Shown: positions 1 to 64,000 of the stretch, piece after piece | How the letters are laid out: each line of letters opens with the position of its first letter | How positions within the stretch are numbered: position 1 is the first letter of the stretch | Assembly (NCBI GenBank): GCA_977020255.1 | Contig: CDROCS010000253.1 | Coordinates: forward strand, 2,294,001-2,358,000 | Direction of reading: 5' to 3' | DNA length: 64,000 nt | Source of the DNA: Obrimoposthia wandeli | Taxonomy: Eukaryota | The notes under the pieces: model-generated | What the model was told of the DNA's origin: nothing | Seen by the model: the letters and a program-made list of their open reading frames with translations, nothing else | The model's database searches: none | Made by a program: the position numbers and the translations under genes

Positions 1-1031
1 CACAGATAAAATGTAAACATATTGGTTTTTTATTACAACCCAACTTTACCATGTTAGCGTTGTCCTCGGCAATTGCGCCATTGCGAATGGCTAATCAATT
101 GTCTGGAGAACAACTATATCGCTGGACTATTCTCAGTGAAGATGGTGGCGTTGTTACTGCCAGTGATGGACTGAAGATCGAGGTTGATTCTTGTATCAAT
201 AATTATGTTGAGTTTGATACTGTGTTGGTTTGTGGCGGTGTAGATATAAAAGGCACAGTGACGCGAAAAGTGCTTAGCTGGTTAACCCATTTATCTCGCT
301 GTAATATTGTGCTAGGCGGCATTTGCACGGGCAGTTATTTATTGGCTAAAGCGGGTTTATTAAACGGCTATCAAAGCACCATTCATTGGGAGTTATTGGC
401 GAGTTGTCAGGAAGAGTTCCCTTTAGTTAAAAGTTCGAATAAACTGTTCATTTTTGACCGTAATCGTATGTCTTGTTCAGGTGGTACTGCAGCCATTGAT
501 ATGATGTTGCAACTGATTTCTAAAGAGTATGGTAAAAAATTAACAACGGCTATTTCAGACATGTTTTCTCATGAACATATTCGTGATGAAAACGACCAGC
601 AACGCATACCATTACAGCATATTGTTGGTGCTACTCAGTCAAAACTGCAAGATGTAGTCGCGTTAATGGAAGCAAATATTGAAGAAATATTATGCCTAGA
701 TGAATTAGCTAGTTTTGTTGATTTATCTCGACGTCAGTTAGAGCGATTGTTTCAAAAATATCTCAACTGTTCGCCGCATCGTTATTATTTACAGTTACGA
801 TTGGGAAAAGCACGTCAGTTATTAAAGCAAACCAATATGTCTATTATTGAAATTGCTATAGCCTGTGGTTTTGTCTCTACGCCGCATTTTAGTAAGTGTT
901 ATCGTAATTCTTTTAGCATTCCGCCCCGAGATGAGCGCAACGTTTTAGCTAAAAATAAGCAATTTGCTTCCAGTAAAGAATCCAGTTTGGGATCGGTTAA
1001 GGTTCAACATCAACTTCAGCAACATCACTAA
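1..1031 (+). CDS. gbdR: GlxA/GATR-family AraC regulator, GbdR-like (5'-truncated by window edge)
   Basis: Frame is open from position 3 (QIKCKHIGFLLQPNFTMLAL), so the start lies before the window. DJ-1-like domain (GICTGSYLLA) plus AraC HTH (LSRRQLERLF...GFVSTPHFSKCYR). Sits upstream of the dgc operon. Confidence 0.8.
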   Translation, partial: QIKCKHIGFLLQPNFTMLALSSAIAPLRMANQLSGEQLYRWTILSEDGGVVTASDGLKIEVDSCINNYVEFDTVLVCGGVDIKGTVTRKVLSWLTHLSRCNIVLGGICTGSYLLAKAGLLNGYQSTIHWELLASCQEEFPLVKSSNKLFIFDRNRMSCSGGTAAIDMMLQLISKEYGKKLTTAISDMFSHEHIRDENDQQRIPLQHIVGATQSKLQDVVALMEANIEEILCLDELASFVDLSRRQLERLFQKYLNCSPHRYYLQLRLGKARQLLKQTNMSIIEIAIACGFVSTPHFSKCYRNSFSIPPRDERNVLAKNKQFASSKESSLGSVKVQHQLQQHH

Positions 1032-1047
1032 CTAACAAAACACAGCA

Positions 1048-1081
1048 AGATACCGTTTACTCTTGAGGTTAAACGGTATCT
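1048..1081 (+). terminator. Hairpin after gbdR
   Basis: AGATACCGTTTA-N10-TAAACGGTATCT, a 12-bp stem. Confidence 0.55.
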
Positions 1082-1083
1082 AA

Positions 1084-1185
1084 TATACCCAAGTCACTTC
1101 AAGAGGCGATTTCAGGATGATTGAGTATGTCTAAGACGTTTCTAATTCCCGCTGAATCCTGCACTTTTGAAGTCGTTTGGTAATA
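1084..1185. repeat. ERIC-like miniature inverted-repeat element (short, degenerate)
   Basis: TATACCCAAGTCACTTCAAGAGGC...GCACTTTTGAAGTCGTTTGGTAATA termini; right part matches the 47382 copy (GTTTCTAATTCC.GCTGAATC.TGCA). Confidence 0.7.
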
Positions 1186-1212
1186 CAACTTACTTTATGA
1201 ATACTTAACGAT

Positions 1213-3105
1213 ATGAAATTATCATCCCTGTTAAATTCTGAAAACTCAGAAAAAAATCATCTTCAAATTCAACAAAGTGGTCAACGACGTATTGATCGCA
1301 TGGCGCAATCTGGTGTAGGAAAATCTTCATTATGGGGTCTCGCCGAAGTCGGTTGGACTGCAGGTCCAGTAACTTTCTTAGCGGCCCAAGGTGGATATTA
1401 TTTAGGGTTTGGTACTTGGTTGCCCAATGAAAATTTAATATTTTTTGTCGGTTACACCGTATTAATGGGACTGATTGCCGTCTTGGTAAAGTTCATCTAC
1501 AAAGCGACAAAAGGGCAAGAACTTGATGATGCCAAAGAGCAGTTGTTGCTGGTTATTGGCAGCTTGCCTGATTTCATTCTGTCGATCAGAGATCTCACCC
1601 TAAGTCGTATGGAACCTGAGTCGAGGCGTTATGAATCGGCACGTATACTGTTGCAAAAATCGGATCTTGGTCCGCAATGGTTAACGCTTGCGGTAAATAG
1701 CATTATTGATTCACCAGTCATTGCTCAGGCCGTGGCGAATATTGAAATTTATTGGCGCGCGGGTATGTATAGCCGTATCCACGATATTAACCAAGAACTT
1801 TCAACGGAAATCTCAGCTGCCTTAGCAAGCTTAGAACCAGATCGTCCACGCTTGGCCCGGCTGTTAGAGCAACGTCTCCAAGGTAAAAAAAATACTTTGC
1901 GTAGCGGTGTAGAACGAGAGCCTTTTTTTATTGAGCGTATATTTTCAGCGATTGAAGAAGATAACGAAGACATTATGGGCTTAAGTGATGTTGAAGAAGT
2001 CTTAACCTTGGCCTTTGAGCTTTTGTCTGGGCGACGTATTCCAATGCTGGTAGTTAATTGTGTTGGCTCATCGCAATTGACCATAGCTACCAAAAAATTA
2101 GAAAAAGAGCGATCTAAGTACCGCATCGCTAGAGCACGTGGTTACAGCCAATTATTAGCTTTGGCTAACTTTTTAAGTGACAGTAATTTACTCGATTATT
2201 CCACCGTGGCTGAGCGTCTGCCAAGTAGTGACTTATTGCAAATTTGTCTCGAAACTATAGATCGGCTTTGTCAAAATATTTGCGACGATATCGGGTGTGT
2301 ACAAAAGCGTGAACACGTCGATATGCGTGCGTTAAAGCTCAATCATAGCGTGTTGATTAAGGCGTTGGAGTTATATCAGCAAGCCTATCGAAGCAGTGCT
2401 ATGGTGATCAATGAACATGCTGATTTCTTAAAAGATATTAATAGCTGGCAGCGAATTAATCTAAAGTATGCCGATGCTAATACTAAGGTATCGGTCACCG
2501 GTAAGCAGGGCTTACACATTATCGAACGGCAAATACACTTAACAGATGCGGATAAAATTACCGTTGTTAAAAAAATAGCCCATCATTTTGATAGTCAAAG
2601 CATATTGTCAAAGGGTTTAAGAAACCGCACGCAACAAAGTAATTGGCAGGTCAGTAATCAGCATGTACGGGCCGCAAAACAGCTGGCAATAGATTTGGCA
2701 TTAGCCCTAAATCCCTGTGTTTTTATTAGTTTACCTGAGGTTCAGGGCGCCATATATTCCTCTAATGCCGTCGATTTAGGTAGCTTCGAACCTGGTTTGA
2801 GTACCACCACTAAAGTTGGCTGGGGCGAGTCGGTAGCCAAAGAAGTCAAAAAAGATATGGTTAAAGCATCTGAGCAGATAGCACAGGCGATACATAGGTA
2901 CTATGGTATTTGCTTAGGGGACAAAGAACTCGACTTTATGCACCAAACCTATGGCATGAATAAAGAACATGTTATTGACTATTATCTCGAAAATGAACAA
3001 GGCGAACAATCGAGTAATGTTTTTGAGCCGCGATCGCCTTTGATGATCCCTCAGGTTAAGTTTGCTTGGCGTAAAACGTTAACTTTGTATCGACAGCATA
3101 TATAA
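1213..3105 (+). CDS. Hypothetical membrane-anchored protein, 630 aa
   Basis: Long ORF with two N-terminal hydrophobic segments (about aa 40-66 and 75-96) followed by a helical-looking body; no motif recognised. Confidence 0.75.
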   Translation: MKLSSLLNSENSEKNHLQIQQSGQRRIDRMAQSGVGKSSLWGLAEVGWTAGPVTFLAAQGGYYLGFGTWLPNENLIFFVGYTVLMGLIAVLVKFIYKATKGQELDDAKEQLLLVIGSLPDFILSIRDLTLSRMEPESRRYESARILLQKSDLGPQWLTLAVNSIIDSPVIAQAVANIEIYWRAGMYSRIHDINQELSTEISAALASLEPDRPRLARLLEQRLQGKKNTLRSGVEREPFFIERIFSAIEEDNEDIMGLSDVEEVLTLAFELLSGRRIPMLVVNCVGSSQLTIATKKLEKERSKYRIARARGYSQLLALANFLSDSNLLDYSTVAERLPSSDLLQICLETIDRLCQNICDDIGCVQKREHVDMRALKLNHSVLIKALELYQQAYRSSAMVINEHADFLKDINSWQRINLKYADANTKVSVTGKQGLHIIERQIHLTDADKITVVKKIAHHFDSQSILSKGLRNRTQQSNWQVSNQHVRAAKQLAIDLALALNPCVFISLPEVQGAIYSSNAVDLGSFEPGLSTTTKVGWGESVAKEVKKDMVKASEQIAQAIHRYYGICLGDKELDFMHQTYGMNKEHVIDYYLENEQGEQSSNVFEPRSPLMIPQVKFAWRKTLTLYRQHI

Positions 3106-3194
3106 CCCTGACTTAACTGATCTTATATTAGCGCCATGAGTTAGCGTCATGAGCAAATGCTGATTACCTCATCTCTGGTCAGCTATCCAATTAA

Positions 3195-3240
3195 CGACAC
3201 CTACGCCGTTTTTAGTAAGGTAGGTGTCGCATTCTCCCAA
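3195..3240 (+). promoter_or_regulatory. Candidate GbdR-type operator upstream of the dgc operon
   Basis: Perfect inverted repeat CGACACCTAC-N15-GTAGGTGTCG. The right arm reads TGTCGC-N8-AA, the half-site form known for GATR-family ArgR. Confidence 0.5.
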
Positions 3241-3332
3241 ACCACGCTATTTGCCTTTGTTAGACTGACTTTAGTTTAAATTTGCCTGTGATTGATCAGT
3301 AGAGATCTCACAGCATAGATGAGGTTAATTTA

Positions 3333-4319
3333 ATGAATACAGATCAAGCTTTAGCGTTACATGAAAGCTCAATAATTTTCGATGGTTTAGTCATCGCAAA
3401 ATGGAACCGAGATTTATTTGAAGACATGGCTAAGGGTGGCTTAACCGCTGCCAACTGTACCGTATCAGTGTGGGAAGGTTTTAAAGATACCATTGACAAC
3501 ATCACCGAATTTAATCAATTTTTCTGTGATAACAGTGATTTAATTATGCCTGTACATACGACTGCTGATATTGCTAAAGCGAAAGAGCAGGGAAAAACTG
3601 GCATCATTTTAGGCTTTCAAAATGCTAATGCCTTTGAAGATAAAATTGGTTATGTCGAAATATTTAAAAAATTGGGTGTTGGCATTGTGCAAATGGCATA
3701 CAACACGCAAAACCTTGTCGGAACGGGTTGTTATGAACGTGACGGTGGCTTATCTGGCTTTGGTCTTGAAATCGTTGCTGAAATGAATCGCGTTGGCATC
3801 ATGTGTGATTTATCTCATGTGGGACCAAAAACGTCAGAAGAAGTTATTTTAGCGTCCACTAAGCCAGTGTGTTATTCACATTGTTTACCTTACGGACTAA
3901 AAGAACATCCGCGTAATAAAAAGGATGAAGAATTACGCTTTATCGCCAAACACGGTGGTTTTATTGGCGTGACTATGTTTGCACCTTTCTTGAAAAATGG
4001 CATTGATTCTACGGTTGATGACTACGTTGAAGCGATAGATTATGTAATCAATATTGCAGGAGAAGATTGTGTTGGCATAGGCACCGATTTTACGCAAGGC
4101 CATGATCAAGCATTCTTCGATATGTTAACTCACGACAAAGGTTATGCCCGTAATTTAACTAACTTTGGCACCATCATTAACCCTGAGGGCATTCGTACCT
4201 TAGGTGAATTTCCTAACTTGACCGCTACGATGTTAAAACACGGCTGGTCAGAATCTAAAATTAAAAAAATCATGGGCGAGAACTGGGTTCGCGTTCTTAA
4301 AGACGTCTGGGGAGAATAG
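3333..4319 (+). CDS. Membrane dipeptidase (M19) family protein of the dgc operon
   Basis: DLSH, YSHC, GIGTDF motifs; first gene of the P. aeruginosa PA5396-like gene order. Confidence 0.9.
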   Translation: MNTDQALALHESSIIFDGLVIAKWNRDLFEDMAKGGLTAANCTVSVWEGFKDTIDNITEFNQFFCDNSDLIMPVHTTADIAKAKEQGKTGIILGFQNANAFEDKIGYVEIFKKLGVGIVQMAYNTQNLVGTGCYERDGGLSGFGLEIVAEMNRVGIMCDLSHVGPKTSEEVILASTKPVCYSHCLPYGLKEHPRNKKDEELRFIAKHGGFIGVTMFAPFLKNGIDSTVDDYVEAIDYVINIAGEDCVGIGTDFTQGHDQAFFDMLTHDKGYARNLTNFGTIINPEGIRTLGEFPNLTATMLKHGWSESKIKKIMGENWVRVLKDVWGE

Positions 4320-4322
4320 ACA

Positions 4323-4877
4323 ATGAGTAATGTAAATAACCTGAATACCGCGAGCCACAGTCCTGATATGCCGATTTTAGTCGACAATGAGACTGGCGTT
4401 TGGACTACCGATGCTTTACCTATGTTGTATGTACCGCGTCACTTTTTTGTTAACAACCACATGGGCATCGAAGAAGAACTTGGCGCCGAAAAATACGCAG
4501 ATGTTTTATATAAAGCTGGCTATAAATCTGCTTTTTACTGGTGTGAAAAAGAAGGCGAAGAGCACGGTATTGGTGGTGAAGCTTTATTTGAGCATTATAT
4601 GAAACGTTTATCACAACGTGGCTGGGGCTTTTTCATTACTGAAGAACTCGATCTTGAAAATGGTACAGCAAAAGTTCGATTAGAAAATTCTGCTTTTGTT
4701 TATCAATACGGCAAGGTTAATCGCAAAGTCGATTATATGTTTACTGGTTGGTTTGCTGGTGCGATGGATCAAATTTCTGAAACCTTAGGTTACCCAGTGA
4801 AAACCGTTGCAAAACAAACACAATGTGCCGCTGAAGAGGGTTGCGATGTTGGTTACTTTGAAGTAACACCACGCTAA
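4323..4877 (+). CDS. V4R/DUF5943 domain protein
   Basis: LSQRGWG...FTGWFAGAMD...QC...C V4R pattern; conserved position before dgcA. Confidence 0.85.
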   Translation: MSNVNNLNTASHSPDMPILVDNETGVWTTDALPMLYVPRHFFVNNHMGIEEELGAEKYADVLYKAGYKSAFYWCEKEGEEHGIGGEALFEHYMKRLSQRGWGFFITEELDLENGTAKVRLENSAFVYQYGKVNRKVDYMFTGWFAGAMDQISETLGYPVKTVAKQTQCAAEEGCDVGYFEVTPR

Positions 4878-4925
4878 CTTTTTATTATAAACAGCTTTTT
4901 AAAGAACTAATATCAGGAGCTCATC

Positions 4926-6986
4926 ATGGCGCAGTTCGATGCACTATTTCAGCCATTAAAAATTAATCAACTTACCATACGAAATCGTGTGGTGAGTACG
5001 GCACATGCCGAAGTATATGCTACCGAAGGTGGCATGACGACCGAACGATATGTTAAGTATTACGAAGAAAAAGCCAAAGGTGGGGTTGGTCTGTCAATTT
5101 GTGGCGGCTCTAGCGTAGTGTCGATTGACAGTCCACAAGGTTGGTGGAAATCAGTTAACTTATCTACTGACAGGATCATTCCTCATTTTCAAAATTTAGC
5201 TGATGCAGTACATAAGCATGGCGGTAAGATTATGATTCAAATCACCCATATGGGACGTCGTTCTCGTTGGGATGGTGGTAATTGGTCAACGTTAGTTAGC
5301 CCTAGTGGTATCCGTGAACCTGTGCATCGCGCTACATGTAAAACTATTGAAATTGAAGAAATGCACCGCATTATTGGTGATTATGCTAAAGCTGCTGGAC
5401 GTGCAAAAGCCGGTGGCTTAGATGGTATTGAACTATCAGCAGTACACCAACATTTAATCGATCAATTCTGGAGCCCTCGTGTTAACCAGCGCGACGATGA
5501 ATATGGCGGTAGCTTCGAAAATAGAATGCGTTTTGGTATGGAAGTACTTCATGCTATTCGTGCAGAAGTGGGTCGTGACTTTGCTGTGGGCTTGCGCATT
5601 TGTGGTGATGAGTTTCACCCTGATGGGCTAAACCATGACGACATGAAACAGGTTGCTGCTTATTATGATGCCACCGGTTTGCTCGATTTCTTCAGTGTCA
5701 TTGGCTCTGGCTGTGATACGCATAATACACTGGCCAATGTTATCCCGAATATGAGCTATCCACCTGAGCCGTTCTTACATTTAGCGGCAGGCATAAAAGA
5801 AGTTGTTAATGTGCCGGTAATGCATGCTCAAAACATTAAAGATCCAAATCAGGCACAGCGTATTCTTGAAGCGGGTTATGTTGACTTCGTTGGTATGACA
5901 CGTGCACATATTGCTGACCCACATTTGATCGCTAAAATAAAACTGAACCAAATTGATCAAATAAAACAATGTGTAGGTGCTAACTATTGTATCGATCGTC
6001 AATACCAAGGTTTAGATGTATTGTGTATTCAAAATGCCGCTACATCACGTGAATCGACGATGCCACACATTATCGCCAAAACTGAAGGGATAGTGCGTAA
6101 AGTTGTCGTCATTGGTGGTGGTCCTGCAGGTATGGAAGCAGCACGTGTTTCTGCCGAGCGTGGTCATGACGTTACTTTAATTGAAAAAAATCCAGAACTT
6201 GGTGGGCAAATTACAATTGCCTCAAAAGCGCCACAGCGTGATCAAATTGCCGGTATTACCCGTTGGTTTGCCTTAGAACTAGACCGTTTAGGTGTAGATC
6301 TTCGTCTTAATACTGCCGCTGATGAAGCATTGATCCGTAGCCTTAACGCCGATGTGGTCATCTTGGCTGTTGGTGGACAACCTTTCTTAGGACAAAACCC
6401 GCATTGGGGTGTTGAAGAAGGTTTATCAGTAAGTACTTGGGATATTTTAAGTGGCAAGGTTGCGCCAGGTAAAAATGTTTTAGTTTATGACACCATTTGT
6501 GAGTTTAGTGGTTTATCTGCCGCTGACTTTTTAGCACAAAATGGTTCATTGGTTGAGATGGTAACTGATGATATTAAACCAGGTGCTGCAGTGGGTGGAA
6601 CAACATTCCCGACCTATTACCGCAGCTTGTATGAAAAAGACGTCATCATGTCCTCGGATTTAATACTAGAAAAAGTCTATCGTGAAGGCGATAAACTGGT
6701 GGCAGTGTTAGAGAATGAATATACCGGACAGCAAGAAGAGCGTGTAGTTGATCAAGTTGTAATTGAAAATGGCGTTCGTCCTGATGAAGAAATTTATCTG
6801 CAATTGAAAAGCGATTCTCGTAACAAAGGGCAAATCGATATTGAAGCGCTTTATGCGGCTTTGCCTCAGCCAATATTGTCTGAAGAAGGCGAAGGTTACT
6901 TGTTATATCGCATTGGTGATTGTGTATCGCAGCGTAATACTCATGCGGCAATATATGACGCATTGCGTTTGTGTAAGGATTTCTAG
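4926..6986 (+). CDS. dgcA: Dimethylglycine demethylation flavoprotein DgcA (OYE-like + FAD domain)
   Basis: NADH:flavin oxidoreductase fold, CVGANYC Fe-S motif, GGGPAG dinucleotide motif, operon context. Confidence 0.92.
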   Translation: MAQFDALFQPLKINQLTIRNRVVSTAHAEVYATEGGMTTERYVKYYEEKAKGGVGLSICGGSSVVSIDSPQGWWKSVNLSTDRIIPHFQNLADAVHKHGGKIMIQITHMGRRSRWDGGNWSTLVSPSGIREPVHRATCKTIEIEEMHRIIGDYAKAAGRAKAGGLDGIELSAVHQHLIDQFWSPRVNQRDDEYGGSFENRMRFGMEVLHAIRAEVGRDFAVGLRICGDEFHPDGLNHDDMKQVAAYYDATGLLDFFSVIGSGCDTHNTLANVIPNMSYPPEPFLHLAAGIKEVVNVPVMHAQNIKDPNQAQRILEAGYVDFVGMTRAHIADPHLIAKIKLNQIDQIKQCVGANYCIDRQYQGLDVLCIQNAATSRESTMPHIIAKTEGIVRKVVVIGGGPAGMEAARVSAERGHDVTLIEKNPELGGQITIASKAPQRDQIAGITRWFALELDRLGVDLRLNTAADEALIRSLNADVVILAVGGQPFLGQNPHWGVEEGLSVSTWDILSGKVAPGKNVLVYDTICEFSGLSAADFLAQNGSLVEMVTDDIKPGAAVGGTTFPTYYRSLYEKDVIMSSDLILEKVYREGDKLVAVLENEYTGQQEERVVDQVVIENGVRPDEEIYLQLKSDSRNKGQIDIEALYAALPQPILSEEGEGYLLYRIGDCVSQRNTHAAIYDALRLCKDF

Positions 6987-7064
6987 CTTAAGCTGCTTTT
7001 AGAATGTATGCCACCGTACTTTCTGTGCGGTGGTATATGCCTAGGATAATTAATAGGTCTTGTT

Positions 7065-9038
7065 ATGTCATCATCCGAATTTCTCTCCCAATTTTTGTTT
7101 ACCCTTATTTCGTTTGCCTTACTACTGATGTTAGTTGGTGCAGTTAAACGTGTATTGTTATGGTCACAAGGGCAATCATCAACGATACATTGGCTTGGTT
7201 TATTACAGATCCCTCGCCGCTACTTGGTTGACTTACATCATGTAGTTGCCCGTGATAAATATATGTCTAATACCCACGTCGCTACGGCGGGTGGTTTTGT
7301 TCTATCTTCGATATTAATCGTACTGCTTTATGTATTTCAGCTAAAGCTGCAGATATTAACTTGGGCATTACTTGGTTCTTCGTTATTAATGTTTGTTGGC
7401 AGCATCTTTGTCATGATCAGACGTCGTAACCCGCCACCTAATTTATCATTAGGTCAATGGCAACGATTACCAAAAAGTTTGATGGTTTTTTCATTGAGCT
7501 TTTTTATCCTCACCTTACCAGCAACGGGAATGTTACCTAGTGATACTGGCGGTTGGTTACTTGCGCTGTTATTAGTTGCGGGCATTATCTGGGGCATTGG
7601 CGAAATGTTTTGCGGCATGACCTGGGGCGGACCGATGAAGCATGCTTTTGCTGGTGCTTTGCATTTAGGCTTACATAGACGTCAAGAACGTTTTGGTGGT
7701 GGCCAGTCAACGGGATTAAAAGCGATAGATTTAAGTTCGAAGAAACTTGGCGTAGAAAAGCCAATCGACTTTAAATGGAATCAATTATTAAGTTTTGATG
7801 CGTGTGTTGAATGTGGACGTTGTGAAAATAACTGTCCGGCCTTTGCTGCAGGGCAACCGTTAAATCCGAAAAAGCTGATCCAAGATATGGTCATTGGCAT
7901 GGCTGGGGGCGATGACGCAAAATTTGCAGGCAGTCCTTATCCAGGTATTAAAGTAGGCACACATAAAGGCGGTGCGATCATTCCTATTGTTAATATGCTG
8001 GTGGAAAGCGATACCTTGTGGTCATGTACTACTTGTCGTGCCTGCGTTGATGCTTGTCCTATGATGATTGAACATGTTGATGCGATTGTCGATATGCGAC
8101 GTTTTGAAACCATGGAAAAAGGACAAACGCCGGGCAAGGGTAGTGAGATTTTAGAGAACCTGAGCGCAACAGATAACCCGAACGGTTTTGCTCCGAGTAC
8201 TCGGATGAACTGGGCGGCGGATCAAAACCTTACCGTGTTTGGTCACAATGCAGAAAAGCAGGAAGTCACTCAGGCTGATGTACTTTTATGGGTTGGTGAC
8301 GCAGCTTTTGATATGCGTAATCAACGCACATTGCGGGCAATGATTAAATTATTACGCGCTGCTAAGGTTAATTTTGCTGTCTTAGGGGATGCTGAATGTG
8401 ACAGTGGTGACTTGGCTAGACGTTTGGGCGATGAAGCGACTTTCCAGCGCTTAGCCAACAGTAATATTAGCACCATGAATAAATACAAGTTTAATACCAT
8501 TGTTACCGCTGACCCGCATGCCTTTCATTGTATTAAGAATGAATATGTTGAATTTGGTGGTAACTATAACGTTATGCACCACACCGGATTTTTTGCTGAG
8601 CTAGTGAGCCAACAGAAAATTAAGTTAGACAACAGTAAAGAGCTGGCACTGACCTATCATGACCCTTGTTATTTAGGTCGTTATAACGGTGAGTATGACG
8701 CTCCTCGATTCTTGTTAGAAAGTATGGGAGTCAAAATAAAAGAAATGGATCGCAGTAAATCAACCGCGCGTTGTTGTGGCGGTGGAGGTGGTGCACCGGT
8801 TACTGATATTCCAGGCAAACAACGTATTCCAGACATGCGCATGGCGGATGTTATTGAGACTAAGGCTGAAATTGTTGCGGTGGCCTGTCCAGGGTGTAGT
8901 GCGATGCTTGAAGGTGTGGTTGAACCAAGACCTGAAGTGAAAGACATCGCTGAGTTAATGTTAGATGCACTCATTGAAGGTGTAGTTGAAGATACGGCCG
9001 AAGTTGTGGTCGAAGACATGGTCGGAGGTGCAGTATGA
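7065..9038 (+). CDS. dgcB: Membrane Fe-S oxidoreductase DgcB
   Basis: N-terminal TM helices, CVECGRCENNCP, CTTCRACVDACP, CCG domains (HDPCYLGR, CCGGGGG). Confidence 0.92.
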   Translation: MSSSEFLSQFLFTLISFALLLMLVGAVKRVLLWSQGQSSTIHWLGLLQIPRRYLVDLHHVVARDKYMSNTHVATAGGFVLSSILIVLLYVFQLKLQILTWALLGSSLLMFVGSIFVMIRRRNPPPNLSLGQWQRLPKSLMVFSLSFFILTLPATGMLPSDTGGWLLALLLVAGIIWGIGEMFCGMTWGGPMKHAFAGALHLGLHRRQERFGGGQSTGLKAIDLSSKKLGVEKPIDFKWNQLLSFDACVECGRCENNCPAFAAGQPLNPKKLIQDMVIGMAGGDDAKFAGSPYPGIKVGTHKGGAIIPIVNMLVESDTLWSCTTCRACVDACPMMIEHVDAIVDMRRFETMEKGQTPGKGSEILENLSATDNPNGFAPSTRMNWAADQNLTVFGHNAEKQEVTQADVLLWVGDAAFDMRNQRTLRAMIKLLRAAKVNFAVLGDAECDSGDLARRLGDEATFQRLANSNISTMNKYKFNTIVTADPHAFHCIKNEYVEFGGNYNVMHHTGFFAELVSQQKIKLDNSKELALTYHDPCYLGRYNGEYDAPRFLLESMGVKIKEMDRSKSTARCCGGGGGAPVTDIPGKQRIPDMRMADVIETKAEIVAVACPGCSAMLEGVVEPRPEVKDIAELMLDALIEGVVEDTAEVVVEDMVGGAV

Positions 9039-10294
9039 GTGAATTATTCCGCCGTGATCCAAGAGCGCAATGGATAGCACGTAATCGTCTACATCCAATG
9101 CATCAAGCATTAGTTATTGGACCGGTATTTGGCCCTTCAGGATTGCTGCGTAAAAACCTGCATATCATAGGGTTTATTGGTCCTAATGGTCTGAAACGTA
9201 TCGACCGTTCTGGCGCATCTAACGATAGTGAGCAAGGCTCACGTCGTTCAGCTACTGCAAGTGAAGTGATATTGCCATTGCACCAAGTCATAGAGCCAGC
9301 ATTTTATATTGTGGTGGTACTTGACTTAGTTTCAGGACGTTTGAACAATCATGACAAAGATACCTTGGGTCTGGCGCAGCAATTAGCGAATCGTAACCAT
9401 TGTGGTGGTGAAAATGGCGGTGGCGCAGTGGTCGCCATTGCCTTCGGAGAACTAAAAGATGACTCGTTGGATAAAGCGGGTGTTGATCGTTTAATTCACA
9501 TTAACGATGAACAATATGCCCATTATAACCCAGAGCAACGCTGTAATGATTTACAACATATTATTGGAGAGTTAGATCCGCAGCATATCTTATTACCTGA
9601 TAGCATTAATGGTGGTGGCGATTTAGGTCGTCGCTTGGCCGCTGCATTACAACAGCGACCTGCGTGTGGCGTATGGAAACTAAATGATGACACCGTTATT
9701 TGTCGTGGTAGTGCAGGCAAGAGAGATATTACCCGCCCTTTAAGCAAGTTATTGTTGGTCATGGAAGAATGTAGTGAACCCATTAGTGAAACTCGACATG
9801 AGAATATATTAATGTCGCAGGCGTCAAGCCCATTAGCTAACGGAAAATTGTTTGATCAAGGCAATATTAGTGTTGATCCCAATGCCATTCCTCTGGCAGA
9901 AGCTGGTTTTATTCTCTCCGGTGGTAACGGTATTAACGACTGGGAACAATTTCATCACACGGCAAGAATATTGGGTGCTACCGAAGGTGCGAGTCGAGTC
10001 GCTGTTGATGATGGCAATATGCCACGCGAGCGACAAGTGGGTGCCACAGGTACTTGGGTAACGGCACAAGTTTATATTGCGGTCGGTATATCTGGCGCTA
10101 TTCAGCACATGCAGGGTATTGGTCAATGTGACAAAGTGGTTGCGATCAATACTGATGAGGGTTGTGACATGGTTAAACGTGCCGACATAAGTGCCATTGG
10201 GGACAGTACTGAAATACTAGCTCGATTGGTTGAACTCGTTGAGCAAAGAAAGCAGGCCAAGCAAACAAATAATGAAGGGGCGACAAATGAGTAA
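9035..10294 (+). CDS. etfA: Electron transfer flavoprotein alpha subunit
   Basis: GASRVAVDDG, QVGATG, YIAVGISGAIQH, VAINTD motifs. Confidence 0.9.
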   Translation: MSELFRRDPRAQWIARNRLHPMHQALVIGPVFGPSGLLRKNLHIIGFIGPNGLKRIDRSGASNDSEQGSRRSATASEVILPLHQVIEPAFYIVVVLDLVSGRLNNHDKDTLGLAQQLANRNHCGGENGGGAVVAIAFGELKDDSLDKAGVDRLIHINDEQYAHYNPEQRCNDLQHIIGELDPQHILLPDSINGGGDLGRRLAAALQQRPACGVWKLNDDTVICRGSAGKRDITRPLSKLLLVMEECSEPISETRHENILMSQASSPLANGKLFDQGNISVDPNAIPLAEAGFILSGGNGINDWEQFHHTARILGATEGASRVAVDDGNMPRERQVGATGTWVTAQVYIAVGISGAIQHMQGIGQCDKVVAINTDEGCDMVKRADISAIGDSTEILARLVELVEQRKQAKQTNNEGATNE

Positions 10295-11078
10295 CAATAA
10301 CTTGTCGGTGATATCGTTAGTTTCTATTGGTGAACATCCAACGTCACGTCGACCAAGGCGTGCTGAGCAAGATGCTAGAGCGATAGAGTTAGGTATTAAA
10401 CTCGTAGGCGATAACTTACAAACCTTGCACGCTGGAGAATTGTCTGACGATGCTAGCCAGCAAACGGCATTGCGAAGTTATCTAGGTATGGGGCTTGCGG
10501 AGATAAACCTATTAGAAATGCCAGAAAATTCAGACGCTGTTCTGGTTATTGCTGAGCATTTAAAGCAGAAAAATCCAGACATTATTTTGACTGGTGTACG
10601 TGCTGAAAATGGCGAGTCTTCGGGCATGTTGCCTTACTTATTGGCAGAGCAGCTTGGCATGGCCATGGTTACCTCGATTGCTGAGATTTTATCCGTAGAT
10701 GAAGTCAATAAACAAGCGGAAGTATTACAAGCTTTACCGCGTGGTCAGCGCCGTAAACTCAAAGTTGATTTACCCTTTATCGCGAGTGTCGACATGGCTG
10801 CTGCATTGCCAAGGCAAAGTGCTTTTGGCCCAGCGAGGCGTGGTCAATTTGAAGAGACATTGGGTGCTACCTTTACGGATCAAGAATCCTCAGAATGGCA
10901 AACAGCTGATGCTAAAAAACGTCCTAAACGCCTTAAGATAATCAAGGCGAAAACTGCAGCAGACCGCTTTAAAGCCGCTACGGCTAAAGCATCAGGTGGC
11001 GGTGGTAAAGTGGTACATGGCGTTGAAGAATCGGCACAAGCTATTCTAGATTTACTGGTGGAAGAGGGCTTGGTGTAA
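10287..11078 (+). CDS. etfB: Electron transfer flavoprotein beta subunit
   Basis: ATG 10287 overlaps the etfA stop and follows a GAAGGGG RBS; DIILTG...GESSG...QALPRGQRR motifs. Confidence 0.88.
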   Translation: MSNNNLSVISLVSIGEHPTSRRPRRAEQDARAIELGIKLVGDNLQTLHAGELSDDASQQTALRSYLGMGLAEINLLEMPENSDAVLVIAEHLKQKNPDIILTGVRAENGESSGMLPYLLAEQLGMAMVTSIAEILSVDEVNKQAEVLQALPRGQRRKLKVDLPFIASVDMAAALPRQSAFGPARRGQFEETLGATFTDQESSEWQTADAKKRPKRLKIIKAKTAADRFKAATAKASGGGGKVVHGVEESAQAILDLLVEEGLV

Positions 11079-11227
11079 TACATTTCTGATTTACATTACC
11101 GTATAAGGCAGTTGTTTTATGCGGTAATTTTCTATTTAAATACCTGTCGAAATCACTTTATGTTTTTCATTTCACTCCCCAAAAAATACTCAGGGCAAAT
11201 TTGCCAATATCAATGTAATAGGAATAA

Positions 11228-11385
11228 ATACCAGTTTCACTAAGTTTGTGAGCTTGTTGTGCGAAGGGGAAATATATCAAGGTAAGGCTCTCGATTGAGT
11301 AATAGCTAGCTATTGGGATTGAGAGGAACGCAGCCTTGGTGAATTTGAGCCAGCACAAGTGGGCAATAATTTAATAAAATTGGTA
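11228..11385. mobile_element. ATACCA-terminus miniature element
   Basis: ATACCAGTTTCACTAA...TTAATAAAATTGGTAT imperfect termini; internal AAGG...AATAGCTAGCTATT...AACGCAGC module. Confidence 0.65.
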
Positions 11386-11403
11386 TAAACTGGAGAATGC
11401 ATT

Positions 11404-12600
11404 TTGCGCGTTGCTGCTGTTTTTGGTTTGAATCAAATTGTTAGCCACGGATTTGGACTATTTTTATTTGCGGCTTTAGTGCCGCTAATGCGTGAGTCTA
11501 TTGCCATTACTAATTGGCATTTAGCCGCTATTGGTGCACTTACCCAATTGTCATACCTTGCGGGGGCATTATTACTCGGGTTTATTGGTAATAAAGTTTG
11601 TTCCGCACGACTGGTTTTAGTAACTGGTTCAATGACCACAGTATTGCTGTATAGCATGTCACAATTACAACATCCGTTAATGATTACTTTGGTACTGGTT
11701 GTGTTAGCCGCCAGTGCAGCTATTAGTTGGGGAGCGATTGTTGAAATTGTTGGGCGTCACTCTAAACCTGAAAGATGTTCCACTTATTTGTCTTTTGCTT
11801 CGAGTGGCACAGCATGGGGTTATGGGTTTAACGGTTTACTTATTTTACTGGTGGTGCCTACGCTGGGTTGGCAAAGTAGCTGGCAAATTGCGGCATTAGT
11901 TGGTTTGATCGTTGTTTCATTTACTTGGCGCTTATTAAGCAAATTGAACCGCAAACCATCAACTCATACCATCCCAGTACAAGCCATGATCCCAGCATCA
12001 AAGCTATTCTCTACCATTATCCGAGAACGTACCGCATTGTTTGCCTGCGTTGTGAGCTTATTGCTTGGGTTTTCCACTATGCCCTTTGCCAACTGGCTTA
12101 GTACCTACCTGAATGAATTACAATTACCCGCCACACTTGGCGGTTATACCTGGACTATTGCCGGAGTAACAGGCATGTTCGCCGGGGTTATTACAGGTTG
12201 GATTGCCGATCGCACCAGCCATGCTACGGCATTAATGATTATCTTTACCGGGTTTGCGCTCAGTTTAATGGCCTTTGTTTATGATCCTACTCAGTTTGCG
12301 GTTTTAGCTGGTTTTGGGTATGGACTAATGTATTTTCCTGTCTGGGGAATTTTGGCTGGTTGGATTCGGCAATCTTTCTCTTCTACTGCCACCATGCAAA
12401 TTTGCAGTATTTGCATGGTTACTTTTGGCTTAGGAGGCGCTTTGGGTAATCTGTTAGCTGGATATATTCGTGATGCTACTGGGTCATTAGCGCTTGTCTA
12501 TATCATAGTGACATTGACCGTAATATCGATGGTATTACTCACCTTAATAGTAATGCGGACAAGTCCAAGTAGTGATAGTAAGTTATCACTTACCGTATAG
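11404..12600 (+). CDS. MFS transporter (YbfB/YjiJ-like)
   Basis: About 12 hydrophobic helices; MFS loop motif GWIADRTS; GGAG RBS before the TTG start. Confidence 0.85.
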   Translation: MRVAAVFGLNQIVSHGFGLFLFAALVPLMRESIAITNWHLAAIGALTQLSYLAGALLLGFIGNKVCSARLVLVTGSMTTVLLYSMSQLQHPLMITLVLVVLAASAAISWGAIVEIVGRHSKPERCSTYLSFASSGTAWGYGFNGLLILLVVPTLGWQSSWQIAALVGLIVVSFTWRLLSKLNRKPSTHTIPVQAMIPASKLFSTIIRERTALFACVVSLLLGFSTMPFANWLSTYLNELQLPATLGGYTWTIAGVTGMFAGVITGWIADRTSHATALMIIFTGFALSLMAFVYDPTQFAVLAGFGYGLMYFPVWGILAGWIRQSFSSTATMQICSICMVTFGLGGALGNLLAGYIRDATGSLALVYIIVTLTVISMVLLTLIVMRTSPSSDSKLSLTV

Positions 12601-12658
12601 CGCTATTTTTAAAGGCTTCAGATACTTAAGGATAAGGATGAACGCTCTGAGCTAGTTA

Positions 12659-12731
12659 TATACCCATGTTACCTCAAATGCAGAATTCAGCTGGAACCCT
12701 GGAACTCGTATTTTGAAGTATCGTGGTTATA
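12659..12731. repeat. Short internally deleted ERIC-like element
   Basis: TATACCCATGTTACCTCAAATGCAGAATTCAGC...TTTTGAAGTATCGTGGTTATA. Confidence 0.55.
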
Positions 12732-13239
12732 GGTGCTCATCTTTAGGGGGAAGGTGAAGGTATATTCTCTAATTAATAATAGCTCTTATGCCATTCAACT
12801 GATGCCAAAATCCTTACTTATTATCCCACCATTTAAACCAACTCTGCACTATCGTCATTTTTTATCGCCATTTATTACTAAAGCTGACAGTAAATCACGC
12901 CAACTTTTATGAATATTACTCATAAAAACGCTCATAAATTAACTATTTTTAATTATTTTCAAATTAAATCCTCTCAAAATTTGGGTAACTTGCCTTGTCA
13001 TGGCACAGCGAAGTTTACCTTGATACTTCTTGAAATCGATTCAGGTTAAAAATAGTTAGTGAGTAGTCGTTATCTATAACTTAACTAATGCCGACATAAT
13101 TCTTGCCAATAACGTCGGTTTTTTTAATTCGATGTAATAATAAGCAGTTTTTTGTTCAGTTATGGATCAATAATTATGAGTTTTAATTAGTGTGCTAAGT
13201 AATTATTTGGTGGTAATCGTCTAATTTAAGTTCGTTAAT

Positions 13240-13253
13240 TTGATTTAAATCAA
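13240..13253. promoter_or_regulatory. FNR-consensus box upstream of betI
   Basis: TTGAT-TTAA-ATCAA is a perfect TTGAT-N4-ATCAA match. Confidence 0.45.
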
Positions 13254-13296
13254 TTTTTAATGGCAAAAAATATGATTTTAGAAGCTGAGTGTAAGC

Positions 13297-13325
13297 TTGA
13301 CAGTTCGTTTACTAAGTATTACTTT
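13297..13325 (+). promoter_or_regulatory. sigma70 promoter of the bet operon
   Basis: TTGACA-N17-TACTTT. Confidence 0.7.
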
Positions 13326-13330
13326 TGTTA

Positions 13331-13350
13331 TTGATTGAACGTTCAATTAA
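13331..13350. promoter_or_regulatory. BetI operator
   Basis: TTGATTGAACGTTCAATTAA matches the BetI palindrome TTAATTGAACGTTCAATTAA and overlaps the predicted +1. Confidence 0.9.
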
Positions 13351-13369
13351 AAACGAGAAGAGAGTTAAT

Positions 13370-13975
13370 ATGCCGAAATTAGGTATCAAACCGTTACGCA
13401 GGCAACAGCTTATTGATGCAACGTTAAGATCTATTTCTGAGCGTGGTTTGCAAAATACTACCATAGTGTCTATCAGCAAAATTGCTGGTATGTCGTCGGG
13501 TATTATCAGTCATTATTTTGGTGGGAAAAAAGAGTTAATAGAGGCGACTGTTAGTTATTTACTTGATCAATTACAGCAATCTCTTTTAGAGCGTATTACC
13601 CAAGAAAATCCACCCTCACAAATCAGGCTGCATTTAATTGTTGAAGCCAATTTTACCGAGTTTCAGCGTTCTATACTGGCAACCAAAACCTGGTTAAGTT
13701 TTTGGGCGATGTCGATGCATGACCCTGCAATGGCGCGATTACAATCTATCAATAGCAATCGTCTTCACAGTAATTTACTTTTCTCCTTTAAAGAGTTACT
13801 TGACCCGGAGTCTGCTGCCAACGCTGCCAAGCAAACGGCAGCGATGATTGATGGCTTTTGGCTTAGAAGTGCTTTGAGTGAAAATTCAGAACAAGAATTT
13901 ATAGCAGCTGAACTGCTCTGCAAAAAATTTATTAATGATGTTATTAAACAGGAGATATCGAATGCCTCTAATTAA
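13370..13975 (+). CDS. betI: Choline-responsive TetR repressor BetI
   Basis: [19 protein letters not shown]...[10 protein letters not shown]...IDGFWLR. Confidence 0.95.
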
Positions 13976-15425
13976 ATATAAAAACTATGTTGATGGTGCA
14001 TATACAAGCAATGGCACAGGGGAAACGTTTGATGTGACTAACCCTGCTACGGGTCAGGTAATTTATCAGGTAGAAATTGCTGATGAACTGATAAAAGAAA
14101 AAGCCATTGATAGCGCTAAGCGAGGATTTGCCGTGTGGTCTGCGATGAGCGCGACCGAGCGTAGTCGAATATTATTAAAAGCGGTCGACTTACTGCGTTC
14201 TCGTAATGATGAACTGGCAAAAATTGAAGTCTTGGATACGGGTAAGCCATGGCAAGAAGCCAGCGTAGTTGATGTGCAGTCTGGCGCAGATTCTATTGAG
14301 TTTTTTGCAGGTTTGGCTCCTGGTATTGAAGGTAATCAGCAACAAGTTGGCGCTGATTTTTATTACACACGCCGTGAGGCTTTAGGTGTTTGTGCCGGTA
14401 TTGGCGCATGGAATTACCCGTTGCAAATTGCTTGTTGGAAGGCTGCCCCAGCGCTTGCTTGTGGTAATGCAATGATATTTAAACCCTCAGAAGAAACACC
14501 GTTAGGGGCTTTGAAACTGGCAGAAATCTTTAGCGAAGCTGGTTTACCTGATGGAGTCTTTAACGTATTGCAGGGAGCGGGGGATGTCGGTTCGTGGTTA
14601 AGCCATCATCCAGATATTGCTAAAGTTTCTTTTACTGGTGAAGTAGGTACCGGGAAGAAAGTAATGGCGGGTGCCGCTACTACTTTAAAAGATATCACTA
14701 TGGAACTTGGAGGAAAATCACCGCTCATTATCTTTGATGATGCTGATGTTGATAATGCGGTATCAGCGGCGATGTTAGGTAACTTTTATACCCAAGGTGA
14801 AATTTGCACCAATGGCACGCGTGTTTTTGTGCAAAAAGAAATCTATCCAACCTTTATTCAAAAATTAGTAGAGCGCACTAAAAACAACATTATTATCGGT
14901 GATCCAATGGATGCTGATACTAACTTTGGTGCACTGATCTCAGCCAAGCATCAACGCTTAGTGCTCGATTATATCGACTTAGGCCTAAAAGAAGGCGCGA
15001 CATTGTTGCAAGGTGGCGCTGCGCTAAACCCAATCGGTTGTGACTCCGGCTATTTTGTCGAGCCCACCATATTCACCGATTGTAACGATACGATGAGCAT
15101 TTGCCGTGAAGAAATCTTTGGTCCGGTAATGTCGGTGTTGACCTTTGATGACGAAGACGAAGTGATCAAGCGTGCTAATGGGACTGAGTTTGGATTAGCT
15201 GCTGGGGTATTCACCCAAGACATCAGTCGTGCTCATCGGGTTATACATCAAATTCAAGCGGGTATTTGTTGGATCAATAGCTACGGACTTTCACCGGTCG
15301 AAATGCCTGTAGGCGGCTATAAACTATCGGGCATTGGCCGAGAAAATGGCCTGGCGACATTAAATCACTATACCCAAATTAAAGCGGTTTATGTTGGCTT
15401 AGAACCACTTGAAAGTCCTTTTTAA
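13962..15425 (+). CDS. betB: Betaine aldehyde dehydrogenase
   Basis: AGGAG RBS before ATG 13962; [23 protein letters not shown]. Confidence 0.96.
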
Positions 15426-15491
15426 AGTTGATTTTTTTAAACTTGGTCCTTTTTGAATTTAGTCCTTTTGAACTTACTTGGTAATAAAATA

Positions 15492-17177
15492 ATGAAAACA
15501 CATCAATATGATTACATTATTGTTGGGGCTGGATCTGCTGGCTGTGTATTGGCTAACCGTCTGTCTGAAGACGGCAACTCGAATGTACTGTTGTTAGAGA
15601 CAGGTGGCAGTGATAAAAGTATTTTTATCCAAATGCCGACAGCCTTATCCATTCCGATGAATAGCAGTAAATATGCTTGGCAATTTGAAACAGAGCCAGA
15701 GCCTTTCATTGATAATCGACGTATGCATTGTCCTAGAGGTAAGGTTTTGGGTGGTTCGTCGTCGATTAATGGCATGGTTTATGTTCGTGGACATGCTCGA
15801 GACTTCGATGAATGGCAGCAGTATGGTGCTGATAGTTGGGATTATGCCCATTGTTTACCTTACTTTAAAAAGGCCGAAACGTGGGCTTTTGGCGGCGATG
15901 AATATCGCGGAAATGAAGGACCTTTAGGCGTTAATAACGGCAATAAAATGGCTAATCCACTTTATAAAGCCTTTGTTGATGCGGGAGTTGATGCGGGTTA
16001 TTTTTCCACTGATGACTATAACGGTAGTCAACAAGAAGGCTTTGGTGCCATGCACATGACGGTTAAAAACGGCGTGCGCTGTTCGACAGCTAATGCCTAT
16101 TTACGTCCCGCTATGTCGCGTAAGAATTTAACCGTGATAACCCATGCTTTAGTACATAAGGTGTTGCTGGAAAATAAAACTGCCGTCGGTATTCGCTATG
16201 AACGCAAAGGGAAAACCCTCGATGTTAAGGTTAACAAAGAGGTTATTCTCTCTGCGGGTTCTATTGGCTCTCCGCACTTACTGCAACTCTCAGGCATAGG
16301 TGCAAAGAAAGTATTAACCGAAGCTGGCATTGAGACATTGCATGACTTACCCGGTGTAGGTCAGAACTTACAGGATCATTTGGAATTTTACTTTCAATTT
16401 AAATGCAATCAGCCAATCTCCTTGAATGGCAAATTAGGCTTATGGAACAAGTTTTTGATCGGCACACGCTGGATCTTAAATAAAGACGGTTTAGGTGCCA
16501 CTAACCATTTTGAATCTTGCGGCTTTATTCGTTCTAAAGCTAATGTTGAATGGCCTGATTTACAATATCACTTTTTACCTGCTGCAATGCGTTATGACGG
16601 TAAAGAAGCCTTTGCTGGTCATGGTTTTCAAGTCCATGTTGGCCATAACAAACCTAAAAGCCGTGGCAGTGTCAATGTTGTGTCTAGCGATCCTAATACA
16701 GCCCCTAAAATCAGTTTTAACTATCTTGAACATGAAGAAGATCGCGCTGGATTTAGAGCCTGCGTGCGTTTAACTCGAGAGATTATTCATCAACCTGCAC
16801 TGGATGAGTACCGCGGTGAAGAAATTCAACCAGGCGCTCATATTCAGACCGATGAAGAAATTGATGCCTTTGTACGTTCATCCGTAGAGAGCGCCTATCA
16901 TCCATCATGTTCATGCAAAATGGGTGTTGATGATTTGGCTGTGGTTGATCCGCAAACTAGAGTCAGAGGCATTAAAGGCTTGCGTGTTGTTGACTCATCG
17001 ATTTTCCCGACCATCCCCAATGGAAATTTAAATGCGCCAACGATCATGGTAGCGGAACGTGCTGCCGATATTATTCGCGGCTTGGATACGCTTGCCCCGT
17101 CGACTGCAAAAGTAGAAATCACACCAAACTGGCAAGCGCAGCAACGTCCTAAGGAGGCAACACGAAATATTAAATAA
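15492..17177 (+). CDS. betA: Choline dehydrogenase
   Basis: GMC oxidoreductase motifs [32 protein letters not shown]. Confidence 0.96.
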
Positions 17178-17232
17178 CTACCTGAAATATATTACAAAAC
17201 TTTAACATTAATTAAAATAAAAACTAAATATA

Positions 17233-17459
17233 GGGTCTGTTGAACTTTCGAGATTGTTTTTGCAGCTATTTGTTGGGTATTTATACAAGGCGATAACGCG
17301 GTAAAAATGACCAACAAACGCTGTCCGAAGGATTCGGCTAAAAGCATTTTACTCTTTGTTGAGTAGTATTTGCTTAGAGTGACTAGGCTACACACTACTC
17401 GCCGCGATTAAAATGCTTTTATCTCGAACAAAAGTTAACCGCGAAAGATCAACAGACCC
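17233..17459. mobile_element. 227-bp MITE with TA flanks inside the bet operon
   Basis: GGGTCTGTTGAACTTTCG...CGAAAGATCAACAGACCC (17/18 inverted match); TA on both sides. Confidence 0.85.
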
Positions 17460-17517
17460 TAGTTAAGGAGAAAAGTATGAATTATTTAAATCAGCAACAC
17501 AGTAGGGAGAAATTATC

Positions 17518-18735
17518 ATGACAGCTTGGTTATCGGCAGGATTAATATTCACCTTTGTTGCAATCGTATTTATTCTAATACGTTGGGGTAACGTAAAATG
17601 CATTGGGGTGACTCCGGTGCATACCTTTACTTTCATCGCCATTCTTTTCACCTCAGGTCTTGATGTGGGACTTATCATGTTTCCATTGACTGAGTTCGCA
17701 GGCTATGCCGATTTAGCGGCCAGTCCGGAATATGGCTTTACCAATCCACTCGCTATTGAGTTCGGATTCTGGGCCTTCCTTATTTGGGGCTTTTATTTCC
17801 TGACTTGTTTCTATTTTTGTGTGATAGAGCCACGCGTTAAGTTTTTTGAACTGCCATTAATAAAGTTTATTAATAACTTCGTGATTATTGGTACTTGTGC
17901 CTTTACCGCTTATTTATTGTTAACCAATTTACCTTGGTATATGCCGCAACTGGGCGATGGCGAAACGCTGGTCAGTAGCTTCTATTTAATCGTGTTTGCC
18001 GTGATCTGTGCCTCGGTTTATTCAAGCACTCACATTCGTTACGTGCGTATCTTAAGTTTGGCAACTACCTGGGCATTTTTAGGCTTAATTGTTGTTATGT
18101 GGGCTGGCGCATTCATGGGAGAAGGTTCAAATATTGGTGAATTTGTTTCAACCATAGGTCTACTTGGCGGTTATTTCGGAAACCTAGATAAATTTGTGCT
18201 GCCGCTTAATGACTATCATGAATTTTACCTTTACTGGTGGTTTGCTTGGAGCATTATGATCGGTCAGTTTACCTCGCGTTTCGTTGGCGGCTTGCGTACT
18301 TACCAAGTGTTGGCTGCGATGCTGGTTATTCCGTCACTACCCATAGCTGCTTGGTTTGCGGTGTTGTATTACTACAGCGTCAACAGCATTGATACCAGCG
18401 GATTTTATAACTTAGCGATGATTATCGTCGGCATCACTTTTGTTATTAACTCTCTTGATTCTCTGGTTCGTTTATATACCGACAACCTTGGTATGAGTGT
18501 AAAGAAACTAGGGACAGTAAAATATCTTGTCGGCAATATCGTTGTGCTGAGTTTGTTAACGTTATCGTTCAAGCTAGATTTCTTACAAATACAATGGGTT
18601 GGGGCTGTAGTTATCGGGCTGTTCTTTAGTTGTCTGGGCTATATCTTGGTCAAAAAATTCAAAGTAGTAAAAGCAATAGATGAATCGCCATCAGCAAATA
18701 TAGTCGACTTTCATAAGATTGATTTAGCCGATTAA
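17518..18735 (+). CDS. Short BCCT-family transporter (choline/betaine candidate)
   Basis: FIAILFTSGLDVGLIMFP (TM3-like) and YWWFAWSIMIGQFTSRF (TM8-like); 405 aa; follows betA. Confidence 0.82.
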   Translation: MTAWLSAGLIFTFVAIVFILIRWGNVKCIGVTPVHTFTFIAILFTSGLDVGLIMFPLTEFAGYADLAASPEYGFTNPLAIEFGFWAFLIWGFYFLTCFYFCVIEPRVKFFELPLIKFINNFVIIGTCAFTAYLLLTNLPWYMPQLGDGETLVSSFYLIVFAVICASVYSSTHIRYVRILSLATTWAFLGLIVVMWAGAFMGEGSNIGEFVSTIGLLGGYFGNLDKFVLPLNDYHEFYLYWWFAWSIMIGQFTSRFVGGLRTYQVLAAMLVIPSLPIAAWFAVLYYYSVNSIDTSGFYNLAMIIVGITFVINSLDSLVRLYTDNLGMSVKKLGTVKYLVGNIVVLSLLTLSFKLDFLQIQWVGAVVIGLFFSCLGYILVKKFKVVKAIDESPSANIVDFHKIDLAD

Positions 18736-18782
18736 TTTCAAAAATAAAATAAAAACTAAAATAATTATTACAGGAATTTACG

Positions 18783-19502
18783 ATGAATATAATGAATAAA
18801 AAAGTAATCTCATTAGCCGCTACTTGTTTATTAGCCGCTGGTAGTGCACATGCTGATGTCTCATCAACGGTAAATCTAACCTCGGATTACACCTTTAATG
18901 GGGTCAGTCAAACTGACAGTGATCCAGCTTTACAAGCAAGTCTAGATTATGCCGGCGATGGTGGTTTTTATGTAGGGACTTGGGCGAGTAATGTGGATTT
19001 CGGCGGCAGTGATGATACCAATATTGAATGGGATTTTTATGTTGGCAACTATTGGCAACTGAACGAAAAAATTGGCTTAGATGCCGGCGTAGCTTATTAC
19101 ACCTACCACGGTGATGATGGCTCAAGTGAGTATAAATACGGTGAAGCATATACCAAGTTTGGCTATAACTCATCTATGGGTGATACCGAGTTAAACTTTT
19201 GGTACGCCTGGGATTATTTTGGTACCGGTGCAGGTCATTATATTATGATGGCCGCCCACACTTTCACAGTAAGTGAAGGTCATAACGTCCGCGTAAGTAT
19301 CGATCGTTCAACGTCAGACGATGTGAGTAAGTGGGGTTGGGGTAATAACTTTGATGAGAAATCATATAACCATTACCGTATCGAATACATGACCAGCTTC
19401 AGTGGATTTGACTTTAACCTAGCGGCAGAAGATACCAGTATGGATTGGGAAACATCAGACAGTCGAGTGGTGTTATCAGTATCAAGAACGTTTGGTTTTT
19501 AA
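18783..19502 (+). CDS. TorF-family (TIGR02001-like) putative porin
   Basis: Signal peptide; NLTSDYTFNGVSQT..PALQ..LDY and YVGTWASNVDF motifs; C-terminal F. Confidence 0.85.
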   Translation: MNIMNKKVISLAATCLLAAGSAHADVSSTVNLTSDYTFNGVSQTDSDPALQASLDYAGDGGFYVGTWASNVDFGGSDDTNIEWDFYVGNYWQLNEKIGLDAGVAYYTYHGDDGSSEYKYGEAYTKFGYNSSMGDTELNFWYAWDYFGTGAGHYIMMAAHTFTVSEGHNVRVSIDRSTSDDVSKWGWGNNFDEKSYNHYRIEYMTSFSGFDFNLAAEDTSMDWETSDSRVVLSVSRTFGF

Positions 19503-19607
19503 ATTGCTTAGCTATATCAAGACTGATAATTTATTGACCCGTAAATTGTCAGGATAGATATTAGTAACTCCCTTTGATTTAGGCGAAGGGGGTTACCTTT
19601 TAGTCAC

Positions 19608-19639
19608 TTAGTTATTTAGTTATTTAGTTATTTAATTAA
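19608..19639 (+). repeat. 8-bp tandem repeat upstream of cosR
   Basis: (TTAGTTAT)x3 plus TTAATTAA. Confidence 0.8.
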
Positions 19640-19655
19640 TAGTTGGATTGATACA

Positions 19656-20093
19656 GTGGAAATATATGAGCAGCTTATATTGTCTTTACGACAAGTTAAT
19701 CGTGCAGTTGACTTGCACTCTAAACAATTAAACAAGAAGTTTGGCTTAACTGGTCCTCAGTTATTAGTCATAAAAAAAATAGTCGAATTAAAGGGACCCA
19801 TGGCAAAAATGGTAGCGGAACCTGTCAATCTAAGCCCTGCCACGGTAACCACCATTATTGATCGTTTGGAAGTAAACAAATTAGTGCAACGCAAGCGTAG
19901 TGATTATGATAAACGACGGGTAGAACTTTTTGTCACTGACAAAGGGGCAAGCTTGTTATTACAAGCGCCACAATTATTGCCAGCTTCTTTCATTACACAA
20001 TTTCAAAAGGTGGACTCATGGGAACAAAATCAATTACTTTCTTCAGTACAACGAATTGTCGCTATGATGGAATCAGAGTCTGATGCAACATAA
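19656..20093 (+). CDS. cosR: MarR regulator, CosR/EctR-like
   Basis: LRQVNRAVDLHSKQL...GLTGPQL...LSPATVTTIIDRLE...DKRRV...WEQ..LLSSVQRIVAMM matches the CosR/EctR pattern; adjacent to bet genes. Confidence 0.8.
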   Translation: MEIYEQLILSLRQVNRAVDLHSKQLNKKFGLTGPQLLVIKKIVELKGPMAKMVAEPVNLSPATVTTIIDRLEVNKLVQRKRSDYDKRRVELFVTDKGASLLLQAPQLLPASFITQFQKVDSWEQNQLLSSVQRIVAMMESESDAT

Positions 20094-20170
20094 AGTACAT
20101 TAATTAAGTTACGTGCCTATGCACATGGCTCAGGGACGTCATCCCCGTGGTGGCTTTAGTCGGGGTTCCT

Positions 20171-20367
20171 GTTTCTAAACCAGCCCCTTGGGGAAGGCTG
20201 AGAAAATCATACTCGGTGTTACATTTCTTTTTAAGGACGCTACATGGATGGTGTTCTTAGAGAATGCAGGAGCACATTCTCCTGAATGATCCTTAATAAA
20301 AAAATGCGCCTTGATTATGAATCGCTCAGACTTCCTGAAACGAGCATCTTCAAGTGGAGCGGGTATA
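20171..20367 (-). mobile_element. Truncated copy of the 47382 ERIC-like element
   Basis: Reverse complement aligns closely with 47382-47580 and ends in GCATCTTCAAGTGGAGCGGGTATA. Confidence 0.85.
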
Positions 20368-20489
20368 TACTAATGGTAACTTATCCTACTATGGCGGCTA
20401 ACTCTTTATTAGCAGCAGTATCTGGCCTTAGGTGTGTTCATATCAATAATAGTTTGTTATTTTAACGTAATATAACATAGGATTGACTT

Positions 20490-20684
20490 ATACCAATCGG
20501 ACTAAGCTTATTATAGCGAGAAGAGAATGGTTATTCAGCTCATTCTCTAAGAACACCATAATCCTCAAAATCAATAACGCCGCCTGTATGCCTTTTAAAC
20601 TCGTCCTTTGGAAGCTCATTAGCAAAAAACATGAATGAAACAGGGTTTTAGAAAAGCTGACCAATAAATTAATCCGTTTGGTAT
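20490..20684. mobile_element. ATACCAA-terminus miniature element
   Basis: ATACCAATCGGACTAA...TTAATCCGTTTGGTAT termini; core CAAAATCAATAACGC..C.TGTA.GCCTTTTAAACTCG shared with 33117. Confidence 0.8.
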
Positions 20685-20728
20685 TAATAAGTTATGAGCG
20701 AGCAAAGCTCTCTAATACACAAAAATGA

Positions 20729-21106
20729 ATGAAACAGGGAGAAATAAAAATGGTAAACATGTTAATTGCATATCAACTTAATGGTGGTGATGTTATTGAG
20801 ATTAATCATCCAGAAGAGTTTGAGTTTAGAGATTTAGATGGAAACAGTTTAGGAAATGCTGAGGTTATCAAACGTCATAATAATGATCTAATATTGGCTG
20901 AAGCCGCATTTGTAATTTCAGCCGAACATGCGAAAATTATTATACCAAGCGATGCTGCATTCATGGAATCAAAAGCAGGAGTAAAACAACAGTTTGATTT
21001 TAATGGTCTCGTAAAAGGCTGTGGTTTTGATTCGGTGAAATATAAATTTGACAGACAAGGTGATGATAACTCTGATTGGGTTCTCGCTTATCCTCAACAG
21101 CATTAA
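20729..21106 (+). CDS. Hypothetical protein (start may be 20750)
   Basis: 125-aa ORF; GGGAG upstream of ATG 20750; no motif recognised. Confidence 0.55.
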   Translation: MKQGEIKMVNMLIAYQLNGGDVIEINHPEEFEFRDLDGNSLGNAEVIKRHNNDLILAEAAFVISAEHAKIIIPSDAAFMESKAGVKQQFDFNGLVKGCGFDSVKYKFDRQGDDNSDWVLAYPQQH

Positions 21107-21599
21107 ATCTAAAAATGGGGGCTACTCATGCTAGTGGCCTTTATTACCTGCCAAAAAATAATATAACACTGGTCTTACTAAGTTAATTACAGTGTATTGA
21201 CAACGTTTAGCTCTTTCCAGTATACCTAATGTCAGACATGCTCTTCAATTAGTAAAGAACCGACAACCTCCAAGATATTAGCTAACGGCTTCTAATCGCT
21301 AAAAGCTGACAAATTTTGATGGAGTATTGAATAAAATTCCTTATCTAAACAGACCATTAGCCGAGATTGATTTTTTCTCAATCTCGGCATCCACTAAAAA
21401 TATTATCGAGTACCTTCGGCTATATGGATGTCACTTAACTATTGCTACGTAATAAATTATTTAACCAGATCTTTGAACAGGATAATAAACAGCTAACATC
21501 ACTATTATCCTGCTTTACAATGATTGGTTAAATGCGTTATATCTATAGGCTAGTTATGGTGGAATGTGTAAGTTTAATTATTAGGTAACTGAAATCAAA

Positions 21600-21887
21600 A
21601 TGATAAAAGTAATTATTGAGCGTGTACTCGCTGACGATATGCAAAGAACATACGATTCTGAAATTCGAAAAAGCTTAACAGCAATAATGACGGCAAAAGG
21701 TTATATTTCTGGCGCATCATACAGCAACGTTGATAACCCCAATATTAGAACGATTATCACCAACTGGGATAATGTTAATTGTTGGAATCGTTGGCATAAA
21801 TCAAAGACACGTCGTGAAGTTAATAAGGCGATTATTTTAATGCTAATACAAGACGAAAAAATTAAAGTATTAATGTCTCAGTCATAA
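21600..21887 (+). CDS. Antibiotic biosynthesis monooxygenase (ABM)-like small protein
   Basis: MIKVIIER...GYISG...ITNW...W.RW..S..R pattern. Confidence 0.75.
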   Translation: MIKVIIERVLADDMQRTYDSEIRKSLTAIMTAKGYISGASYSNVDNPNIRTIITNWDNVNCWNRWHKSKTRREVNKAIILMLIQDEKIKVLMSQS

Positions 21888-22181
21888 CCTTTTGCTAATG
21901 TCTGCAAAGTGGTATTAGTGACGGTTAACCCAATATCAAAAGTTGATACTTAATATCCTAAATGAAATGTTCGTAATAATTTAAAACTCTAAAAATCGCG
22001 ATAGAGTTACCATTCAATTGAGTATAAAATTTTATTAAACATTAATATTTTTTATCGACAAGAAATAGGGGCTATTTAGTAGCCCCTGTTACTAATCATC
22101 AACTATGTACTGTTCAAAATCGTACAGCTACAGTTAATCAAATAGTTAGGTCTTACTCTCTCAATTTAAAAGGATTTTACT

Positions 22182-23879
22182 TTGTCTATTTCGTTAATTT
22201 ATAGAATCATTATTTTTCTATTGTATATCATTAGTTTTAATTCTATTGCTGTTAGCGATACTAATCTAGAATTAGAAAGGAAGATCCGGGGATTACTGAA
22301 ACATACGCAATCACATGACTTTTTGCGTGGCTATGATCGTTCTCAAAGCCTCATGAGTGAATTACTTGAGAAAGTTTCAAAGATAGATGATGAAGCACTA
22401 ATTTTAGAAGTGCATTATGCTAATTTACTTTTGGCTGACAGTCGAACTTCTGTAAAAGATTTTCTTGGCTCATTGAAAATTGTTTTAGCTCTATCCGAAA
22501 AACTCAAAAACTATAAAAAACATGCGTTAGCAATCACTATAAAAGGCACCTTTTATCAAGAAAAGGAAGATATTATTCAAGAAATAGCTTCATATAAGTC
22601 AGCGATAGATTACGCCAATAAACATAACCTCAAAAACGTAATATCGGGTAACCTTAATAATTTAGGTGGTAGGTATATTTATTTAGGGTTATATAAGCAG
22701 GCTTTGAAGTACTATAAAGAAGCAATAGAAATTGATAGCTCCCCACTTGTCATTCGAAATATAGCGATGACATACATGTTACTGGGCGAACTCGATAAAG
22801 CTGAAAGTATCTTAACTACTCAAGAAAGACTTAATCCACATGGATTAATTTTACTATCCTCTATTTATGTTAAGCAAAAAGATATTGAAAAGGCAAAGCA
22901 ACAACTTTCCAAAATTCGACAAGATTTTCAGCCACTATCTTCGGCAAACTCGGCATACTCAACATTAGCTGAGGCGAAGCTACATTATTCGATACAAGAA
23001 TACGATGTAGCAGTTAAGTTATTTGAAGAAGGCTTGAGTAGTAATGTTTATTTTTCACCATCAGACAAACAAAAAAATCTATATCTTCTCTCAAACAGCT
23101 ATTATCAATTACAGAATTATCCTGAAGCGGCTAGAACATATAATCAATGGGCTTTACTAAAAAAAGCGATTGATGAAAACCGCATAAAACAAGCAATGAG
23201 CTTACTTTTAGCTGAATTTAATCTTGAACGAGAAGTAAATAAAAAAGAAAATTTTGAGAGCGATTTATTACTCGCTAACGATAAATTAGCATCCAATGAA
23301 AAAATTAAGGAGTTAGAGATATTCGTCACCTTTTTATCAATAACTATAACACTTTTAATTGCTTTTCTATTTTATAAACAAAGTCGAAAAAACAAATTAC
23401 TGAATGAATTCGCCCATACAGATATGTTAACCAAAATTAAAAATCGTAGAAGTATTATTTTATATTTAGAAGATAGTATAAAGTCTCTTAAAAGTAATGA
23501 CCTTCTATGTGTCGCCATGTTAGATATTGACCATTTCAAGCGTATCAATGATAACTTTGGTCATGATGTTGGCGATAAAGTGTTGTGTGCGTTTTCATTA
23601 TTTGTTTCTACATTTTTAAGAAAATCTGATACTTTTGGTCGATTTGGTGGAGAGGAGTTTTTAATCATTTTTAATAACACTAATATCGAACAATCAAAAG
23701 CGATACTTGAGCGATTAGTGATAGAGTTATCAAACTTTGAATTTCCTGAAGTTGGGAGTGTGACATTTAGTGCGGGTTTAGCTCAATACAGTAATCAAGA
23801 TATCAAAACATTAATTATTGAAGCCGATGAAAAGTTATATACAGCAAAAAATTCGGGAAGAAATCAAATAGCGGCTTAG
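22182..23879 (+). CDS. TPR-repeat sensory diguanylate cyclase
   Basis: Signal/TM segment, TPR-like repeats, second TM, DMLTKIKNRR, DIDHFKRIND.FGH, RxxD I-site (RKSD), GGEEF. Confidence 0.9.
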   Translation: MSISLIYRIIIFLLYIISFNSIAVSDTNLELERKIRGLLKHTQSHDFLRGYDRSQSLMSELLEKVSKIDDEALILEVHYANLLLADSRTSVKDFLGSLKIVLALSEKLKNYKKHALAITIKGTFYQEKEDIIQEIASYKSAIDYANKHNLKNVISGNLNNLGGRYIYLGLYKQALKYYKEAIEIDSSPLVIRNIAMTYMLLGELDKAESILTTQERLNPHGLILLSSIYVKQKDIEKAKQQLSKIRQDFQPLSSANSAYSTLAEAKLHYSIQEYDVAVKLFEEGLSSNVYFSPSDKQKNLYLLSNSYYQLQNYPEAARTYNQWALLKKAIDENRIKQAMSLLLAEFNLEREVNKKENFESDLLLANDKLASNEKIKELEIFVTFLSITITLLIAFLFYKQSRKNKLLNEFAHTDMLTKIKNRRSIILYLEDSIKSLKSNDLLCVAMLDIDHFKRINDNFGHDVGDKVLCAFSLFVSTFLRKSDTFGRFGGEEFLIIFNNTNIEQSKAILERLVIELSNFEFPEVGSVTFSAGLAQYSNQDIKTLIIEADEKLYTAKNSGRNQIAA

Positions 23880-24104
23880 CATTGCTCCTTTAGTTTGGGG
23901 GATTTAAAAATATCATTCCAGATATCACGGTGATCTTCATTTCATAACCTTAACAGCCTCTCTATGGGGGGATTGGCATTAGGTTAGTCGTTAGTACTAA
24001 AAAATCAAACCGCTTGGTATGAGTACTTAAGACAATAAAGCATACTTAAACGCCTAATCTGATTCTCAACTCATTATCAATGCTAACTAATATTTTTATA
24101 TAAA

Positions 24105-24248
24105 TTAAGTGAATTAACTAGAACAGCCATCCAATTTAGTAAACGTATCCATTGTGCTGTAGGGCATGCTGAGGTGCTTAATGACTTTTGCAAACATCAA
24201 ACAGATGAACGAGTAAAAGACTATGTATCGATGTATGGTTACAGGTAA
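24105..24248 (+). pseudogene. Possible C-terminal remnant of a Y1/RAYT-like transposase
   Basis: Start-less frame QFSKRIHCAVGHAEVLNDFCKHQ resembles, from memory, the C-terminus of Alteromonadales Y1 transposases; degraded upstream. Confidence 0.35.
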
Positions 24249-24380
24249 AATCCAGTAACATTACGTGAAGAATCAGTTGTTTCTCTGTTGAAAATTAATA
24301 CAACAACATACTCATTTTTTCTAATGAAAATACCCAAGGTATTTAGCTTTATTTCGTTCTCGCTTTAACTATAATTAAGA

Positions 24381-24587
24381 GTGGCTGTCTTTGTTATCCA
24401 AGAGTTAATGGATGTAATTATTAACCAGTGTAAGGAAATGAAGTTAGAGCCTACTCAAATACTCGATGGTATTTCACGTTCTTTACTGGGTGCTCTAATG
24501 GCATTTGGTACTAAAAATTTGAATGTTGAAATTGAAAATGTAGGTTCAGTTACAGTAACTGTTCTTGATGAAGGTAATAAGGAATAA
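24381..24587 (+). CDS. Small hypothetical protein (start may be 24408)
   Basis: 68-aa ORF with helix/strand-like composition. Confidence 0.45.
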   Translation: MAVFVIQELMDVIINQCKEMKLEPTQILDGISRSLLGALMAFGTKNLNVEIENVGSVTVTVLDEGNKE

Positions 24588-24629
24588 GCTGCTTAAACAC
24601 AACATTGGAAGTTAAATAGGGGAATATAA

Positions 24630-24848
24630 ATGAGTCAATCAATGCAGAATTTAGCGGCTTCTTTAGAGTCTCTTGAAGAAGAAATTGGACTTGAAGATTT
24701 AAGCCAGTTATTAGCAGATATGTTGCTTGTTTGTTCTGCAAGAATCGTAGGTGATACTCCTAATAATTGGACTGTAAAAACAGAAATTGTTAATGGTGAG
24801 GTGACGGCTATTACTGATACGGCTTTGTCTAAGGTTAAAATTGGTTAA
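24630..24848 (+). CDS. Small acidic hypothetical protein
   Basis: 72-aa ORF with AGGGGA RBS. Confidence 0.55.
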   Translation: MSQSMQNLAASLESLEEEIGLEDLSQLLADMLLVCSARIVGDTPNNWTVKTEIVNGEVTAITDTALSKVKIG

Positions 24849-25048
24849 ATAGAGTGTGTTGCACTGACCATTTGAAATCACAGGAAGCTGTTAACGTAAT
24901 GTGTTTGTTCAGCCATGCCCGCTCTAGATCAAAATATACAAAAAATTCAGTGTGAATTTTCAAATGCCAACTTCCGCAGTGTGGCGTTTTCTGTCGTTAA
25001 AATGATTTCAATGTAAGAAATATAAGCTGTTATAAAGCTAAGGAATAA

Positions 25049-25450
25049 TTGGCAATGCGTAAATTATTAACATCAATCATAGTCGCTTTGGTTTTGTTGC
25101 AATGGACTATCGTTGTCGAAGCCGCATCCTTGAAGGGAGCATATGAAAACCACCAAAGTGATGTGCAAGTTAAAGATAGCGGTACAGTAGTCCGCATTCT
25201 AAAAGACGATAATAAAGGATCTCGTCATCAAAAGTTCATTCTCAAATTATCATCAGGTCAAACTATTTTAATCGCTCATAATATTGATCTTGCCCCAAGA
25301 ATAAATTTCATTTCAAATGGTGATGTAATTCAATTTTATGGTGAATATGAATGGAACAATAAAGGCGGTGTTGTACACTGGACTCATCGAGACCCAAATA
25401 ACCATCATGTAAATGGCTGGTTAAAGCATAAAGGTAAGATTTACCAATAG
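25049..25450 (+). CDS. DUF3465 family secreted protein
   Basis: DD..GSRHQKFIL, AHNIDLAPR, GEYEWN..GGVVHWTH.DP. Confidence 0.88.
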   Translation: MAMRKLLTSIIVALVLLQWTIVVEAASLKGAYENHQSDVQVKDSGTVVRILKDDNKGSRHQKFILKLSSGQTILIAHNIDLAPRINFISNGDVIQFYGEYEWNNKGGVVHWTHRDPNNHHVNGWLKHKGKIYQ

Positions 25451-25943
25451 TTTTATAAGCAAATTAAATGGACTTCAAACAGATAGCTGTCATTCTTTCA
25501 TCACTTATCCAACTATTTTAAGCCCTTTATTTGGCCGTTATCGATATAAAAACTAATCCGAATCAGTGTTTTGGCTCCACGACTTAATGTCGTTTTTGTG
25601 GCATCTAGTGACTGATCTTTAGGTCAACTGATCGCTAAAAATCTGGCATTGGTGCGTGAATTTAATTGCTAACTCTTTGTTGCAAGAGCTCCCCCTCACT
25701 TTTATGTCCACTGTCTTCAAGGATAGCTGACATTAGCTGGATATTAAATTCTAGAATGAATTTTGTGTCAAGTTATGTACTTGTTTATATAGTGTTACAA
25801 ATAAAACCATATTAAGAATGTAAATCACTCGTTTTCTCGATAAGTGAGTACTACGCTTATTTATGTATGTTAAAAATCACGCTATTTACAGGTAGAAAAA
25901 AAGTAGCCTAAGCAAGTTCTTTGAGTGTAATAGGAGATATAAC

Positions 25944-26492
25944 ATGAGACGCGAGTACTTTCTGGCGGAGTCTTTGGAGGATATAGATAAAGCGGCATCT
26001 ATATTACATGATCAATTACATATCAATGAAAACAATATTCATGTGATAAGTAATGATAGAAAAGGTATTAAACAACATAATTTGCATGAGGGAAGCATTA
26101 TAGAAAAATCAGATCTAGTGCGTGGTTTAGAGCACGGCGCATTGTTGGGGATAGCTATGGGGATAACCGGTTGCGCTATTCTGGTCGTTAATATGCCCTT
26201 TTGGGATGTGAGTGAACTGACCAAACAAGCGGTGACAGCACTCACCTTATTTGGCTCATTGATGATAGGTTGTATCATTGGTGCACTCGTTGGCTTACTC
26301 CATGTTAATTATAAGATTTTCCGATTTAATGAAGACTTAGAAACTGGTAAATATTTAATGTTGGTCGATTCAAATGAGCTTGGAATAATCAAGCAGGCAT
26401 TAGAAAAACAGCCAATCATCGACAAAGGGGAAGGCAGTAGCTTTATTTTCCCCTTTGATGAATACGAGGACCAACGGAGATTAACCGCTTAA
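25944..26492 (+). CDS. DUF1269-like two-TM membrane protein
   Basis: IHVIS, SDLVRGLEHGALLG, Gly-rich TM pair, GKYLMLVD. Confidence 0.75.
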   Translation: MRREYFLAESLEDIDKAASILHDQLHINENNIHVISNDRKGIKQHNLHEGSIIEKSDLVRGLEHGALLGIAMGITGCAILVVNMPFWDVSELTKQAVTALTLFGSLMIGCIIGALVGLLHVNYKIFRFNEDLETGKYLMLVDSNELGIIKQALEKQPIIDKGEGSSFIFPFDEYEDQRRLTA

Positions 26493-26535
26493 GCATCTTT
26501 GTTGTTAGATGCCCTAGATAATTATTCTTAATAAA

Positions 26536-26576
26536 TGGGGTCAGAGTAAAATTAAGCTTTAGTCTTACTCTGCTCC
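26536..26576. repeat. REP-like hairpin
   Basis: GGGGTCAGAGTAAAATTAAG...TTACTCTGCTCCC imperfect palindrome. Confidence 0.5.
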
Positions 26577-27093
26577 CATGACCCGACTTTTATCTTTCCA
26601 TCAGCAAGTTATGATGACACTCACCCTTTTAGGTAAAAGTTAGGTACTTTCAAGTTAACGAAATCCGCGCTAATTATTTTCCAAAATGAACTTCTATGTT
26701 ATTGACCTATAGCTCTGGTTAGTCTGAATCCCCGAGAGTTTTTTCTTTATTCCACTTAGCTAACAGTCCCCTAAACAGTCCTGTTTGTGGTAACAGTGAA
26801 CAGGAGAGGTCAATCTCATTTACTGACGAGATTCTCATTATTTATGACATCTCCACACATAAGCCATAATAAATAGAAAAATAATAACGATTACTTTTAG
26901 AGTATGCACTTTAGTTAGTTAGTTAGATGAACAATTCAAAATAGTGCTCGCGCTAAAAAAATATCCGTACATCAAGCACCAGGTTTGACTATCAGCTCTA
27001 TAGCTATCTCTAAAACCGATTCTGCTCCATTAGAAAGGATCTAGCTCTATATTGGAATGATCACAATCACGGGGGAGAGTTTTTAAGCAACGC

Positions 27094-27122
27094 TTGCAAC
27101 ATACCGAGCGGTTGGTTATTAT
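27094..27122 (+). promoter_or_regulatory. tetR promoter with operator in the spacer
   Basis: TTGCAA-N17-TATTAT; spacer holds TACCGAGCGGTTGGT. Confidence 0.65.
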
Positions 27123-27164
27123 TTAGGTGAGTAAACCGTTTAGTAAAATAATTGAGTAATAACC

Positions 27165-27749
27165 ATGAGTGATGCAGAGCAAACCCGCCAAAATATTTTA
27201 ACCGTTGCCGCTGACGAAATTCATCAACATGGTTTTAAAGCAACCAGCTTGTCGATTATTCTCAATCGCTGCGAAATATCAAAAGGTGCGCTGTACCATC
27301 ACTTCACTAGTAAAATGGAGCTGGGTTACGCCGTATTCGAAGAAATTTATACTCCAATGTTTTTAAGTGTATGGCAGGCACCTGTCAGTGTTGAAGATCC
27401 TATTGAAGGCTTGTGTGAATTTTTAACCGCAATGACTGAGCAAATGTCTTGCAGTGAAGTGGTGTGTGGTTGTCCGCTCAATAACCTTTGTGAAGAAATG
27501 GCCAATGTGGATGAGGGTTTTCGTTTACGTATTTTGTCTATGCAAGAACAGCTCAATCAGTTGATTGTTGATGCTCTTGATAAAATTAGTGATGACTTGC
27601 GTGCAGATATAGCGTTGAGCCAAGTGGGCTACTTTATTGTCGCGACCTTAAATGGTGCTACAAGTTTATGTAAAAGCTCACGTAATAAATTGTTATTTCA
27701 GCAAGTGATTGCTGAGTTATGTCTTTATATTAGGGCTTTGAAAAAGTAA
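27165..27749 (+). CDS. TetR/AcrR family regulator
   Basis: HTH with GFKATSL...ISKGALYHHF; GCPLNNL in C-terminal domain. Confidence 0.92.
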   Translation: MSDAEQTRQNILTVAADEIHQHGFKATSLSIILNRCEISKGALYHHFTSKMELGYAVFEEIYTPMFLSVWQAPVSVEDPIEGLCEFLTAMTEQMSCSEVVCGCPLNNLCEEMANVDEGFRLRILSMQEQLNQLIVDALDKISDDLRADIALSQVGYFIVATLNGATSLCKSSRNKLLFQQVIAELCLYIRALKK

Positions 27750-27821
27750 GTCAGCTTCCAGCTGTTCTTTTGCTTATTCCCATTTACACTTAAGTAAACA
27801 TTTTTGTTCTTGATAATACCT

Positions 27822-27884
27822 TTCACAAACCGATCGGTCGGTGCTATTCTCTTGTTCTATTTAGCAAACCGCTCAGTCGGTATG
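27822..27884 (+). promoter_or_regulatory. mlaC promoter with two TetR-type operators
   Basis: TTCACA-N17-TATTCT; AACCGATCGGTCGGT in the spacer; AACCGCTCAGTCGGT downstream. Confidence 0.6.
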
Positions 27885-27935
27885 TTGCTGATGGATATAT
27901 CAGTACCTATTTTTATACTTAAGGATCTTTTTCTC

Positions 27936-28598
27936 ATGCGAGCACTCATAACAAAAAGCATTATGGCTTTGATTTTACTTTCTATTACTTCTCCTGTATT
28001 AGCATCATCTGTTGCAACAGCATCAGTGAGCTCTGCACCTGCTTCAGCTTCGTATTCAGATAATGCCTCACCTTATGTGGTATTAAAAACGGCAGGAACC
28101 AGCTTGTTTTCGCGTATATCGGCTAACCAACAAGCCATTGCTAAATTTCCACATTTAATGCGCGATATTGTTGAAGAAGAATTAATGCCATCAATAGATT
28201 ATCGTTATGCATCCTATCGTATTTTAGGTAAACATTTGAAAAAAATATCAAAGGGGCAACGTGCTGATTTTGTTAAAGCGATGCGTCATTACTTGGTAAG
28301 AACTTACTCTATTGCTTTGTCTAAGTATAAAAACCAAGAAGTTATTTTTGAACAAGACAAACCAACTAAGGGTAAAAGAATCATTGGTGTTAAAACACAA
28401 ATTATTGCTCAAGGTGCACCAACCATTAATATTGTTTTTCAAATGCGACAAAACAAAAAAACAGGGCAATGGAAGGCATTTGATATTACGGTAGAAGGCA
28501 TCTCTTTATTAAGTACTAAACAAGCTGAATTGAATAAAAAAATCGCTAGGCAGGGCATAGACCACGTTACCTTAGAGTTAGCTGCTTTAGCAAAGTAA
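27936..28598 (+). CDS. mlaC: MlaC/Ttg2D-family periplasmic lipid-binding protein (orphan)
   Basis: AAGGA RBS, signal peptide, ID...ASYRILG, WKAFDITVEGISLL. Confidence 0.85.
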   Translation: MRALITKSIMALILLSITSPVLASSVATASVSSAPASASYSDNASPYVVLKTAGTSLFSRISANQQAIAKFPHLMRDIVEEELMPSIDYRYASYRILGKHLKKISKGQRADFVKAMRHYLVRTYSIALSKYKNQEVIFEQDKPTKGKRIIGVKTQIIAQGAPTINIVFQMRQNKKTGQWKAFDITVEGISLLSTKQAELNKKIARQGIDHVTLELAALAK

Positions 28599-28792
28599 GG
28601 CTTTATATATGAATTCTTTTATCCGTTAATCGAGATAAAAAATAAAATTGATATCAAGATGCAAATAAATCGCTTAACTGTATAATCGATAACATCATTA
28701 AAACAGCGAGTAATAGGATTATTTAAGTACTTATTTAATCAATAATTAAGAGGTTATAGGTCTTTATTCCGCTAATTACAGTCACTATTTAA

Positions 28793-29944
28793 ATGAATCA
28801 TAAAACATTACTTCTAACCGAAGCGGTCAATACTCTACTAATAAAAAGTGCTGTACCAGCAACGCTTACTATAGAGCAATGTGCTGCAGTGCTAGCTATG
28901 AGTATGACATCATTTCGACGTAAACTCAGCCAAGAAGAAACCACCTTCAAGCTTATTCAGCAAAAATATTTGAATGAATTGTGCGTACACGCTTTACTTA
29001 CTAACCATGTGAGTATTGATAGTTTAGTGGTGAAGTTAGGTTATTCTGAACGCGCTACTTTTGAGCGAGCCTTTCGTCATAAGTTTGGCATAACCCCTTC
29101 TCAATTTCGTGACTTATCACTGATAGGTAGTGACAAAAATAACCAGCAAGACTTGAGCGCCATCGCGAAAGATATGCCACCTTTACCTGATAGTTGTCAG
29201 CTTTTATTAAGTGAAAAAGACCAAGAAAATTTTGATTTGCAACGTGTTATAGAGATTATCGCTAAAGATCCTATTTTTACAGGACGTTTGATGGGGCTTG
29301 CTAGTAAGGCTATATACGGTAAAACGCCAAATAATATCCAAGAAGCTATCAGTCGAAGTTTAGGTATCAATACCGTGGTTAATTTAGCCGTTATTTATTC
29401 TGTTAAAGATGCTCTCGCGGTTCATGTAGATCAAAGAGTTATTAACCAATGTATCAATGCATTTTTGAACGCGCCTAAGTTTTTTCAGGTGATGCGGAAA
29501 TCGGCTGGTATGGATATTAAATTTGATAATGCTCTTATTGAGCAAGTGTTGGTATTTGCCTTACTAGGAATTTTATTACTGTGTCATAAAGAGGCGGCTA
29601 AACATCAACTGATGTTGCATTCACTACAAGGCATTGATGATTTACACTCACTAAATCACAATATTCATGAGTCAATGAATATTAGTCTCTTTGGGTCCTC
29701 AATCTTGATGTTATCTTTATGGCATATCGATGCTAGTGTCATTAAGCAACTGAATCATCTAGATAAGGTAAGTAAGCGAGAAGTGAAAGGTAATAAACAA
29801 GATGAATTAGTGTTGTTTATGTTGTCTTGCTTATATAACTTAGCGACAGATCGTAAAGATCATAGCGGGTTGGATCAAAAAGCTGAGCTGTTAAACCTTG
29901 ATGGTTTTAATGAGGTTAAGTCGATATTCCTTTCTGGTAGTTAG
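28793..29944 (+). CDS. AraC-HTH + HDOD domain fusion protein
   Basis: MSMTSFRRKL...LGYSERATFERAFRHKFGITPSQFR, then LPDS...IIAKDPIFTGRLMGLAS HDOD start. Confidence 0.8.
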   Translation: MNHKTLLLTEAVNTLLIKSAVPATLTIEQCAAVLAMSMTSFRRKLSQEETTFKLIQQKYLNELCVHALLTNHVSIDSLVVKLGYSERATFERAFRHKFGITPSQFRDLSLIGSDKNNQQDLSAIAKDMPPLPDSCQLLLSEKDQENFDLQRVIEIIAKDPIFTGRLMGLASKAIYGKTPNNIQEAISRSLGINTVVNLAVIYSVKDALAVHVDQRVINQCINAFLNAPKFFQVMRKSAGMDIKFDNALIEQVLVFALLGILLLCHKEAAKHQLMLHSLQGIDDLHSLNHNIHESMNISLFGSSILMLSLWHIDASVIKQLNHLDKVSKREVKGNKQDELVLFMLSCLYNLATDRKDHSGLDQKAELLNLDGFNEVKSIFLSGS

Positions 29945-29970
29945 TTGCCAATTTAATATTAATGTGAAGT

Positions 29971-30018
29971 AACTTTCTCAGCCACTCTTTTAAAAGAGAG
30001 GGGCTGACTGAGAAAGTT
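29971..30018. terminator. Hairpin between convergent genes
   Basis: AACTTTCTCAG...CTGAGAAAGTT. Confidence 0.6.
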
Positions 30019-30060
30019 TAATTGAATTGTTATTTACTATTCATCTAAAGCTATAATTAT

Positions 30061-30816
30061 TTAAGAGATTGCGGCTGCATTAGATTTTATTTTGATTTTC
30101 TGTTGGCGACGAACTAACATGGCAAAACCAAGTAATGATAGTGCGAACACTGAAGGTTCAGGAATATCAGTCACAGGTCCTTGAGTAACCTGTACTAAAG
30201 ACACATTATCAACTAAGCCACCTAGTGTGTTTTGTTTACCAAAAGCACCAAAACTTAAATCCATGGTTTCAGACTGCGCTGTTAAACGAACTGATTGTAC
30301 TACCCAATTTGGATTTTGCTTGTTTATACCATCAATTGAAAAGTCAGCATTCATATTTAGGTTGAAATCAGTCGTGGCATCATACCAAAATACATTAATA
30401 CCATTATCGTTTATTTGATTAGTACGTGCTTTGTAAGAAAACTCTAATAAATACTCTGCGCCAATGGTGAGTGAGTCTAATGATTGGGTCATTACTGTAT
30501 TTGATGAGCCATTTGAACTTGAGTCAAGCTCAACATGATTTTTACCCTCTGCTGATTTAGTCACAACATTTTTTTGTAGCTCTATACCGCTGCCATCTGT
30601 TGTTACCCAACCAGGTAGTGTGTAAAAAACATCCCAAGCACTATTTTTGTTTGCAAATTTTTGCAAATCAGTTTGATTAACAACACCTTGAGAAGTAGAG
30701 TTATCAGCAAATACTAATTCTTCGAAGCTACCATTAGTGATCAACGATGCACTAGCTATTGAGCTAGTAATTAAAAGAGAAAAAGTTAAAATCGTTTTAT
30801 TTAAAGTTTGTAACAT
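30061..30816 (-). CDS. PEP-CTERM exosortase-target surface protein
   Basis: Signal peptide; LITNGSFE lectin-like start; C-terminal IPEPSVFALSLLGFAMLVRRQQK. Confidence 0.9.
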   Translation of the reverse strand: MLQTLNKTILTFSLLITSSIASASLITNGSFEELVFADNSTSQGVVNQTDLQKFANKNSAWDVFYTLPGWVTTDGSGIELQKNVVTKSAEGKNHVELDSSSNGSSNTVMTQSLDSLTIGAEYLLEFSYKARTNQINDNGINVFWYDATTDFNLNMNADFSIDGINKQNPNWVVQSVRLTAQSETMDLSFGAFGKQNTLGGLVDNVSLVQVTQGPVTDIPEPSVFALSLLGFAMLVRRQQKIKIKSNAAAIS

Positions 30817-30957
30817 GGGAGAAAAACCCTAAGTAGCAGTAAGTTGAAGCTAGTATAATGAGGTAGGGATTTTATAAATATGGCTAAACTGTCCAAAATT
30901 TATTTATAACCCTAATATTATTGGTATAACTACTTTTTCACCTCATAAGGAGGCTAT

Positions 30958-31587
30958 ATGAACACTAAGTTATATTATATTCACGATCCAATGTGCAGCT
31001 GGTGTTGGGGCTATCGTCCTGTTTGGGAGCTACTGCAGCAAAACTTACCTTCGTCGGTCACTGTGGAATATGTTGCTGGTGGTTTAGCACCTGATTCAAA
31101 CAGCCCAATGCCAATTGCCCAACAGCAAATGATTCAACATCATTGGCGTACCATCGAGCAGAAGTTAGGCACGGGATTTAATCATGATTTTTGGCACGAG
31201 AATACTCCAAGGCGTTCAACATATAATGCCTGTAGAGCCGCAATAGCAGCAGATAAGCAAGCTTGTCAAAAAACTATGATCGCTGCAATTCAACAGGCCT
31301 ATTACTTACGCGCTTTAAATTCTTCTGATCTTGATGTGTTAATTACTTTAGCAAAAGAATTAAGCGAACAAGCATTGGCTACTTTAGATTTGGAACAATT
31401 TATTGTTGATATTAGCGCTGATGGTACAGAAAGAGAATTGGCACGACAAATAAACTTTGCAAGGCAGTTAAGCCAACAAGGTTTTCCTTCGTTAGTACTT
31501 GAAGTTAAAGGTGTACGCCATCAAATACCGCTTGATTACAATGACTATAAAGTCACCTTAGATTATATAATCAAAAATTTGAATTAG
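30958..31587 (+). CDS. DsbA-family thioredoxin-fold protein
   Basis: HDPMCSWCWGY CxxC motif; GFPSL cis-Pro loop. Confidence 0.9.
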   Translation: MNTKLYYIHDPMCSWCWGYRPVWELLQQNLPSSVTVEYVAGGLAPDSNSPMPIAQQQMIQHHWRTIEQKLGTGFNHDFWHENTPRRSTYNACRAAIAADKQACQKTMIAAIQQAYYLRALNSSDLDVLITLAKELSEQALATLDLEQFIVDISADGTERELARQINFARQLSQQGFPSLVLEVKGVRHQIPLDYNDYKVTLDYIIKNLN

Positions 31588-31666
31588 TAGATTATTACTA
31601 GAAAAGTCTAAAATAGACTGGTACTGTTTTATGCCTTATGGCTTGTTAGATTAAAGGAATTTAAAT

Positions 31667-31696
31667 AAAAAAAGCGATGTGGTTCATCGCTTTTTT
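31667..31696. terminator. Bidirectional intrinsic terminator
   Basis: AAAAAAGCGATG-TGGTT-CATCGCTTTTTT. Confidence 0.8.
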
Positions 31697-31708
31697 ATCA
31701 TGTGATCG

Positions 31709-32908
31709 CTAGCTCTTAAGTTGTTTTTCTGGCAGTTGTTCAAATAAGCTACTTGCTTGTAACCAAAACTGACTTGATATTTTATTGATAACATTCGATT
31801 CCGCATTAATGACTATGGCAAAGCCGATATCTAAATCGGGCGAATAACCTATATCAGCACGAAATCCTGCAACCCAGCCTGAATGATAAATAATGGGGTG
31901 GCCCTTAAATTGATAAATTCTCCAGCCATAACCGTAATGGGCATCGGTTAAGTGATCACGCCAAAAACGTCGGCGTAAGTCTTTTTTCGTTCTAATTCTA
32001 GGTGTTGTTAACTCTGCTAATAATGAGGCAGATAACACTGCTGGTTTATGCCCTAAATTAGCAATTAACCACTTGGCCAAATCGTTAATACTGGCATTAA
32101 CTCCAGCAGCAGGCGCTACTTTGTAAAAATCAGGCTCTACCTTTACGGTACGCCATATGTACTTTCTTATATTTCTACCTTGTGGATCTTTTTTTCCGGT
32201 CTTGATTCGTTTTCTAAGGATGTGAGGTTTTGCCGTATTTGTTTGCTCTTTATAAACATCAATGCCTACGGAGGCATCGGTCATATTGAGTGGCGTAAAG
32301 AGTCGATCTTGTAATAACGCAGCATAGCTTTTACTCTGGCTTGCTTCTATAGCAGGTTGTAATAGACCATAGGCTATATTTTGGTAGCCATAGCACTTTT
32401 CAGGCTGGCAAATAGGCGTAACGCGATCAAAACGGCCGATAATTTTATCCATCGTCCAGTTTTCATGGAGAAGATTATCGTAAGCGTTTGGCATCAAGCC
32501 ACTTGAGTGACTTAACAGATGTTTGAGTTGAATTTTTTGTGCTGCACCCGCTGTGGCTAAGGTAAAATGTGGTACGTATTTGGTAATAGGATCAGACAAT
32601 TTTAACAGCTGTTCTTGCGCTAACATGGTAGTTATTGTGGCGGCGAACGTTTTAGATACTGAGGCTAAGCGAAAGACAGTGTTGTTATCTACTTGATTGG
32701 ATTTAGCGTTATCAGTATGGCCGAAGTTCTCCATGGCAATAATTTTATTTTTTTTCACTATGGCATAAGCGCCGCCGGGAATACTATAGTGCTTGAGTTG
32801 CTTTTTAACTTGGGTAGAGAAGTTTTCTTTAAACTGACTAACATTACTCGCTGAGGAAAGGGGCGTTAAAAATAGCGCTAATAAAAAGCAAGACATTCTA
32901 AATAGCAT
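31709..32908 (-). CDS. Serine hydrolase, beta-lactamase class C-like
   Basis: Signal peptide; LASVSK (SxxK), YQN (YxN), HSG. Confidence 0.88.
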   Translation of the reverse strand: MLFRMSCFLLALFLTPLSSASNVSQFKENFSTQVKKQLKHYSIPGGAYAIVKKNKIIAMENFGHTDNAKSNQVDNNTVFRLASVSKTFAATITTMLAQEQLLKLSDPITKYVPHFTLATAGAAQKIQLKHLLSHSSGLMPNAYDNLLHENWTMDKIIGRFDRVTPICQPEKCYGYQNIAYGLLQPAIEASQSKSYAALLQDRLFTPLNMTDASVGIDVYKEQTNTAKPHILRKRIKTGKKDPQGRNIRKYIWRTVKVEPDFYKVAPAAGVNASINDLAKWLIANLGHKPAVLSASLLAELTTPRIRTKKDLRRRFWRDHLTDAHYGYGWRIYQFKGHPIIYHSGWVAGFRADIGYSPDLDIGFAIVINAESNVINKISSQFWLQASSLFEQLPEKQLKS

Positions 32909-33116
32909 AAACGGATCTCAGATTGAAAAGCCGATAAGTGTATAGGTCAAGGGAGAAAATAAAAAGCCTTTAATTTTTTAAGTGTTCTTTGCTCTGTAAA
33001 TACCCATTGCCATTCAAAGTACGTGATCAACAAGACTATGTAGTTGTACCTCTTTGTAATCGAATAACCCTTACTGCACAGTTGCTCCCTGTATTGAAAT
33101 TGCTCAAGCACTGGTA

Positions 33117-33380
33117 ATACCAATTCCAATAAGTTTCTTCCCACTCAGCGAGAGTTAAAAGGCTTAAAAGCAAGGCATTGATTGTAGATAATGGTTTTTC
33201 CCTTATCAAAATCAATAACGCAGCATGTAAGCCTTTTAAACTCGCCCTTCGGGAGCTTTCCAGTGACTCGATAACCGCATAGAATTTCTTTCATATAGAG
33301 TGACTATATGCAAAAAAATTCTATTTGTTCTCAAACCGCTGGCAAGCTCTGAGTGGGAACTAACTTAATGGACTTGGTAT
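33117..33380. mobile_element. ATACCAA-terminus miniature element, 264 bp
   Basis: ATACCAATTCCAATAAGTTTCTTCCCACTCAG...CTGAGTGGGAACTAACTTAATGGACTTGGTAT; core shared with 20490, 47382 and 50108. Confidence 0.85.
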
Positions 33381-33464
33381 AATAAGCATTTTGAATGGCA
33401 ACATGACCTATGATGGTAACTCCGTTATAATCCGCCTATCTAATTAAAGAGAAGTAATGATCTT

Positions 33465-33827
33465 ATGAGCGATAGCAATAATATTTTGAAAACGTTTCTG
33501 TCAGAAACTAAACCGACACAAGTTATTTGGGCACTTCAAGATAAAGCAAGTGAAGATTGGGTTGTACTTGACTCACCTAGCTTTGAAAACAGTGAAGTGA
33601 TGCCGCTTTGGTCAAGCGCTCAATTAGCTCAGCAACATTGTATTGATGAGTGGAGTGACTATGTTCCTTGTGAAATATCACTCGCTGATTGGTTTGAATT
33701 TTGGCTTGAAGATCTTAATGATGATGGTGTTATTGTTGGTATTAACTGGCAAGGCGATGATGAGTGCCTAGAGATAGAATTGAGCGAATTTACTCAGGCG
33801 CTTGCTGAAGTAGAGTCGTTAAAATAA
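33465..33827 (+). CDS. DUF2750 family protein
   Basis: WALQD...MPLWSS...W..L..D...VGINW. Confidence 0.85.
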   Translation: MSDSNNILKTFLSETKPTQVIWALQDKASEDWVVLDSPSFENSEVMPLWSSAQLAQQHCIDEWSDYVPCEISLADWFEFWLEDLNDDGVIVGINWQGDDECLEIELSEFTQALAEVESLK

Positions 33828-33891
33828 ATCTTCATTAAGCTAATTTCATCGGAGCTGATATCACTAAGTGGTTTCGGTGGGATAATTATTT

Positions 33892-33924
33892 AAAAGCATT
33901 GTTCATCCAGAGCAATGCTTTTTT
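33892..33924. terminator. Bidirectional terminator
   Basis: AAAAGCATTG...CAATGCTTTTTT. Confidence 0.75.
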
Positions 33925-33929
33925 ATTAA

Positions 33930-34271
33930 CTAAAAGCTACTTAGGCTTGGAATTATCAAGGTTTCTCTTTTTAGTAGCTTTTCGGCAACTTCAGGCGATA
34001 CTTGATAAAATTCATTAACGTACTCTTGAGCGTTCAAGTATTTTTTTATTTGTGCTTTTACTTTGCATGGATTGCTGCACTGTAATGAAAAAGCAACGCT
34101 ATATTCACCAATAGTCTTTGCAGATAGTGATTTAGCATATTCTTGAGGATCTTCAGTGGTACAGCCTATTTTAACAACATCAGAAAAAAATGAATGTGTC
34201 ATCACATAAACATTGCCTAAAGAAATATCTTTTTTTGTTGTCGCTTCGGGGGTGTTTTCTGTGTTTTTCAT
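33930..34271 (-). CDS. T5orf172/GIY-YIG-like small protein
   Basis: VYVM...VKIGCT...P and EFYQV motifs. Confidence 0.75.
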   Translation of the reverse strand: MKNTENTPEATTKKDISLGNVYVMTHSFFSDVVKIGCTTEDPQEYAKSLSAKTIGEYSVAFSLQCSNPCKVKAQIKKYLNAQEYVNEFYQVSPEVAEKLLKRETLIIPSLSSF

Positions 34272-34380
34272 AGGTTAGCTAGATCCAATTATCTTGAGCA
34301 TTGATCAAAGTTTACTCCTATTATTATATCCTATCTTTAATACCTTAGCGGCACTATCTACCAGCAACCCGTATAAATAC

Positions 34381-34426
34381 GTTTATAATTCCAACTCAGC
34401 CCTGCATCTTCAAGTGGTTTGGGTAT
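34381..34426 (+). repeat. Right-end fragment of an ERIC-like element
   Basis: GTTTATAATTCC...GCATCTTCAAGTGGTTTGGGTATA matches the right end of the 47382 element. Confidence 0.6.
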
Positions 34427-34537
34427 AGATAACTGTTATACTCCGCGCATTATTTTTCCTATCACCTGCACCTTAGCCACTTTGTAACATATGGCCAATG
34501 AACAGCAGTTTGATTATTCATATGGCTGAGACACACT

Positions 34538-35743
34538 ATGTCCTTCTCAACACTTAAATTATCGACCCCAATACTCAACGCCATTGCTGATTTAGGCTAT
34601 ACCAAACCAACGGCTATTCAACAACAAGCAATACCCGTGGTTTTAGCCGGTAAAGATATTATTGCCGCAGCACAAACAGGTACAGGTAAAACGGCTAGTT
34701 TTGTTTTGCCATTATTAGAGCAACTAACTAGCCGTTACAAAGACACCGATAAGAAGTTACGAGGTAAACGTATTCGTGCTCTTATTCTTGTACCTACCCG
34801 TGAGCTTGCCGTTCAAGTTGAAGCGAGCATTAGTCAGTATGCCAAATATTTAGACATTAGCTCTATGGCAATGTACGGCGGTGTTGATGCACAAGAACAA
34901 AAGCAGCGATTGATTTGGGGTGTAGATATTCTGGTTGCAACACCAGGTCGTTTGCTAGACATGACACATCAAAGAGTATTGCATTTTGATGAGCTTGATA
35001 TGTTGGTGCTTGATGAAGCCGATAGAATGCTTGATATGGGTTTTATTGATGACATTAATAAAATAATTGAGCGTTTACCTGAACACCGTCAAAACTTACT
35101 CTTTTCTGCCACTATGTCTGATGAAGTTCGTGGCTTGGCGAAAAGAACGATTCATCGACCGGTTGAAATTTCTATTGGCGCCGATAAAGCCTCGAAGCCT
35201 AAAATAGAGCAGTGGTTGGTTAGCGTTGATAAAAGTAATAAATCCGCCTTATTAAGCCACTTAATTACTACACTAGATTGGCAACAAGCGCTTATTTTTA
35301 TTGAAACTAAACATGGTGCGGCCAAATTGGTAGGCCAATTAGAAAAACGTGGCATCACAGCCGAAAGTATTCACAGTGGTAGAGCACAAGATATTCGTGA
35401 AAAAATACTTAACGATTTTAAATCAGGAAAAATTAAATTTTTAGTTGCCACCGCCATTGCTGCGCGTGGTATTGATATTGGTGAACTTTCACGTGTTATT
35501 AATTACGATTTACCTGCGCAAGTAGATGATTATATTCATCGTATTGGTCGTACCGGACGAGCTGGTGCATCAGGTGAAGCTGTTTCGTTAGTTTCCAAAG
35601 ATAACTTTAGAGAGCTTTGTGCTATTGAAAGTCGCTTGGGTCATATTATTGAGCGAAAAGAATTTTCAGAGTTTCCAGTGAAAAAGACAGTACCTTTATC
35701 GAAATTAAATTACGTCACTAAATACGCTGAATCTAAAAGATAA
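34538..35743 (+). CDS. DEAD-box RNA helicase (RhlE-like)
   Basis: AQTGTGKT, PTRELA, DEAD, SAT, HRIGRTGRAG. Confidence 0.95.
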   Translation: MSFSTLKLSTPILNAIADLGYTKPTAIQQQAIPVVLAGKDIIAAAQTGTGKTASFVLPLLEQLTSRYKDTDKKLRGKRIRALILVPTRELAVQVEASISQYAKYLDISSMAMYGGVDAQEQKQRLIWGVDILVATPGRLLDMTHQRVLHFDELDMLVLDEADRMLDMGFIDDINKIIERLPEHRQNLLFSATMSDEVRGLAKRTIHRPVEISIGADKASKPKIEQWLVSVDKSNKSALLSHLITTLDWQQALIFIETKHGAAKLVGQLEKRGITAESIHSGRAQDIREKILNDFKSGKIKFLVATAIAARGIDIGELSRVINYDLPAQVDDYIHRIGRTGRAGASGEAVSLVSKDNFRELCAIESRLGHIIERKEFSEFPVKKTVPLSKLNYVTKYAESKR

Positions 35744-35762
35744 ACAGCTGGTCAGTTTGATC

Positions 35763-35800
35763 AAAAAACCCGTTAATGACTCATCATTAACGGGTTTTTT
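35763..35800. terminator. Bidirectional terminator
   Basis: AAAAAACCCGTTAATGA-CTCA-TCATTAACGGGTTTTTT. Confidence 0.85.
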
Positions 35801-35880
35801 ATTTTAATTCAAAGCATGAACTTAATATTTGAATCCAAGTATTCTTTTGGTTATCAAAATGATTAGCTAAAAATTAGTAT

Positions 35881-36717
35881 TTAAGATTGAATTAAATGTA
35901 CATCGCGTTGAGGGAACGGAATAGCAATACCATTCTTATCAAGCGTTTTCTTGATAGCTTCATTCACTTCAAAGTAAACAGCCCAGTAATGCTCAGGTAA
36001 ACAATGTGGACGAACGGCAAAGTTTACTGAACTATCAGCCATTTCAGATACGCCAACAAACGGAGCTGGTGTTTTCATTACTTTGTCATTATTAAGTAGA
36101 ACATCCATTAATACGGCTTTAGTTTGATCGATATCTGCAAGGTAAGAAACGCCGATAGTAAGATCAACACGAATTTTACCTTCAACTGTATAGTTAATAA
36201 CAGAGCCATTAGAGGTTGCACCATTTGGGATGATAATGCGTTTTGACTGTGGTGAAAGTAAAATGGTATTGAATATTTGCACTTCTTTAACAACACCTAA
36301 ATGACCTTGAGATTCAATCAAATCACCTACTTTATAAGGTTTAAATACCATAATTAGTACGCCGCCAGCAAAGTTAGCTAAACTGCCTTGCAGTGCTAAA
36401 CCAATGGCTAGACCTGCCGCACCTAATACCGCAATAAATGAAGTAGTAGCAACACCTATCATTGAAGCAACAGAGATAAACAGTAGTAATTTAAGTAACC
36501 AAGAAACCAAGCTACCCATAAAAGGGATTAAGGTTGGATCAACCTTTGAACGAACCATTGAAGCTTTCACTAATTTAGTAACACCACTGATTATCCATAA
36601 ACCGATCAGTAACGTAAGAATCGATAAAACTAATCTAGGGGCGTAAATTAGGCCAAGTTCATAGGCTTTCATAGTAAGAGTTTCAAGTTGTGTAATCGGA
36701 GCGTCTATTGTGTCCAT
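35881..36717 (-). CDS. mscS: Small-conductance mechanosensitive channel
   Basis: GAAGLAIGLALQGSLANFAGG, PYKVGD, IPFPQRDVH. Confidence 0.95.
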   Translation of the reverse strand: MDTIDAPITQLETLTMKAYELGLIYAPRLVLSILTLLIGLWIISGVTKLVKASMVRSKVDPTLIPFMGSLVSWLLKLLLFISVASMIGVATTSFIAVLGAAGLAIGLALQGSLANFAGGVLIMVFKPYKVGDLIESQGHLGVVKEVQIFNTILLSPQSKRIIIPNGATSNGSVINYTVEGKIRVDLTIGVSYLADIDQTKAVLMDVLLNNDKVMKTPAPFVGVSEMADSSVNFAVRPHCLPEHYWAVYFEVNEAIKKTLDKNGIAIPFPQRDVHLIQS

Positions 36718-36973
36718 TGAATTTCCTTTATTAACAAAGTTAAAGTCATTAATATCTTAGCCCTATCAGAAAAAAATACAATTTATGCTTTTGAAAAATA
36801 ATCTAATATTTAAAGAATTTAATAACTCAAGATTACTTGCTCCCGTAAAGCGCATTTTTGTAATCAAAACACGCTAATGACCTTAGAGTCAGTTATACTA
36901 TGTGAATATTTTGAAATATTTCTCAAGCAGCTACTTTCTTACTGCTCAAGCATAACAACCCTTAGGCTCTTAA

Positions 36974-37429
36974 ATGATTAACAATGACCTCCTTCGCCGC
37001 ATCAGCGCTATTTTTGACTTAACCGATGAAACTATCCTTACTACATTTGCGTTAAGTCAATGTGAAATTAGTGCGGAACAGTTAACTCACTTCTTCAAAG
37101 AGAAAGATGATAGCGCATACCAAGAAATAGAAGACGTACAATTTGCTAGCTTTTTAAATGGTTTAATCACTGCTAAACGTGGACCAAGTGAAGGACCTGA
37201 ACGTGAAAGTGAGCAAGAATTAACCAATAACATGATTTTTAATAAAGTAAAAATCGCGTTGTCTTTAAAAGCTGAAGAAGTGATTTCTATTCTTGAATTA
37301 GCCGAACTTAGTTTAGATAAACATGAGTTAAGCGCACTCTTTAGAAATGTAAACAATAAGCATTATAAAAATTGCTCTGATGAAGTTTTATCTGCATTTT
37401 TAAAAGGCTTAAAAATTAAAGCTAAATAA
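36974..37429 (+). CDS. DUF1456 (YehS-like) protein
   Basis: MINNDLLRR...FLNGLI..KRG...NNMIF.KVKIAL duplicated unit. Confidence 0.85.
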   Translation: MINNDLLRRISAIFDLTDETILTTFALSQCEISAEQLTHFFKEKDDSAYQEIEDVQFASFLNGLITAKRGPSEGPERESEQELTNNMIFNKVKIALSLKAEEVISILELAELSLDKHELSALFRNVNNKHYKNCSDEVLSAFLKGLKIKAK

Positions 37430-37566
37430 TGCGATCATTTTAGCTTCACAGCTAAGTTAATGAGTACCGCCTAGCTAGTGCATTCATCAAAATGTCATCT
37501 TTGTTTCATATTACTTTCATCTAACTCCCTTAAATTGCTATATAACGTTAGTGAGAGGAGAGTAAA

Positions 37567-37752
37567 ATGAATAATAAGTATTGGCATGATGCGGATGTTT
37601 TAGATGATGACGATGAACTAACAAGACCTGATAAAAAGGGTAAGGTTAGTGGTGGTAAAGAACGAAAACGTAAATGGCGTGAAATTGAAGCAATAAAAGA
37701 TCAACGCCGTTTAAGACGAGATATTGCCGCCTTTGAGCAATATTCGTTTTAG
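37567..37752 (+). CDS. DUF3545 family small protein
   Basis: KRKWREIEAIKDQRRL; GAGGAG RBS. Confidence 0.8.
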   Translation: MNNKYWHDADVLDDDDELTRPDKKGKVSGGKERKRKWREIEAIKDQRRLRRDIAAFEQYSF

Positions 37753-38082
37753 CAGTTTTAGTTATATCAACTACATTAGCTTTAATGTATTAACGTTGAA
37801 ATATGAACGTTAATATAGTGACATCACATTTTTGTTCTAACCCTATTTGCGGTTAGCTCAAAAGTGCCAGCAGAAGATAAAAAATTATTTTACAACATAC
37901 CCCTCTGTAAATAGAACTCAGCATTACGACAACCTAAGCATAGCTATCATCTAAGCTATCACTCAAAAACGATCTTATTTTGAACATTTATTCTTATTGA
38001 ATCCTGTAATGGGGATATTCATTTAATTGCTCTTATCTTAATTCCTCATAATGTAAAGCAATGTTATTATTGCGTTAAAACA

Positions 38083-38099
38083 TGATACAAATTGATACA
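38083..38099 (+). promoter_or_regulatory. OmpR-family (RstA-type) direct-repeat box
   Basis: TGATACA-AAT-TGATACA, i.e. TACA-N6-TACA with 10-bp period, about 80 bp before the mipA ATG. Confidence 0.65.
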
Positions 38100-38181
38100 T
38101 CAGCTTAATTTGTGTTACGTCTATTTTTGTAAGGCTTGGTTAATATTACTGTTAACAAAAACAGACGTTCAAAGGGAATAT

Positions 38182-39258
38182 ATGAAACATATAACAAAAA
38201 TAGTCGTCGTTAACTTAATTACCACCAGTGTTGCTTTGACTTCTTTTGCTGCTAGCGCAAAGACTGATCTTGAAAAAAAGACCTCTGAGTCATTATCACT
38301 GCAGAAAAGTACTATAACTATCGCCAAGGTTAGCAGTGATAAAACTGATATTACTGAAGCAGATATTGTTGTCGATAGTAAAAATACCGTTAAAGAAATA
38401 GATACCCAGAAAGAATCAAAAACTGAGCCAAAAGACGACGATGAATTCTCTTTATGTATCGGTGACTGTGAAGATGAAGAGCATCATCAATCGCACAGTT
38501 GTGAGGAGAATGATGAAGATTGTGAAAAAGTCTATCGCTTCTTTCAAAACCGTCGTGATGGATTTTATGTTGATGTTAGTGCAATAAGTAGCGTTGGCGA
38601 TGATTATGCATTTGCCGCGAATGAAGATACTGAGTCAGAATTTGATGTAGCGATGAGTTACCGAGTACAGTTACTCGGGCTATTTATTGAATCACCGGGC
38701 ATTAGTACTAGACGAATTCAAGGACTGTATTCTATGCCTGCTTGGGGGGTGAATTTCTACAATAGCGAAGATTACTCTTTTGATTTGTTTTATCAATACA
38801 GTACGCGAGGCATTGAGGGGTTAGAAGGCATTCAAGTCCGAAATGAAGATGAACGTGCCGGACTTAGAATGACAGGGTTTTATGAAAATACTCAGCTGCA
38901 AATGATTTATTCACCTGTTAGCCGTAACGGTGAAGGTAGTGATGGTATAGAGGCTTCTATCTCATATAGTTATAACTGGCAGTTTAGAAATACGAATTTT
39001 TACACTAACCTCGGCATGCAATATCGCTCAAAAGAAGTAACGCCTTATGGTGTAAAAACGTGGATTGAAGATGATCTATCAACCTCAGCAGGTATTAGTT
39101 ATTCGGCTGAAATAGGTGTTGAATATCCGCTAACAACCGATTGGGTTATTGGTAGCTATGTTGGCTATAATGCACTGTCTGATCGTAGTATTACCGCCCG
39201 AAAAGATACCGTTGAAGACGGTGTTAGAGGCGGTCTTTTATTAACTTTCGTTTTTTAG
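38182..39258 (+). CDS. MipA/OmpV-family outer-membrane beta-barrel with acidic Cys/His N-terminal extension
   Basis: AGGGA RBS, signal peptide, alternating beta-strand pattern, C-terminal FVF, position before DUF3019-RR-HK. Confidence 0.75.
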   Translation: MKHITKIVVVNLITTSVALTSFAASAKTDLEKKTSESLSLQKSTITIAKVSSDKTDITEADIVVDSKNTVKEIDTQKESKTEPKDDDEFSLCIGDCEDEEHHQSHSCEENDEDCEKVYRFFQNRRDGFYVDVSAISSVGDDYAFAANEDTESEFDVAMSYRVQLLGLFIESPGISTRRIQGLYSMPAWGVNFYNSEDYSFDLFYQYSTRGIEGLEGIQVRNEDERAGLRMTGFYENTQLQMIYSPVSRNGEGSDGIEASISYSYNWQFRNTNFYTNLGMQYRSKEVTPYGVKTWIEDDLSTSAGISYSAEIGVEYPLTTDWVIGSYVGYNALSDRSITARKDTVEDGVRGGLLLTFVF

Positions 39259-39264
39259 GAGGGC

Positions 39265-39711
39265 ATGATTATGCACACTAAAAAACGTAATAAAATTAAA
39301 AAGCAGTTACAACGACTGTTTTTACAAATAAAAACGTCATGCTTATTGATGTTATTACTGGTAATAAGCTCTGTGGCGAATGCAACAGATATTCAAGCCA
39401 GCATGAAGGTAAGTCCTGAGCAATGTGTTGCTATGCGCCAAGGCCAGGCTTGTTATGTATCAGTCGAATTAAGTTGGCAAGTTGATACACCGGGTAATTA
39501 TTGCTTATATACAGCAGGGGAGTCCAAGGCGCTCAATTGTTGGATAAATAGTTCTGCGGGTGAATTGAAAAAGTCATTTGATAGTAAGGTTAATTTAGAA
39601 TTTTCCTTAAGGCGTCAAAATGAAAGCTTATCAGTAGTAACTGCAGTGGTAAAAATGGCATGGGTACATAAGAAAAAAGGTCAGCCAAGAAAGTCATGGC
39701 GCATTTTTTAA
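39265..39711 (+). CDS. DUF3019 family exported protein
   Basis: VSPEQCVAMRQGQAC...W...YCL...CW...W.....RKSWRIF. Confidence 0.82.
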   Translation: MIMHTKKRNKIKKQLQRLFLQIKTSCLLMLLLVISSVANATDIQASMKVSPEQCVAMRQGQACYVSVELSWQVDTPGNYCLYTAGESKALNCWINSSAGELKKSFDSKVNLEFSLRRQNESLSVVTAVVKMAWVHKKKGQPRKSWRIF

Positions 39712-39735
39712 AACATTAAATAGGATAAATAAATA

Positions 39736-40479
39736 ATGGCAGCACAAGCGGGATCGCATATTTTATTGGTAGAAGATGATATTGATCTCGCTGAGTGGAT
39801 AGCTGATTATTTAACCGGACGTGATTTTAAGGTAACCACTTGTCATCGCGGTGATGAAGCGGTTGACCTTATTCATTCACTAAACCCCGATATTGTTTTA
39901 CTTGATGGCATGCTGCCAGGGATGGATGGGCTCGATGTTTGTAAAACAGTTCGAGCCAGTTTTGATAACCCTATTATTATGATCACTGCACGTGATGAAG
40001 AAATCGACGAAGTGCTAGGGCTAGAAATGGGGGCAGATGATTATATTACTAAACCTGTTAGAGCGAGAGTATTACTAGCCCGTATTCGAGGTTTACTTCG
40101 TCGAGAAGATAAATCTCGTACCGCAAATAAAGCCAGTACTCATTTAACGGATGAACAACTTGAGTCCAAAGGAGTACTAAAATTTAGTGGTTTAGTGATT
40201 AGTGAACAAGCCAGAAGCGTTACCCTTGACGGAGAATTGATAAAAGTATCCTCTAATGAATTCGATGTTTTGTGGTTTCTCGCCACAAAAGCAGGGCAGG
40301 TAGTATCACGAAAAGAACTTGTTAGTCATTTTCGTGGTTTTGATTATGATGGCTTTGACCGCTCAATTGATTTACGTATTTCAAGATTACGTAAAAAACT
40401 AAAAGATGACTCCTCTGAGCCTTTTCGTATTAAAACTATTTGGGGCAAAGGCTACTTATTTGCCAATGATGTTTGGTAA
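39736..40479 (+). CDS. OmpR-family response regulator (RstA-like)
   Basis: ILLVEDD, LLDGMLPG, GADDYITKP, RSIDLRISRLRKKL, IKTIWGKGY. Confidence 0.95.
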   Translation: MAAQAGSHILLVEDDIDLAEWIADYLTGRDFKVTTCHRGDEAVDLIHSLNPDIVLLDGMLPGMDGLDVCKTVRASFDNPIIMITARDEEIDEVLGLEMGADDYITKPVRARVLLARIRGLLRREDKSRTANKASTHLTDEQLESKGVLKFSGLVISEQARSVTLDGELIKVSSNEFDVLWFLATKAGQVVSRKELVSHFRGFDYDGFDRSIDLRISRLRKKLKDDSSEPFRIKTIWGKGYLFANDVW

Positions 40480-40553
40480 TCACTTTGCTAGCCCTTGTCA
40501 ATATTACTCCTTTAAACCTTTTCTAGTCCCTTTAAACATAACTAGGTTAACTT

Positions 40554-41885
40554 ATGCGCTATTTAACACTTTCATTAGTTGCTGTGGTACTCATCGCCAC
40601 AATCGGTTTAGGTTGGATGTTTGATGGTATTTATAACCAATACCTCAATCAAAATATGGATCAAAACATTGAGCAAAGCTCAGGTCAACTACGTCAAGGG
40701 AATAATGGACAGCAAAGTGTCGTAGATGCCTTGGAGCTAGTGGGTACTCACTTATCTATAGCGCTTTCTGGTATCGATAATCGACAAGCGTTTATTGAAG
40801 AATGGCCAAGTAAAGGCATGTTGTCGTTACGCTTAAAGCCACTAACTAACTTCCCGCTACCACAAGCTTTACTTACTGATTTAATAGCAGGACAACCATT
40901 ATTACTTGAAACCGATGACAGTATCGCCATGCACTTTTACCTTGCTCGCACTGACGAACTATTGGTGTTAACCACGCCTCCGGTAACGGTTAACCAAACT
41001 AATTCATTTTTACCCATTTTACTGACTAGTTTATTTTATCTAGCGGTATTGTTATTAATGTTGCTTTGGCTTTACCCGCTTATGAGAAGGCTGATGACTT
41101 TACGTCAAACGGCTAAATCTTTTGGCGAAGGTAATTTGAATCAACGTATCGATGTTGGCTCTATTTCGTATATCCGTGATTTAGAGTTAGAGTTTAATCG
41201 CATGGCGCAGCGTATTGATGATTTAGTTACCGATATAAAACTATTAAGTAGTGCTGTTTCTCACGACTTACGGACGCCACTTGCACGTATCCGTTTTGGT
41301 ATTGATACTATTCAAGAAGAAGATGATCCTGTGTTGAGAAAGCGTTTTGAGCAACGTATTAGTGACAACGTTGATGAAATGGTTGATTTGGTGGAAAGTT
41401 TACTGAGTTACGCTCGTTTAGACCAAACCTTAATTACCTTAAACAAAGCACCCGTTGATTTTTCAGCACTGACGACTACCTGCATTAAAAACAAAAGCCA
41501 AGATGATGTTCAGCTGACATATGATTCGCCGAAACAGCCTGTATTCGTTGATGGCGATTTATCTTACTTGATGATTTTGATGAGTAACTTATTACAAAAT
41601 GCCCATCAATACTGTCAAGGGGAAATTCAGGTGAAAGTAACTGAGCAAGGCAATGACATTATTGTTACGGTTGCAGACAATGGACCGGGCATCCCGATAG
41701 CACAAAGAGAACAAATATTTAAACCTTTTATTCGCGGGCAAGGTACTGAAAAGAAGATTAAAGGTTACGGAATGGGCCTTGCTATCGTTAAGCGTATTGT
41801 TGAGTGGCACCATGGCGACATTATCATTGAAAACTCGCCAGAGTTACAAGGGGCAAAATTTAGTGTGACCTTACCTAAAGCGTAG
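40554..41885 (+). CDS. Sensor histidine kinase (RstB-like)
   Basis: Two TM, HAMP, HDLRTPL H-box, NLLQNA, DNGPG, GYGMGL. Confidence 0.95.
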   Translation: MRYLTLSLVAVVLIATIGLGWMFDGIYNQYLNQNMDQNIEQSSGQLRQGNNGQQSVVDALELVGTHLSIALSGIDNRQAFIEEWPSKGMLSLRLKPLTNFPLPQALLTDLIAGQPLLLETDDSIAMHFYLARTDELLVLTTPPVTVNQTNSFLPILLTSLFYLAVLLLMLLWLYPLMRRLMTLRQTAKSFGEGNLNQRIDVGSISYIRDLELEFNRMAQRIDDLVTDIKLLSSAVSHDLRTPLARIRFGIDTIQEEDDPVLRKRFEQRISDNVDEMVDLVESLLSYARLDQTLITLNKAPVDFSALTTTCIKNKSQDDVQLTYDSPKQPVFVDGDLSYLMILMSNLLQNAHQYCQGEIQVKVTEQGNDIIVTVADNGPGIPIAQREQIFKPFIRGQGTEKKIKGYGMGLAIVKRIVEWHHGDIIIENSPELQGAKFSVTLPKA

Positions 41886-41887
41886 AC

Positions 41888-41912
41888 AAAAAAGCCACGT
41901 TAAACGTGGCTT
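41888..41912. terminator. Hairpin between convergent genes
   Basis: AAGCCACGT-TAA-ACGTGGCTT. Confidence 0.6.
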
Positions 41913-42018
41913 AAAAATAATCAGTATTATAGAATTACGATGGATATAAACTTAATTCGTATATTGATATTTAATATCTGAGTTAATACCTGATTTAAGC
42001 CATGACATAACACCTATA

Positions 42019-42498
42019 TTAGCCATCAGTTTTTAAGGTGATCGTTTGCTCTGTATAAGCTTGAGTTCCCCATAAAGGAACCGTTGAAAGGCTATGTTTA
42101 AAACTACCAGAGGTTTCCTTAGTCGCATAAGACAAATACATTAAGGTTTGATTTTTTTCATCATAAATACGTCTTACTTTCATGGTTTTAAAAAAGATAC
42201 TTTTTGATTTTTTAAAAACCACTTCTCCAGATTTACTTTTATCTATTTGAGCGATCATTGCCGACGTGATTTCACCCGTTTGACGACAAGCAATTGAACT
42301 ATCACTAGGATCAGATAAACTCAAATTCGCTTCAACACTTGCTATGTGGCAAGTAACGCCAGGTACTACTGGGTCAATTAAGGTATTAAGTTTTATATCT
42401 TTTAGCGTGAACATACCTAATGAAACATCGCCAACTTCATTATCAGAGCAGCCCATTAGTAGCGTTGGAATAGCAACGGCCAGTATAAATTTTTTCAT
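42019..42498 (-). CDS. creA: CreA-family lipoprotein
   Basis: LMGC lipobox; DP.VPGVTCH, SSIACRQTG, VFKKSKSIFFK. Confidence 0.85.
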   Translation of the reverse strand: MKKFILAVAIPTLLMGCSDNEVGDVSLGMFTLKDIKLNTLIDPVVPGVTCHIASVEANLSLSDPSDSSIACRQTGEITSAMIAQIDKSKSGEVVFKKSKSIFFKTMKVRRIYDEKNQTLMYLSYATKETSGSFKHSLSTVPLWGTQAYTEQTITLKTDG

Positions 42499-42661
42499 GA
42501 ATCTTCCTACAGGTAAAAAATTTTGGATAAACAAATTATAGTGAGTGTATCACACTGAAAATTTAACTATTAATCTTGTCTTTAACCTATCACTTGCGAC
42601 TAACGCACCAAGATTCAAGACAAAATCCGGTAAATAATCTGTGAATTTACTCTGTTTTTTA

Positions 42662-42833
42662 TATACTCATTACCATTCAAGATGTTGCTCAATCGCTTCT
42701 TCGATGGGGTTAAAATCACTTTATACGGCGTTAACTAATCAAACCATAGAATGACTATGCTTAAATTATTTTCCTTGCCTAAAGTGGTTTTAATTCCCAC
42801 TGAAATCCTGCACTTTGATTAGTAACGGGTATA
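42662..42833. mobile_element. ERIC-like element (degenerate)
   Basis: TATACTCATTACCATTCAAGATG...CACTTTGATTAGTAACGGGTATA; CCTTGCCTAAAG..GTTTTAATTCC shared with 47382. Confidence 0.65.
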
Positions 42834-42902
42834 TAATAATTGATTTTTATTTATCATTCGGTGAGCCAGCCTTAACGCTCACTTTTATATTGGAGTAAAC
42901 CA

Positions 42903-44993
42903 ATGCGTTCTTTTTCTCGCTTTTCTTGTCGATTAGCTTTTGCTGCTAGTGTTCTAGCGACACCTTTCATAACGGTGGCAAATACCACTGTTGCTAGTAG
43001 TACAGGGAGTAGTAACCTCTTTGAAGCTAAAGATATTTTCTCACTGGAATATGCCAGCGATCCACAAATATCTCCTGATGGCGAAAAAATTGTTTATATC
43101 AGAAATTCAAACAATATTATGACCGATGATAAAAACAAAAACCTATGGTTGGTTGATGTTGACAGTAAAAAGCAGTTACCACTTTTTTCTGATGACAAAC
43201 AATATTCACAACCGCGTTGGTCAGCTGATGGCGAAAAAATTGCCTTTGTCAGTAATTTAACCGGTAGTTATCAAATACACGTGCATTACCTTGAACAAAA
43301 TCGCACTGCATTGATCAGCCAAGTGCAAGGTGGTGTTGGTAGTTTAACCTGGTCACCAGATGGTAAGTGGCTGGCGTTTACACAACTTGTTGCCGACAAG
43401 AGAACGGTTATTGCTAAAATGCCCGAAAAACCTAAAGGGGCTAAATGGTCAAAACCTGTGGTTATTATTGACCAAGCCTATTATCAAGCCGATGGTCGCG
43501 GTTTAATTACACCCGGTTATCAGCATATTTTTGTTTTACCAAGTGAGGGCGGTACTCCACGTCAGATCACTCAAGGGGATTTTCATCATAAAGGAAAGCT
43601 TACTTGGAATAAAAAAAGTGATGCTATCGTTTTTTCAGTCAATCGTATAAAAGATTGGGAATATAAATCATTGGAAGGTGATTTATTTAAAGTCATGCTA
43701 AATGATGGTGAGCTAACGCAGTTAACCTCTACACCGGGTAAAGAGTTTAATCCTGTTTTTTCTGAAAATGGTGAGAAACTTGCCTTTTTGTCAACTTCTA
43801 ACGCATTGAACCCTTATCGTAATGCCAAATTAAATATTATGGATTGGAAGTCTAAAAAAACGAGTGAGATTGCGAGTAATTTTGACCGTTCTATCCAAGA
43901 CCCACAATGGTTATCAAGCTCGTTGTTAGCGATGACTTATGATGATTTTGGTAAGCGTAAATTGGCGACTATCTCAACCAAAGGTAAAGTTAAAGACTTA
44001 ACTGATACTCTAGTAGGAAGTAGCATTGGTCGTCCTTATATAAGTGGTAGCTTTACGGCTTCAAATGAAGGATATATAGCTTTTACGCAAGGTAGTAGTT
44101 CACGTCCAGCAGATGTTGCAGTTATTAGCACCCGTAAAAAACTTGTTAAACTAACACAATTAAATGAAGATTTATTGGCACATAAAAGTTTAGGTAAAGT
44201 CACTGAAATTAATTATAAATCATCATTTGATGATGAGCCTATTCAAGGTTGGTACGTTACCCCACCAAACTTTGATCCTAAGAAAAAGTACCCACTTATT
44301 TTAGAGATCCACGGCGGTCCACACTTAGCTTACGGCCCACACTTTTCTGCTGAACTACAACGCTTTGCAGCGCAAGGTTATGTTGTTTTCTATGATAACC
44401 ATCGCGGTAGTAGTTCTTACGGCGAACGTTTTGCCATGTTATTAAAGTATAAATACAGCTCTAAAGAAGATTTTGCCGATCATAATTCAGGTGTCGACGC
44501 TATGTTGGGTTTGGGCTTTATTGATGAAGATAATTTGTTTATTGCTGGCGGCTCTGCTGGCGGTATTGCAACGGCTTATGCTATTGGCTTAACCGATCGT
44601 TTTTCTGCCGCCGTAGTGGTTAAACCGGTTATTAACTGGTTAAGTAAAGTACTAACAGCAGATAGCGGTTTAGGGCAAATACCTACACAGTTCCCAGGAA
44701 TGCCTTGGGAACATGTTGAGCATTATTGGAAGCGTTCTCCAATGTCATTAGTAGGTAATGTTACAACACCGACTATGTTGATGACAGGTGAAGAAGATTT
44801 ACGTACACCAATGGCGCAAACTGAGCAGTTTTATCAAGCGCTTAAATTAAGAAAGATTGATACTGTGTTAGTCAAAGTACCCGGTTCACCGCATGGTATT
44901 GCGGGCAAACCGTCAAGAATGATTACTAAAATTGAACATACCCTTGCTTGGTTTGAAAAATATAAAACTAGTACCGCTAAGTCATACCAGTAA
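42903..44993 (+). CDS. S9 family secreted peptidase
   Basis: Signal peptide, PD40/beta-propeller repeats, IHGGPH, GGSAGG nucleophile, EDLRTP, GSPHG. Confidence 0.93.
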   Translation: MRSFSRFSCRLAFAASVLATPFITVANTTVASSTGSSNLFEAKDIFSLEYASDPQISPDGEKIVYIRNSNNIMTDDKNKNLWLVDVDSKKQLPLFSDDKQYSQPRWSADGEKIAFVSNLTGSYQIHVHYLEQNRTALISQVQGGVGSLTWSPDGKWLAFTQLVADKRTVIAKMPEKPKGAKWSKPVVIIDQAYYQADGRGLITPGYQHIFVLPSEGGTPRQITQGDFHHKGKLTWNKKSDAIVFSVNRIKDWEYKSLEGDLFKVMLNDGELTQLTSTPGKEFNPVFSENGEKLAFLSTSNALNPYRNAKLNIMDWKSKKTSEIASNFDRSIQDPQWLSSSLLAMTYDDFGKRKLATISTKGKVKDLTDTLVGSSIGRPYISGSFTASNEGYIAFTQGSSSRPADVAVISTRKKLVKLTQLNEDLLAHKSLGKVTEINYKSSFDDEPIQGWYVTPPNFDPKKKYPLILEIHGGPHLAYGPHFSAELQRFAAQGYVVFYDNHRGSSSYGERFAMLLKYKYSSKEDFADHNSGVDAMLGLGFIDEDNLFIAGGSAGGIATAYAIGLTDRFSAAVVVKPVINWLSKVLTADSGLGQIPTQFPGMPWEHVEHYWKRSPMSLVGNVTTPTMLMTGEEDLRTPMAQTEQFYQALKLRKIDTVLVKVPGSPHGIAGKPSRMITKIEHTLAWFEKYKTSTAKSYQ

Positions 44994-45087
44994 AATGAAA
45001 CCCAAGTTAAATTAGTTTGGTTTATTATTTTTTACAAGGGAAGCATATCTTTATTAATAGCTTGATTAGTAATTAAGCTTACTTAAT

Positions 45088-45122
45088 AAAAAATGCCAGT
45101 CATGTTACCTGACTGGCATTCT
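45088..45122. terminator. Bidirectional terminator
   Basis: AATGCCAGTCA-TGTTACC-TGACTGGCATT. Confidence 0.75.
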
Positions 45123-45217
45123 TATTAATGCGTTAATTTACCAAGTAAATAGCTAGTAAATATTCAAGCAAAGGCTCTTCTACATTCGTTTAACGCTAAG
45201 CTAGCTTAGCAGCATTA

Positions 45218-47281
45218 CTACCAGATGCGAACACGTTCGTCTTCTGGTAAATAAAGCGCATCACCTGGTTTTACGTCAAACGCTTTGTACCATGCATCGT
45301 GGTTACGTGGTGCTTGAGCGCGAAAACGTCCTGGTGCATGTGTGCCACCACGTAGCTGGTTTAGCATGCTTTTTTCTGTGCGTTTCTCTTTCCATACTTG
45401 TGCCCAAGCTAAGAAGAAACGTTGATCACCGGTAACACCGTTAATAACAGGGGCTTCTTTGCCATTTAAGCTTAATCTATAAGCATGGTAGGCCATTGAT
45501 AAACCGCCAACATCTCCAATGTTTTCGCCTAAGCTATTTCGGCCGTTAACAAAGTTATCAGTAATAGGTTCATATTTATTGTATTGTGCGACTAATTGAT
45601 CTGCTTTAGCATCAAACGCATCACGGTCTTCATCAGTCCACCAGTTACGTTGAATACCATTAGCATCGGACTTTGAACCTTGATCATCAAAACCGTGACC
45701 CATTTCATGACCAATTACTGCACCAATGGCACCGTAGTTAACCGCGGCATCAGCATTTGGATCGAAAAATGGAGGTTGTAAAATTGCTGCAGGGAATACA
45801 ATTTCATTAAATGAACTGTTGTAATAGGCGTTTACACGCTGTGGCGTCATGCCCCAGCGGTTACGGTCGGTTTTCTTTAACTCTTTAGCAACGCTATCAG
45901 CATTAAAAAATTGACGAAGATGTTTGATGTTACCAACCAAGTCATTTTTAGAAATGGTTACACCATCAAATTCCTGCCATACATCAGGATAACCAATTTT
46001 AGGATTAAATGCGGCAAGCTTAGCATGCGCGTTAACTTTGGTTTCTTCGCCCATCCAATCAAGACCATCGATACGTTGGCCAAGTGCGGTACGTAAATTT
46101 TCAACGAGTTGAGCCATTTGCAGTTTCGAACTTTCAGGAAAGAAACGGGCTACATACACTTTACCAATAGCAAAACCTAAAGACTCGGTATCTGACATTT
46201 CGCCAATAGCGCGCTTCCAACGTGGACGAGGCTCTTGTTGGCCGCTTAACTCTTTGCCATAAAAAGCAAAGTTAGCAGCATAAATTTCTTCAGATAATAA
46301 ATCGGCATTACCACTAATAGTATGGAAGGTTAAATAGTCTTGCCAAACCGATAACGGCTCTGAATTCACCAAAGCGATCATTGCTTTAACGGGTTCAGGT
46401 TGAGAAATATTAAGTTGTGGCACTTTGTAGCCAGATTGTGCGAAGTAAGTATCCCAGTCAAAATCTGGATATTGTTTAGCTAAATCGGTACGTTGTACTT
46501 GGTTTAAGGTTAAGTCACGGTTACGTTTTTTCTCACGTGGCCAATGACCTTGCGCTATTTTAGTTTCTAGCGCTAAAATTTTTTCAGCACGTGCTTGACC
46601 GTTTTCTATTCCGGCAAAACTCAACATAGTAACGATATGTTCTACATACGCATTGCGCGTTTTCACAAATCGTTCACTTTCTTCTAAGTAGTAAGAACGA
46701 TCAGGAAGACCTAAACCACCAGTACCAACAGACATCTCATATTGATTTGGGTTTAAACGGTTAAACCACATATAACCGCCAATAGGAGACTTAGCACCTG
46801 TTAACCATGCTTCACCAAATATTTTGGTTAAGTCTTCAGTATTTTTTACTGCGCTAATTTGCTCTAAAGTCGATTGGATCGGGCTGATGCCTAATTTATT
46901 AACGGTTTCAGTGTCCATATAGGATTGATAAAAATCAGCCACTAATTGTTCATCGGCGTTTAAATCAGTACGGCTAGTAATATCGTCAATAATTTCTTTT
47001 ACTTGTGTTTCACTGCGCTCAGCTAACCCGGTAAAAGCACCAAAACGTGTTTTGTCGGCAGGCATTACATAATGGTCATACCAAGTCCCACTCGCATACA
47101 TAAAGAAGTCATCACCAGGTTTAACTACTTCATTGCGGGCGCTTAAATCAACACCGAAGCTTCCTAGTTCGGCTTTACTGGCGATTGTACTTTTATTACT
47201 GTTGTTATTGCTCGCGTCAAACATGCCACAACCGCCAATAACGGTAGTTGCTAAGGCAATGGCTATCAAAGTTTTTTTCAT
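45218..47281 (-). CDS. M13 (PepO/neprilysin-like) metallopeptidase lipoprotein
   Basis: IGGC lipobox, VNAYY, HEMGH, GENIGD. Confidence 0.95.
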   Translation of the reverse strand: MKKTLIAIALATTVIGGCGMFDASNNNSNKSTIASKAELGSFGVDLSARNEVVKPGDDFFMYASGTWYDHYVMPADKTRFGAFTGLAERSETQVKEIIDDITSRTDLNADEQLVADFYQSYMDTETVNKLGISPIQSTLEQISAVKNTEDLTKIFGEAWLTGAKSPIGGYMWFNRLNPNQYEMSVGTGGLGLPDRSYYLEESERFVKTRNAYVEHIVTMLSFAGIENGQARAEKILALETKIAQGHWPREKKRNRDLTLNQVQRTDLAKQYPDFDWDTYFAQSGYKVPQLNISQPEPVKAMIALVNSEPLSVWQDYLTFHTISGNADLLSEEIYAANFAFYGKELSGQQEPRPRWKRAIGEMSDTESLGFAIGKVYVARFFPESSKLQMAQLVENLRTALGQRIDGLDWMGEETKVNAHAKLAAFNPKIGYPDVWQEFDGVTISKNDLVGNIKHLRQFFNADSVAKELKKTDRNRWGMTPQRVNAYYNSSFNEIVFPAAILQPPFFDPNADAAVNYGAIGAVIGHEMGHGFDDQGSKSDANGIQRNWWTDEDRDAFDAKADQLVAQYNKYEPITDNFVNGRNSLGENIGDVGGLSMAYHAYRLSLNGKEAPVINGVTGDQRFFLAWAQVWKEKRTEKSMLNQLRGGTHAPGRFRAQAPRNHDAWYKAFDVKPGDALYLPEDERVRIW

Positions 47282-47381
47282 AGAATAAGTCTCTTTTTAA
47301 ATTAATTAGTAATAACAAGTGGCTTAAATAAATTAGTAATACAAGGTAATAGCGACATTAAAAAAGCATCCTAGGTGTTGA

Positions 47382-47696
47382 TATACCCGCTCCACTTGAA
47401 GATGCTCGTTTCAGGAAGTTTGAGCGATTCATAATCAAGGCGCATTTTTTTATTAAGGGTCATTCAGGAGAATATGCTCCTGCATTCTCTAAAAAGCTAC
47501 ATCCATGTAGCGCCCTTAAAAAGAAAGGTAACGCAGAGTATGATTTGCTCAACCTTCCCCAAGGGGCTGGTTTAGAAACGCTTTAAGCTGCGTTATTGAT
47601 TTCGACAATAGAATAACTATTCTCTTCAATCAATGCCTTGCCTAAAGGCGTTTCTAATTCCAGCTGAATCATGCATCTTCAAGTGGAACGGGTATA
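47382..47696. mobile_element. Full-length ERIC-like composite element, 315 bp
   Basis: TATACCCGCTCCACTTGAAGATGC...GCATCTTCAAGTGGAACGGGTATA (24-bp near-perfect termini). Confidence 0.9.
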
Positions 47697-47921
47697 TATC
47701 AACTAAGATGTTGGAGTTGCTTCATTACTTTTTTAAATATATTGATAATTTACTCATATTTAACGGCTAACGGTACCACTTTGGACCCAGACATTTTCTC
47801 GTATGTTAAAAAAATGTCAACTAGGATTCGATTAACGGTAGGATTTATTCGATGGACTCTTTGCAATTATTGATTTTGCTAGGTATAAAGACGGCCACGA
47901 TTTGTTATTTTATGAGTTAGC

Positions 47922-48449
47922 TTGGTGAAAATACTTTCATTTATATTTTTATTACTATTTACAGTTCCTGTACTTGCAAAATCCTCTTTAGAAAAATCAG
48001 GGGATATCATCCATTTACTTTTACCTGCGGCGGCCCTTGGCGCAACGCTTGTGATAGAAGATGATTATCAAGGCAGCTGGCAGCTTATAAAAACAGGAGT
48101 GGTTTCTCGTGTGGCAGTGGAAGGCTTAAAGTATGCAGTAGATAAAGATCGACCAGATGACTCAGATGATGACTCATTTCCTTCAGGCCATACGGCTGAT
48201 AGTTTTGCTGCAGCAACATTTATTCAGCAGCGTTATGGCTGGAAGTGGGCCATTCCGGCTTATATCGGTGCTACTTTTGTCGGTTATAGTCGAGTTGAAA
48301 GCGATAAGCATTATCTAGAAGACGTTTTAGCGGGGGCTGCTATTGGTATTATTTCAGGTCTCTATTTCACCGAACCCTACTCAGGTATTACCATTTCACC
48401 TATCGCTAAAAGTGGGCATTACGGCATTAATTTTAGCGGCACTTTTTAA
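47922..48449 (+). CDS. PAP2-family phosphatase
   Basis: K-x6-RP, FPSGH, SRxxxxxHxxxD; promoter-like TTGCAA-N17-TATAAA at 47861-47889. Confidence 0.9.
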   Translation: MVKILSFIFLLLFTVPVLAKSSLEKSGDIIHLLLPAAALGATLVIEDDYQGSWQLIKTGVVSRVAVEGLKYAVDKDRPDDSDDDSFPSGHTADSFAAATFIQQRYGWKWAIPAYIGATFVGYSRVESDKHYLEDVLAGAAIGIISGLYFTEPYSGITISPIAKSGHYGINFSGTF

Positions 48450-48492
48450 CTATTTGACTCGTTTGGTATTAGCAAAAAAAGAGATTTTATCT

Positions 48493-48807
48493 ATGAATAA
48501 TAAAGTATCACAAGAAACTCAAGATCAAGCGCTGAAAGTTGCCAAAGCCACACAAAAAAAAGGGCAAACGAAAGAGCAAACCAAGCTCATTGCACAAGGG
48601 ATAGAAAAAGGTATTGCAGAGTATAAAAAACTGCAAAGTAAAAAGTCACGTGAGCGTGATAAAGATCGTAAACAACAAGTAAAGCAAAAGCAGCGTCTGA
48701 CAGAAGAAACCACTGAACTAACCGAAACCCAAAATAGTAATAATTTACCTTGGTTATTATTAGGTGTTAGTTGGCTTGCCTTTATTGCTTATGTTTTTTT
48801 GAACTAA
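48493..48807 (+). CDS. DUF2956 family protein
   Basis: QKKGQTKEQTKLIAQGIEKGIAEYKK; C-terminal LPWLLLGVSW TM. Confidence 0.85.
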   Translation: MNNKVSQETQDQALKVAKATQKKGQTKEQTKLIAQGIEKGIAEYKKLQSKKSRERDKDRKQQVKQKQRLTEETTELTETQNSNNLPWLLLGVSWLAFIAYVFLN

Positions 48808-49102
48808 CGAGTAGATAATCAATGCTTACGGCTTTTATAAGCTTATTTTTTAGTACTATATGTCTTTATAATTCAAATAAAAACAATGGTTTGTGATTTT
48901 ATAACACAGTTGGTACTAGCTAGTAAATAATGGGCGTAAAGTTTATTTCTCCATAGGAGGTTGCGCTATTTTAAAATGGCTGTTCAAAAACAAAGCGCTT
49001 TTTCACGTTAATAAAATCTAATCGGATTAATTATGATCTATCCCTACACATGAGTATTTCTAATTTGTAAAAATAGTGTTTTATTTTTAATAGAGTTTAC
49101 TG

Positions 49103-50071
49103 ATGAGTTCTTGGCCAGAATATGTAACCGCCTTACCTGATGGGCATCCTGTAAAAGTTTACTTCGAAGAAAATCAATTAGTACAGTCTTTACTTTCTGA
49201 GATTAGCGCAATAGATCCACAAAATGATTTTGAATTGTTTTTTAATGTATTTAATCAGCTATCTGGTGTTGAAAAACGCTTCACTCGAAAGGAAAATCAG
49301 CTTTTCCCTTACTTGGAAAAACAGGGTTGGACAGGGCCTAGTCAAGGAATGTGGGCATTTCACGATCAAGTACGTGATTTATTTCGTGAAGTCAGGGCTT
49401 GTATAGAAGCAAAATCACTTAATAAAGTCTCGCGAATCATCAAACGTATTGCCGGTGAGCTATTTCATTTGATGGAAATTGAAGAGCATAGACTCTTTCC
49501 AAACGCCCTTGAATTATTAAGTGAAGATGACTGGAAAGAGATGCGTGAAGGTGATGTTGAAATTGGCTGGATGTTAACTAAAGAGCCTGCGCCTTACCCT
49601 GCAGAAGAGTACGTACATCCGGGAGAAGATAGGCGTAAGCGCCGTTTACCGTTTTCAACTGACGATCGGATTCGTCTTGATGAAGGTTATATTTCAACAG
49701 AACAGCTAAATCTGATGCTGCAGTTTATGCCAATAGACCTTACTTATGTTGATGAAAATGACATCGTGGTTTTTTATAATCGCGGTGATAATCGTGTTTT
49801 CCCACGCTCTGCTGGCATTATTGGTCGAGAAGTAAAGTTCTGCCATCCGCCAAAATCTGTTGGTAGCGTTTTACAAATTCTCGAAGAGTTCAAAAAAGGC
49901 ACTCAAGATAAGGCTGAGTTTTGGATTAATTTTAAAGATAAAAAAATTCATATTCGTTATTTTGCCATTAGAGATAAAGAGGGTGTTTATAAAGGTGTTA
50001 TTGAAATGTCGCAAGATATCACTGAGATTTTAAAAATAGAAGGTCAACAACGCTTACTTGATTGGGGCTAA
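49103..50071 (+). CDS. Hemerythrin-like + PAS (DUF438-type) protein
   Basis: GHPV...EEN, RKENQLFP, FHD, EEHRLFP; C-terminal PIDLTYVDEND...FPRSAGIIGREVKFCHPPKS PAS. Confidence 0.85.
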   Translation: MSSWPEYVTALPDGHPVKVYFEENQLVQSLLSEISAIDPQNDFELFFNVFNQLSGVEKRFTRKENQLFPYLEKQGWTGPSQGMWAFHDQVRDLFREVRACIEAKSLNKVSRIIKRIAGELFHLMEIEEHRLFPNALELLSEDDWKEMREGDVEIGWMLTKEPAPYPAEEYVHPGEDRRKRRLPFSTDDRIRLDEGYISTEQLNLMLQFMPIDLTYVDENDIVVFYNRGDNRVFPRSAGIIGREVKFCHPPKSVGSVLQILEEFKKGTQDKAEFWINFKDKKIHIRYFAIRDKEGVYKGVIEMSQDITEILKIEGQQRLLDWG

Positions 50072-50107
50072 GCTGCGCTTTAGTTAAAAAGACATTAAAT
50101 TTAAATA

Positions 50108-50370
50108 ATACCAAATGAAAAAATAAATGAGTCAATTCAGAGCTGTGTCAGGGAAGTTAGAACAAGCAAAATTTGTGCGTATATAGTCGTTCTATATCAA
50201 ACAAATTTGTGACGTATCACTTTCCTGACAAGCTCCCAAGGGCGAGTTTAAAAGGTTTATATGCAGCGTTATTGATTTTGACAAGGGAATAACCATTATC
50301 TTCAATCAATGCCTTGCCTCTAAACCTTTTAATTCTCGCTGAATGATCTATTAATTACTTCAATTGGTAT
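50108..50370. mobile_element. ATACCAA-terminus miniature element
   Basis: ATACCAAATGAA...TTCAATTGGTAT; internal core is the reverse complement of 33150-33257. Confidence 0.85.
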
Positions 50371-50373
50371 AAG

Positions 50374-50409
50374 AAAGGCAGGGCGGTTTAATACCGCCAT
50401 GCCTTTTTT
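50374..50409. terminator. Bidirectional terminator
   Basis: AAAGGCAGGGCGGT-TTAAT-ACCGCCATGCCTTTTTT. Confidence 0.75.
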
Positions 50410-50449
50410 CATTTATTGCTGGCGCTGAAGGTGACTGTGTTAACTCAAG

Positions 50450-51072
50450 CTAGTTGAAACGGCTGATACAAAAAGGCTCTACATTGATTTCAGTTGATTG
50501 TCCGCTAACTAGCTGCCCAATAAGCTTTCCGGTGATCGCTCCTTGAGTTAACCCTAAGTGTTGATGACCGAGCGCGAAGAAAATTTTATCATGGTTTGGC
50601 GCTTGGCAAATCACAGGTAATGAATCGGGCAATGACGGACGACACCCCATCCACTTTTCTTGCTTCTCTTCACTATCAGGTAATGTTTTTAAAATAAAGG
50701 CGGCATTATCTTTTAGCATATCAGCGTGTTTATAGTTTGCTGGCGTATTAAGCCTTTTAGCAATTCTTTTGACCAAGCACCACACGCTATAACGCAGTGA
50801 TCAACATCTAAACATTGCTGATCTGTTAGTAAGGTGACGCCCGTTTGTGACTGAGTCACCGCGGTTACTGCTGTTTGTTGAAAGGTCATGCCCTTACACA
50901 TAGCAAACTCAGCTAGGGTTTTGCTAAGCGCTAGGGGAACAATAGTATGAGCGACATCAGTAAAATAAAGTGAATAGTTGATGTTACCGCTTAAGTTGGG
51001 CTCTAACTCAAGGGTTTGAGTTCTATCTAAAATCTTTACCGCAATGCCCGCAGTTAAATAATGAAAATACAG
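50450..51072 (-). pseudogene. D-amino-acid dehydrogenase (DadA/HypO-like) remnant
   Basis: Start-less frame ...LEPNLSGNINYSLYFTDVAHT...VIACGAWSKELLKGL, then a frameshifted NTPANYKH...WMGCRPSLPDSLPVI...GHQHLGLT. Lacks the N-terminal GxGxxG and the middle segment. Confidence 0.8.
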
Positions 51073-51189
51073 TTAAAAATCAATGCTAATAAAGAATTAT
51101 CCATAAAAATAGACTCTATGTCGTTAGGTGAAAACAGTTATTTATTGATAAAAGTTTTTTCTACTTTTTATAAACCTATCTAGCGATTT

Positions 51190-51370
51190 TTTAGTCATTT
51201 TTTGTATGAATATCGCCCTGGGTGGCTCCAACAGAAACACCCGAGAAGTTTTCAATATTGAGACTGATTTTCATCACTTTTAAGTATTCATCAATATCCC
51301 AGTATTGATGATAAAGGTCGTCAAATATTGATGTCGAAAACGTTGTTTTATTGGTATCAAAACTTAAAAC
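51190..51370 (-). pseudogene. Degenerate IS4-family transposase fragment
   Basis: Minus-strand frame DDLYHQYWDIDEYLKVMKISLNIENFSGVSV...DIH is a decayed Y-2-R-3-E-6-K signature region. Confidence 0.6.
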
Positions 51371-51670
51371 ATACTTGGTTTAACAAACTTATTGGGTTTT
51401 GTGACTCTTTGATGTTTATGTGGCTTAGGTCTATATTACATGATGAGATAGTCAAAATGACAAGCAATCCCGCCCTTTTTAGTATATAAATAACACGGCA
51501 CAAACCCTTACCTTTCTGAATTATGAAAATAGTTTTTACAAAAATAAATAAAGATAGTGGATTGATGAAACGAATAATTTTGTTTAACTGGGGTTAAATT
51601 TTCTGTTACCAGAACGCTATCAGGGATAAATAGTTTTAACTTATACCGCAACAGTGTCAGGAGCTCGGAA

Positions 51671-54154
51671 ATGGATAGTTATAGAACTAAAAAAGAGTCA
51701 TTAGAGTACGGCGAAAGTATCATTAATACGCTCAGAGAGCCTTTAATTACACTGGATCAAAATTTAAGGGTGGTCACGGTTAGTCGCTCCTTTTATGATT
51801 TTTTTAAGGTCAAGCCTGAAGAAACCGTCGGGCAGCTTATCTATCATCTGGGTAATAACCAGTGGGATATTCCTAAACTTCGAGAACTACTGGAAACCAT
51901 CTTGCCACAGCAGGCCAGTTTTGATGACTATGAAGTAGAGCACGATTTTACCACCATAGGTCGGCGCACCATGTTATTGAATGCCCGTCAGATTGTTCAA
52001 GTAAAGGGCAAAGAGCGGATCATTTTATTGGGCATCCAGGATATTACTGAGCGTAAGGAAAGAGAGGCCAAACGGGAAAAGACCAGAATAGAACTTGAGG
52101 TCATTAAAAAAGCGGCAGATGAAGCCAGTGCGTATACTGAGAGTATCATTAACACGGTGAGAGAACCTTTAATTGCACTGGATCAGGACTTAAGAGTAGT
52201 CACCGTCAGTCGTTCCTTTTATGACTTTTTTAAGGTTAATCCTGAAGAGACTGTTGGGCAGCTTATCTATCATCTGGGCAATAACCAGTGGGATATTCCC
52301 AAACTGCGGGATCTGCTGGAAACTATCTTACCGCAGCAGGCTAGTTTTGATCACTATGAAGTTGAACACGACTTTGCCAACATAGGTCGGCGCACCATGT
52401 TATTGAATGCTAGACAGATTGAACAATCAACAGGCAAAAATCGCATCATCCTACTCGCCATCGAAGACATTACACAACGTAAAGAGACTGAAGCTGGTCT
52501 AGAAAAAACCAGAATAGAACTTGAGATCATTAAAAAAGCGGCAGATGAAGCCAGTGCATATACCAATAGTATCATTAACACGGTGAGAGAGCCTTTAATT
52601 GCGCTGGATCAGGACTTAAGAGTGGTCACCGTCAGTCGCTCCTTTTATGATTTTTTTAAGGTTAAGCCTGAGGAAACTGTTGGGCAGCTTATCTATCATC
52701 TGGGTAATAACCAGTGGGATATTCCTAAACTGAGGGAGCTGCTGGAAACCATTTTACCGCAGAAGGCCAGTTTTGATGATTATGAGGTTGAGCACGATTT
52801 TGCCACGATAGGTCGGCGTACCATGTTATTGAATGCTAGACAGATTGAACGGTCAACAGGTAAAAATCGTATCATCCTACTTGCCATTGAAGACATTACA
52901 CAACGTAAAGAGGTTGAAGCTGGCTTGGAAATAACCAGAATAGCATTAGTCAATGCGAACGCAGAGCGACAAGGGGTATTTAACAGCGTATTGGATGGCT
53001 TAGTTATTATCGATGCTAAAGGCACTATAGATGCCTTCAATCCAGCAGCCGAGGGCATCTTCGGCTATATGGAACAGGAGGTTGTTGGAATGAATGTCAA
53101 AGTTCTTATGCCCGAACCATATCGTAGCGAGCACGATGGTTATCTTAGTAATCATGCAAAAACGGGTGAAAAAAAAATTATCGGAATCGGTCGAGAGGTG
53201 ACTGGTCGACGCAAGAACGGCACAATTTTTCCGATGGATCTTGCCGTTTCACCTATGACTGTTAGTGGCAAACCAAAGTTTGTCGGACGGGTTAGAGATA
53301 TCTCAGAGCGTAAGCAGATAGAAAAGGAATTGAAGCTTGCTAAATTGAGCGCTGAATCAGGCAATAGCATGAAATCTGAATTTCTGGCCAGTATGTCACA
53401 CGAATTACGCACGCCGCTCAATGCAATTATAGGTTTCTCAGAAGTACTTAAGGATGGTGTAGTTGGCGAAATTACCGAGCAGCAAGGCAAGTACATTGGC
53501 AATATTTTTGATAGCGGTCAGCACTTACTATCACTGATTAACGATATTCTCGATCTTTCGAAGGTCGAAGCAGGCAAGATGAACCTCGATCTAGAAACAT
53601 TGCAGCCAGCTATCCTGTTGCATGATAGTCTCTCCATGATAAAAGAGAAAGCGATGGCGCAGGGGATTGAGCTAAAAGAAGATATTTCCTTGGATTTAGG
53701 CTCTATGCAGTGCGATGGACGCAAGTTCAAGCAAATCGTCTACAACCTATTGTCGAATGCGGTTAAGTTCATCTCCAACGATGGAGAGATCACGCTGTCT
53801 GCTCGTCGTATTCCTCGGTCAGAGGCGTGTGTGTTCTCAGGAAATAGTACGTGGAAAACGCGCGTGATCGGTGGTAAGGAAAATGAATTGGGTGATTTTG
53901 ACGAATTTCTGGAAATTGGCGTACTCGATACTGGCATAGGTATCTCCGGGGCTGACCTCGACAAACTATTTCAACCCTTCACCCAGATCGATAGCACTCT
54001 AGCACGAAAATACGAAGGCACTGGTCTGGGGTTGGTTATGGTGCAAAATATTGCCCACTTGCACGGAGGTGCTTCGGCAGTATCCAGTGCTGAGGGGCAG
54101 GGTTCCTGTTTTATGGTCTGGTTGCCATGGCGTGACAATATTGTGGAGAATTAA
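51671..54154 (+). CDS. Cytoplasmic histidine kinase: 3 tandem PAS + FixL-type heme PAS + HisKA/HATPase
   Basis: AGGAG RBS; no TM; MPEPYRSEHDGY...IIGIGREVTGRRKNGTIFPM; SHELRTPL; NLLSNAVKF; GTGLGL. Confidence 0.93.
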   Translation: MDSYRTKKESLEYGESIINTLREPLITLDQNLRVVTVSRSFYDFFKVKPEETVGQLIYHLGNNQWDIPKLRELLETILPQQASFDDYEVEHDFTTIGRRTMLLNARQIVQVKGKERIILLGIQDITERKEREAKREKTRIELEVIKKAADEASAYTESIINTVREPLIALDQDLRVVTVSRSFYDFFKVNPEETVGQLIYHLGNNQWDIPKLRDLLETILPQQASFDHYEVEHDFANIGRRTMLLNARQIEQSTGKNRIILLAIEDITQRKETEAGLEKTRIELEIIKKAADEASAYTNSIINTVREPLIALDQDLRVVTVSRSFYDFFKVKPEETVGQLIYHLGNNQWDIPKLRELLETILPQKASFDDYEVEHDFATIGRRTMLLNARQIERSTGKNRIILLAIEDITQRKEVEAGLEITRIALVNANAERQGVFNSVLDGLVIIDAKGTIDAFNPAAEGIFGYMEQEVVGMNVKVLMPEPYRSEHDGYLSNHAKTGEKKIIGIGREVTGRRKNGTIFPMDLAVSPMTVSGKPKFVGRVRDISERKQIEKELKLAKLSAESGNSMKSEFLASMSHELRTPLNAIIGFSEVLKDGVVGEITEQQGKYIGNIFDSGQHLLSLINDILDLSKVEAGKMNLDLETLQPAILLHDSLSMIKEKAMAQGIELKEDISLDLGSMQCDGRKFKQIVYNLLSNAVKFISNDGEITLSARRIPRSEACVFSGNSTWKTRVIGGKENELGDFDEFLEIGVLDTGIGISGADLDKLFQPFTQIDSTLARKYEGTGLGLVMVQNIAHLHGGASAVSSAEGQGSCFMVWLPWRDNIVEN
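51716..52945 (+). repeat. Three 426-bp in-frame tandem repeats (PAS units)
   Basis: AGTATCATTAA recurs at 51716, 52142 and 52568; ACCAGAATAG recurs at 52082, 52508 and 52934. Confidence 0.95.
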
Positions 54155-54291
54155 TGCATTTTCCCATGCTATTACCAACAATCATATTCGATGAATATTT
54201 TTTAGGATCATTGATAAATCGAGCTTTAATAATAAAAAATTTATAAACGAAGTTAAGTATGCTTTAAATATATGCATCAAGGAAAAATTAA

Positions 54292-54660
54292 ATGGCTCGT
54301 ATATTGATCGTTGAAGATAATCCCGCCAACATGGAGCTAGCAACGCTTCTACTGGAAAAGGCTGGCTATAATATAATTCAGGCCGAAGACGCGCAAAGTG
54401 GTCTGCAAAAGAGCCGAACAGAATCTCCTGATTTGATTCTGATGGATGTACAACTTCCCGGTATGTCGGGTCTAGAAGCTGCTTTGTTGCTAAAAGCAGA
54501 TCCTGTTACGCAGTCTATCCCGATCATCGCGGTAACCGCCCTAGCCATGACTGGCGATGAGGAGCGTTGTCTAGCTGCGGGCTGTGATGGCTATCTCTCC
54601 AAACCACTACGATATAAGGTGTTGTGGGCTACGGTCGAAAAACATTTAATGAATCACTGA
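54292..54660 (+). CDS. Single-domain response regulator, DivK-like
   Basis: ILIVEDNPANMEL, DLILMDVQLPGMSG, IPIIAVTALAMTGDEE..LAAGCDGYLSKP. Confidence 0.92.
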   Translation: MARILIVEDNPANMELATLLLEKAGYNIIQAEDAQSGLQKSRTESPDLILMDVQLPGMSGLEAALLLKADPVTQSIPIIAVTALAMTGDEERCLAAGCDGYLSKPLRYKVLWATVEKHLMNH

Positions 54661-54694
54661 AATAGCAATGATGACCTTATTTTATTAACAGGAG

Positions 54695-55756
54695 ATGTAC
54701 ATGGGTAAATCCGCTAAAATTATTATTGTCGACGATGAAGCACTAAATCGAGATCTATTGTCAGTAATGCTTGAATATGAAGGCTACAAAGTAATAACTG
54801 CTAGCAGCGGTGAAGAAGCACTGAGAAGTGTAGAGCGAGATCCACCAGACTTAATATTACTCGATGTAATGATGCCAGGGATGAATGGCAATAAGGTTGT
54901 TGGTAAACTCAAATACAATCCAGACACTAAGTCTATTCCTGTCATTATGGTAACCTCATTAGATAGCCGTGCTGCCAAATTGGCGGCACTCAGCTTAGGT
55001 GCTGAGGAGTTCCTAACAAAGCCTGTAGATCGAGCCGAGCTCATACTACGTGTCAGAAACATGTTGCGCCTGAAGGATCATAGTGATCTGCTCTCCGATT
55101 ACAACGATACGCTTGAAGCAAAGATGGAGGAACGCACTGCTGAGCTTGAAATAGCCTATAAGGACACAATAGTCACCTTGGTTCGCGCCGCTGAATACAA
55201 GGATGAAGATACTGGCGCACATGTACGCCGTATTGCACACTATTCGTATATGCTGGCTAAACAGCTTGGTCTCAATACTCAAGAGAGAAAGGCACTGTAT
55301 TTTGCTAGCCCCATGCACGATATCGGAAAAATAGGTATACCTGATGATATTCTGTTCAAGACGACTCCTTTCACGCCGAAAGAATGGAAGATAATGCAGA
55401 CTCACAGTGCCATCGGCGGACAAATCCTTAATAAAGGAGATTCTCCTCTTATCAGAAAGGCGGCGGAGATTGCGCTAAATCACCATGAACGCTGGGATGG
55501 TACTGGCTATCCCAAGGGTATTTCTGGTGAAGCTATCCCGTTATCTGCGCGGATTATGTCTATATGTGATGTCTATGATGCGCTACGCTCGAAGCGCCCC
55601 TACAAGCCAGCCTTTAGCCATCAAAAGGCAGTAAATATTATTATTGAAGGTGATGGAAGAACAATGCCAGAGCATTTCGACCCAGTAGTGCTTGCTGCTT
55701 TTGCTGCGCATCCAGAGTACTTTGAAGATATATATGAAAAATATACGGATGACTAA
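54695..55756 (+). CDS. REC-HD-GYP c-di-GMP phosphodiesterase (RpfG-like)
   Basis: REC (VDD, DVMMPG, KP); TGAHV.R; HDIGKIGIPD; HHERWDGTGYP; DVYDAL...RPYK. Confidence 0.93.
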   Translation: MYMGKSAKIIIVDDEALNRDLLSVMLEYEGYKVITASSGEEALRSVERDPPDLILLDVMMPGMNGNKVVGKLKYNPDTKSIPVIMVTSLDSRAAKLAALSLGAEEFLTKPVDRAELILRVRNMLRLKDHSDLLSDYNDTLEAKMEERTAELEIAYKDTIVTLVRAAEYKDEDTGAHVRRIAHYSYMLAKQLGLNTQERKALYFASPMHDIGKIGIPDDILFKTTPFTPKEWKIMQTHSAIGGQILNKGDSPLIRKAAEIALNHHERWDGTGYPKGISGEAIPLSARIMSICDVYDALRSKRPYKPAFSHQKAVNIIIEGDGRTMPEHFDPVVLAAFAAHPEYFEDIYEKYTDD

Positions 55757-55896
55757 CACTATGAGGTTTTGTAAAGATATCTACTTTAAGTCAGGTTTAC
55801 TTTTCTGACACTATAAATATTTGAACGACAAAAAATTCCCGTTGTATCGATGCTTCAAGGTGATAGCAACGTTTTATGCTATCACTATAGACGACG

Positions 55897-56847
55897 TTAT
55901 GTATTGTCTTTTTCTTCAGTAATGCTGTCTAGCCAAGTAAACCACTGTTGGTCCATTGAGGTTGACCAAGAGCGCATCAGTGCTTGATATCCTGCCCAAT
56001 CACCTTGGCGCGATAATACTAAGCTTTGTTCGACTTTATTGCGGTGATTTTCCATCATAAAGCGTACCGCTAAATAGCCCCAACGATAAACACGATCACT
56101 GCCATTATTGTTATTGTAGCTAGTATTAAACAATTCACTTAACGGGAATGTTTTACTATTTGCCATTGTTATGGCTTTTGGATTGTTTTTATCCCAAGCA
56201 ATATACTCAGCAACGCCTTCAGACCACCAAACGCCGTGTGGGTATGATGCGTTAGGTGTTGGACAAAATTCAGGACCAGCATGATCATCATGTAAACCAT
56301 TACAATAATCACCATAGCGGTTAAAACGTCCATCAAGATAGTGAATGTATTCATGAGATAGGTTCCATAAACCACCATCACGTTCGTAAGCGACAAACTC
56401 GGCATGGTTATCTTGTTTTTCTGGGGAGCCCTCTAAGTACATGCCACCATTATTGGTTGGCATAGTAAAGTGCGCAGTGGCATATTTTACGTATTCTGCA
56501 TTTGAACTATAAAAGTTCGCGCGAAGGTTGGTGTTATTATCATCACTAACAGGTTTATTGCGGGTATTGAATATTTGATGAAACTTAGCCTCTTGGGCAA
56601 TAAGTTCCTTGCAAGCCTTGGCAACTTTATTACTAGATAATGCTTGTGAGCGGATGGTAATAGACTTGTTGCACTGGTTAACTTGTTTAAGTACCTGCTC
56701 AACACTGGCAAGTTGTTTATCATCAGTTTTTTTGTGTTGCGTTGTGGTTGGAGCTTCACTTGCCATAACTGAATTTGAAATAAAGTAGGCAACCAAAATA
56801 AAAGTACAGTTTAAAACGATACTTAATGGCATTTTAGTATTCTTCAA
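55897..56847 (-). CDS. Short M9 collagenase-like metallopeptidase
   Basis: Signal peptide; TNNGGMYLEG, HEYIHYLDGRF, WWSEGVAEY, YRWGYLAVRFM. Confidence 0.85.
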   Translation of the reverse strand: MKNTKMPLSIVLNCTFILVAYFISNSVMASEAPTTTQHKKTDDKQLASVEQVLKQVNQCNKSITIRSQALSSNKVAKACKELIAQEAKFHQIFNTRNKPVSDDNNTNLRANFYSSNAEYVKYATAHFTMPTNNGGMYLEGSPEKQDNHAEFVAYERDGGLWNLSHEYIHYLDGRFNRYGDYCNGLHDDHAGPEFCPTPNASYPHGVWWSEGVAEYIAWDKNNPKAITMANSKTFPLSELFNTSYNNNNGSDRVYRWGYLAVRFMMENHRNKVEQSLVLSRQGDWAGYQALMRSWSTSMDQQWFTWLDSITEEKDNT

Positions 56848-56947
56848 AGGCTTCTCTTCTTATTATTATTTTGACAGATACTGTGTCAGCCGCTCTATGA
56901 ATAGCAGAACTTAATAGAACGACTCAGTTTACTTATACGGATTAGCA

Positions 56948-58177
56948 TTATGCTTCATAGCCAAAAGGGTCATCAATTGAATGGGCAGGCTCACTAAACC
57001 ATTTGGGACCTGTAGCTGTCATATAGAAATGATCTTCTAAACGCACGCCAAACTCACCATAAAGACATAGCATGGGTTCATTAGAGAAACACATGCCAGC
57101 AGCTAATGCTGTTTTATCGCCTCTGACTAAATATGGCCACTCATGAATGTCTAAACCAACACCATGACCGGTACGATGCGGAAGTCCAGGAACTTGGTAA
57201 TCAGGACCATAACCTTGTGTTTCAAGGTAATTGCGCGCAGCAATATCTACCGCTTCACAAGGGGATGATATTTTTGCAGCAGCAAAACCTTGCGCTTGTG
57301 CTGTTTTTTCATGTAACCAAACAGCGCGTTGCTTTTGGGTTGCTTCACCAAACACATAACTACGGGTTATGTCTGAGTTATACCCCTGCACCAAACAACC
57401 CGTATCGATTAATACCATATCGTTAGTCTCGAGAGTTTTTGGCTCTTTTACACCATGAGGGTAGGCGGTATCTTGGCCAAATAAAATAATGCAAAAAGAT
57501 GAGCCTTTAGGCGCGCCAAGTTTACGATGTGCTTTATTGATAAAGTCAGTGACTTGTGACGTTGTGATACCAACGGTCAATATTTTGGCTACGGCTCGGT
57601 GCACAACCATAGTCATGTCTTTAGCACGTTGTAATAAGGCTATTTCACTCGCTGATTTTATCATTCTACAGCCTGCGGTAATGCTTTTGCTGCTGGTGAA
57701 GTCTAACGAGAGTTTTTGATCTTTTGCAGCGTTAATCATGCCGTCAACAGCAAAAAAATCGGTAGACTCATCAATGGCAATAGTGCCTTGTGCGCAGTTA
57801 TTTTTCTTTAATACATCAATAACCAGTTGGTAAGGGGATTCATGTTCGTGCCAGCTAGCAACTTCAGATTTTACTTGCATAAAACCCGATAGCGTACTTA
57901 CTTCAAACCAAGGAGCTATATAAATTAAATCGCCTTGTGCAGGTAAAATAGCACCCACTAATCGCTCTGATGAATACCAAACAGTGCCAGTGAAATAGGT
58001 CAAATTAGTGCCCGCATTGAGATACAAAACGCTAATATTTTGTTCACGCATTAGCTGTTGTGCTTTACTAATGCGTTGTTGATATTCATCTAATGAGATA
58101 GGGGCTACATCAGCTGTCATATCGGTTAATTTATTTAATTCTATTTCGGCTGTAGAGCCACCAATACCAATGGACAT
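56948..58177 (-). CDS. M24 Xaa-Pro peptidase
   Basis: Creatinase-like N-domain; IDTG, SDITR, HRTGHGVGLDIHE, SNEP, VRLED. Confidence 0.92.
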   Translation of the reverse strand: MSIGIGGSTAEIELNKLTDMTADVAPISLDEYQQRISKAQQLMREQNISVLYLNAGTNLTYFTGTVWYSSERLVGAILPAQGDLIYIAPWFEVSTLSGFMQVKSEVASWHEHESPYQLVIDVLKKNNCAQGTIAIDESTDFFAVDGMINAAKDQKLSLDFTSSKSITAGCRMIKSASEIALLQRAKDMTMVVHRAVAKILTVGITTSQVTDFINKAHRKLGAPKGSSFCIILFGQDTAYPHGVKEPKTLETNDMVLIDTGCLVQGYNSDITRSYVFGEATQKQRAVWLHEKTAQAQGFAAAKISSPCEAVDIAARNYLETQGYGPDYQVPGLPHRTGHGVGLDIHEWPYLVRGDKTALAAGMCFSNEPMLCLYGEFGVRLEDHFYMTATGPKWFSEPAHSIDDPFGYEA

Positions 58178-58268
58178 ATCATTTTCCTTTAAAGCATTTT
58201 ACATTGTGGGAGAATATTTACTGAGCACTTACTTAGATTGTAATGTGTTCAGTAATTAATTTAGGTAT

Positions 58269-58280
58269 ATTGTATACAGT
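58269..58280. promoter_or_regulatory. GntR-family (HypR-like) palindrome upstream of the M24 gene
   Basis: ATTGTATACAGT, one mismatch from the palindrome ATTGTATACAAT, 92 bp before the start. Confidence 0.5.
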
Positions 58281-58560
58281 TAGTCTAATGAAACAAGTCT
58301 TAATATCAGGCCATTTATTGGCCGGGTTATAACATTGAAATATTTAAAGTAGGACGCACATTTAAGTGAAATGAAATATTAAAGCCAGCGGTCGTTAATT
58401 TTTCCGTATTGAAAAATACTGGCTGAAGAATAACCCGCAAAGTATTAATAGTTTTGAGAGTGAAATAGTTGAACGGTCAGTTCTTTAGTCAGGCTTTGGT
58501 GCAGGTGTTATATTTGTCAGTCTTAGTGCTAATTTTAGTTGTGTTTTTAGTGCCAGCCAA

Positions 58561-59592
58561 TTAGATGGCACAGCTTAAAGTTAACGAACCATAGCTGTGC
58601 CAAGACTTGTTATCGCTTTTATAGGCGCGGGTGTAACTATTTAAGCTCCAGGTAATAGCATAATTGTCTATTGTCCATTGCACCCCTAACACTGCTTTAG
58701 CTTGATTATGTTGGATATCAAGGTTTGATTCATAAGGTAGATCACCTTCAATGGTTAAATCGTTAAAGCGGTAGCCAAAGTGTAATCTTGAGTAAACAGT
58801 AAAGTTATTGCTGTTTTCAACTTGCGTGGTATTGCCAGTGTGGCCAAAATGACTACTTAAACGGCCAAAGGTATTATTTAAACTGGTTCCCCACCTAAAT
58901 AGTAATCCTAATGATGCCTCAGTGTTAAAATTACCTAAGGATAAGTGGCTATAACTACTTACTTCCCACTGATTATTATCTATGTATTTACTGTGATATC
59001 TTTTAGATCTAAATAGTAAAGAATCAACCTCATAGGCCAGCTGTAAAGTAACTTCTTCTTCTATTTGATACTGCCAACCCAAAGGGGGAATGGAACCAAT
59101 TAAATCATGAACTTTGGTTTGAACGTATTCGGCCTTAGATTTTATACCTGTAATACCTAGAGCAAGCCAGTTTTTTTGAGCGAATTTCGGACCATAATCA
59201 GCCGTGTGACTCTCTATCTCAAACAAACCCGCGTAAGGCCTATCATCATTTTGAAGCGTTATTATCCTAATATTATTTGGCGTCCAGATACGTTGGGATA
59301 TTTTCATTCCCCAGGCATTTTTTGTTTGAGTTAGTGGTAATCTCATAAGATATTGTAACTGAGATAGTTTTGGCATATTTGTGGAATTAGCATGTTGCTG
59401 GATAAATTCAGGCTTACTCTCCCATGCTAGTGAGAATCCGTTGGTATAATTTCCATCGTTGGCAAATACCCCATCATTTTCAAATTGAATATTTAATTGC
59501 CCTGCGCGAGCAGGTAGCATCACAATAATGAATATAAAACAAACAAAAGGAACTAATAGTTTTTTATTAGAGCGTGCTATTAACATAGTCAA
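58561..59592 (-). CDS. Lipid A deacylase LpxR-family (DUF2219) outer-membrane protein
   Basis: FENDG..ANDGNYTNG, IWTP..I......DRPYAG, WQYQI. Confidence 0.85.
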   Translation of the reverse strand: MTMLIARSNKKLLVPFVCFIFIIVMLPARAGQLNIQFENDGVFANDGNYTNGFSLAWESKPEFIQQHANSTNMPKLSQLQYLMRLPLTQTKNAWGMKISQRIWTPNNIRIITLQNDDRPYAGLFEIESHTADYGPKFAQKNWLALGITGIKSKAEYVQTKVHDLIGSIPPLGWQYQIEEEVTLQLAYEVDSLLFRSKRYHSKYIDNNQWEVSSYSHLSLGNFNTEASLGLLFRWGTSLNNTFGRLSSHFGHTGNTTQVENSNNFTVYSRLHFGYRFNDLTIEGDLPYESNLDIQHNQAKAVLGVQWTIDNYAITWSLNSYTRAYKSDNKSWHSYGSLTLSCAI

Positions 59593-59845
59593 TTCCTACC
59601 CATTGAACACTATAGAGTATAGTGAGACTAAATAAATTTGCAGAAAAATTTTACTTTAAACTGAGTAATATAATAGGAAAATAAAAGCAATGTTGGTTGA
59701 ATAGGCGGTAAGGGTGAGTGCTAAATGAGACGATTTTATTGACCGTATTAAGCATGATTTTTAGACAGATTATTTGCCAAAAGATTACATATGAAAGTTA
59801 TTGTGTAATAATACAGGTGTAGTAACAATTTTTTTGGAGGCTAAC

Positions 59846-60007
59846 ATGGCCCATGAGGAAAGACGTAATATGTCAAAAAATACTGATGTTAGTGTAGATG
59901 ATTGTAATCATGAGCAAAAATCAGCACTGGAACAATTAGCCGATGCAAACCATGAAATTGAAGATTTAAAGTCACAAATCGCTTGGCTTGAGCGTTCTTA
60001 CGAGTAG
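59846..60007 (+). CDS. Small coiled-coil hypothetical protein
   Basis: GGAGG RBS before ATG 59846 (alternative ATG 59870); heptad-like LADANHEIEDLKSQIAWLE. Confidence 0.6.
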   Translation: MAHEERRNMSKNTDVSVDDCNHEQKSALEQLADANHEIEDLKSQIAWLERSYE

Positions 60008-60303
60008 TTTTCCTGGGATTTACTCAAAGACTTATTGATTTTTAGTAGTCATTAATTAGCGAGTAAGCATCATAAAAGCTCAATAGATTGAAAAGACAAA
60101 TATAGTGTATATATTTGTCTTTTTTGCTTTTTGGTGTGTTCAACTATGGCTATTATCATATTTATTTTGACTTGATTGATATTTTGTCAAAAAAATACAG
60201 ATTTCAGCTTATAAGTTATTTTCATATCCACGGGTTCATGCTATTTTCCCTGCATTGTGTTTAAAACAACATTGTTTATAATAAATTCAGAGGAAGTCAT
60301 CTT

Positions 60304-60879
60304 ATGCCAAAGGCTAGTGATATAAAGAAAAATGCAGCAATAGAGCACAACGGTAAAGTGCTAATTGTTAGAGATATTACCCGTTCAGTACCGCAAGGTC
60401 GAGCAGGCGGAAGTTTATATAGAATGCGTTTATACGATGTAGTTACCGGTGGTAAAGTAGACGAAACATTTAAAGCTGAAGATATGTTGAATTTTGCTGA
60501 TTTAAGCCGTCGCCCATCAATGTTTTCTTATATTGATGGTGAAGAATATGTCTTTATGGATAATGAAGACTACACGCCGTATAACTTAAATAAAGAATCA
60601 ATTGCTGATGAAATTTTATTTATCGACGAAGAGACTCAAGGCATTTCTGTCATTATCGTTGATGATGCACCGGTGGGTATTGCTCTACCTGCCAGTGTTG
60701 AATTACTTATTACCGAAACGGACCCTTCTATTAAAGGTGCTTCAGCGAGTGCTCGTACAAAACCAGCGCTGCTTTCTACAGGATTAACTATCCAAGTACC
60801 TGAGCATATTTCAACAGGTGATAAAGTTAAAGTAAATACAGAAGAGCGTAAATTTATGGGTCGAGCTGACTCTAAGTAA
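60304..60879 (+). CDS. yeiP: Elongation factor P-like protein (YeiP/EfpL group)
   Basis: EF-P fold with loop PQGR33AGG; [20 protein letters not shown]. Confidence 0.85.
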
Positions 60880-60916
60880 AACGCTTTTGTTCTGCTATTT
60901 CTAATAAGTTACCACT

Positions 60917-60945
60917 AAAAAATGCCCGATTACTCGGGCATTTTT
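60917..60945 (+). terminator. Intrinsic terminator
   Basis: AAAATGCCCGA-TTAC-TCGGGCATTTT. Confidence 0.8.
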
Positions 60946-60971
60946 ATATCTGATAGCAGGACTGTGATATC

Positions 60972-61042
60972 TATACCCGTCATCAATCAAGATGCTCGTT
61001 TCAGAAATTCTATGCGAGCCATAATTAAGGGTGGCGGGTATA
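60972..61042. repeat. Short internally deleted ERIC-like element
   Basis: TATACCCGTCATCAATCAAGATGCTCGTTTCAG...GGCGGGTATA. Confidence 0.7.
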
Positions 61043-61076
61043 AAGCAAATAACTATTAGAACCATAAGGTTACATC

Positions 61077-61982
61077 ATGAGTGATTCAGTTTATTCGATC
61101 GGTACACAAGGCCAGCCCTGGACAGATGAAGATAAAGATTTATGGCTTAGCAAGCAAGTTATAAAGCGTAGTTATCAAGATGAAGTACTGTCAAAACTTG
61201 AGTCAGTAACTTCTTCATTTGACATGATTCAGTATGGTAGTTTATCTATTGATGAAAGTAGATATCCTTTATATGTCATGCAAAGTAAAAATTGGCAAAG
61301 TAAGAATAAAACCGTGTTAGTTACTGGCGGTGTACATGGTTATGAAACCAGTGGCGTTCAAGGTGCTATCCGTTTTTTAGAAACAAGTGCTAATGATTTT
61401 AGTGAACAATTTAATATCATTGTGGTGCCTTGTGTTAGTCCTTGGGGCTATGAAACAATTAATCGTTGGAATAATGAGGCGATTGATCCAAACCGTTCAT
61501 TTTATCCCGATAGTCCGGCGCAAGAATCGGCGGCATTAATGTCTTTTATTAATGAACTTGATGTCGATATTGCTGTGCATATTGATTTACATGAAACCAC
61601 GGATACCGATAATAGTGAGTTTAGACCAGCCCTTGCTGCGCGTGATGCTATTGAGCAGAAAAACTGGAATATTCCAGATGGTTTTTATTTGGTTGGAGAT
61701 TCAACCAAACCGGAAGCTGATTTTCAACGTGCGATTAACCAAACGGTTGCCAAAGTGACTCATATTGCGCCAGAAGATAGCAATGGTAAATTGATAGGTG
61801 TTGATATTGAGCAGTTTGGCGTTATAAATTATGCAGGTAGAGAGCTAGGTTTATGCATGGGCTTAACTGATGCACCCTATGTTACTACTACTGAGGTTTA
61901 CCCTGACAGCACGCTAGTTGATGATGAAAATTGTATCAAGGCACAAGTTGCCGCAATATCTGCGGCAATAACCTTTATTTAA
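61077..61982 (+). CDS. M14 metallocarboxypeptidase-like protein
   Basis: GGVHGYE, DPNR, HIDLHET, TTTEVYP. Confidence 0.88.
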   Translation: MSDSVYSIGTQGQPWTDEDKDLWLSKQVIKRSYQDEVLSKLESVTSSFDMIQYGSLSIDESRYPLYVMQSKNWQSKNKTVLVTGGVHGYETSGVQGAIRFLETSANDFSEQFNIIVVPCVSPWGYETINRWNNEAIDPNRSFYPDSPAQESAALMSFINELDVDIAVHIDLHETTDTDNSEFRPALAARDAIEQKNWNIPDGFYLVGDSTKPEADFQRAINQTVAKVTHIAPEDSNGKLIGVDIEQFGVINYAGRELGLCMGLTDAPYVTTTEVYPDSTLVDDENCIKAQVAAISAAITFI

Positions 61983-62013
61983 TCGTGTCAATTTAATCAC
62001 GTTAATGTAGATT

Positions 62014-62050
62014 AAAACGGCAACTTCGTAATACGTAGTCGCCGTTTTTT
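62014..62050. terminator. Bidirectional terminator
   Basis: AAAACGGC...GCCGTTTTTT. Confidence 0.6.
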
Positions 62051-62080
62051 AACTGTAAATTAGGGGCGTGGTTATCATTT

Positions 62081-63253
62081 TTAATAGCGCACAGCTAAAT
62101 CATCCACTTGAATATTACCAAATAAGCGGCCATCTGTCGCCTCAGCCGTTGCTGTTTCTCTAGAGAGCTTAGTTACTTTCACCTTGTAAGGACTTAAGTT
62201 AAAACCAGCATAAGACTTACCTGAATTATCCGTAAAATGATTAAGGTGCAGTAAGCTAAATTCATCACCTATTTTTAAGCCATGATCTCGGCCTATGTTA
62301 ATGGTAACTTGGTTCCCTTGAATTTGAATTATTTTACCGCGGCTTGGCTCACACATAATATTTTCATCAATATCTTTAATGACTTTATCAAGAATATTTT
62401 CCACCATCACTCCATAGTCACTTTGCCAAAATGCATTACCGTCAACATCCACCTTTATACGTTTTGTAAACGTCCATGGGGCAGAATTTTGATAACGTTT
62501 TTGCCAAAGCAACTCACCATTTATACCGTTATATAAATAGAAATTGATAGCAAAATTTCTGGGGTACACACCTTGTTGCCAAAACGACCAACTATTAATT
62601 GCTTGTTTATCAAATGAAACATTGGTGATTTCACTGAACATTACATATTGGCTATCGGTACTGTCACTCAAGGATTGAGTTAATAGAGATATTTCATCAC
62701 TGGCTAAACTGTTATTAAGGCGTGAAAATTCAGTTTTATTCTTGAGTATACTCTTCGTTTTAGTAAAGTTACTTTGCTGGTTAAGTTGCACAGCCAGTTT
62801 ACGCATAACCGCTTTATCAATTAAGTAAATTTCGCCTATATTCGCTTGTTCTCTTTGTAATAAATGACTACGAGTAATTAACAGAGACTTTTTAAAGTTG
62901 ACCGCAAAGCACTTTTTCTCTTGTGGAAATATATCGGCGCGAATAGTTACCGTCATTAGGTTGTCGCTGTGTATTTCATCAACTAATTCAATAGAATTAA
63001 CACTGCCACTTGCTCTTATACTGATTTGATCTTGGGTTAGTAAACCGTTTACTACTTGCTGTACACTCGACACACTGGCACCAGAAACAAGCAGTGCTTT
63101 TTTAAGCGCATTTTCCATGGCTTTGGTACGTGCAAGTTCAATACTTATATCATTTGTACGGGCATGACCTTGGGTTTCATACCATTGACTACTAACAGAG
63201 AAACTGCATAAAAAGCTGACGATTAACGTTAATTGTGTGATGAGTTTATACAT
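62081..63253 (-). CDS. flgT: Flagellar H-ring protein FlgT
   Basis: WYETQG, AMENALKKALL, TVTIRAD, VTINIGRDHG.K.GD; divergent from flgO. Confidence 0.9.
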   Translation of the reverse strand: MYKLITQLTLIVSFLCSFSVSSQWYETQGHARTNDISIELARTKAMENALKKALLVSGASVSSVQQVVNGLLTQDQISIRASGSVNSIELVDEIHSDNLMTVTIRADIFPQEKKCFAVNFKKSLLITRSHLLQREQANIGEIYLIDKAVMRKLAVQLNQQSNFTKTKSILKNKTEFSRLNNSLASDEISLLTQSLSDSTDSQYVMFSEITNVSFDKQAINSWSFWQQGVYPRNFAINFYLYNGINGELLWQKRYQNSAPWTFTKRIKVDVDGNAFWQSDYGVMVENILDKVIKDIDENIMCEPSRGKIIQIQGNQVTINIGRDHGLKIGDEFSLLHLNHFTDNSGKSYAGFNLSPYKVKVTKLSRETATAEATDGRLFGNIQVDDLAVRY

Positions 63254-63352
63254 AAGACTGTTTTTTCCTACTTGGCTTAGTCATATCAATAAGGACTAGC
63301 ACCCATGAATACGGTGTAATGACTGTAATTAATATTTAATGTATATATTCAA

Positions 63353-63368
63353 TGCATATTTCATGCCT
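63353..63368 (-). promoter_or_regulatory. sigma54-type promoter toward flgT
   Basis: Minus strand AGGCATGAAATATGCA = GG-N10-GC. Confidence 0.5.
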
Positions 63369-63405
63369 TGTCACATTGAGTTGGATTTACGTTGATGAGG
63401 ATTAT

Positions 63406-63421
63406 TGGCTCAGAATGTGCA
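63406..63421 (+). promoter_or_regulatory. sigma54-type promoter toward flgO
   Basis: TGGCTCAGAATGTGCA = GG-N10-GC. Confidence 0.45.
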
Positions 63422-63508
63422 TTGTTATATTAAATATATATGAATGTATAAATTAACATACTATGACGAACGCCATCAGTATAGTACTTAGTTTTAAAGG
63501 GGAATATC

Positions 63509-64000
63509 ATGAAAAAATGGCTTATACCATTGATTCTGCCAGCTTTACTCTCGTGTGAATCCACAGGTGATAAGGGCTTTTATCAATCTACTCACATTGA
63601 AAAAGGTGAAATTGATAGCTATCAATTACCACGGCATGCCATTAATGATGTAGTAAAAGGGCTCGCTTATCAAATGCTCGCAAGCAGTAGTTTTGTTAAT
63701 GCAAAAACTCCGGTAGCTGTCGCTTCTTTTGTCGATCTTAAAGACCTTGAAACAACTAATTGGCTTGGTAATCAGCTTGCAGAAAGCTTTGTGCATGAGT
63801 TACAGCGCCATGGTTTAGTCGTTATAGATTATAAAACGACAGGGAGTATTCGTGTAACCAAAAAAGGTGATAATGTCTTTAGTAGGGATTGGCAGGAGTT
63901 ACCTGAACGTCAGATAATTGACTACATAGTTTCTGGCACTATGGTTGAGCAGGAAGACGGCGTTTTAGTCAATGCTCGTATGATTGGTATTCAATCAAAA
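63509..64000 (+). CDS. flgO: FlgO-family lipoprotein (3'-truncated; absent from the ORF track)
   Basis: Translated by hand: GGGGA RBS, LLSC lipobox, PVAVASFVDL, LGNQLAESF, FSRDW, GTM, VNAR. Confidence 0.88.
   Translation, partial: MKKWLIPLILPALLSCESTGDKGFYQSTHIEKGEIDSYQLPRHAINDVVKGLAYQMLASSSFVNAKTPVAVASFVDLKDLETTNWLGNQLAESFVHELQRHGLVVIDYKTTGSIRVTKKGDNVFSRDWQELPERQIIDYIVSGTMVEQEDGVLVNARMIGIQSK

Follow-up and report, generated by a model that had tools for sequence, protein, structure and literature searches.

What joins an outer-membrane barrel and a small exported protein to a two-component system, and do these two proteins belong to its input, its output or both? The question is raised by a cassette at 38182-41885 of a 64,000-nt stretch of DNA (hereafter the window), in which four genes on the + strand encode a MipA/OmpV-family barrel, an exported DUF3019 protein, an RstA-like response regulator and an RstB-like histidine kinase. 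The host of the cassette is a marine Colwellia genome. The first-pass annotation had described four co-oriented, closely spaced genes, and gaps of 6, 24 and 74 nt together with Pfam labels for every gene bear this description out. Adjacency, shared strand and short gaps point to one transcription unit, in which an RstAB-homologous two-component system would be co-transcribed with a MipA-family barrel; a hairpin beyond the kinase gene is likely a bidirectional terminator that closes the operon. The features are as follows:

38086-38099, + strand: tandem direct repeat TACA-N6-TACA (the box), TACAAATTGATACA, within GATACAAATTGATACA; presumed regulator-dimer site, conserved in position
38114-38122, + strand: third half-site, GTTACGTCT, from the consensus of a box-anchored alignment
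38141-38146, + strand: -10-like hexamer TAATAT (in relatives TAAGAT, TAGTAT, TAGGCT)
38182-39258, + strand: MipA-like barrel, 358 aa (Pfam MipA)
39265-39711, + strand: DUF3019 protein, 148 aa (PF11456)
39736-40479, + strand: OmpR/PhoB-class response regulator of RstA/CarR type, 247 aa (Pfam Response_reg and Trans_reg_C)
40554-41885, + strand: RstB/CarS-type histidine kinase, 443 aa (Pfam HAMP, HisKA, HATPase)
41892-41912, no strand assigned: GC-rich hairpin 3′ of the kinase gene, between the convergent kinase and creA genes

We examined the proteins in gene order. The ORF list starts the barrel gene at TTG 38092; we prefer ATG 38182, because a typical signal peptide (aa 1-26, ending A-S-A) directly follows. 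The product scores 32.4 bits against Pfam MipA (PF06629; cut-off 24.2), a match covering only aa 186-334, and the barrels of cassette orthologues match the same family in 38 of 38 cases (best E = 6e-37). Residues 27-126 form an acidic, disordered extension in which Asp, Glu, Lys and Ser are abundant. It has four Cys and three His, and toward its end Cys, His and acidic residues cluster; AlphaFold2 models aa 26-110 at low confidence. A twelve-stranded barrel follows at aa 127-358 (38560-39255), all 12 strands appearing over aa 127-357 of the AlphaFold2 model, and ends in a C-terminal Phe. By a crude count, lumen-facing strand residues comprise 5 Lys/Arg versus 10 Asp/Glu, and over the family as a whole the barrel domain averages a net charge of -12.6.

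The second protein matches PF11456 over its full length (95.3 bits, profile positions 1-102 of 102). It begins with a type I signal peptide that runs to Ala40, with cleavage after A-N-A, leaving a mature protein of ~108 aa. A lipobox-like string occurs in just 5 of 141 DUF3019 representatives; judged from sequence, the protein is not a lipoprotein. AlphaFold2 predicts an Ig-like beta-sandwich for aa 45-130 (mean pLDDT 84, with a low-confidence tail), and a fold search with this model returned generic Ig-like matches only (best E = 0.01). Family alignments reveal four invariant cysteines (Cys54, Cys63, Cys80 and Cys92), a loop of the form C-V-A-x-x-Q-G-Q-x-C, and no invariant His or Met. The protein closes on a basic tail (aa 131-148, 39655-39708) that ends in W-R-I-F; 140 of the 141 representatives share a W-[RK]-h-F terminus, and their final 16 residues average +4.7 in net charge. 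The Ig-like fold and the basic tail with its near-universal W-R-x-F-type end are both new for DUF3019.

The two signalling proteins resemble RstA and RstB, as the first-pass annotation had expected of the regulator. The regulator, with acceptor Asp57, has RstA as its top NCBIfam match (NF007977; 265.5 bits, below the equivalog cut-off of 330) and is 46% identical to E. coli RstA; the kinase likewise has RstB as its top match (NF007898; 219.7 bits, below the cut-off of 478) and is 28% identical to E. coli RstB. In the K. pneumoniae RstA structure, with which we compared the helix, bases are contacted by Arg199, Val203 and Arg207 (PMC4117788). The window recognition helix (aa 208-222, 40357-40401; D-R-S-I-D-L-R-I-S-R-L-R-K-K-L) places Arg, Leu and Arg at these positions, and across 48 cassettes the helix and the acceptor Asp are conserved, as are the contact equivalents Arg209 and Leu/Ile213 (all 48) and Arg217 (46). 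Since both proteins fall below the equivalog cut-offs, we infer rather than assign the RstA DNA specificity of the cassette regulator. The kinase consists of a first membrane helix (aa 5-23), an acidic periplasmic domain (~aa 24-152, 40623-41009), a second membrane helix, and then HAMP, HisKA (His237) and HATPase domains; its periplasmic part is the least conserved in the cassette (27% mean identity), with a mean net charge of -7.4.

Gene order is strongly conserved. Of the 80 loci with a DUF3019 gene that we compared, drawn from 12 or more genera, 72 keep the complete set of four genes, co-oriented and in unchanged order, and contig ends truncate another 6. The 80 loci represent Colwellia, Psychrobium, Psychrosphaera, Kangiellaceae, Catenovulum, Algibacillus, Planctobacterium, Pseudoalteromonas, Paraglaciecola, Brumicola, Cellvibrio and Granulosicoccaceae, with median gaps of 6, 10 and 24 nt and frequent gene overlaps. 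The proposed co-conservation of DUF3019 with mipA and the two-component system held: wherever upstream DNA was present, DUF3019 was never seen without a barrel gene, and the two-component system accompanies it in all but two loci. At L028 the barrel and DUF3019 genes follow a box but have no two-component system beside them, in a genome bin that also contains a full cassette (L029); in the Cellvibrio MAG locus L065 the kinase gene is missing. Four divergent metagenomic members, picked by a profile search of 1.84 billion proteins with no DNA-motif criterion, all preserve the order by independent gene calls and Pfam labels.

The box is conserved to a similar breadth. It lies 96 nt 5′ of the barrel ATG in the window, with its centre ~62 nt 5′ of the predicted transcription start. 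What makes the box significant is its conservation across relatives, not its frequency in the window: the bare motif is found 3 times in the window versus 3.4 expected, and the two other copies are not conserved in relatives. Across 1.05 Mb of related loci, where the background is ~0.03 per kb, 58 of 104 matches precede the barrel gene by 50-160 nt in coding-strand orientation, corresponding to 58 of the 76 scorable loci, at a spacing of about 95 nt; relative to the start codon the box occupies -91 to -98 in most genera, between flanks unrelated from genus to genus. The first-pass expectation of a box upstream of orthologous cassettes was thereby confirmed, and three of the four metagenomic loci place it at -83 to -98. 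In 16 of the remaining 18 scorable loci the unit is extended at its front and the box stands ahead of the extension: a TonB-dependent receptor gene running the same way (13 loci), a second barrel gene (2), or two ORFs (L056). Where the receptor gene is divergent, in four loci, a second, inverted box faces it. The tandem repeat that marks target promoters of RstA/CarR-type regulators is thus present in sequence, and regulator binding is predicted.

The promoter continues the pattern. The third half-site (TGTTACA in the Cellvibrio group) lies two helical turns past the second TACA and overlaps the -35 position, where a good hexamer is absent; a consensus promoter scan gives no sigma-70 match at this promoter, as fits an activator-dependent one. 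It is therefore very likely that the cassette is an autoregulated operon and that the box is the site of its own regulator. In the mechanism that we propose, the phosphorylated regulator would bind head-to-tail on the TACA-N6-TACA pair and also on the third TAC(G/A) half-site, recruiting RNA polymerase to a promoter without its own -35 hexamer, with positive feedback on all four genes as the outcome. Positive autoregulation, already suggested by the first-pass annotation, is a sound reading of three half-sites followed by a -10-like hexamer, which would favor activation over repression.

Several known systems offer precedents. E. coli and Klebsiella RstAB share the domain architecture, the TACA-N6-TACA repeat and the base-contacting Arg/hydrophobic/Arg positions (PMC4117788). 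In E. coli, however, rstAB has no adjacent mipA or DUF3019 gene, and rstA is under PhoP control, with no autoregulatory triple site known there. The closest precedent, one not named in the first-pass annotation, is V. cholerae carRS(vprAB)-ompV-virK (PMC12012098; PMC9178039), likewise a four-gene operon with an RstAB-homologous two-component system, a MipA/OmpV-family barrel and one accessory protein. It is induced through its own regulator: polymyxin B induces the operon (PMC12012098), and CarR binds the ompV promoter (PMC9178039). The V. cholerae barrel has been proposed as an envelope sensor and the accessory protein as a periplasmic go-between. Unlike the V. cholerae operon, the window cassette places the barrel first and the two-component system last, and its accessory protein is a secreted, Ig-like DUF3019 rather than a 36 kDa VirK/YbjX, with no Pfam VirK match among the cassette genes. 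Cassette hosts are cold-marine and aquatic non-pathogens, unlike V. cholerae, and the cassette box is far better conserved than any described CarR site.

A second parallel comes from P. aeruginosa, where MipA and MipB are proposed co-sensors for the ParRS kinase; a two-component system adjoins mipA in most taxa (PMC10936184). There too a MipA barrel gene adjoins the gene of a periplasm-facing partner, both induced by ParRS. The partner is a beta-lactamase-fold lipoprotein rather than DUF3019, and the ParRS genes lie outside the mipBA operon, whereas the cassette regulator is of RstA type and encoded in the same operon. No MipB-like lipoprotein gene stands beside mipA in the window cassette; a PF00144 gene at 31709-32908 lies 5 kb away, with a box not conserved in relatives, and only at L045 does a box-carrying PF00144 gene adjoin the cassette. 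Of the two literature premises behind the first-pass annotation, the binding of TACA-N6-TACA by RstA-type regulators stands (PMC4117788), whereas the sensor role of P. aeruginosa MipA, taken there as established, is a proposed model (PMC10936184).

Overall, the best explanation is probably that the cassette is an envelope two-component operon of the RstAB/CarRS (VprAB) branch that controls its own promoter; in our preferred reading, barrel and DUF3019 would be co-sensors as well as products. The two proteins would be constant partners, one in the outer membrane and one in the periplasm, and we think it probable that they act together physically; the regular presence of a barrel gene beside DUF3019 speaks for this, as does the contrast between a basic tail and acidic barrel and kinase domains. 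Residual co-divergence in a mirror-tree analysis is highest for the DUF3019 tail versus the barrel (partial r 0.54, confounded by rate differences), a weak sign of such pairing. The basic W-R-x-F tail might dock on an acidic partner, either the barrel or the kinase periplasmic domain; the charge fit suits both and could be coincidental. That the pair feeds information to the kinase is a more tentative prediction. The first-pass relay from barrel to DUF3019 to kinase, with the barrel as ligand sensor, is a plausible hypothesis in line with the models put forward for V. cholerae carRS-ompV-virK and P. aeruginosa MipA/MipB-ParRS, and the likely cue would be cationic envelope stress from cationic peptides or from metal or other divalent cations.

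A rather less probable reading makes the kinase the sole sensor, with the barrel, DUF3019 and any TonB-dependent receptor as the main regulon products: an inducible outer-membrane channel and a periplasmic binding or chaperone partner for uptake, exclusion or envelope protection, whose operon position reflects co-expression. The boxed pair at L028 speaks for it, identifying the pair as a regulon target and not as a demonstrated sensor, and so do the receptor genes, which come under the same box in either of two independent arrangements and point to an output or uptake role; both observations suggest that barrel and DUF3019 belong at least to the output side. Tandem duplicated barrels (L033, L049, L059), further boxed genes beside cassettes (the beta-lactamase-fold gene of L045 and a Gly-zipper protein gene in L084) and the status of ompV as a CarR target fit the same reading, which is however compatible with feedback as well. 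Against output alone, mutants of the sister systems suggest feedback onto signalling: mipBA deletion lowers ParRS-dependent mexXY induction (PMC10936184), and vexB induction needs ompV (PMC12012098). In addition, the barrel and DUF3019 genes precede those for regulator and kinase in nearly every genome, an arrangement typical of accessory sensor proteins.

The structure of the barrel raises a different alternative, a pco/cop-like metal module in which a PcoB-like cation channel with a metal-capturing disordered N-terminus would work with metal-liganding DUF3019 cysteines and a metal-responsive two-component system. The closest solved structure to the barrel is indeed the copper channel PcoB (7pge, TM 0.72 on target), which also has twelve strands and a disordered, metal-binding N-terminal region. 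pcoB shares an operon with the PcoRS two-component system, and TonB-dependent receptors commonly import metals. Extensions are confined to barrels of the Colwellia clade, where they vary and abound in His, Asp, Glu and Cys (L020 and L021 have H-E-K repeats, L022 and L025 runs of H and D); most family members have none, and that of the window barrel is acidic rather than Met/His-rich. Pfam CopB matches neither the window barrel nor those of cassette orthologues, so that the likeness is structural only, and the regulator is of RstA rather than CusR/CopR type. The DUF3019 fold matches are generic, and in a protein lacking invariant His or Met the four cysteines more likely form two loop-closing disulfides in the periplasm than ligate metal. 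We regard a metal module as improbable. The most skeptical view would have the TACA repeat arise by chance or serve some unrelated regulator, and would treat the cassette genes as neighbors without common function; it could appeal to the chance-level frequency of the motif in the window and its two unconserved copies. It is contradicted by the comparative data, and we give it almost no weight: the box keeps its position between unrelated flanks and shifts with the first gene of the unit, the adjacent regulator has an invariant recognition helix, and gene order persists in 72 of 80 loci.

Within the preferred co-sensor reading, a more specific and distinctly speculative version, which we consider unlikely as it stands, casts DUF3019 as a soluble trans-envelope reporter. 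Its tail would occupy a private MipA-family barrel, lodged in the electronegative lumen or at a lateral gate, until cationic ligands arriving from outside, whether peptides or metal ions, drove it out. Once free, the Ig-like domain or the tail would bind the kinase at the acidic domain that the latter exposes to the periplasm. RcsF is threaded through outer-membrane proteins and signals to IgaA/Rcs, and NlpE-OmpA signals to CpxA. These systems, of which PMC10936184 also mentions NlpE, are analogies only: in each, a small, disulfide-bonded, barrel-associated envelope protein informs an inner-membrane signalling protein of stress at the outer membrane or from cationic peptides. RcsF likewise has a positively charged flexible segment, which in DUF3019 is C-terminal, but neither protein is related to DUF3019 in sequence or fold, and DUF3019 bears no lipid anchor signal; the logic would be like that of RcsF, with a soluble protein and a dedicated barrel. 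If true, an RstB/CarS-type kinase would for the first time have a defined route of input. More broadly, the uncharacterised DUF3019 family gains its first testable role, as the partner of an outer-membrane barrel and a two-component system.

The grouping proposed in the first-pass annotation, four co-oriented genes with an upstream TACA-N6-TACA repeat (the box), is borne out: all four genes lie on the + strand within 38083-41885, and each receives a Pfam assignment.

38182-39258, + strand: barrel gene (Pfam MipA, 32.4 bits against a cut-off of 24.2)
39265-39711, + strand: DUF3019 gene (Pfam DUF3019, 95.3 bits, full length)
39736-40479, + strand: regulator gene (Pfam Response_reg and Trans_reg_C)
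40554-41885, + strand: kinase gene (Pfam HAMP, HisKA and HATPase_c)

The ORF call for the barrel begins at a TTG (38092); we took the ATG at 38182 as its start because AGGGA precedes it and a classical signal peptide follows. Gaps of 6, 24 and 74 nt separate the genes, and a GC-rich hairpin lies 3′ of the kinase gene, ahead of a convergent creA that is kept downstream of the cassette in 17 Colwellia loci. The top-ranking NCBIfam family was RstA for the regulator (265.5 bits, short of the equivalog cut-off of 330) and RstB for the kinase (219.7 bits, short of 478). By these sequence matches the two-component system is RstAB/CarRS-like, below equivalog thresholds, and the barrel and DUF3019 protein are assigned as members of their Pfam families. 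Composition and best matches place the window in Colwellia, near C. demingiae and C. psychrerythraea. Just 5′ of the cassette promoter (36974-37752) are two small conserved genes of unassigned function, a DUF1456 gene and one for a DUF3545 protein of 61 aa that weakly matches the PA3496 family (putative envelope integrity protein). No RNA genes were found when the window was scanned with Rfam and for tRNAs.

Gene order proved strongly conserved across the family. We fetched 80 DUF3019-encoding loci from species-representative genomes with two peptide patterns from the DUF3019 alignment; some are metagenome bins that may hold errors, and one (L042) includes a run of N, left unchanged. This neighbourhood survey, which the first-pass annotation had put forward as a check, recovered all four genes in the same order in 72 of the 80 loci, and in 71 they are separate ORFs on one strand (median intergenic gaps of 6, 10 and 24 nt across loci). 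The remaining complete locus, L045 (6914-8194), carries DUF3019 in frame into the regulator gene, stop-less after W-R-V-F, a fusion that may be a sequencing error of the genome bin or real read-through. Contig ends interrupt the cassette in six loci, and two are real synteny exceptions. In L065 (8237-10855), a genome bin of Cellvibrio, the kinase slot after the regulator gene is taken by an unrelated secreted protein of 872 aa that is rich in Ser. In L028 (6080-7387), the box is kept on a barrel-DUF3019 pair that lacks a two-component system and has histidine-utilisation genes after it; the same genome bin contains a full cassette (L029), and the orphan pair is presumably controlled in trans.

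Because the 80 loci had been found by DUF3019 peptide patterns, we added an independent profile-based sample. Word-based protein searches yielded little beyond Colwellia and close relatives, and a profile search was needed for family size; across 1.84 billion representatives it returned 960 clusters at E <= 0.001. From the best 150 of these we took four members on long contigs, the least similar to the 80 loci, and independent gene calls with Pfam labels gave the four genes in unchanged order in all four. Three of them carry an exact box 83-98 nt 5′ of the unit's first gene, and the fourth has a one-mismatch candidate only. Among the sampled loci, DUF3019 was never found without a barrel gene.

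The DUF3019 protein carries a type I signal peptide, and a lipoprotein comparable to RcsF, NlpE or MipB was rejected. Family invariants are four Cys, a C-V-A-x-x-Q-G-Q-x-C loop, several Trp and the extreme C-terminus. W-[RK]-hydrophobic-F closes the sequence in 140 of the 141 representatives that clustering at 50% identity yields, and the last 16 residues have a mean net charge of +4.7. Neither the beta-signal of outer-membrane proteins nor the Y-x-F motif that activates DegS seems to account for this tail, whose aromatic residues are spaced differently. AlphaFold2 predicts a confident beta-sandwich (aa 45-130) and a low-confidence tail, with a whole-protein mean pLDDT of 84.3. Foldseek against solved structures returned generic Ig-like sandwiches only (among them RhoGDI, PDE-delta and glycosidase domains), with a best E-value of 0.01 and all TM-scores below 0.45, so function cannot be read from the fold. 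No mention of DUF3019 was found in the literature searched.

Pfam MipA was matched by 38/38 barrel orthologues tested. The window barrel is modelled as 12 strands between aa 127 and 357, preceded by disorder at ~aa 26-110, and its best solved-structure match is the copper channel PcoB (TM 0.72 on target). A variable, disordered N-terminal extension is found in the Colwellia, Psychrobium and Psychrosphaera clade, other genera being without it. Several of the extensions in the cassette loci L020-L025 are strikingly His/Asp-rich, showing repeated H-E-K units or stretches of H and D, and in that of the window (38260-38559) Cys, His and acidic residues are clustered. These compositions suggest that the extension may bind cations or metal, and recall the PcoB N-terminus.

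We then turned to the box. The window copy, TACAAATTGATACA at 38086-38099, lies 96 nt upstream of the barrel ATG. TACA-N6-TACA occurs at chance level in the window (3 matches vs 3.4 in shuffles); taken alone, the window box is no evidence, and conservation is the test. The predicted retention in orthologous cassettes holds: of the 76 loci whose upstream DNA extends far enough, 58 carry an exact box on the coding strand, placed 50-160 nt ahead of the barrel gene and mostly at -91 to -98. Only 104 matches occur over all loci (1.05 Mb, both strands), with a background of ~0.03 per kb once operon sites are excluded, and the box persists between genera although the flanking sequence is unrelated.

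The other 18 scorable loci have no box directly 5′ of the barrel gene. Loci of the Cellvibrio group have a gene for a TonB-dependent receptor <75 nt 5′ of the barrel gene, and the box lies upstream of the receptor gene instead; two loci (L033 and L049) start with a second barrel gene, which bears the box; in Catenovulum and Algibacillus, where the receptor gene points away from the cassette, the shared intergenic region contains two boxes, one per gene, that facing the receptor gene being inverted. A further locus, L077, has a one-mismatch box (TACG) at -99. From the receptor-first, second-barrel-first and divergent-receptor arrangements we therefore conclude that the box follows the unit's first gene. 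The attached receptor, of ~680 aa, occurs at L046:3955-6000 and in L034, L037, L054, L057, L082, L083 and others; for its substrate class, no specific NCBIfam family came near threshold.

Box-anchored alignment revealed a third conserved half-site, (G)(A/T)TAC(G/A), 21 nt past the second TACA, and a -10-like element, located in the window as follows.

38114-38122, + strand: third half-site, GTTACGTCT
38141-38146, + strand: -10-like hexamer TAATAT, after a T-rich stretch

The third half-site occupies the expected position of the -35 hexamer, and a simple sigma-70 scan found no consensus promoter at the cassette 5′ region. A half-site over the -35 without a consensus promoter is the usual layout for promoters activated by OmpR/PhoB-class regulators.

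E. coli RstA binds TACATNTNGTTACA, and in the K. pneumoniae RstA-DNA structure Arg199, Val203 and Arg207 of the recognition helix make base-specific contacts (PMC4117788). Aligned over this helix, the window regulator has Arg, Leu and Arg at the contact positions; it shares 46% identity with E. coli RstA over its full length, and the kinase 28% with E. coli RstB. Among 48 non-redundant cassettes the recognition helix hardly varies, while the acceptor Asp and kinase His do not vary at all. The regulator would thus bind the box and activate its own operon, a prediction that carries DNA specificity over from RstA by homology and that we hold well supported because of the RstA-like contacts, the identity and the helix conservation. 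That the cassette is very probably an autoregulated operon is the firm part of the mechanism.

Two further boxes in the window were weighed as regulon sites and set aside. The first (33045-33058), ~140 nt upstream of a beta-lactamase-fold gene (31709-32908, - strand), looked attractive because P. aeruginosa MipB has a beta-lactamase fold; it is not retained in two gene-sharing relatives (L004 and L007). The second (59893-59906), followed by TTACGTCT, lies ~300 nt upstream of lpxR (58561-59592, - strand), encoding a lipid A 3′-O-deacylase; among 11 orthologous metagenomic loci, its first TACA is missing in all 10 that reach the position, and the local conservation stems from a divergent coding region. 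Both are best read as chance matches, consistent with the 3.4 expected.

Several relatives carry other candidates near the cassette. In L045 (9568-10838), a complete three-half-site box directly precedes a beta-lactamase-fold (PF00144) gene just past the kinase gene, a single case that recalls MipB. One metagenomic cassette has a gene for a PagL-like lipid A deacylase after its kinase gene (L085:6226-6804), and a triple TACA site precedes a Gly-zipper protein gene 2.7 kb 3′ of the kinase gene in another locus (L084:10097-10120); these two genes are possible further regulon members. In five Pseudoalteromonas luteoviolacea loci (L053, L055, L058, L060 and L061, at ~12467-12498), a conserved TACACATTGTTACA ~3 kb downstream of the cassette precedes a 132-aa ORF without a Pfam match, the strains being so closely related that conservation is weak evidence. 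Separately, a dispersed intergenic repeat of ~115 nt, resembling a small mobile element without coding content or one of REP type, is present in four window copies (77-90% identity) and several more in C. demingiae (L001).

33142-33258: repeat copy
47558-47667, - strand: repeat copy
50230-50345, - strand: repeat copy
20565-20616: repeat copy

What the barrel and DUF3019 protein do for the system is a separate question. The first-pass annotation had the barrel sense a ligand and DUF3019 pass the signal on, so that the pair would feed information to the kinase, and sister systems offer direct precedents. V. cholerae co-transcribes CarRS, which is homologous to RstAB (PMC5385354, as CarSR), with the MipA-family gene ompV and with virK; polymyxin B induces the operon, ompV is required for vexB induction, and OmpV has been proposed as a sensor with VirK as a possible periplasmic go-between (PMC12012098). 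The ompV promoter is itself a site of CarR occupancy (PMC9178039). The MipA of P. aeruginosa binds polymyxins, deletion of mipBA lowers ParRS output, and mipA is flanked by two-component system genes in most taxa (PMC10936184). The cassette works like carRS-ompV-virK and MipA/MipB-ParRS but is a member of neither, as its third component and gene order differ. Within the cassette, the charges are complementary: the DUF3019 tail is basic, the barrel domain net acidic family-wide (mean -12.6) and the kinase periplasmic domain acidic (mean -7.4), the latter being the least conserved cassette part (27% mean identity). All cassette parts co-diverge in mirror-tree comparisons (r = 0.72-0.88); after removal of the signal shared with the cytoplasmic parts, the highest partial r is 0.54, for tail and barrel, against 0.23 for tail and kinase sensor. 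These values are confounded by rate differences and suggestive only, and we weight them lightly.

The same genes may instead be regulon products of the system, an explanation supported by the orphan boxed pair of L028, by duplicated barrels and by co-regulated TonB-dependent receptors. The two explanations are compatible, and in sister systems both apply. On indirect grounds (the constant presence of a barrel gene beside DUF3019, the complementary charges and the tail-barrel co-divergence), we consider it reasonably probable that the barrel and DUF3019 associate physically, and regard a flow of information from them to the kinase as a tentative proposal on the doubtful side of even. RstB/CarS-type kinases have, to our knowledge, no assigned signal.

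Collectively, our results add four elements: the strict linkage of DUF3019 to the barrel; the DUF3019 fold and tail motif; a three-half-site operator kept across at least a dozen genera; and an uncharacterised TonB-dependent receptor that has been recruited repeatedly. MipA/OmpV barrels as outer-membrane co-sensors of two-component systems are so far a proposal, made in two pathogens. The cassette represents a third, evolutionarily widespread variant of this barrel/two-component theme, and opens the barrel-to-kinase question to direct testing in non-pathogenic marine bacteria, with the very well conserved operator usable as a ready-made reporter and a DUF3019 protein that is small, soluble and easy to purify, its W-R-x-F tail and probably disulfide-closed Q-G-Q loop being mutable targets. 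Should the barrel and DUF3019 be outputs only, the cassette would still constitute a clean example of an RstAB-type regulon that controls itself through a defined promoter of three half-sites, and it provides the first functional context for DUF3019.

Follow-up and report, generated by a model that had tools for sequence, protein, structure and literature searches.

A foreign, mosaic cassette in a Colwellia-type chromosome with a FixL-type heme PAS domain predicted to link oxygen to c-di-GMP breakdown

In this study, a foreign segment of 4.8 kb (~51072–55897) was identified in the analyzed window (i.e. the whole stretch of 64,000 nucleotides) from a marine, Colwellia-type bacterium, where it took the place of a ~12-kb hydroxyproline-catabolism cluster. 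It carries a cassette that probably links oxygen to the breakdown of c-di-GMP. The explanation that we favour, and regard as reasonably probable, is that of a foreign mosaic cassette in which a heme-PAS kinase would gate the breakdown of c-di-GMP by a REC-HD-GYP protein in response to O2. Every sequence test run was consistent with the whole unit being a two-component system in which a soluble heme-PAS kinase is combined with two receivers, one DivK-like and single-domain and the other a predicted REC-HD-GYP phosphodiesterase.

Organization of the locus

The cassette comprises three ORFs of the forward strand: (i) the kinase (51671–54154; 827 aa), (ii) the stand-alone, DivK-like receiver (54292–54660; 122 aa, REC) and (iii) the REC-HD-GYP response regulator (54695–55756; 353 aa, REC and HD_5/HD). 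These are preceded by an AT-rich leader of ~600 bp (51072–51670; GC of ~0.36), which is single-copy in the assembly, shows neither a coding signal nor a counterpart in the relatives, and presumably holds the promoter region of the cassette.

On the left, the segment is bordered by what remains of an FAD-dependent oxidoreductase gene of the DAO family (50450–51071, reverse strand), of which only the C-terminal half is left, frameshifted and with a 172-bp internal deletion; the copy of the closest relative is an intact gene of 427 aa. On the right, homology to the relatives picks up again at ~55898, i.e. at the 3' end of a short M9 (collagenase-family) peptidase gene (55897–56847, reverse strand), which is kept in the relatives. 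It encodes 316 aa, compared with 322 aa in the closest relative, and because of this equal size it is not evidently a pseudogene. The pseudogene proposed at the border in the sequence-only reading is confirmed on the left (the truncated DAO oxidoreductase). An IS4 remnant, also placed at the border by that reading, was not recovered: none of the ORFs scanned over the interval of 45.2–63.3 kb encodes a transposase (IS4 included), no terminal or target-site repeats were found at the cassette borders, and the small ORFs of 50902–51670 matched no Pfam family at E ≤ 10. The border DNA of this stretch (50902–51670) is single-copy in the assembly and did not match any plasmid.

The FixL-type heme PAS domain of the kinase

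In Pfam searches the kinase showed four PAS domains followed by HisKA and HATPase_c, and no transmembrane segment was found in it (highest Kyte-Doolittle mean over 19 residues of 1.12). Over residues 430–554, the fourth PAS domain matched the solved FixL heme domains 1dp6, 1d06 and 1xj2 with E-values of 1e-32 to 6e-32 and ~50% identity. His488 (53132–53134) and Arg508 (53192–53194), located 20 residues apart, align with the proximal His and the distal Arg of the B. japonicum and R. meliloti FixL proteins, and in an alignment of the 11 closest relatives the His488 position is nearly invariant and the Arg508 position invariant. The distal pocket is kept as well, Ile503, Leu524 and Val526 being aligned with Ile215, Leu236 and Ile238 of BjFixL. 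The valine at the position of Val526 is shared with R. meliloti FixL. Thus, the soluble kinase with four PAS domains and the FixL-type His/Arg pair, both claimed from the letters alone, were borne out, as were the DivK-like receiver and the intact REC-HD-GYP described below.

Arg206 of BjFixL, a residue involved in the switch of FixL, corresponds to Asn494 in the kinase, in line with most of this PAS subfamily. The subfamily is not characterized by this Arg, since Asn, His, Gly or Ser takes its place in the 11 closest relatives. Against the NCBIfam FixL equivalog the kinase scored 175.8 bits, far below the cut-off of 850, and it does not classify as a FixL/FixJ orthologue. No FixJ-type partner is present in the cassette, where the partners are REC and REC-HD-GYP.

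A functional heme PAS domain could answer to NO, CO or the iron redox state instead of O2, or the kinase could be activated rather than inhibited by O2, which would change the cue or reverse the sign of the response. We consider this rather unlikely. Heme PAS domains of the same fold do vary in ligand and sign, EcDOS/PdeO being activated and AxPDEA1 inhibited by O2 (PMC8846402, Table 3), gas-regulated kinases feeding c-di-GMP phosphodiesterases exist for NO (the HnoX-HnoK-HnoB/HnoD and NosP-NahK networks), and the replacement of Arg206 by Asn494 points in the same direction. However, the residues behind the O2 response of FixL (distal Arg, Ile/Leu/Val pocket) are all kept, and the F-helix and FG-loop are near-identical to those of R. 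meliloti FixL.

Mosaic structure of the kinase

Three parts, all encoded on the forward strand, make up the kinase, which is a recent mosaic: (i) a triplet of tandem PAS repeats (residues 1–423; 51671–52939), (ii) an inserted FixL-type heme PAS domain with its signalling helix (residues 424–563; 52940–53359) and (iii) a Paraglaciecola-type HisKA/HATPase_c core (residues 564–827; 53360–54154), in which the H-E-x-x-T motif, read directly from the sequence, is present and His577 is the phospho-acceptor. It is this make-up that is new, while the individual parts of the cassette are familiar. The three repeats have a period of 426 bp with 85% nucleotide identity, and share 82% identity over 409 aa with metagenomic multi-PAS kinases; the identity to proteins of distant phyla is 82%. 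Compared with the kinases of related cassettes, the core shows identities of 70–73% (Paraglaciecola sp. L1A13 and a Logan contig) and 69–71% (Colwellia sp. MB3u-41 group).

In the Paraglaciecola and Logan kinases a single PAS repeat is joined straight to HisKA. Relative to this type, the repeat, present in one copy in the Paraglaciecola homologue, is triplicated in the window kinase, and a block of ~140 aa (heme PAS and signalling helix) is inserted ahead of the phospho-acceptor domain. The heme-PAS segment (aa 426–555) shows 75% identity to the last heme PAS domain of Neptunomonas antarctica P0290; the helix matches too, and the linker to the phospho-His is equal in length in both proteins. 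The P0290 gene adjoins genes for REC and REC-PAS-GGDEF-EAL proteins. By these comparisons the locus is a Paraglaciecola-type cassette that acquired a Neptunomonas-type block of heme PAS and signalling helix. Of the island proposed in the sequence-only reading, the foreign cassette stands, but not a ready-made unit that was moved whole, given the mosaic kinase.

The mosaic is not an assembly artefact, because contigs of an independent study from 2018 cover 50965–51497 and 52821–53795 (at least 99%, junctions included). In the best-matching run, possibly the window's own source sample, one contig spans 52821–56074. The same sequence was found in two independent studies.

Alternatively, the heme PAS domain might be a passenger (heme-free or uncoupled), and the cassette might answer the cue of the conserved PAS repeats, as in its Paraglaciecola-type ancestor. 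Related cassettes do work with the PAS repeat alone, and this repeat is extremely conserved, as seen from its identity to the distant-phyla proteins, and triplicated in the window kinase. Nevertheless, we hold the passenger explanation to be improbable: the inserted block retains a donor-type signalling helix of equal length to the phospho-His, the pocket residues are all intact, and the gene has no interruption and a near-identical copy in the independent sample. The three upstream repeats may dominate or gate the kinase signal.

The receivers and the HD-GYP domain

The stand-alone receiver (REC, 93.5 bits in Pfam) has Caulobacter DivK as its best solved relative (1m5t, E-value of 7e-29) and is 76–84% identical to the receivers of the related cassettes. 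Its acidic pair, Asp52, Thr82 and Lys104 are intact, and the conserved Asp, Thr and Lys could be read from the sequences of the cassette's REC domains. The receiver domain of the REC-HD-GYP protein is most similar to that of PleD. An alternative role to that of a simple phosphate sink is suggested by the pairing of DivK-like and PleD-like receivers, namely allosteric feedback onto the kinase.

The output domain matched HD_5 with 119 bits (Pfam cut-off of 27), and both the HD and the HHExxDGxGYP motifs are intact, the latter in the form HHERWDGTGYP. 3'3'-cGAMP is a substrate of some HD-GYP enzymes, and the protein could hydrolyse this molecule, or be a non-catalytic regulator like the degenerate HnoD, in which case c-di-GMP would not be broken down. 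In favour of this, the second-best structure match of the HD-GYP domain is 5z7c, a cGAMP phosphodiesterase of V. cholerae (E-value of 1e-37), and Asp is aligned with Glu185 of the PmGH tri-iron site (4mcw). It is very unlikely, though, since the best solved match is PmGH itself, an active c-di-GMP phosphodiesterase (4mcw, E-value of 1.4e-47), its other metal ligands (His, Asp, His-His) and the GYP motif are kept, and the top NCBIfam match, albeit with a score below that family's cut-off, is the response-regulator c-di-GMP phosphodiesterase family.

Foreign origin of the cassette

Import of the cassette into a Colwellia-type chromosome, as first proposed from the sequence alone, is strongly supported by synteny, distribution, composition (GC3) and phylogeny. 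Seven relatives, with a neighbouring prolidase 83–97% identical, share the same flanks, of which one consists of M13 peptidase, PAP2, DUF2956, hemerythrin-PAS_10 and DAO genes and the other of M9 and M24 genes, and the cassette is missing at the site in all seven. They carry there ~9–12 kb of other genes and a DAO gene that is full-length or longer. In the closest relative these genes (DHDPS-like, two Pro_racemase, Aldedh, MFS/POT, M24, OCD and LysR) form a hydroxyproline cluster; it was annotated in this genome only, and in the other six its presence is indicated by the spacing and by an M24 paralogue. The strain gave up hydroxyproline catabolism at a site between collagenase-family and prolidase genes, and gained a sensor there.

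Among 55 genomes of the genus to which the window belongs, no orthologue was found, the best match of the REC-HD-GYP protein being 47% identical. Close homologues were present in only 3 of the 201 sampled genomes of the family, all three from another genus; their prolidase is 64–65% identical, yet REC reaches 82–84% and HD-GYP 74–76%. The best global match of the REC-HD-GYP protein was that of Paraglaciecola sp. L1A13 (83%), which was also its sister in a quick ML tree (SH-aLRT of 98).

The cassette has a GC content of 0.43–0.45 and its flanks 0.35–0.39, in agreement with the earlier impression by eye, but total GC alone is unexceptional, as genes of the window at 5–17 kb reach 0.43–0.46. GC3 is 0.44 for the kinase, 0.44 for REC and 0.40 for REC-HD-GYP (cassette range of 0.40–0.49), versus a host value of 0.32 ± 0.046 (31 other window genes), i.e. 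a deviation of +1.6 to +2.6 SD, and resembles that of the Paraglaciecola cassette (0.39–0.44). Syntenic orthologues of host-like composition, which would speak against import, were looked for and found in 0/7 relatives, and the GC3 is deviant. The segment resembles a genomic island in its absence from the syntenic site, its atypical composition and its nearest homologues outside the genus; of the further hallmarks, mobility genes and flanking repeats were not found at this locus. That the cassette is ancestral here and was lost repeatedly in the relatives is extremely improbable: the lack of mobility genes and of a target-site duplication at the borders would fit it, but the window has only a decayed DAO stub where the seven relatives have the other genes and a full-length or longer DAO, the 55 genomes of the genus yielded no orthologue, GC3 deviates, and the nearest relatives belong to other genera, with identities above that of the neighbouring conserved prolidase.

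Proposed mechanism

In the favoured, oxygen-responsive reading, ferrous heme on His488 would bind O2, with Arg508 stabilizing the bound ligand, and the O2-bound state would keep the kinase off, as in FixL. A drop in O2 would lead to autophosphorylation of the kinase on His577 and to transfer of the phosphate to both receivers. Phosphorylated REC-HD-GYP would then switch on c-di-GMP hydrolysis and favour motility or dispersal, whereas the DivK-like receiver may act as a phosphate drain or feed back on the kinase, as DivK does. From sequence comparisons we infer that heme is bound, which ligand it responds to and with which sign, that phosphate passes to the two receivers, and what the substrate is.

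Comparison with known systems

One of the closest known systems is FixL of B. japonicum and S. meliloti, with which the kinase shares a ~50% identical heme PAS domain (proximal His, distal Arg and Ile/Leu/Val pocket) placed directly ahead of the kinase dimerization helix. Unlike FixL, it has a kinase core of another type (HisKA, PleC/DivJ-like), Asn in place of Arg206, three extra upstream PAS repeats and, instead of a FixJ-type transcription factor, a lone REC and a REC-HD-GYP as partners. The cassettes of Paraglaciecola sp. L1A13 (CP047024.1) and the Colwellia sp. MB3u-41 group have the same gene order (kinase, small REC, REC-HD-GYP) and are 74–83% (HD-GYP), 76–84% (REC) and 69–73% (kinase core) identical, but none has a heme PAS domain: the sensor of the former is a single PAS repeat, in a cassette adjoining bacteriophytochrome and heme oxygenase genes, and that of the latter a Cache-like domain with PAS. 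The heme PAS and signalling helix have their closest relative in N. antarctica P0290 (FTOE01000005.1; 75%), whose gene is likewise followed by a small REC gene and by that of a c-di-GMP enzyme coupled to a receiver; P0290 differs in having three heme PAS domains, no PAS repeat, a kinase core only ~40% alike and a GGDEF-EAL rather than HD-GYP output.

In Caulobacter, the divK and pleD genes are adjacent. The window cassette resembles the DivJ/PleC-DivK-PleD system in this adjacency, in its DivK-like small receiver and in the PleD-like first domain of its output protein, but the output is an HD-GYP hydrolase instead of a GGDEF cyclase, the kinase is soluble with a heme PAS, and there is no cell-cycle context. 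In the H-NOX/HnoK/HnoB/HnoD and NosP/NahK networks of Shewanella, Vibrio and Pseudomonas, a heme gas sensor acts through a kinase on receiver-coupled c-di-GMP phosphodiesterases, with a second receiver as modulator (PMC8846402). The wiring predicted here has the same elements (heme sensor, kinase, c-di-GMP phosphodiesterase and second receiver), whereas in those networks the NO-sensing heme protein is separate, the active phosphodiesterase is of the EAL type and the HD-GYP member is degenerate. A heme PAS domain controls c-di-GMP hydrolysis also in the one-component O2 sensors EcDOS/PdeO and AxPDEA1, but there the sensor and the enzyme are fused, while a phosphorelay would lie between them in the window cassette. 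A one-component heme-PAS c-di-GMP protein of this kind is also encoded on the window chromosome.

The O2 inputs to c-di-GMP listed in a census from 2022 are all one-component enzymes, with no two-component example (PMC8846402, Table 3). A kinase-mediated O2 route with two receivers would bring amplification, branching and feedback to this picture, and it is conceivable, if still a tentative proposal, that the cassette represents the first case of a two-component oxygen sensor of the FixL type with an HD-GYP c-di-GMP phosphodiesterase as its direct output, caught just after its assembly by the splicing of a heme PAS and its signalling helix into a working PAS-repeat kinase. The locus is a clean natural case of sensor rewiring via domain insertion, and as both parental architectures are identifiable, the rules that couple a new PAS input to the kinase helix are directly testable. 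If the proposal is true, the two surviving parental forms, that of Paraglaciecola lacking the heme PAS and that of Neptunomonas representing its donor type, provide a natural before-and-after pair for the grafting of an input domain.

Anatomy of the cassette

The cassette consists of three co-oriented ORFs of the forward strand, in a window sequence without any N. These are: (i) a kinase of 827 aa (51671–54154), in which Pfam recognizes four PAS domains, HisKA and HATPase_c, (ii) a small receiver of 122 aa (54292–54660; Pfam: receiver) and (iii) a REC-HD-GYP protein of 353 aa (54695–55756; Pfam: receiver and HD_5/HD). Promoter and terminator scans gave no signal above background, and the locus was absent from the RNA runs searched.

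The kinase has no hydrophobic segment (its Kyte-Doolittle 19-residue mean peaks at 1.12), and its predicted phospho-acceptor is His577, within an H-E-x-x-T box. The fourth PAS (residues 430–554) matches the solved FixL heme domains of Bradyrhizobium japonicum and Rhizobium meliloti with an E-value of ~1e-32 and ~50% identity; His488 and Arg508 align to the FixL proximal His and distal Arg, respectively, and the distal Ile/Leu/Val positions are conserved. The position of Arg206 in B. japonicum FixL is occupied by Asn494, and since this residue is Asn, His, Gly or Ser in the closest PAS relatives, the change is a trait of the subfamily and not a defect. A related PAS in protein P0325 from an Arenicella MAG (residues 136–268; 68% identical to the heme PAS of the window) has Tyr at the expected proximal-His position.

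The best solved relative of the small receiver is DivK, while the receiver of the REC-HD-GYP protein most resembles that of PleD. The best solved match of the HD-GYP domain is the active phosphodiesterase PmGH (E-value 1.4e-47), with the HD, His and HHExxDGxGYP ligands conserved and Asp at the Glu185 position as the sole change. The sequence-only reading of this region, which had described a kinase without transmembrane segments, placed the FixL-like pair at His488 and Arg508, and recognized a DivK-like receiver and an intact REC-HD-GYP protein, was thus confirmed, save for an IS4 remnant that it had reported at the border.

That remnant was sought as copies in the own genome, by BLASTn against plasmids, as repeats, and with Pfam on every small border ORF and the neighbouring ORFs, and none of these searches recovered it. 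Likewise, no transposase, IS copy, terminal repeats or plasmid match was found at the borders of the cassette.

Source contig and support for the junctions

The window lies on a 4.68-Mb bacterial contig within a mixed assembly of 1.35 Gb (6,912 contigs). In the sequencing run that covers the locus best (X1, possibly the sample of the assembly itself), contigs cover 51003–51859 and 52821–56074 with at least 99% agreement, and an independent study of 2018 yielded contigs over 50965–51497 and 52821–53795, also agreeing with the window at 99% or more. Both outer junctions are therefore covered, and the left junction as well as the inner junctions between the third PAS, the heme PAS and HisKA are supported by more than one study. 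Near-identical sequence occurs in runs (X1–X6) from two studies, labelled as two different organisms, and the bacterium may therefore be a recurrent associate or contaminant.

Import of the cassette and the replaced locus

Relatives were identified through the neighbouring prolidase gene, starting from a Colwellia locus. The closest of them, genome G365, shares 97% prolidase identity with the window, and six further genomes share 83–93%. All seven keep the flanks, i.e. the genes for M13 peptidase, PAP2, DUF2956, hemerythrin-PAS_10 and DAO on one side and M9 peptidase and prolidase on the other, and none of the seven carries the cassette at the syntenic site. Upstream of the cassette, the window retains an intact hemerythrin-PAS_10 gene (322 aa), the G365 counterpart of which (1653–2623 of its homologous locus, L089) is broken into ORFs of 116 and 199 aa.

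In G365 the site is occupied by a ~12-kb hydroxyproline-catabolism set (2755–15425 of L089), flanked by DAO on one side and by the genes for the M9 collagenase-family protein and prolidase on the other, and encoding a DHDPS-like enzyme, two proline-racemase-family proteins, an aldehyde dehydrogenase, an MFS/POT transporter, an M24 peptidase, an ornithine-cyclodeaminase-like enzyme and a LysR regulator. Gene-by-gene annotation refers to G365; the six other relatives have ~9–12 kb of other genes at the site, whose spacing and M24 paralogue fit the cluster of G365. In the window, the DAO gene is a decayed C-terminal stub (50450–51071) with an internal deletion of 172 bp, and homology to G365 ends at ~51071 and restarts at ~55898, where the M9 gene has its 3' end. 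A search of the whole contig for a hydroxyproline epimerase was negative. By this comparison, the hydroxyproline-catabolism cluster has been lost at this site in the window strain.

The distribution of homologues was followed with the REC-HD-GYP protein. Its best match within the window's own genus (55 genomes) is only 47% identical, and a close homologue is present in 3 of 201 sampled family genomes, all in one other genus; relative to the window, these three share 64–65% identity in prolidase, 82–84% in the small receiver and 74–76% in HD-GYP. Among 5.8 billion proteins the best match is that of Paraglaciecola sp. L1A13 (83%), and in a quick maximum-likelihood tree the two proteins are sisters (SH-aLRT 98), distant from the HD-GYP proteins of the own genus. 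The closest named genome match of the kinase is Colwellia sp. MB3u-41, and no exact matches to five window proteins were found in the protein collection.

The GC excess over the flanks, previously judged by eye, was borne out by computation (0.43–0.45 in the cassette vs 0.35–0.39 in adjoining DNA). Total GC as high as this is reached by other window genes, and the informative composition measure here is GC3 rather than total GC: it is 0.44 for the kinase, 0.44 for the small receiver and 0.40 for REC-HD-GYP, compared with 0.32 ± 0.046 for 31 other window genes, and the Paraglaciecola cassette has similar values (0.39–0.44). Taken together, the synteny in seven relatives, the distribution in the own genus and family, the best match, the tree and the Paraglaciecola-like GC3 make import of the cassette, as proposed in the sequence-only reading, well supported; orthologues syntenic across the relatives and of host-like composition, which would have pointed the other way, were not found.

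Mosaic structure of the kinase

The Paraglaciecola cassette (CP047024.1) encodes, in order, a 512-aa kinase, two small receivers and a REC-HD-GYP protein. Its kinase has a single PAS, 82% identical to the third PAS of the window kinase, which runs straight into a core with 70% identity to that of the window. A cassette on a Logan contig is of the same design (identity to the window of 73% for the core, 82% for the receiver and 80% for HD-GYP). The window kinase differs from both in that its PAS unit occurs as a tandem triplicate (426-bp period, 85% nucleotide identity) and in that a block of ~140 additional residues (424–563) separates the last PAS repeat from HisKA.

This block comprises the heme PAS and a helix running to the phospho-His. 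The heme-PAS segment (residues 426–555) shares 75% identity with the final heme PAS of kinase P0290 of Neptunomonas antarctica, and the length of the helix up to the phospho-His is equal in both kinases. In a large protein database no protein joins a window-type heme PAS to a window-type core; the best matches to residues 424–720 reach 59–63%, and those to residues 290–827 reach 43–45%. The kinase is a mosaic, and its origin is clearly resolved. In the MB3u-41 group (Colwellia sp. MB3u-41 and relatives) the same core and receivers follow a sensor composed of a Cache-like domain and a PAS. Across these cassettes, the output half has therefore been joined to three or more different inputs.

These Cache-PAS kinases were considered as the parent of the cassette and were superseded by the closer Paraglaciecola and Logan forms. 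An origin of the three N-terminal PAS by local duplication from the adjacent hemerythrin-PAS_10 gene was rejected, because that gene is part of the conserved flank and the repeats are members of a family that is both widespread and highly conserved. Conservation of the N-terminal PAS repeat (51671–52939) is exceptional, with 82% identity over 409 aa between the window bacterium, a gammaproteobacterium, and metagenomic multi-repeat kinases of 919–927 aa (P0026, P0027 and the consensus of alignment A1); its few named relatives come from Thermodesulfovibrionales and Syntrophales MAGs, and many multi-PAS-repeat relatives carry the JGI label CheB/CheR fusion protein.

Proposed mechanism

If the kinase behaves like FixL, it would be switched off while O2 sits on the heme, with Arg508 holding the ligand. 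Loss of O2 would lead to autophosphorylation at His577 and transfer of phosphate to both receivers, and the phosphorylated REC-HD-GYP protein would then hydrolyse more c-di-GMP. The small receiver may act as a phosphate sink, as originally suggested, or, considering the DivK/PleD-like pairing of the two receivers, as a partner that regulates the kinase allosterically. A second input probably comes from the three PAS repeats. Retention of the donor-type helix speaks for mechanical coupling of the heme PAS to the kinase. A link from oxygen to c-di-GMP through this cassette is plausible.

Comparison with known systems

A census of the sensory inputs to c-di-GMP, published in 2022, lists O2 sensors of the one-component type only and leaves FixL unmentioned; it describes the NO-responsive HnoX-HnoK-HnoB/HnoD and NosP-NahK systems as gas inputs that act through kinases (PMC8846402). 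A full-text literature search for FixL together with HD-GYP returned no more than two mentions, both in passing. The host chromosome itself, at contig positions 897500–907400 (ORFs at 2051–3586 and 3592–6198 of this locus), encodes an Aer-like, PAS-containing chemoreceptor and, directly downstream of it, a one-component heme-PAS-GGDEF-EAL protein of 868 aa, the PAS of which is 43% identical to the heme PAS of the window, with the His and Arg conserved.

In the Paraglaciecola locus (3282–11056), the cassette adjoins genes for a heme oxygenase, a bacteriophytochrome kinase and a receiver, which suggests a light-linked network of several kinases and receivers ending in the same REC-HD-GYP protein. 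In the N. antarctica locus (8001–13039; FTOE01000005.1), P0290 has three tandem heme PAS of FixL type, and the genes after it encode a small receiver and a REC-PAS-GGDEF-EAL protein, apparently a second, uncharacterised arrangement leading from a heme kinase to c-di-GMP. The main added value of the cassette lies in the mosaic origin of its kinase, which is clearly resolved.
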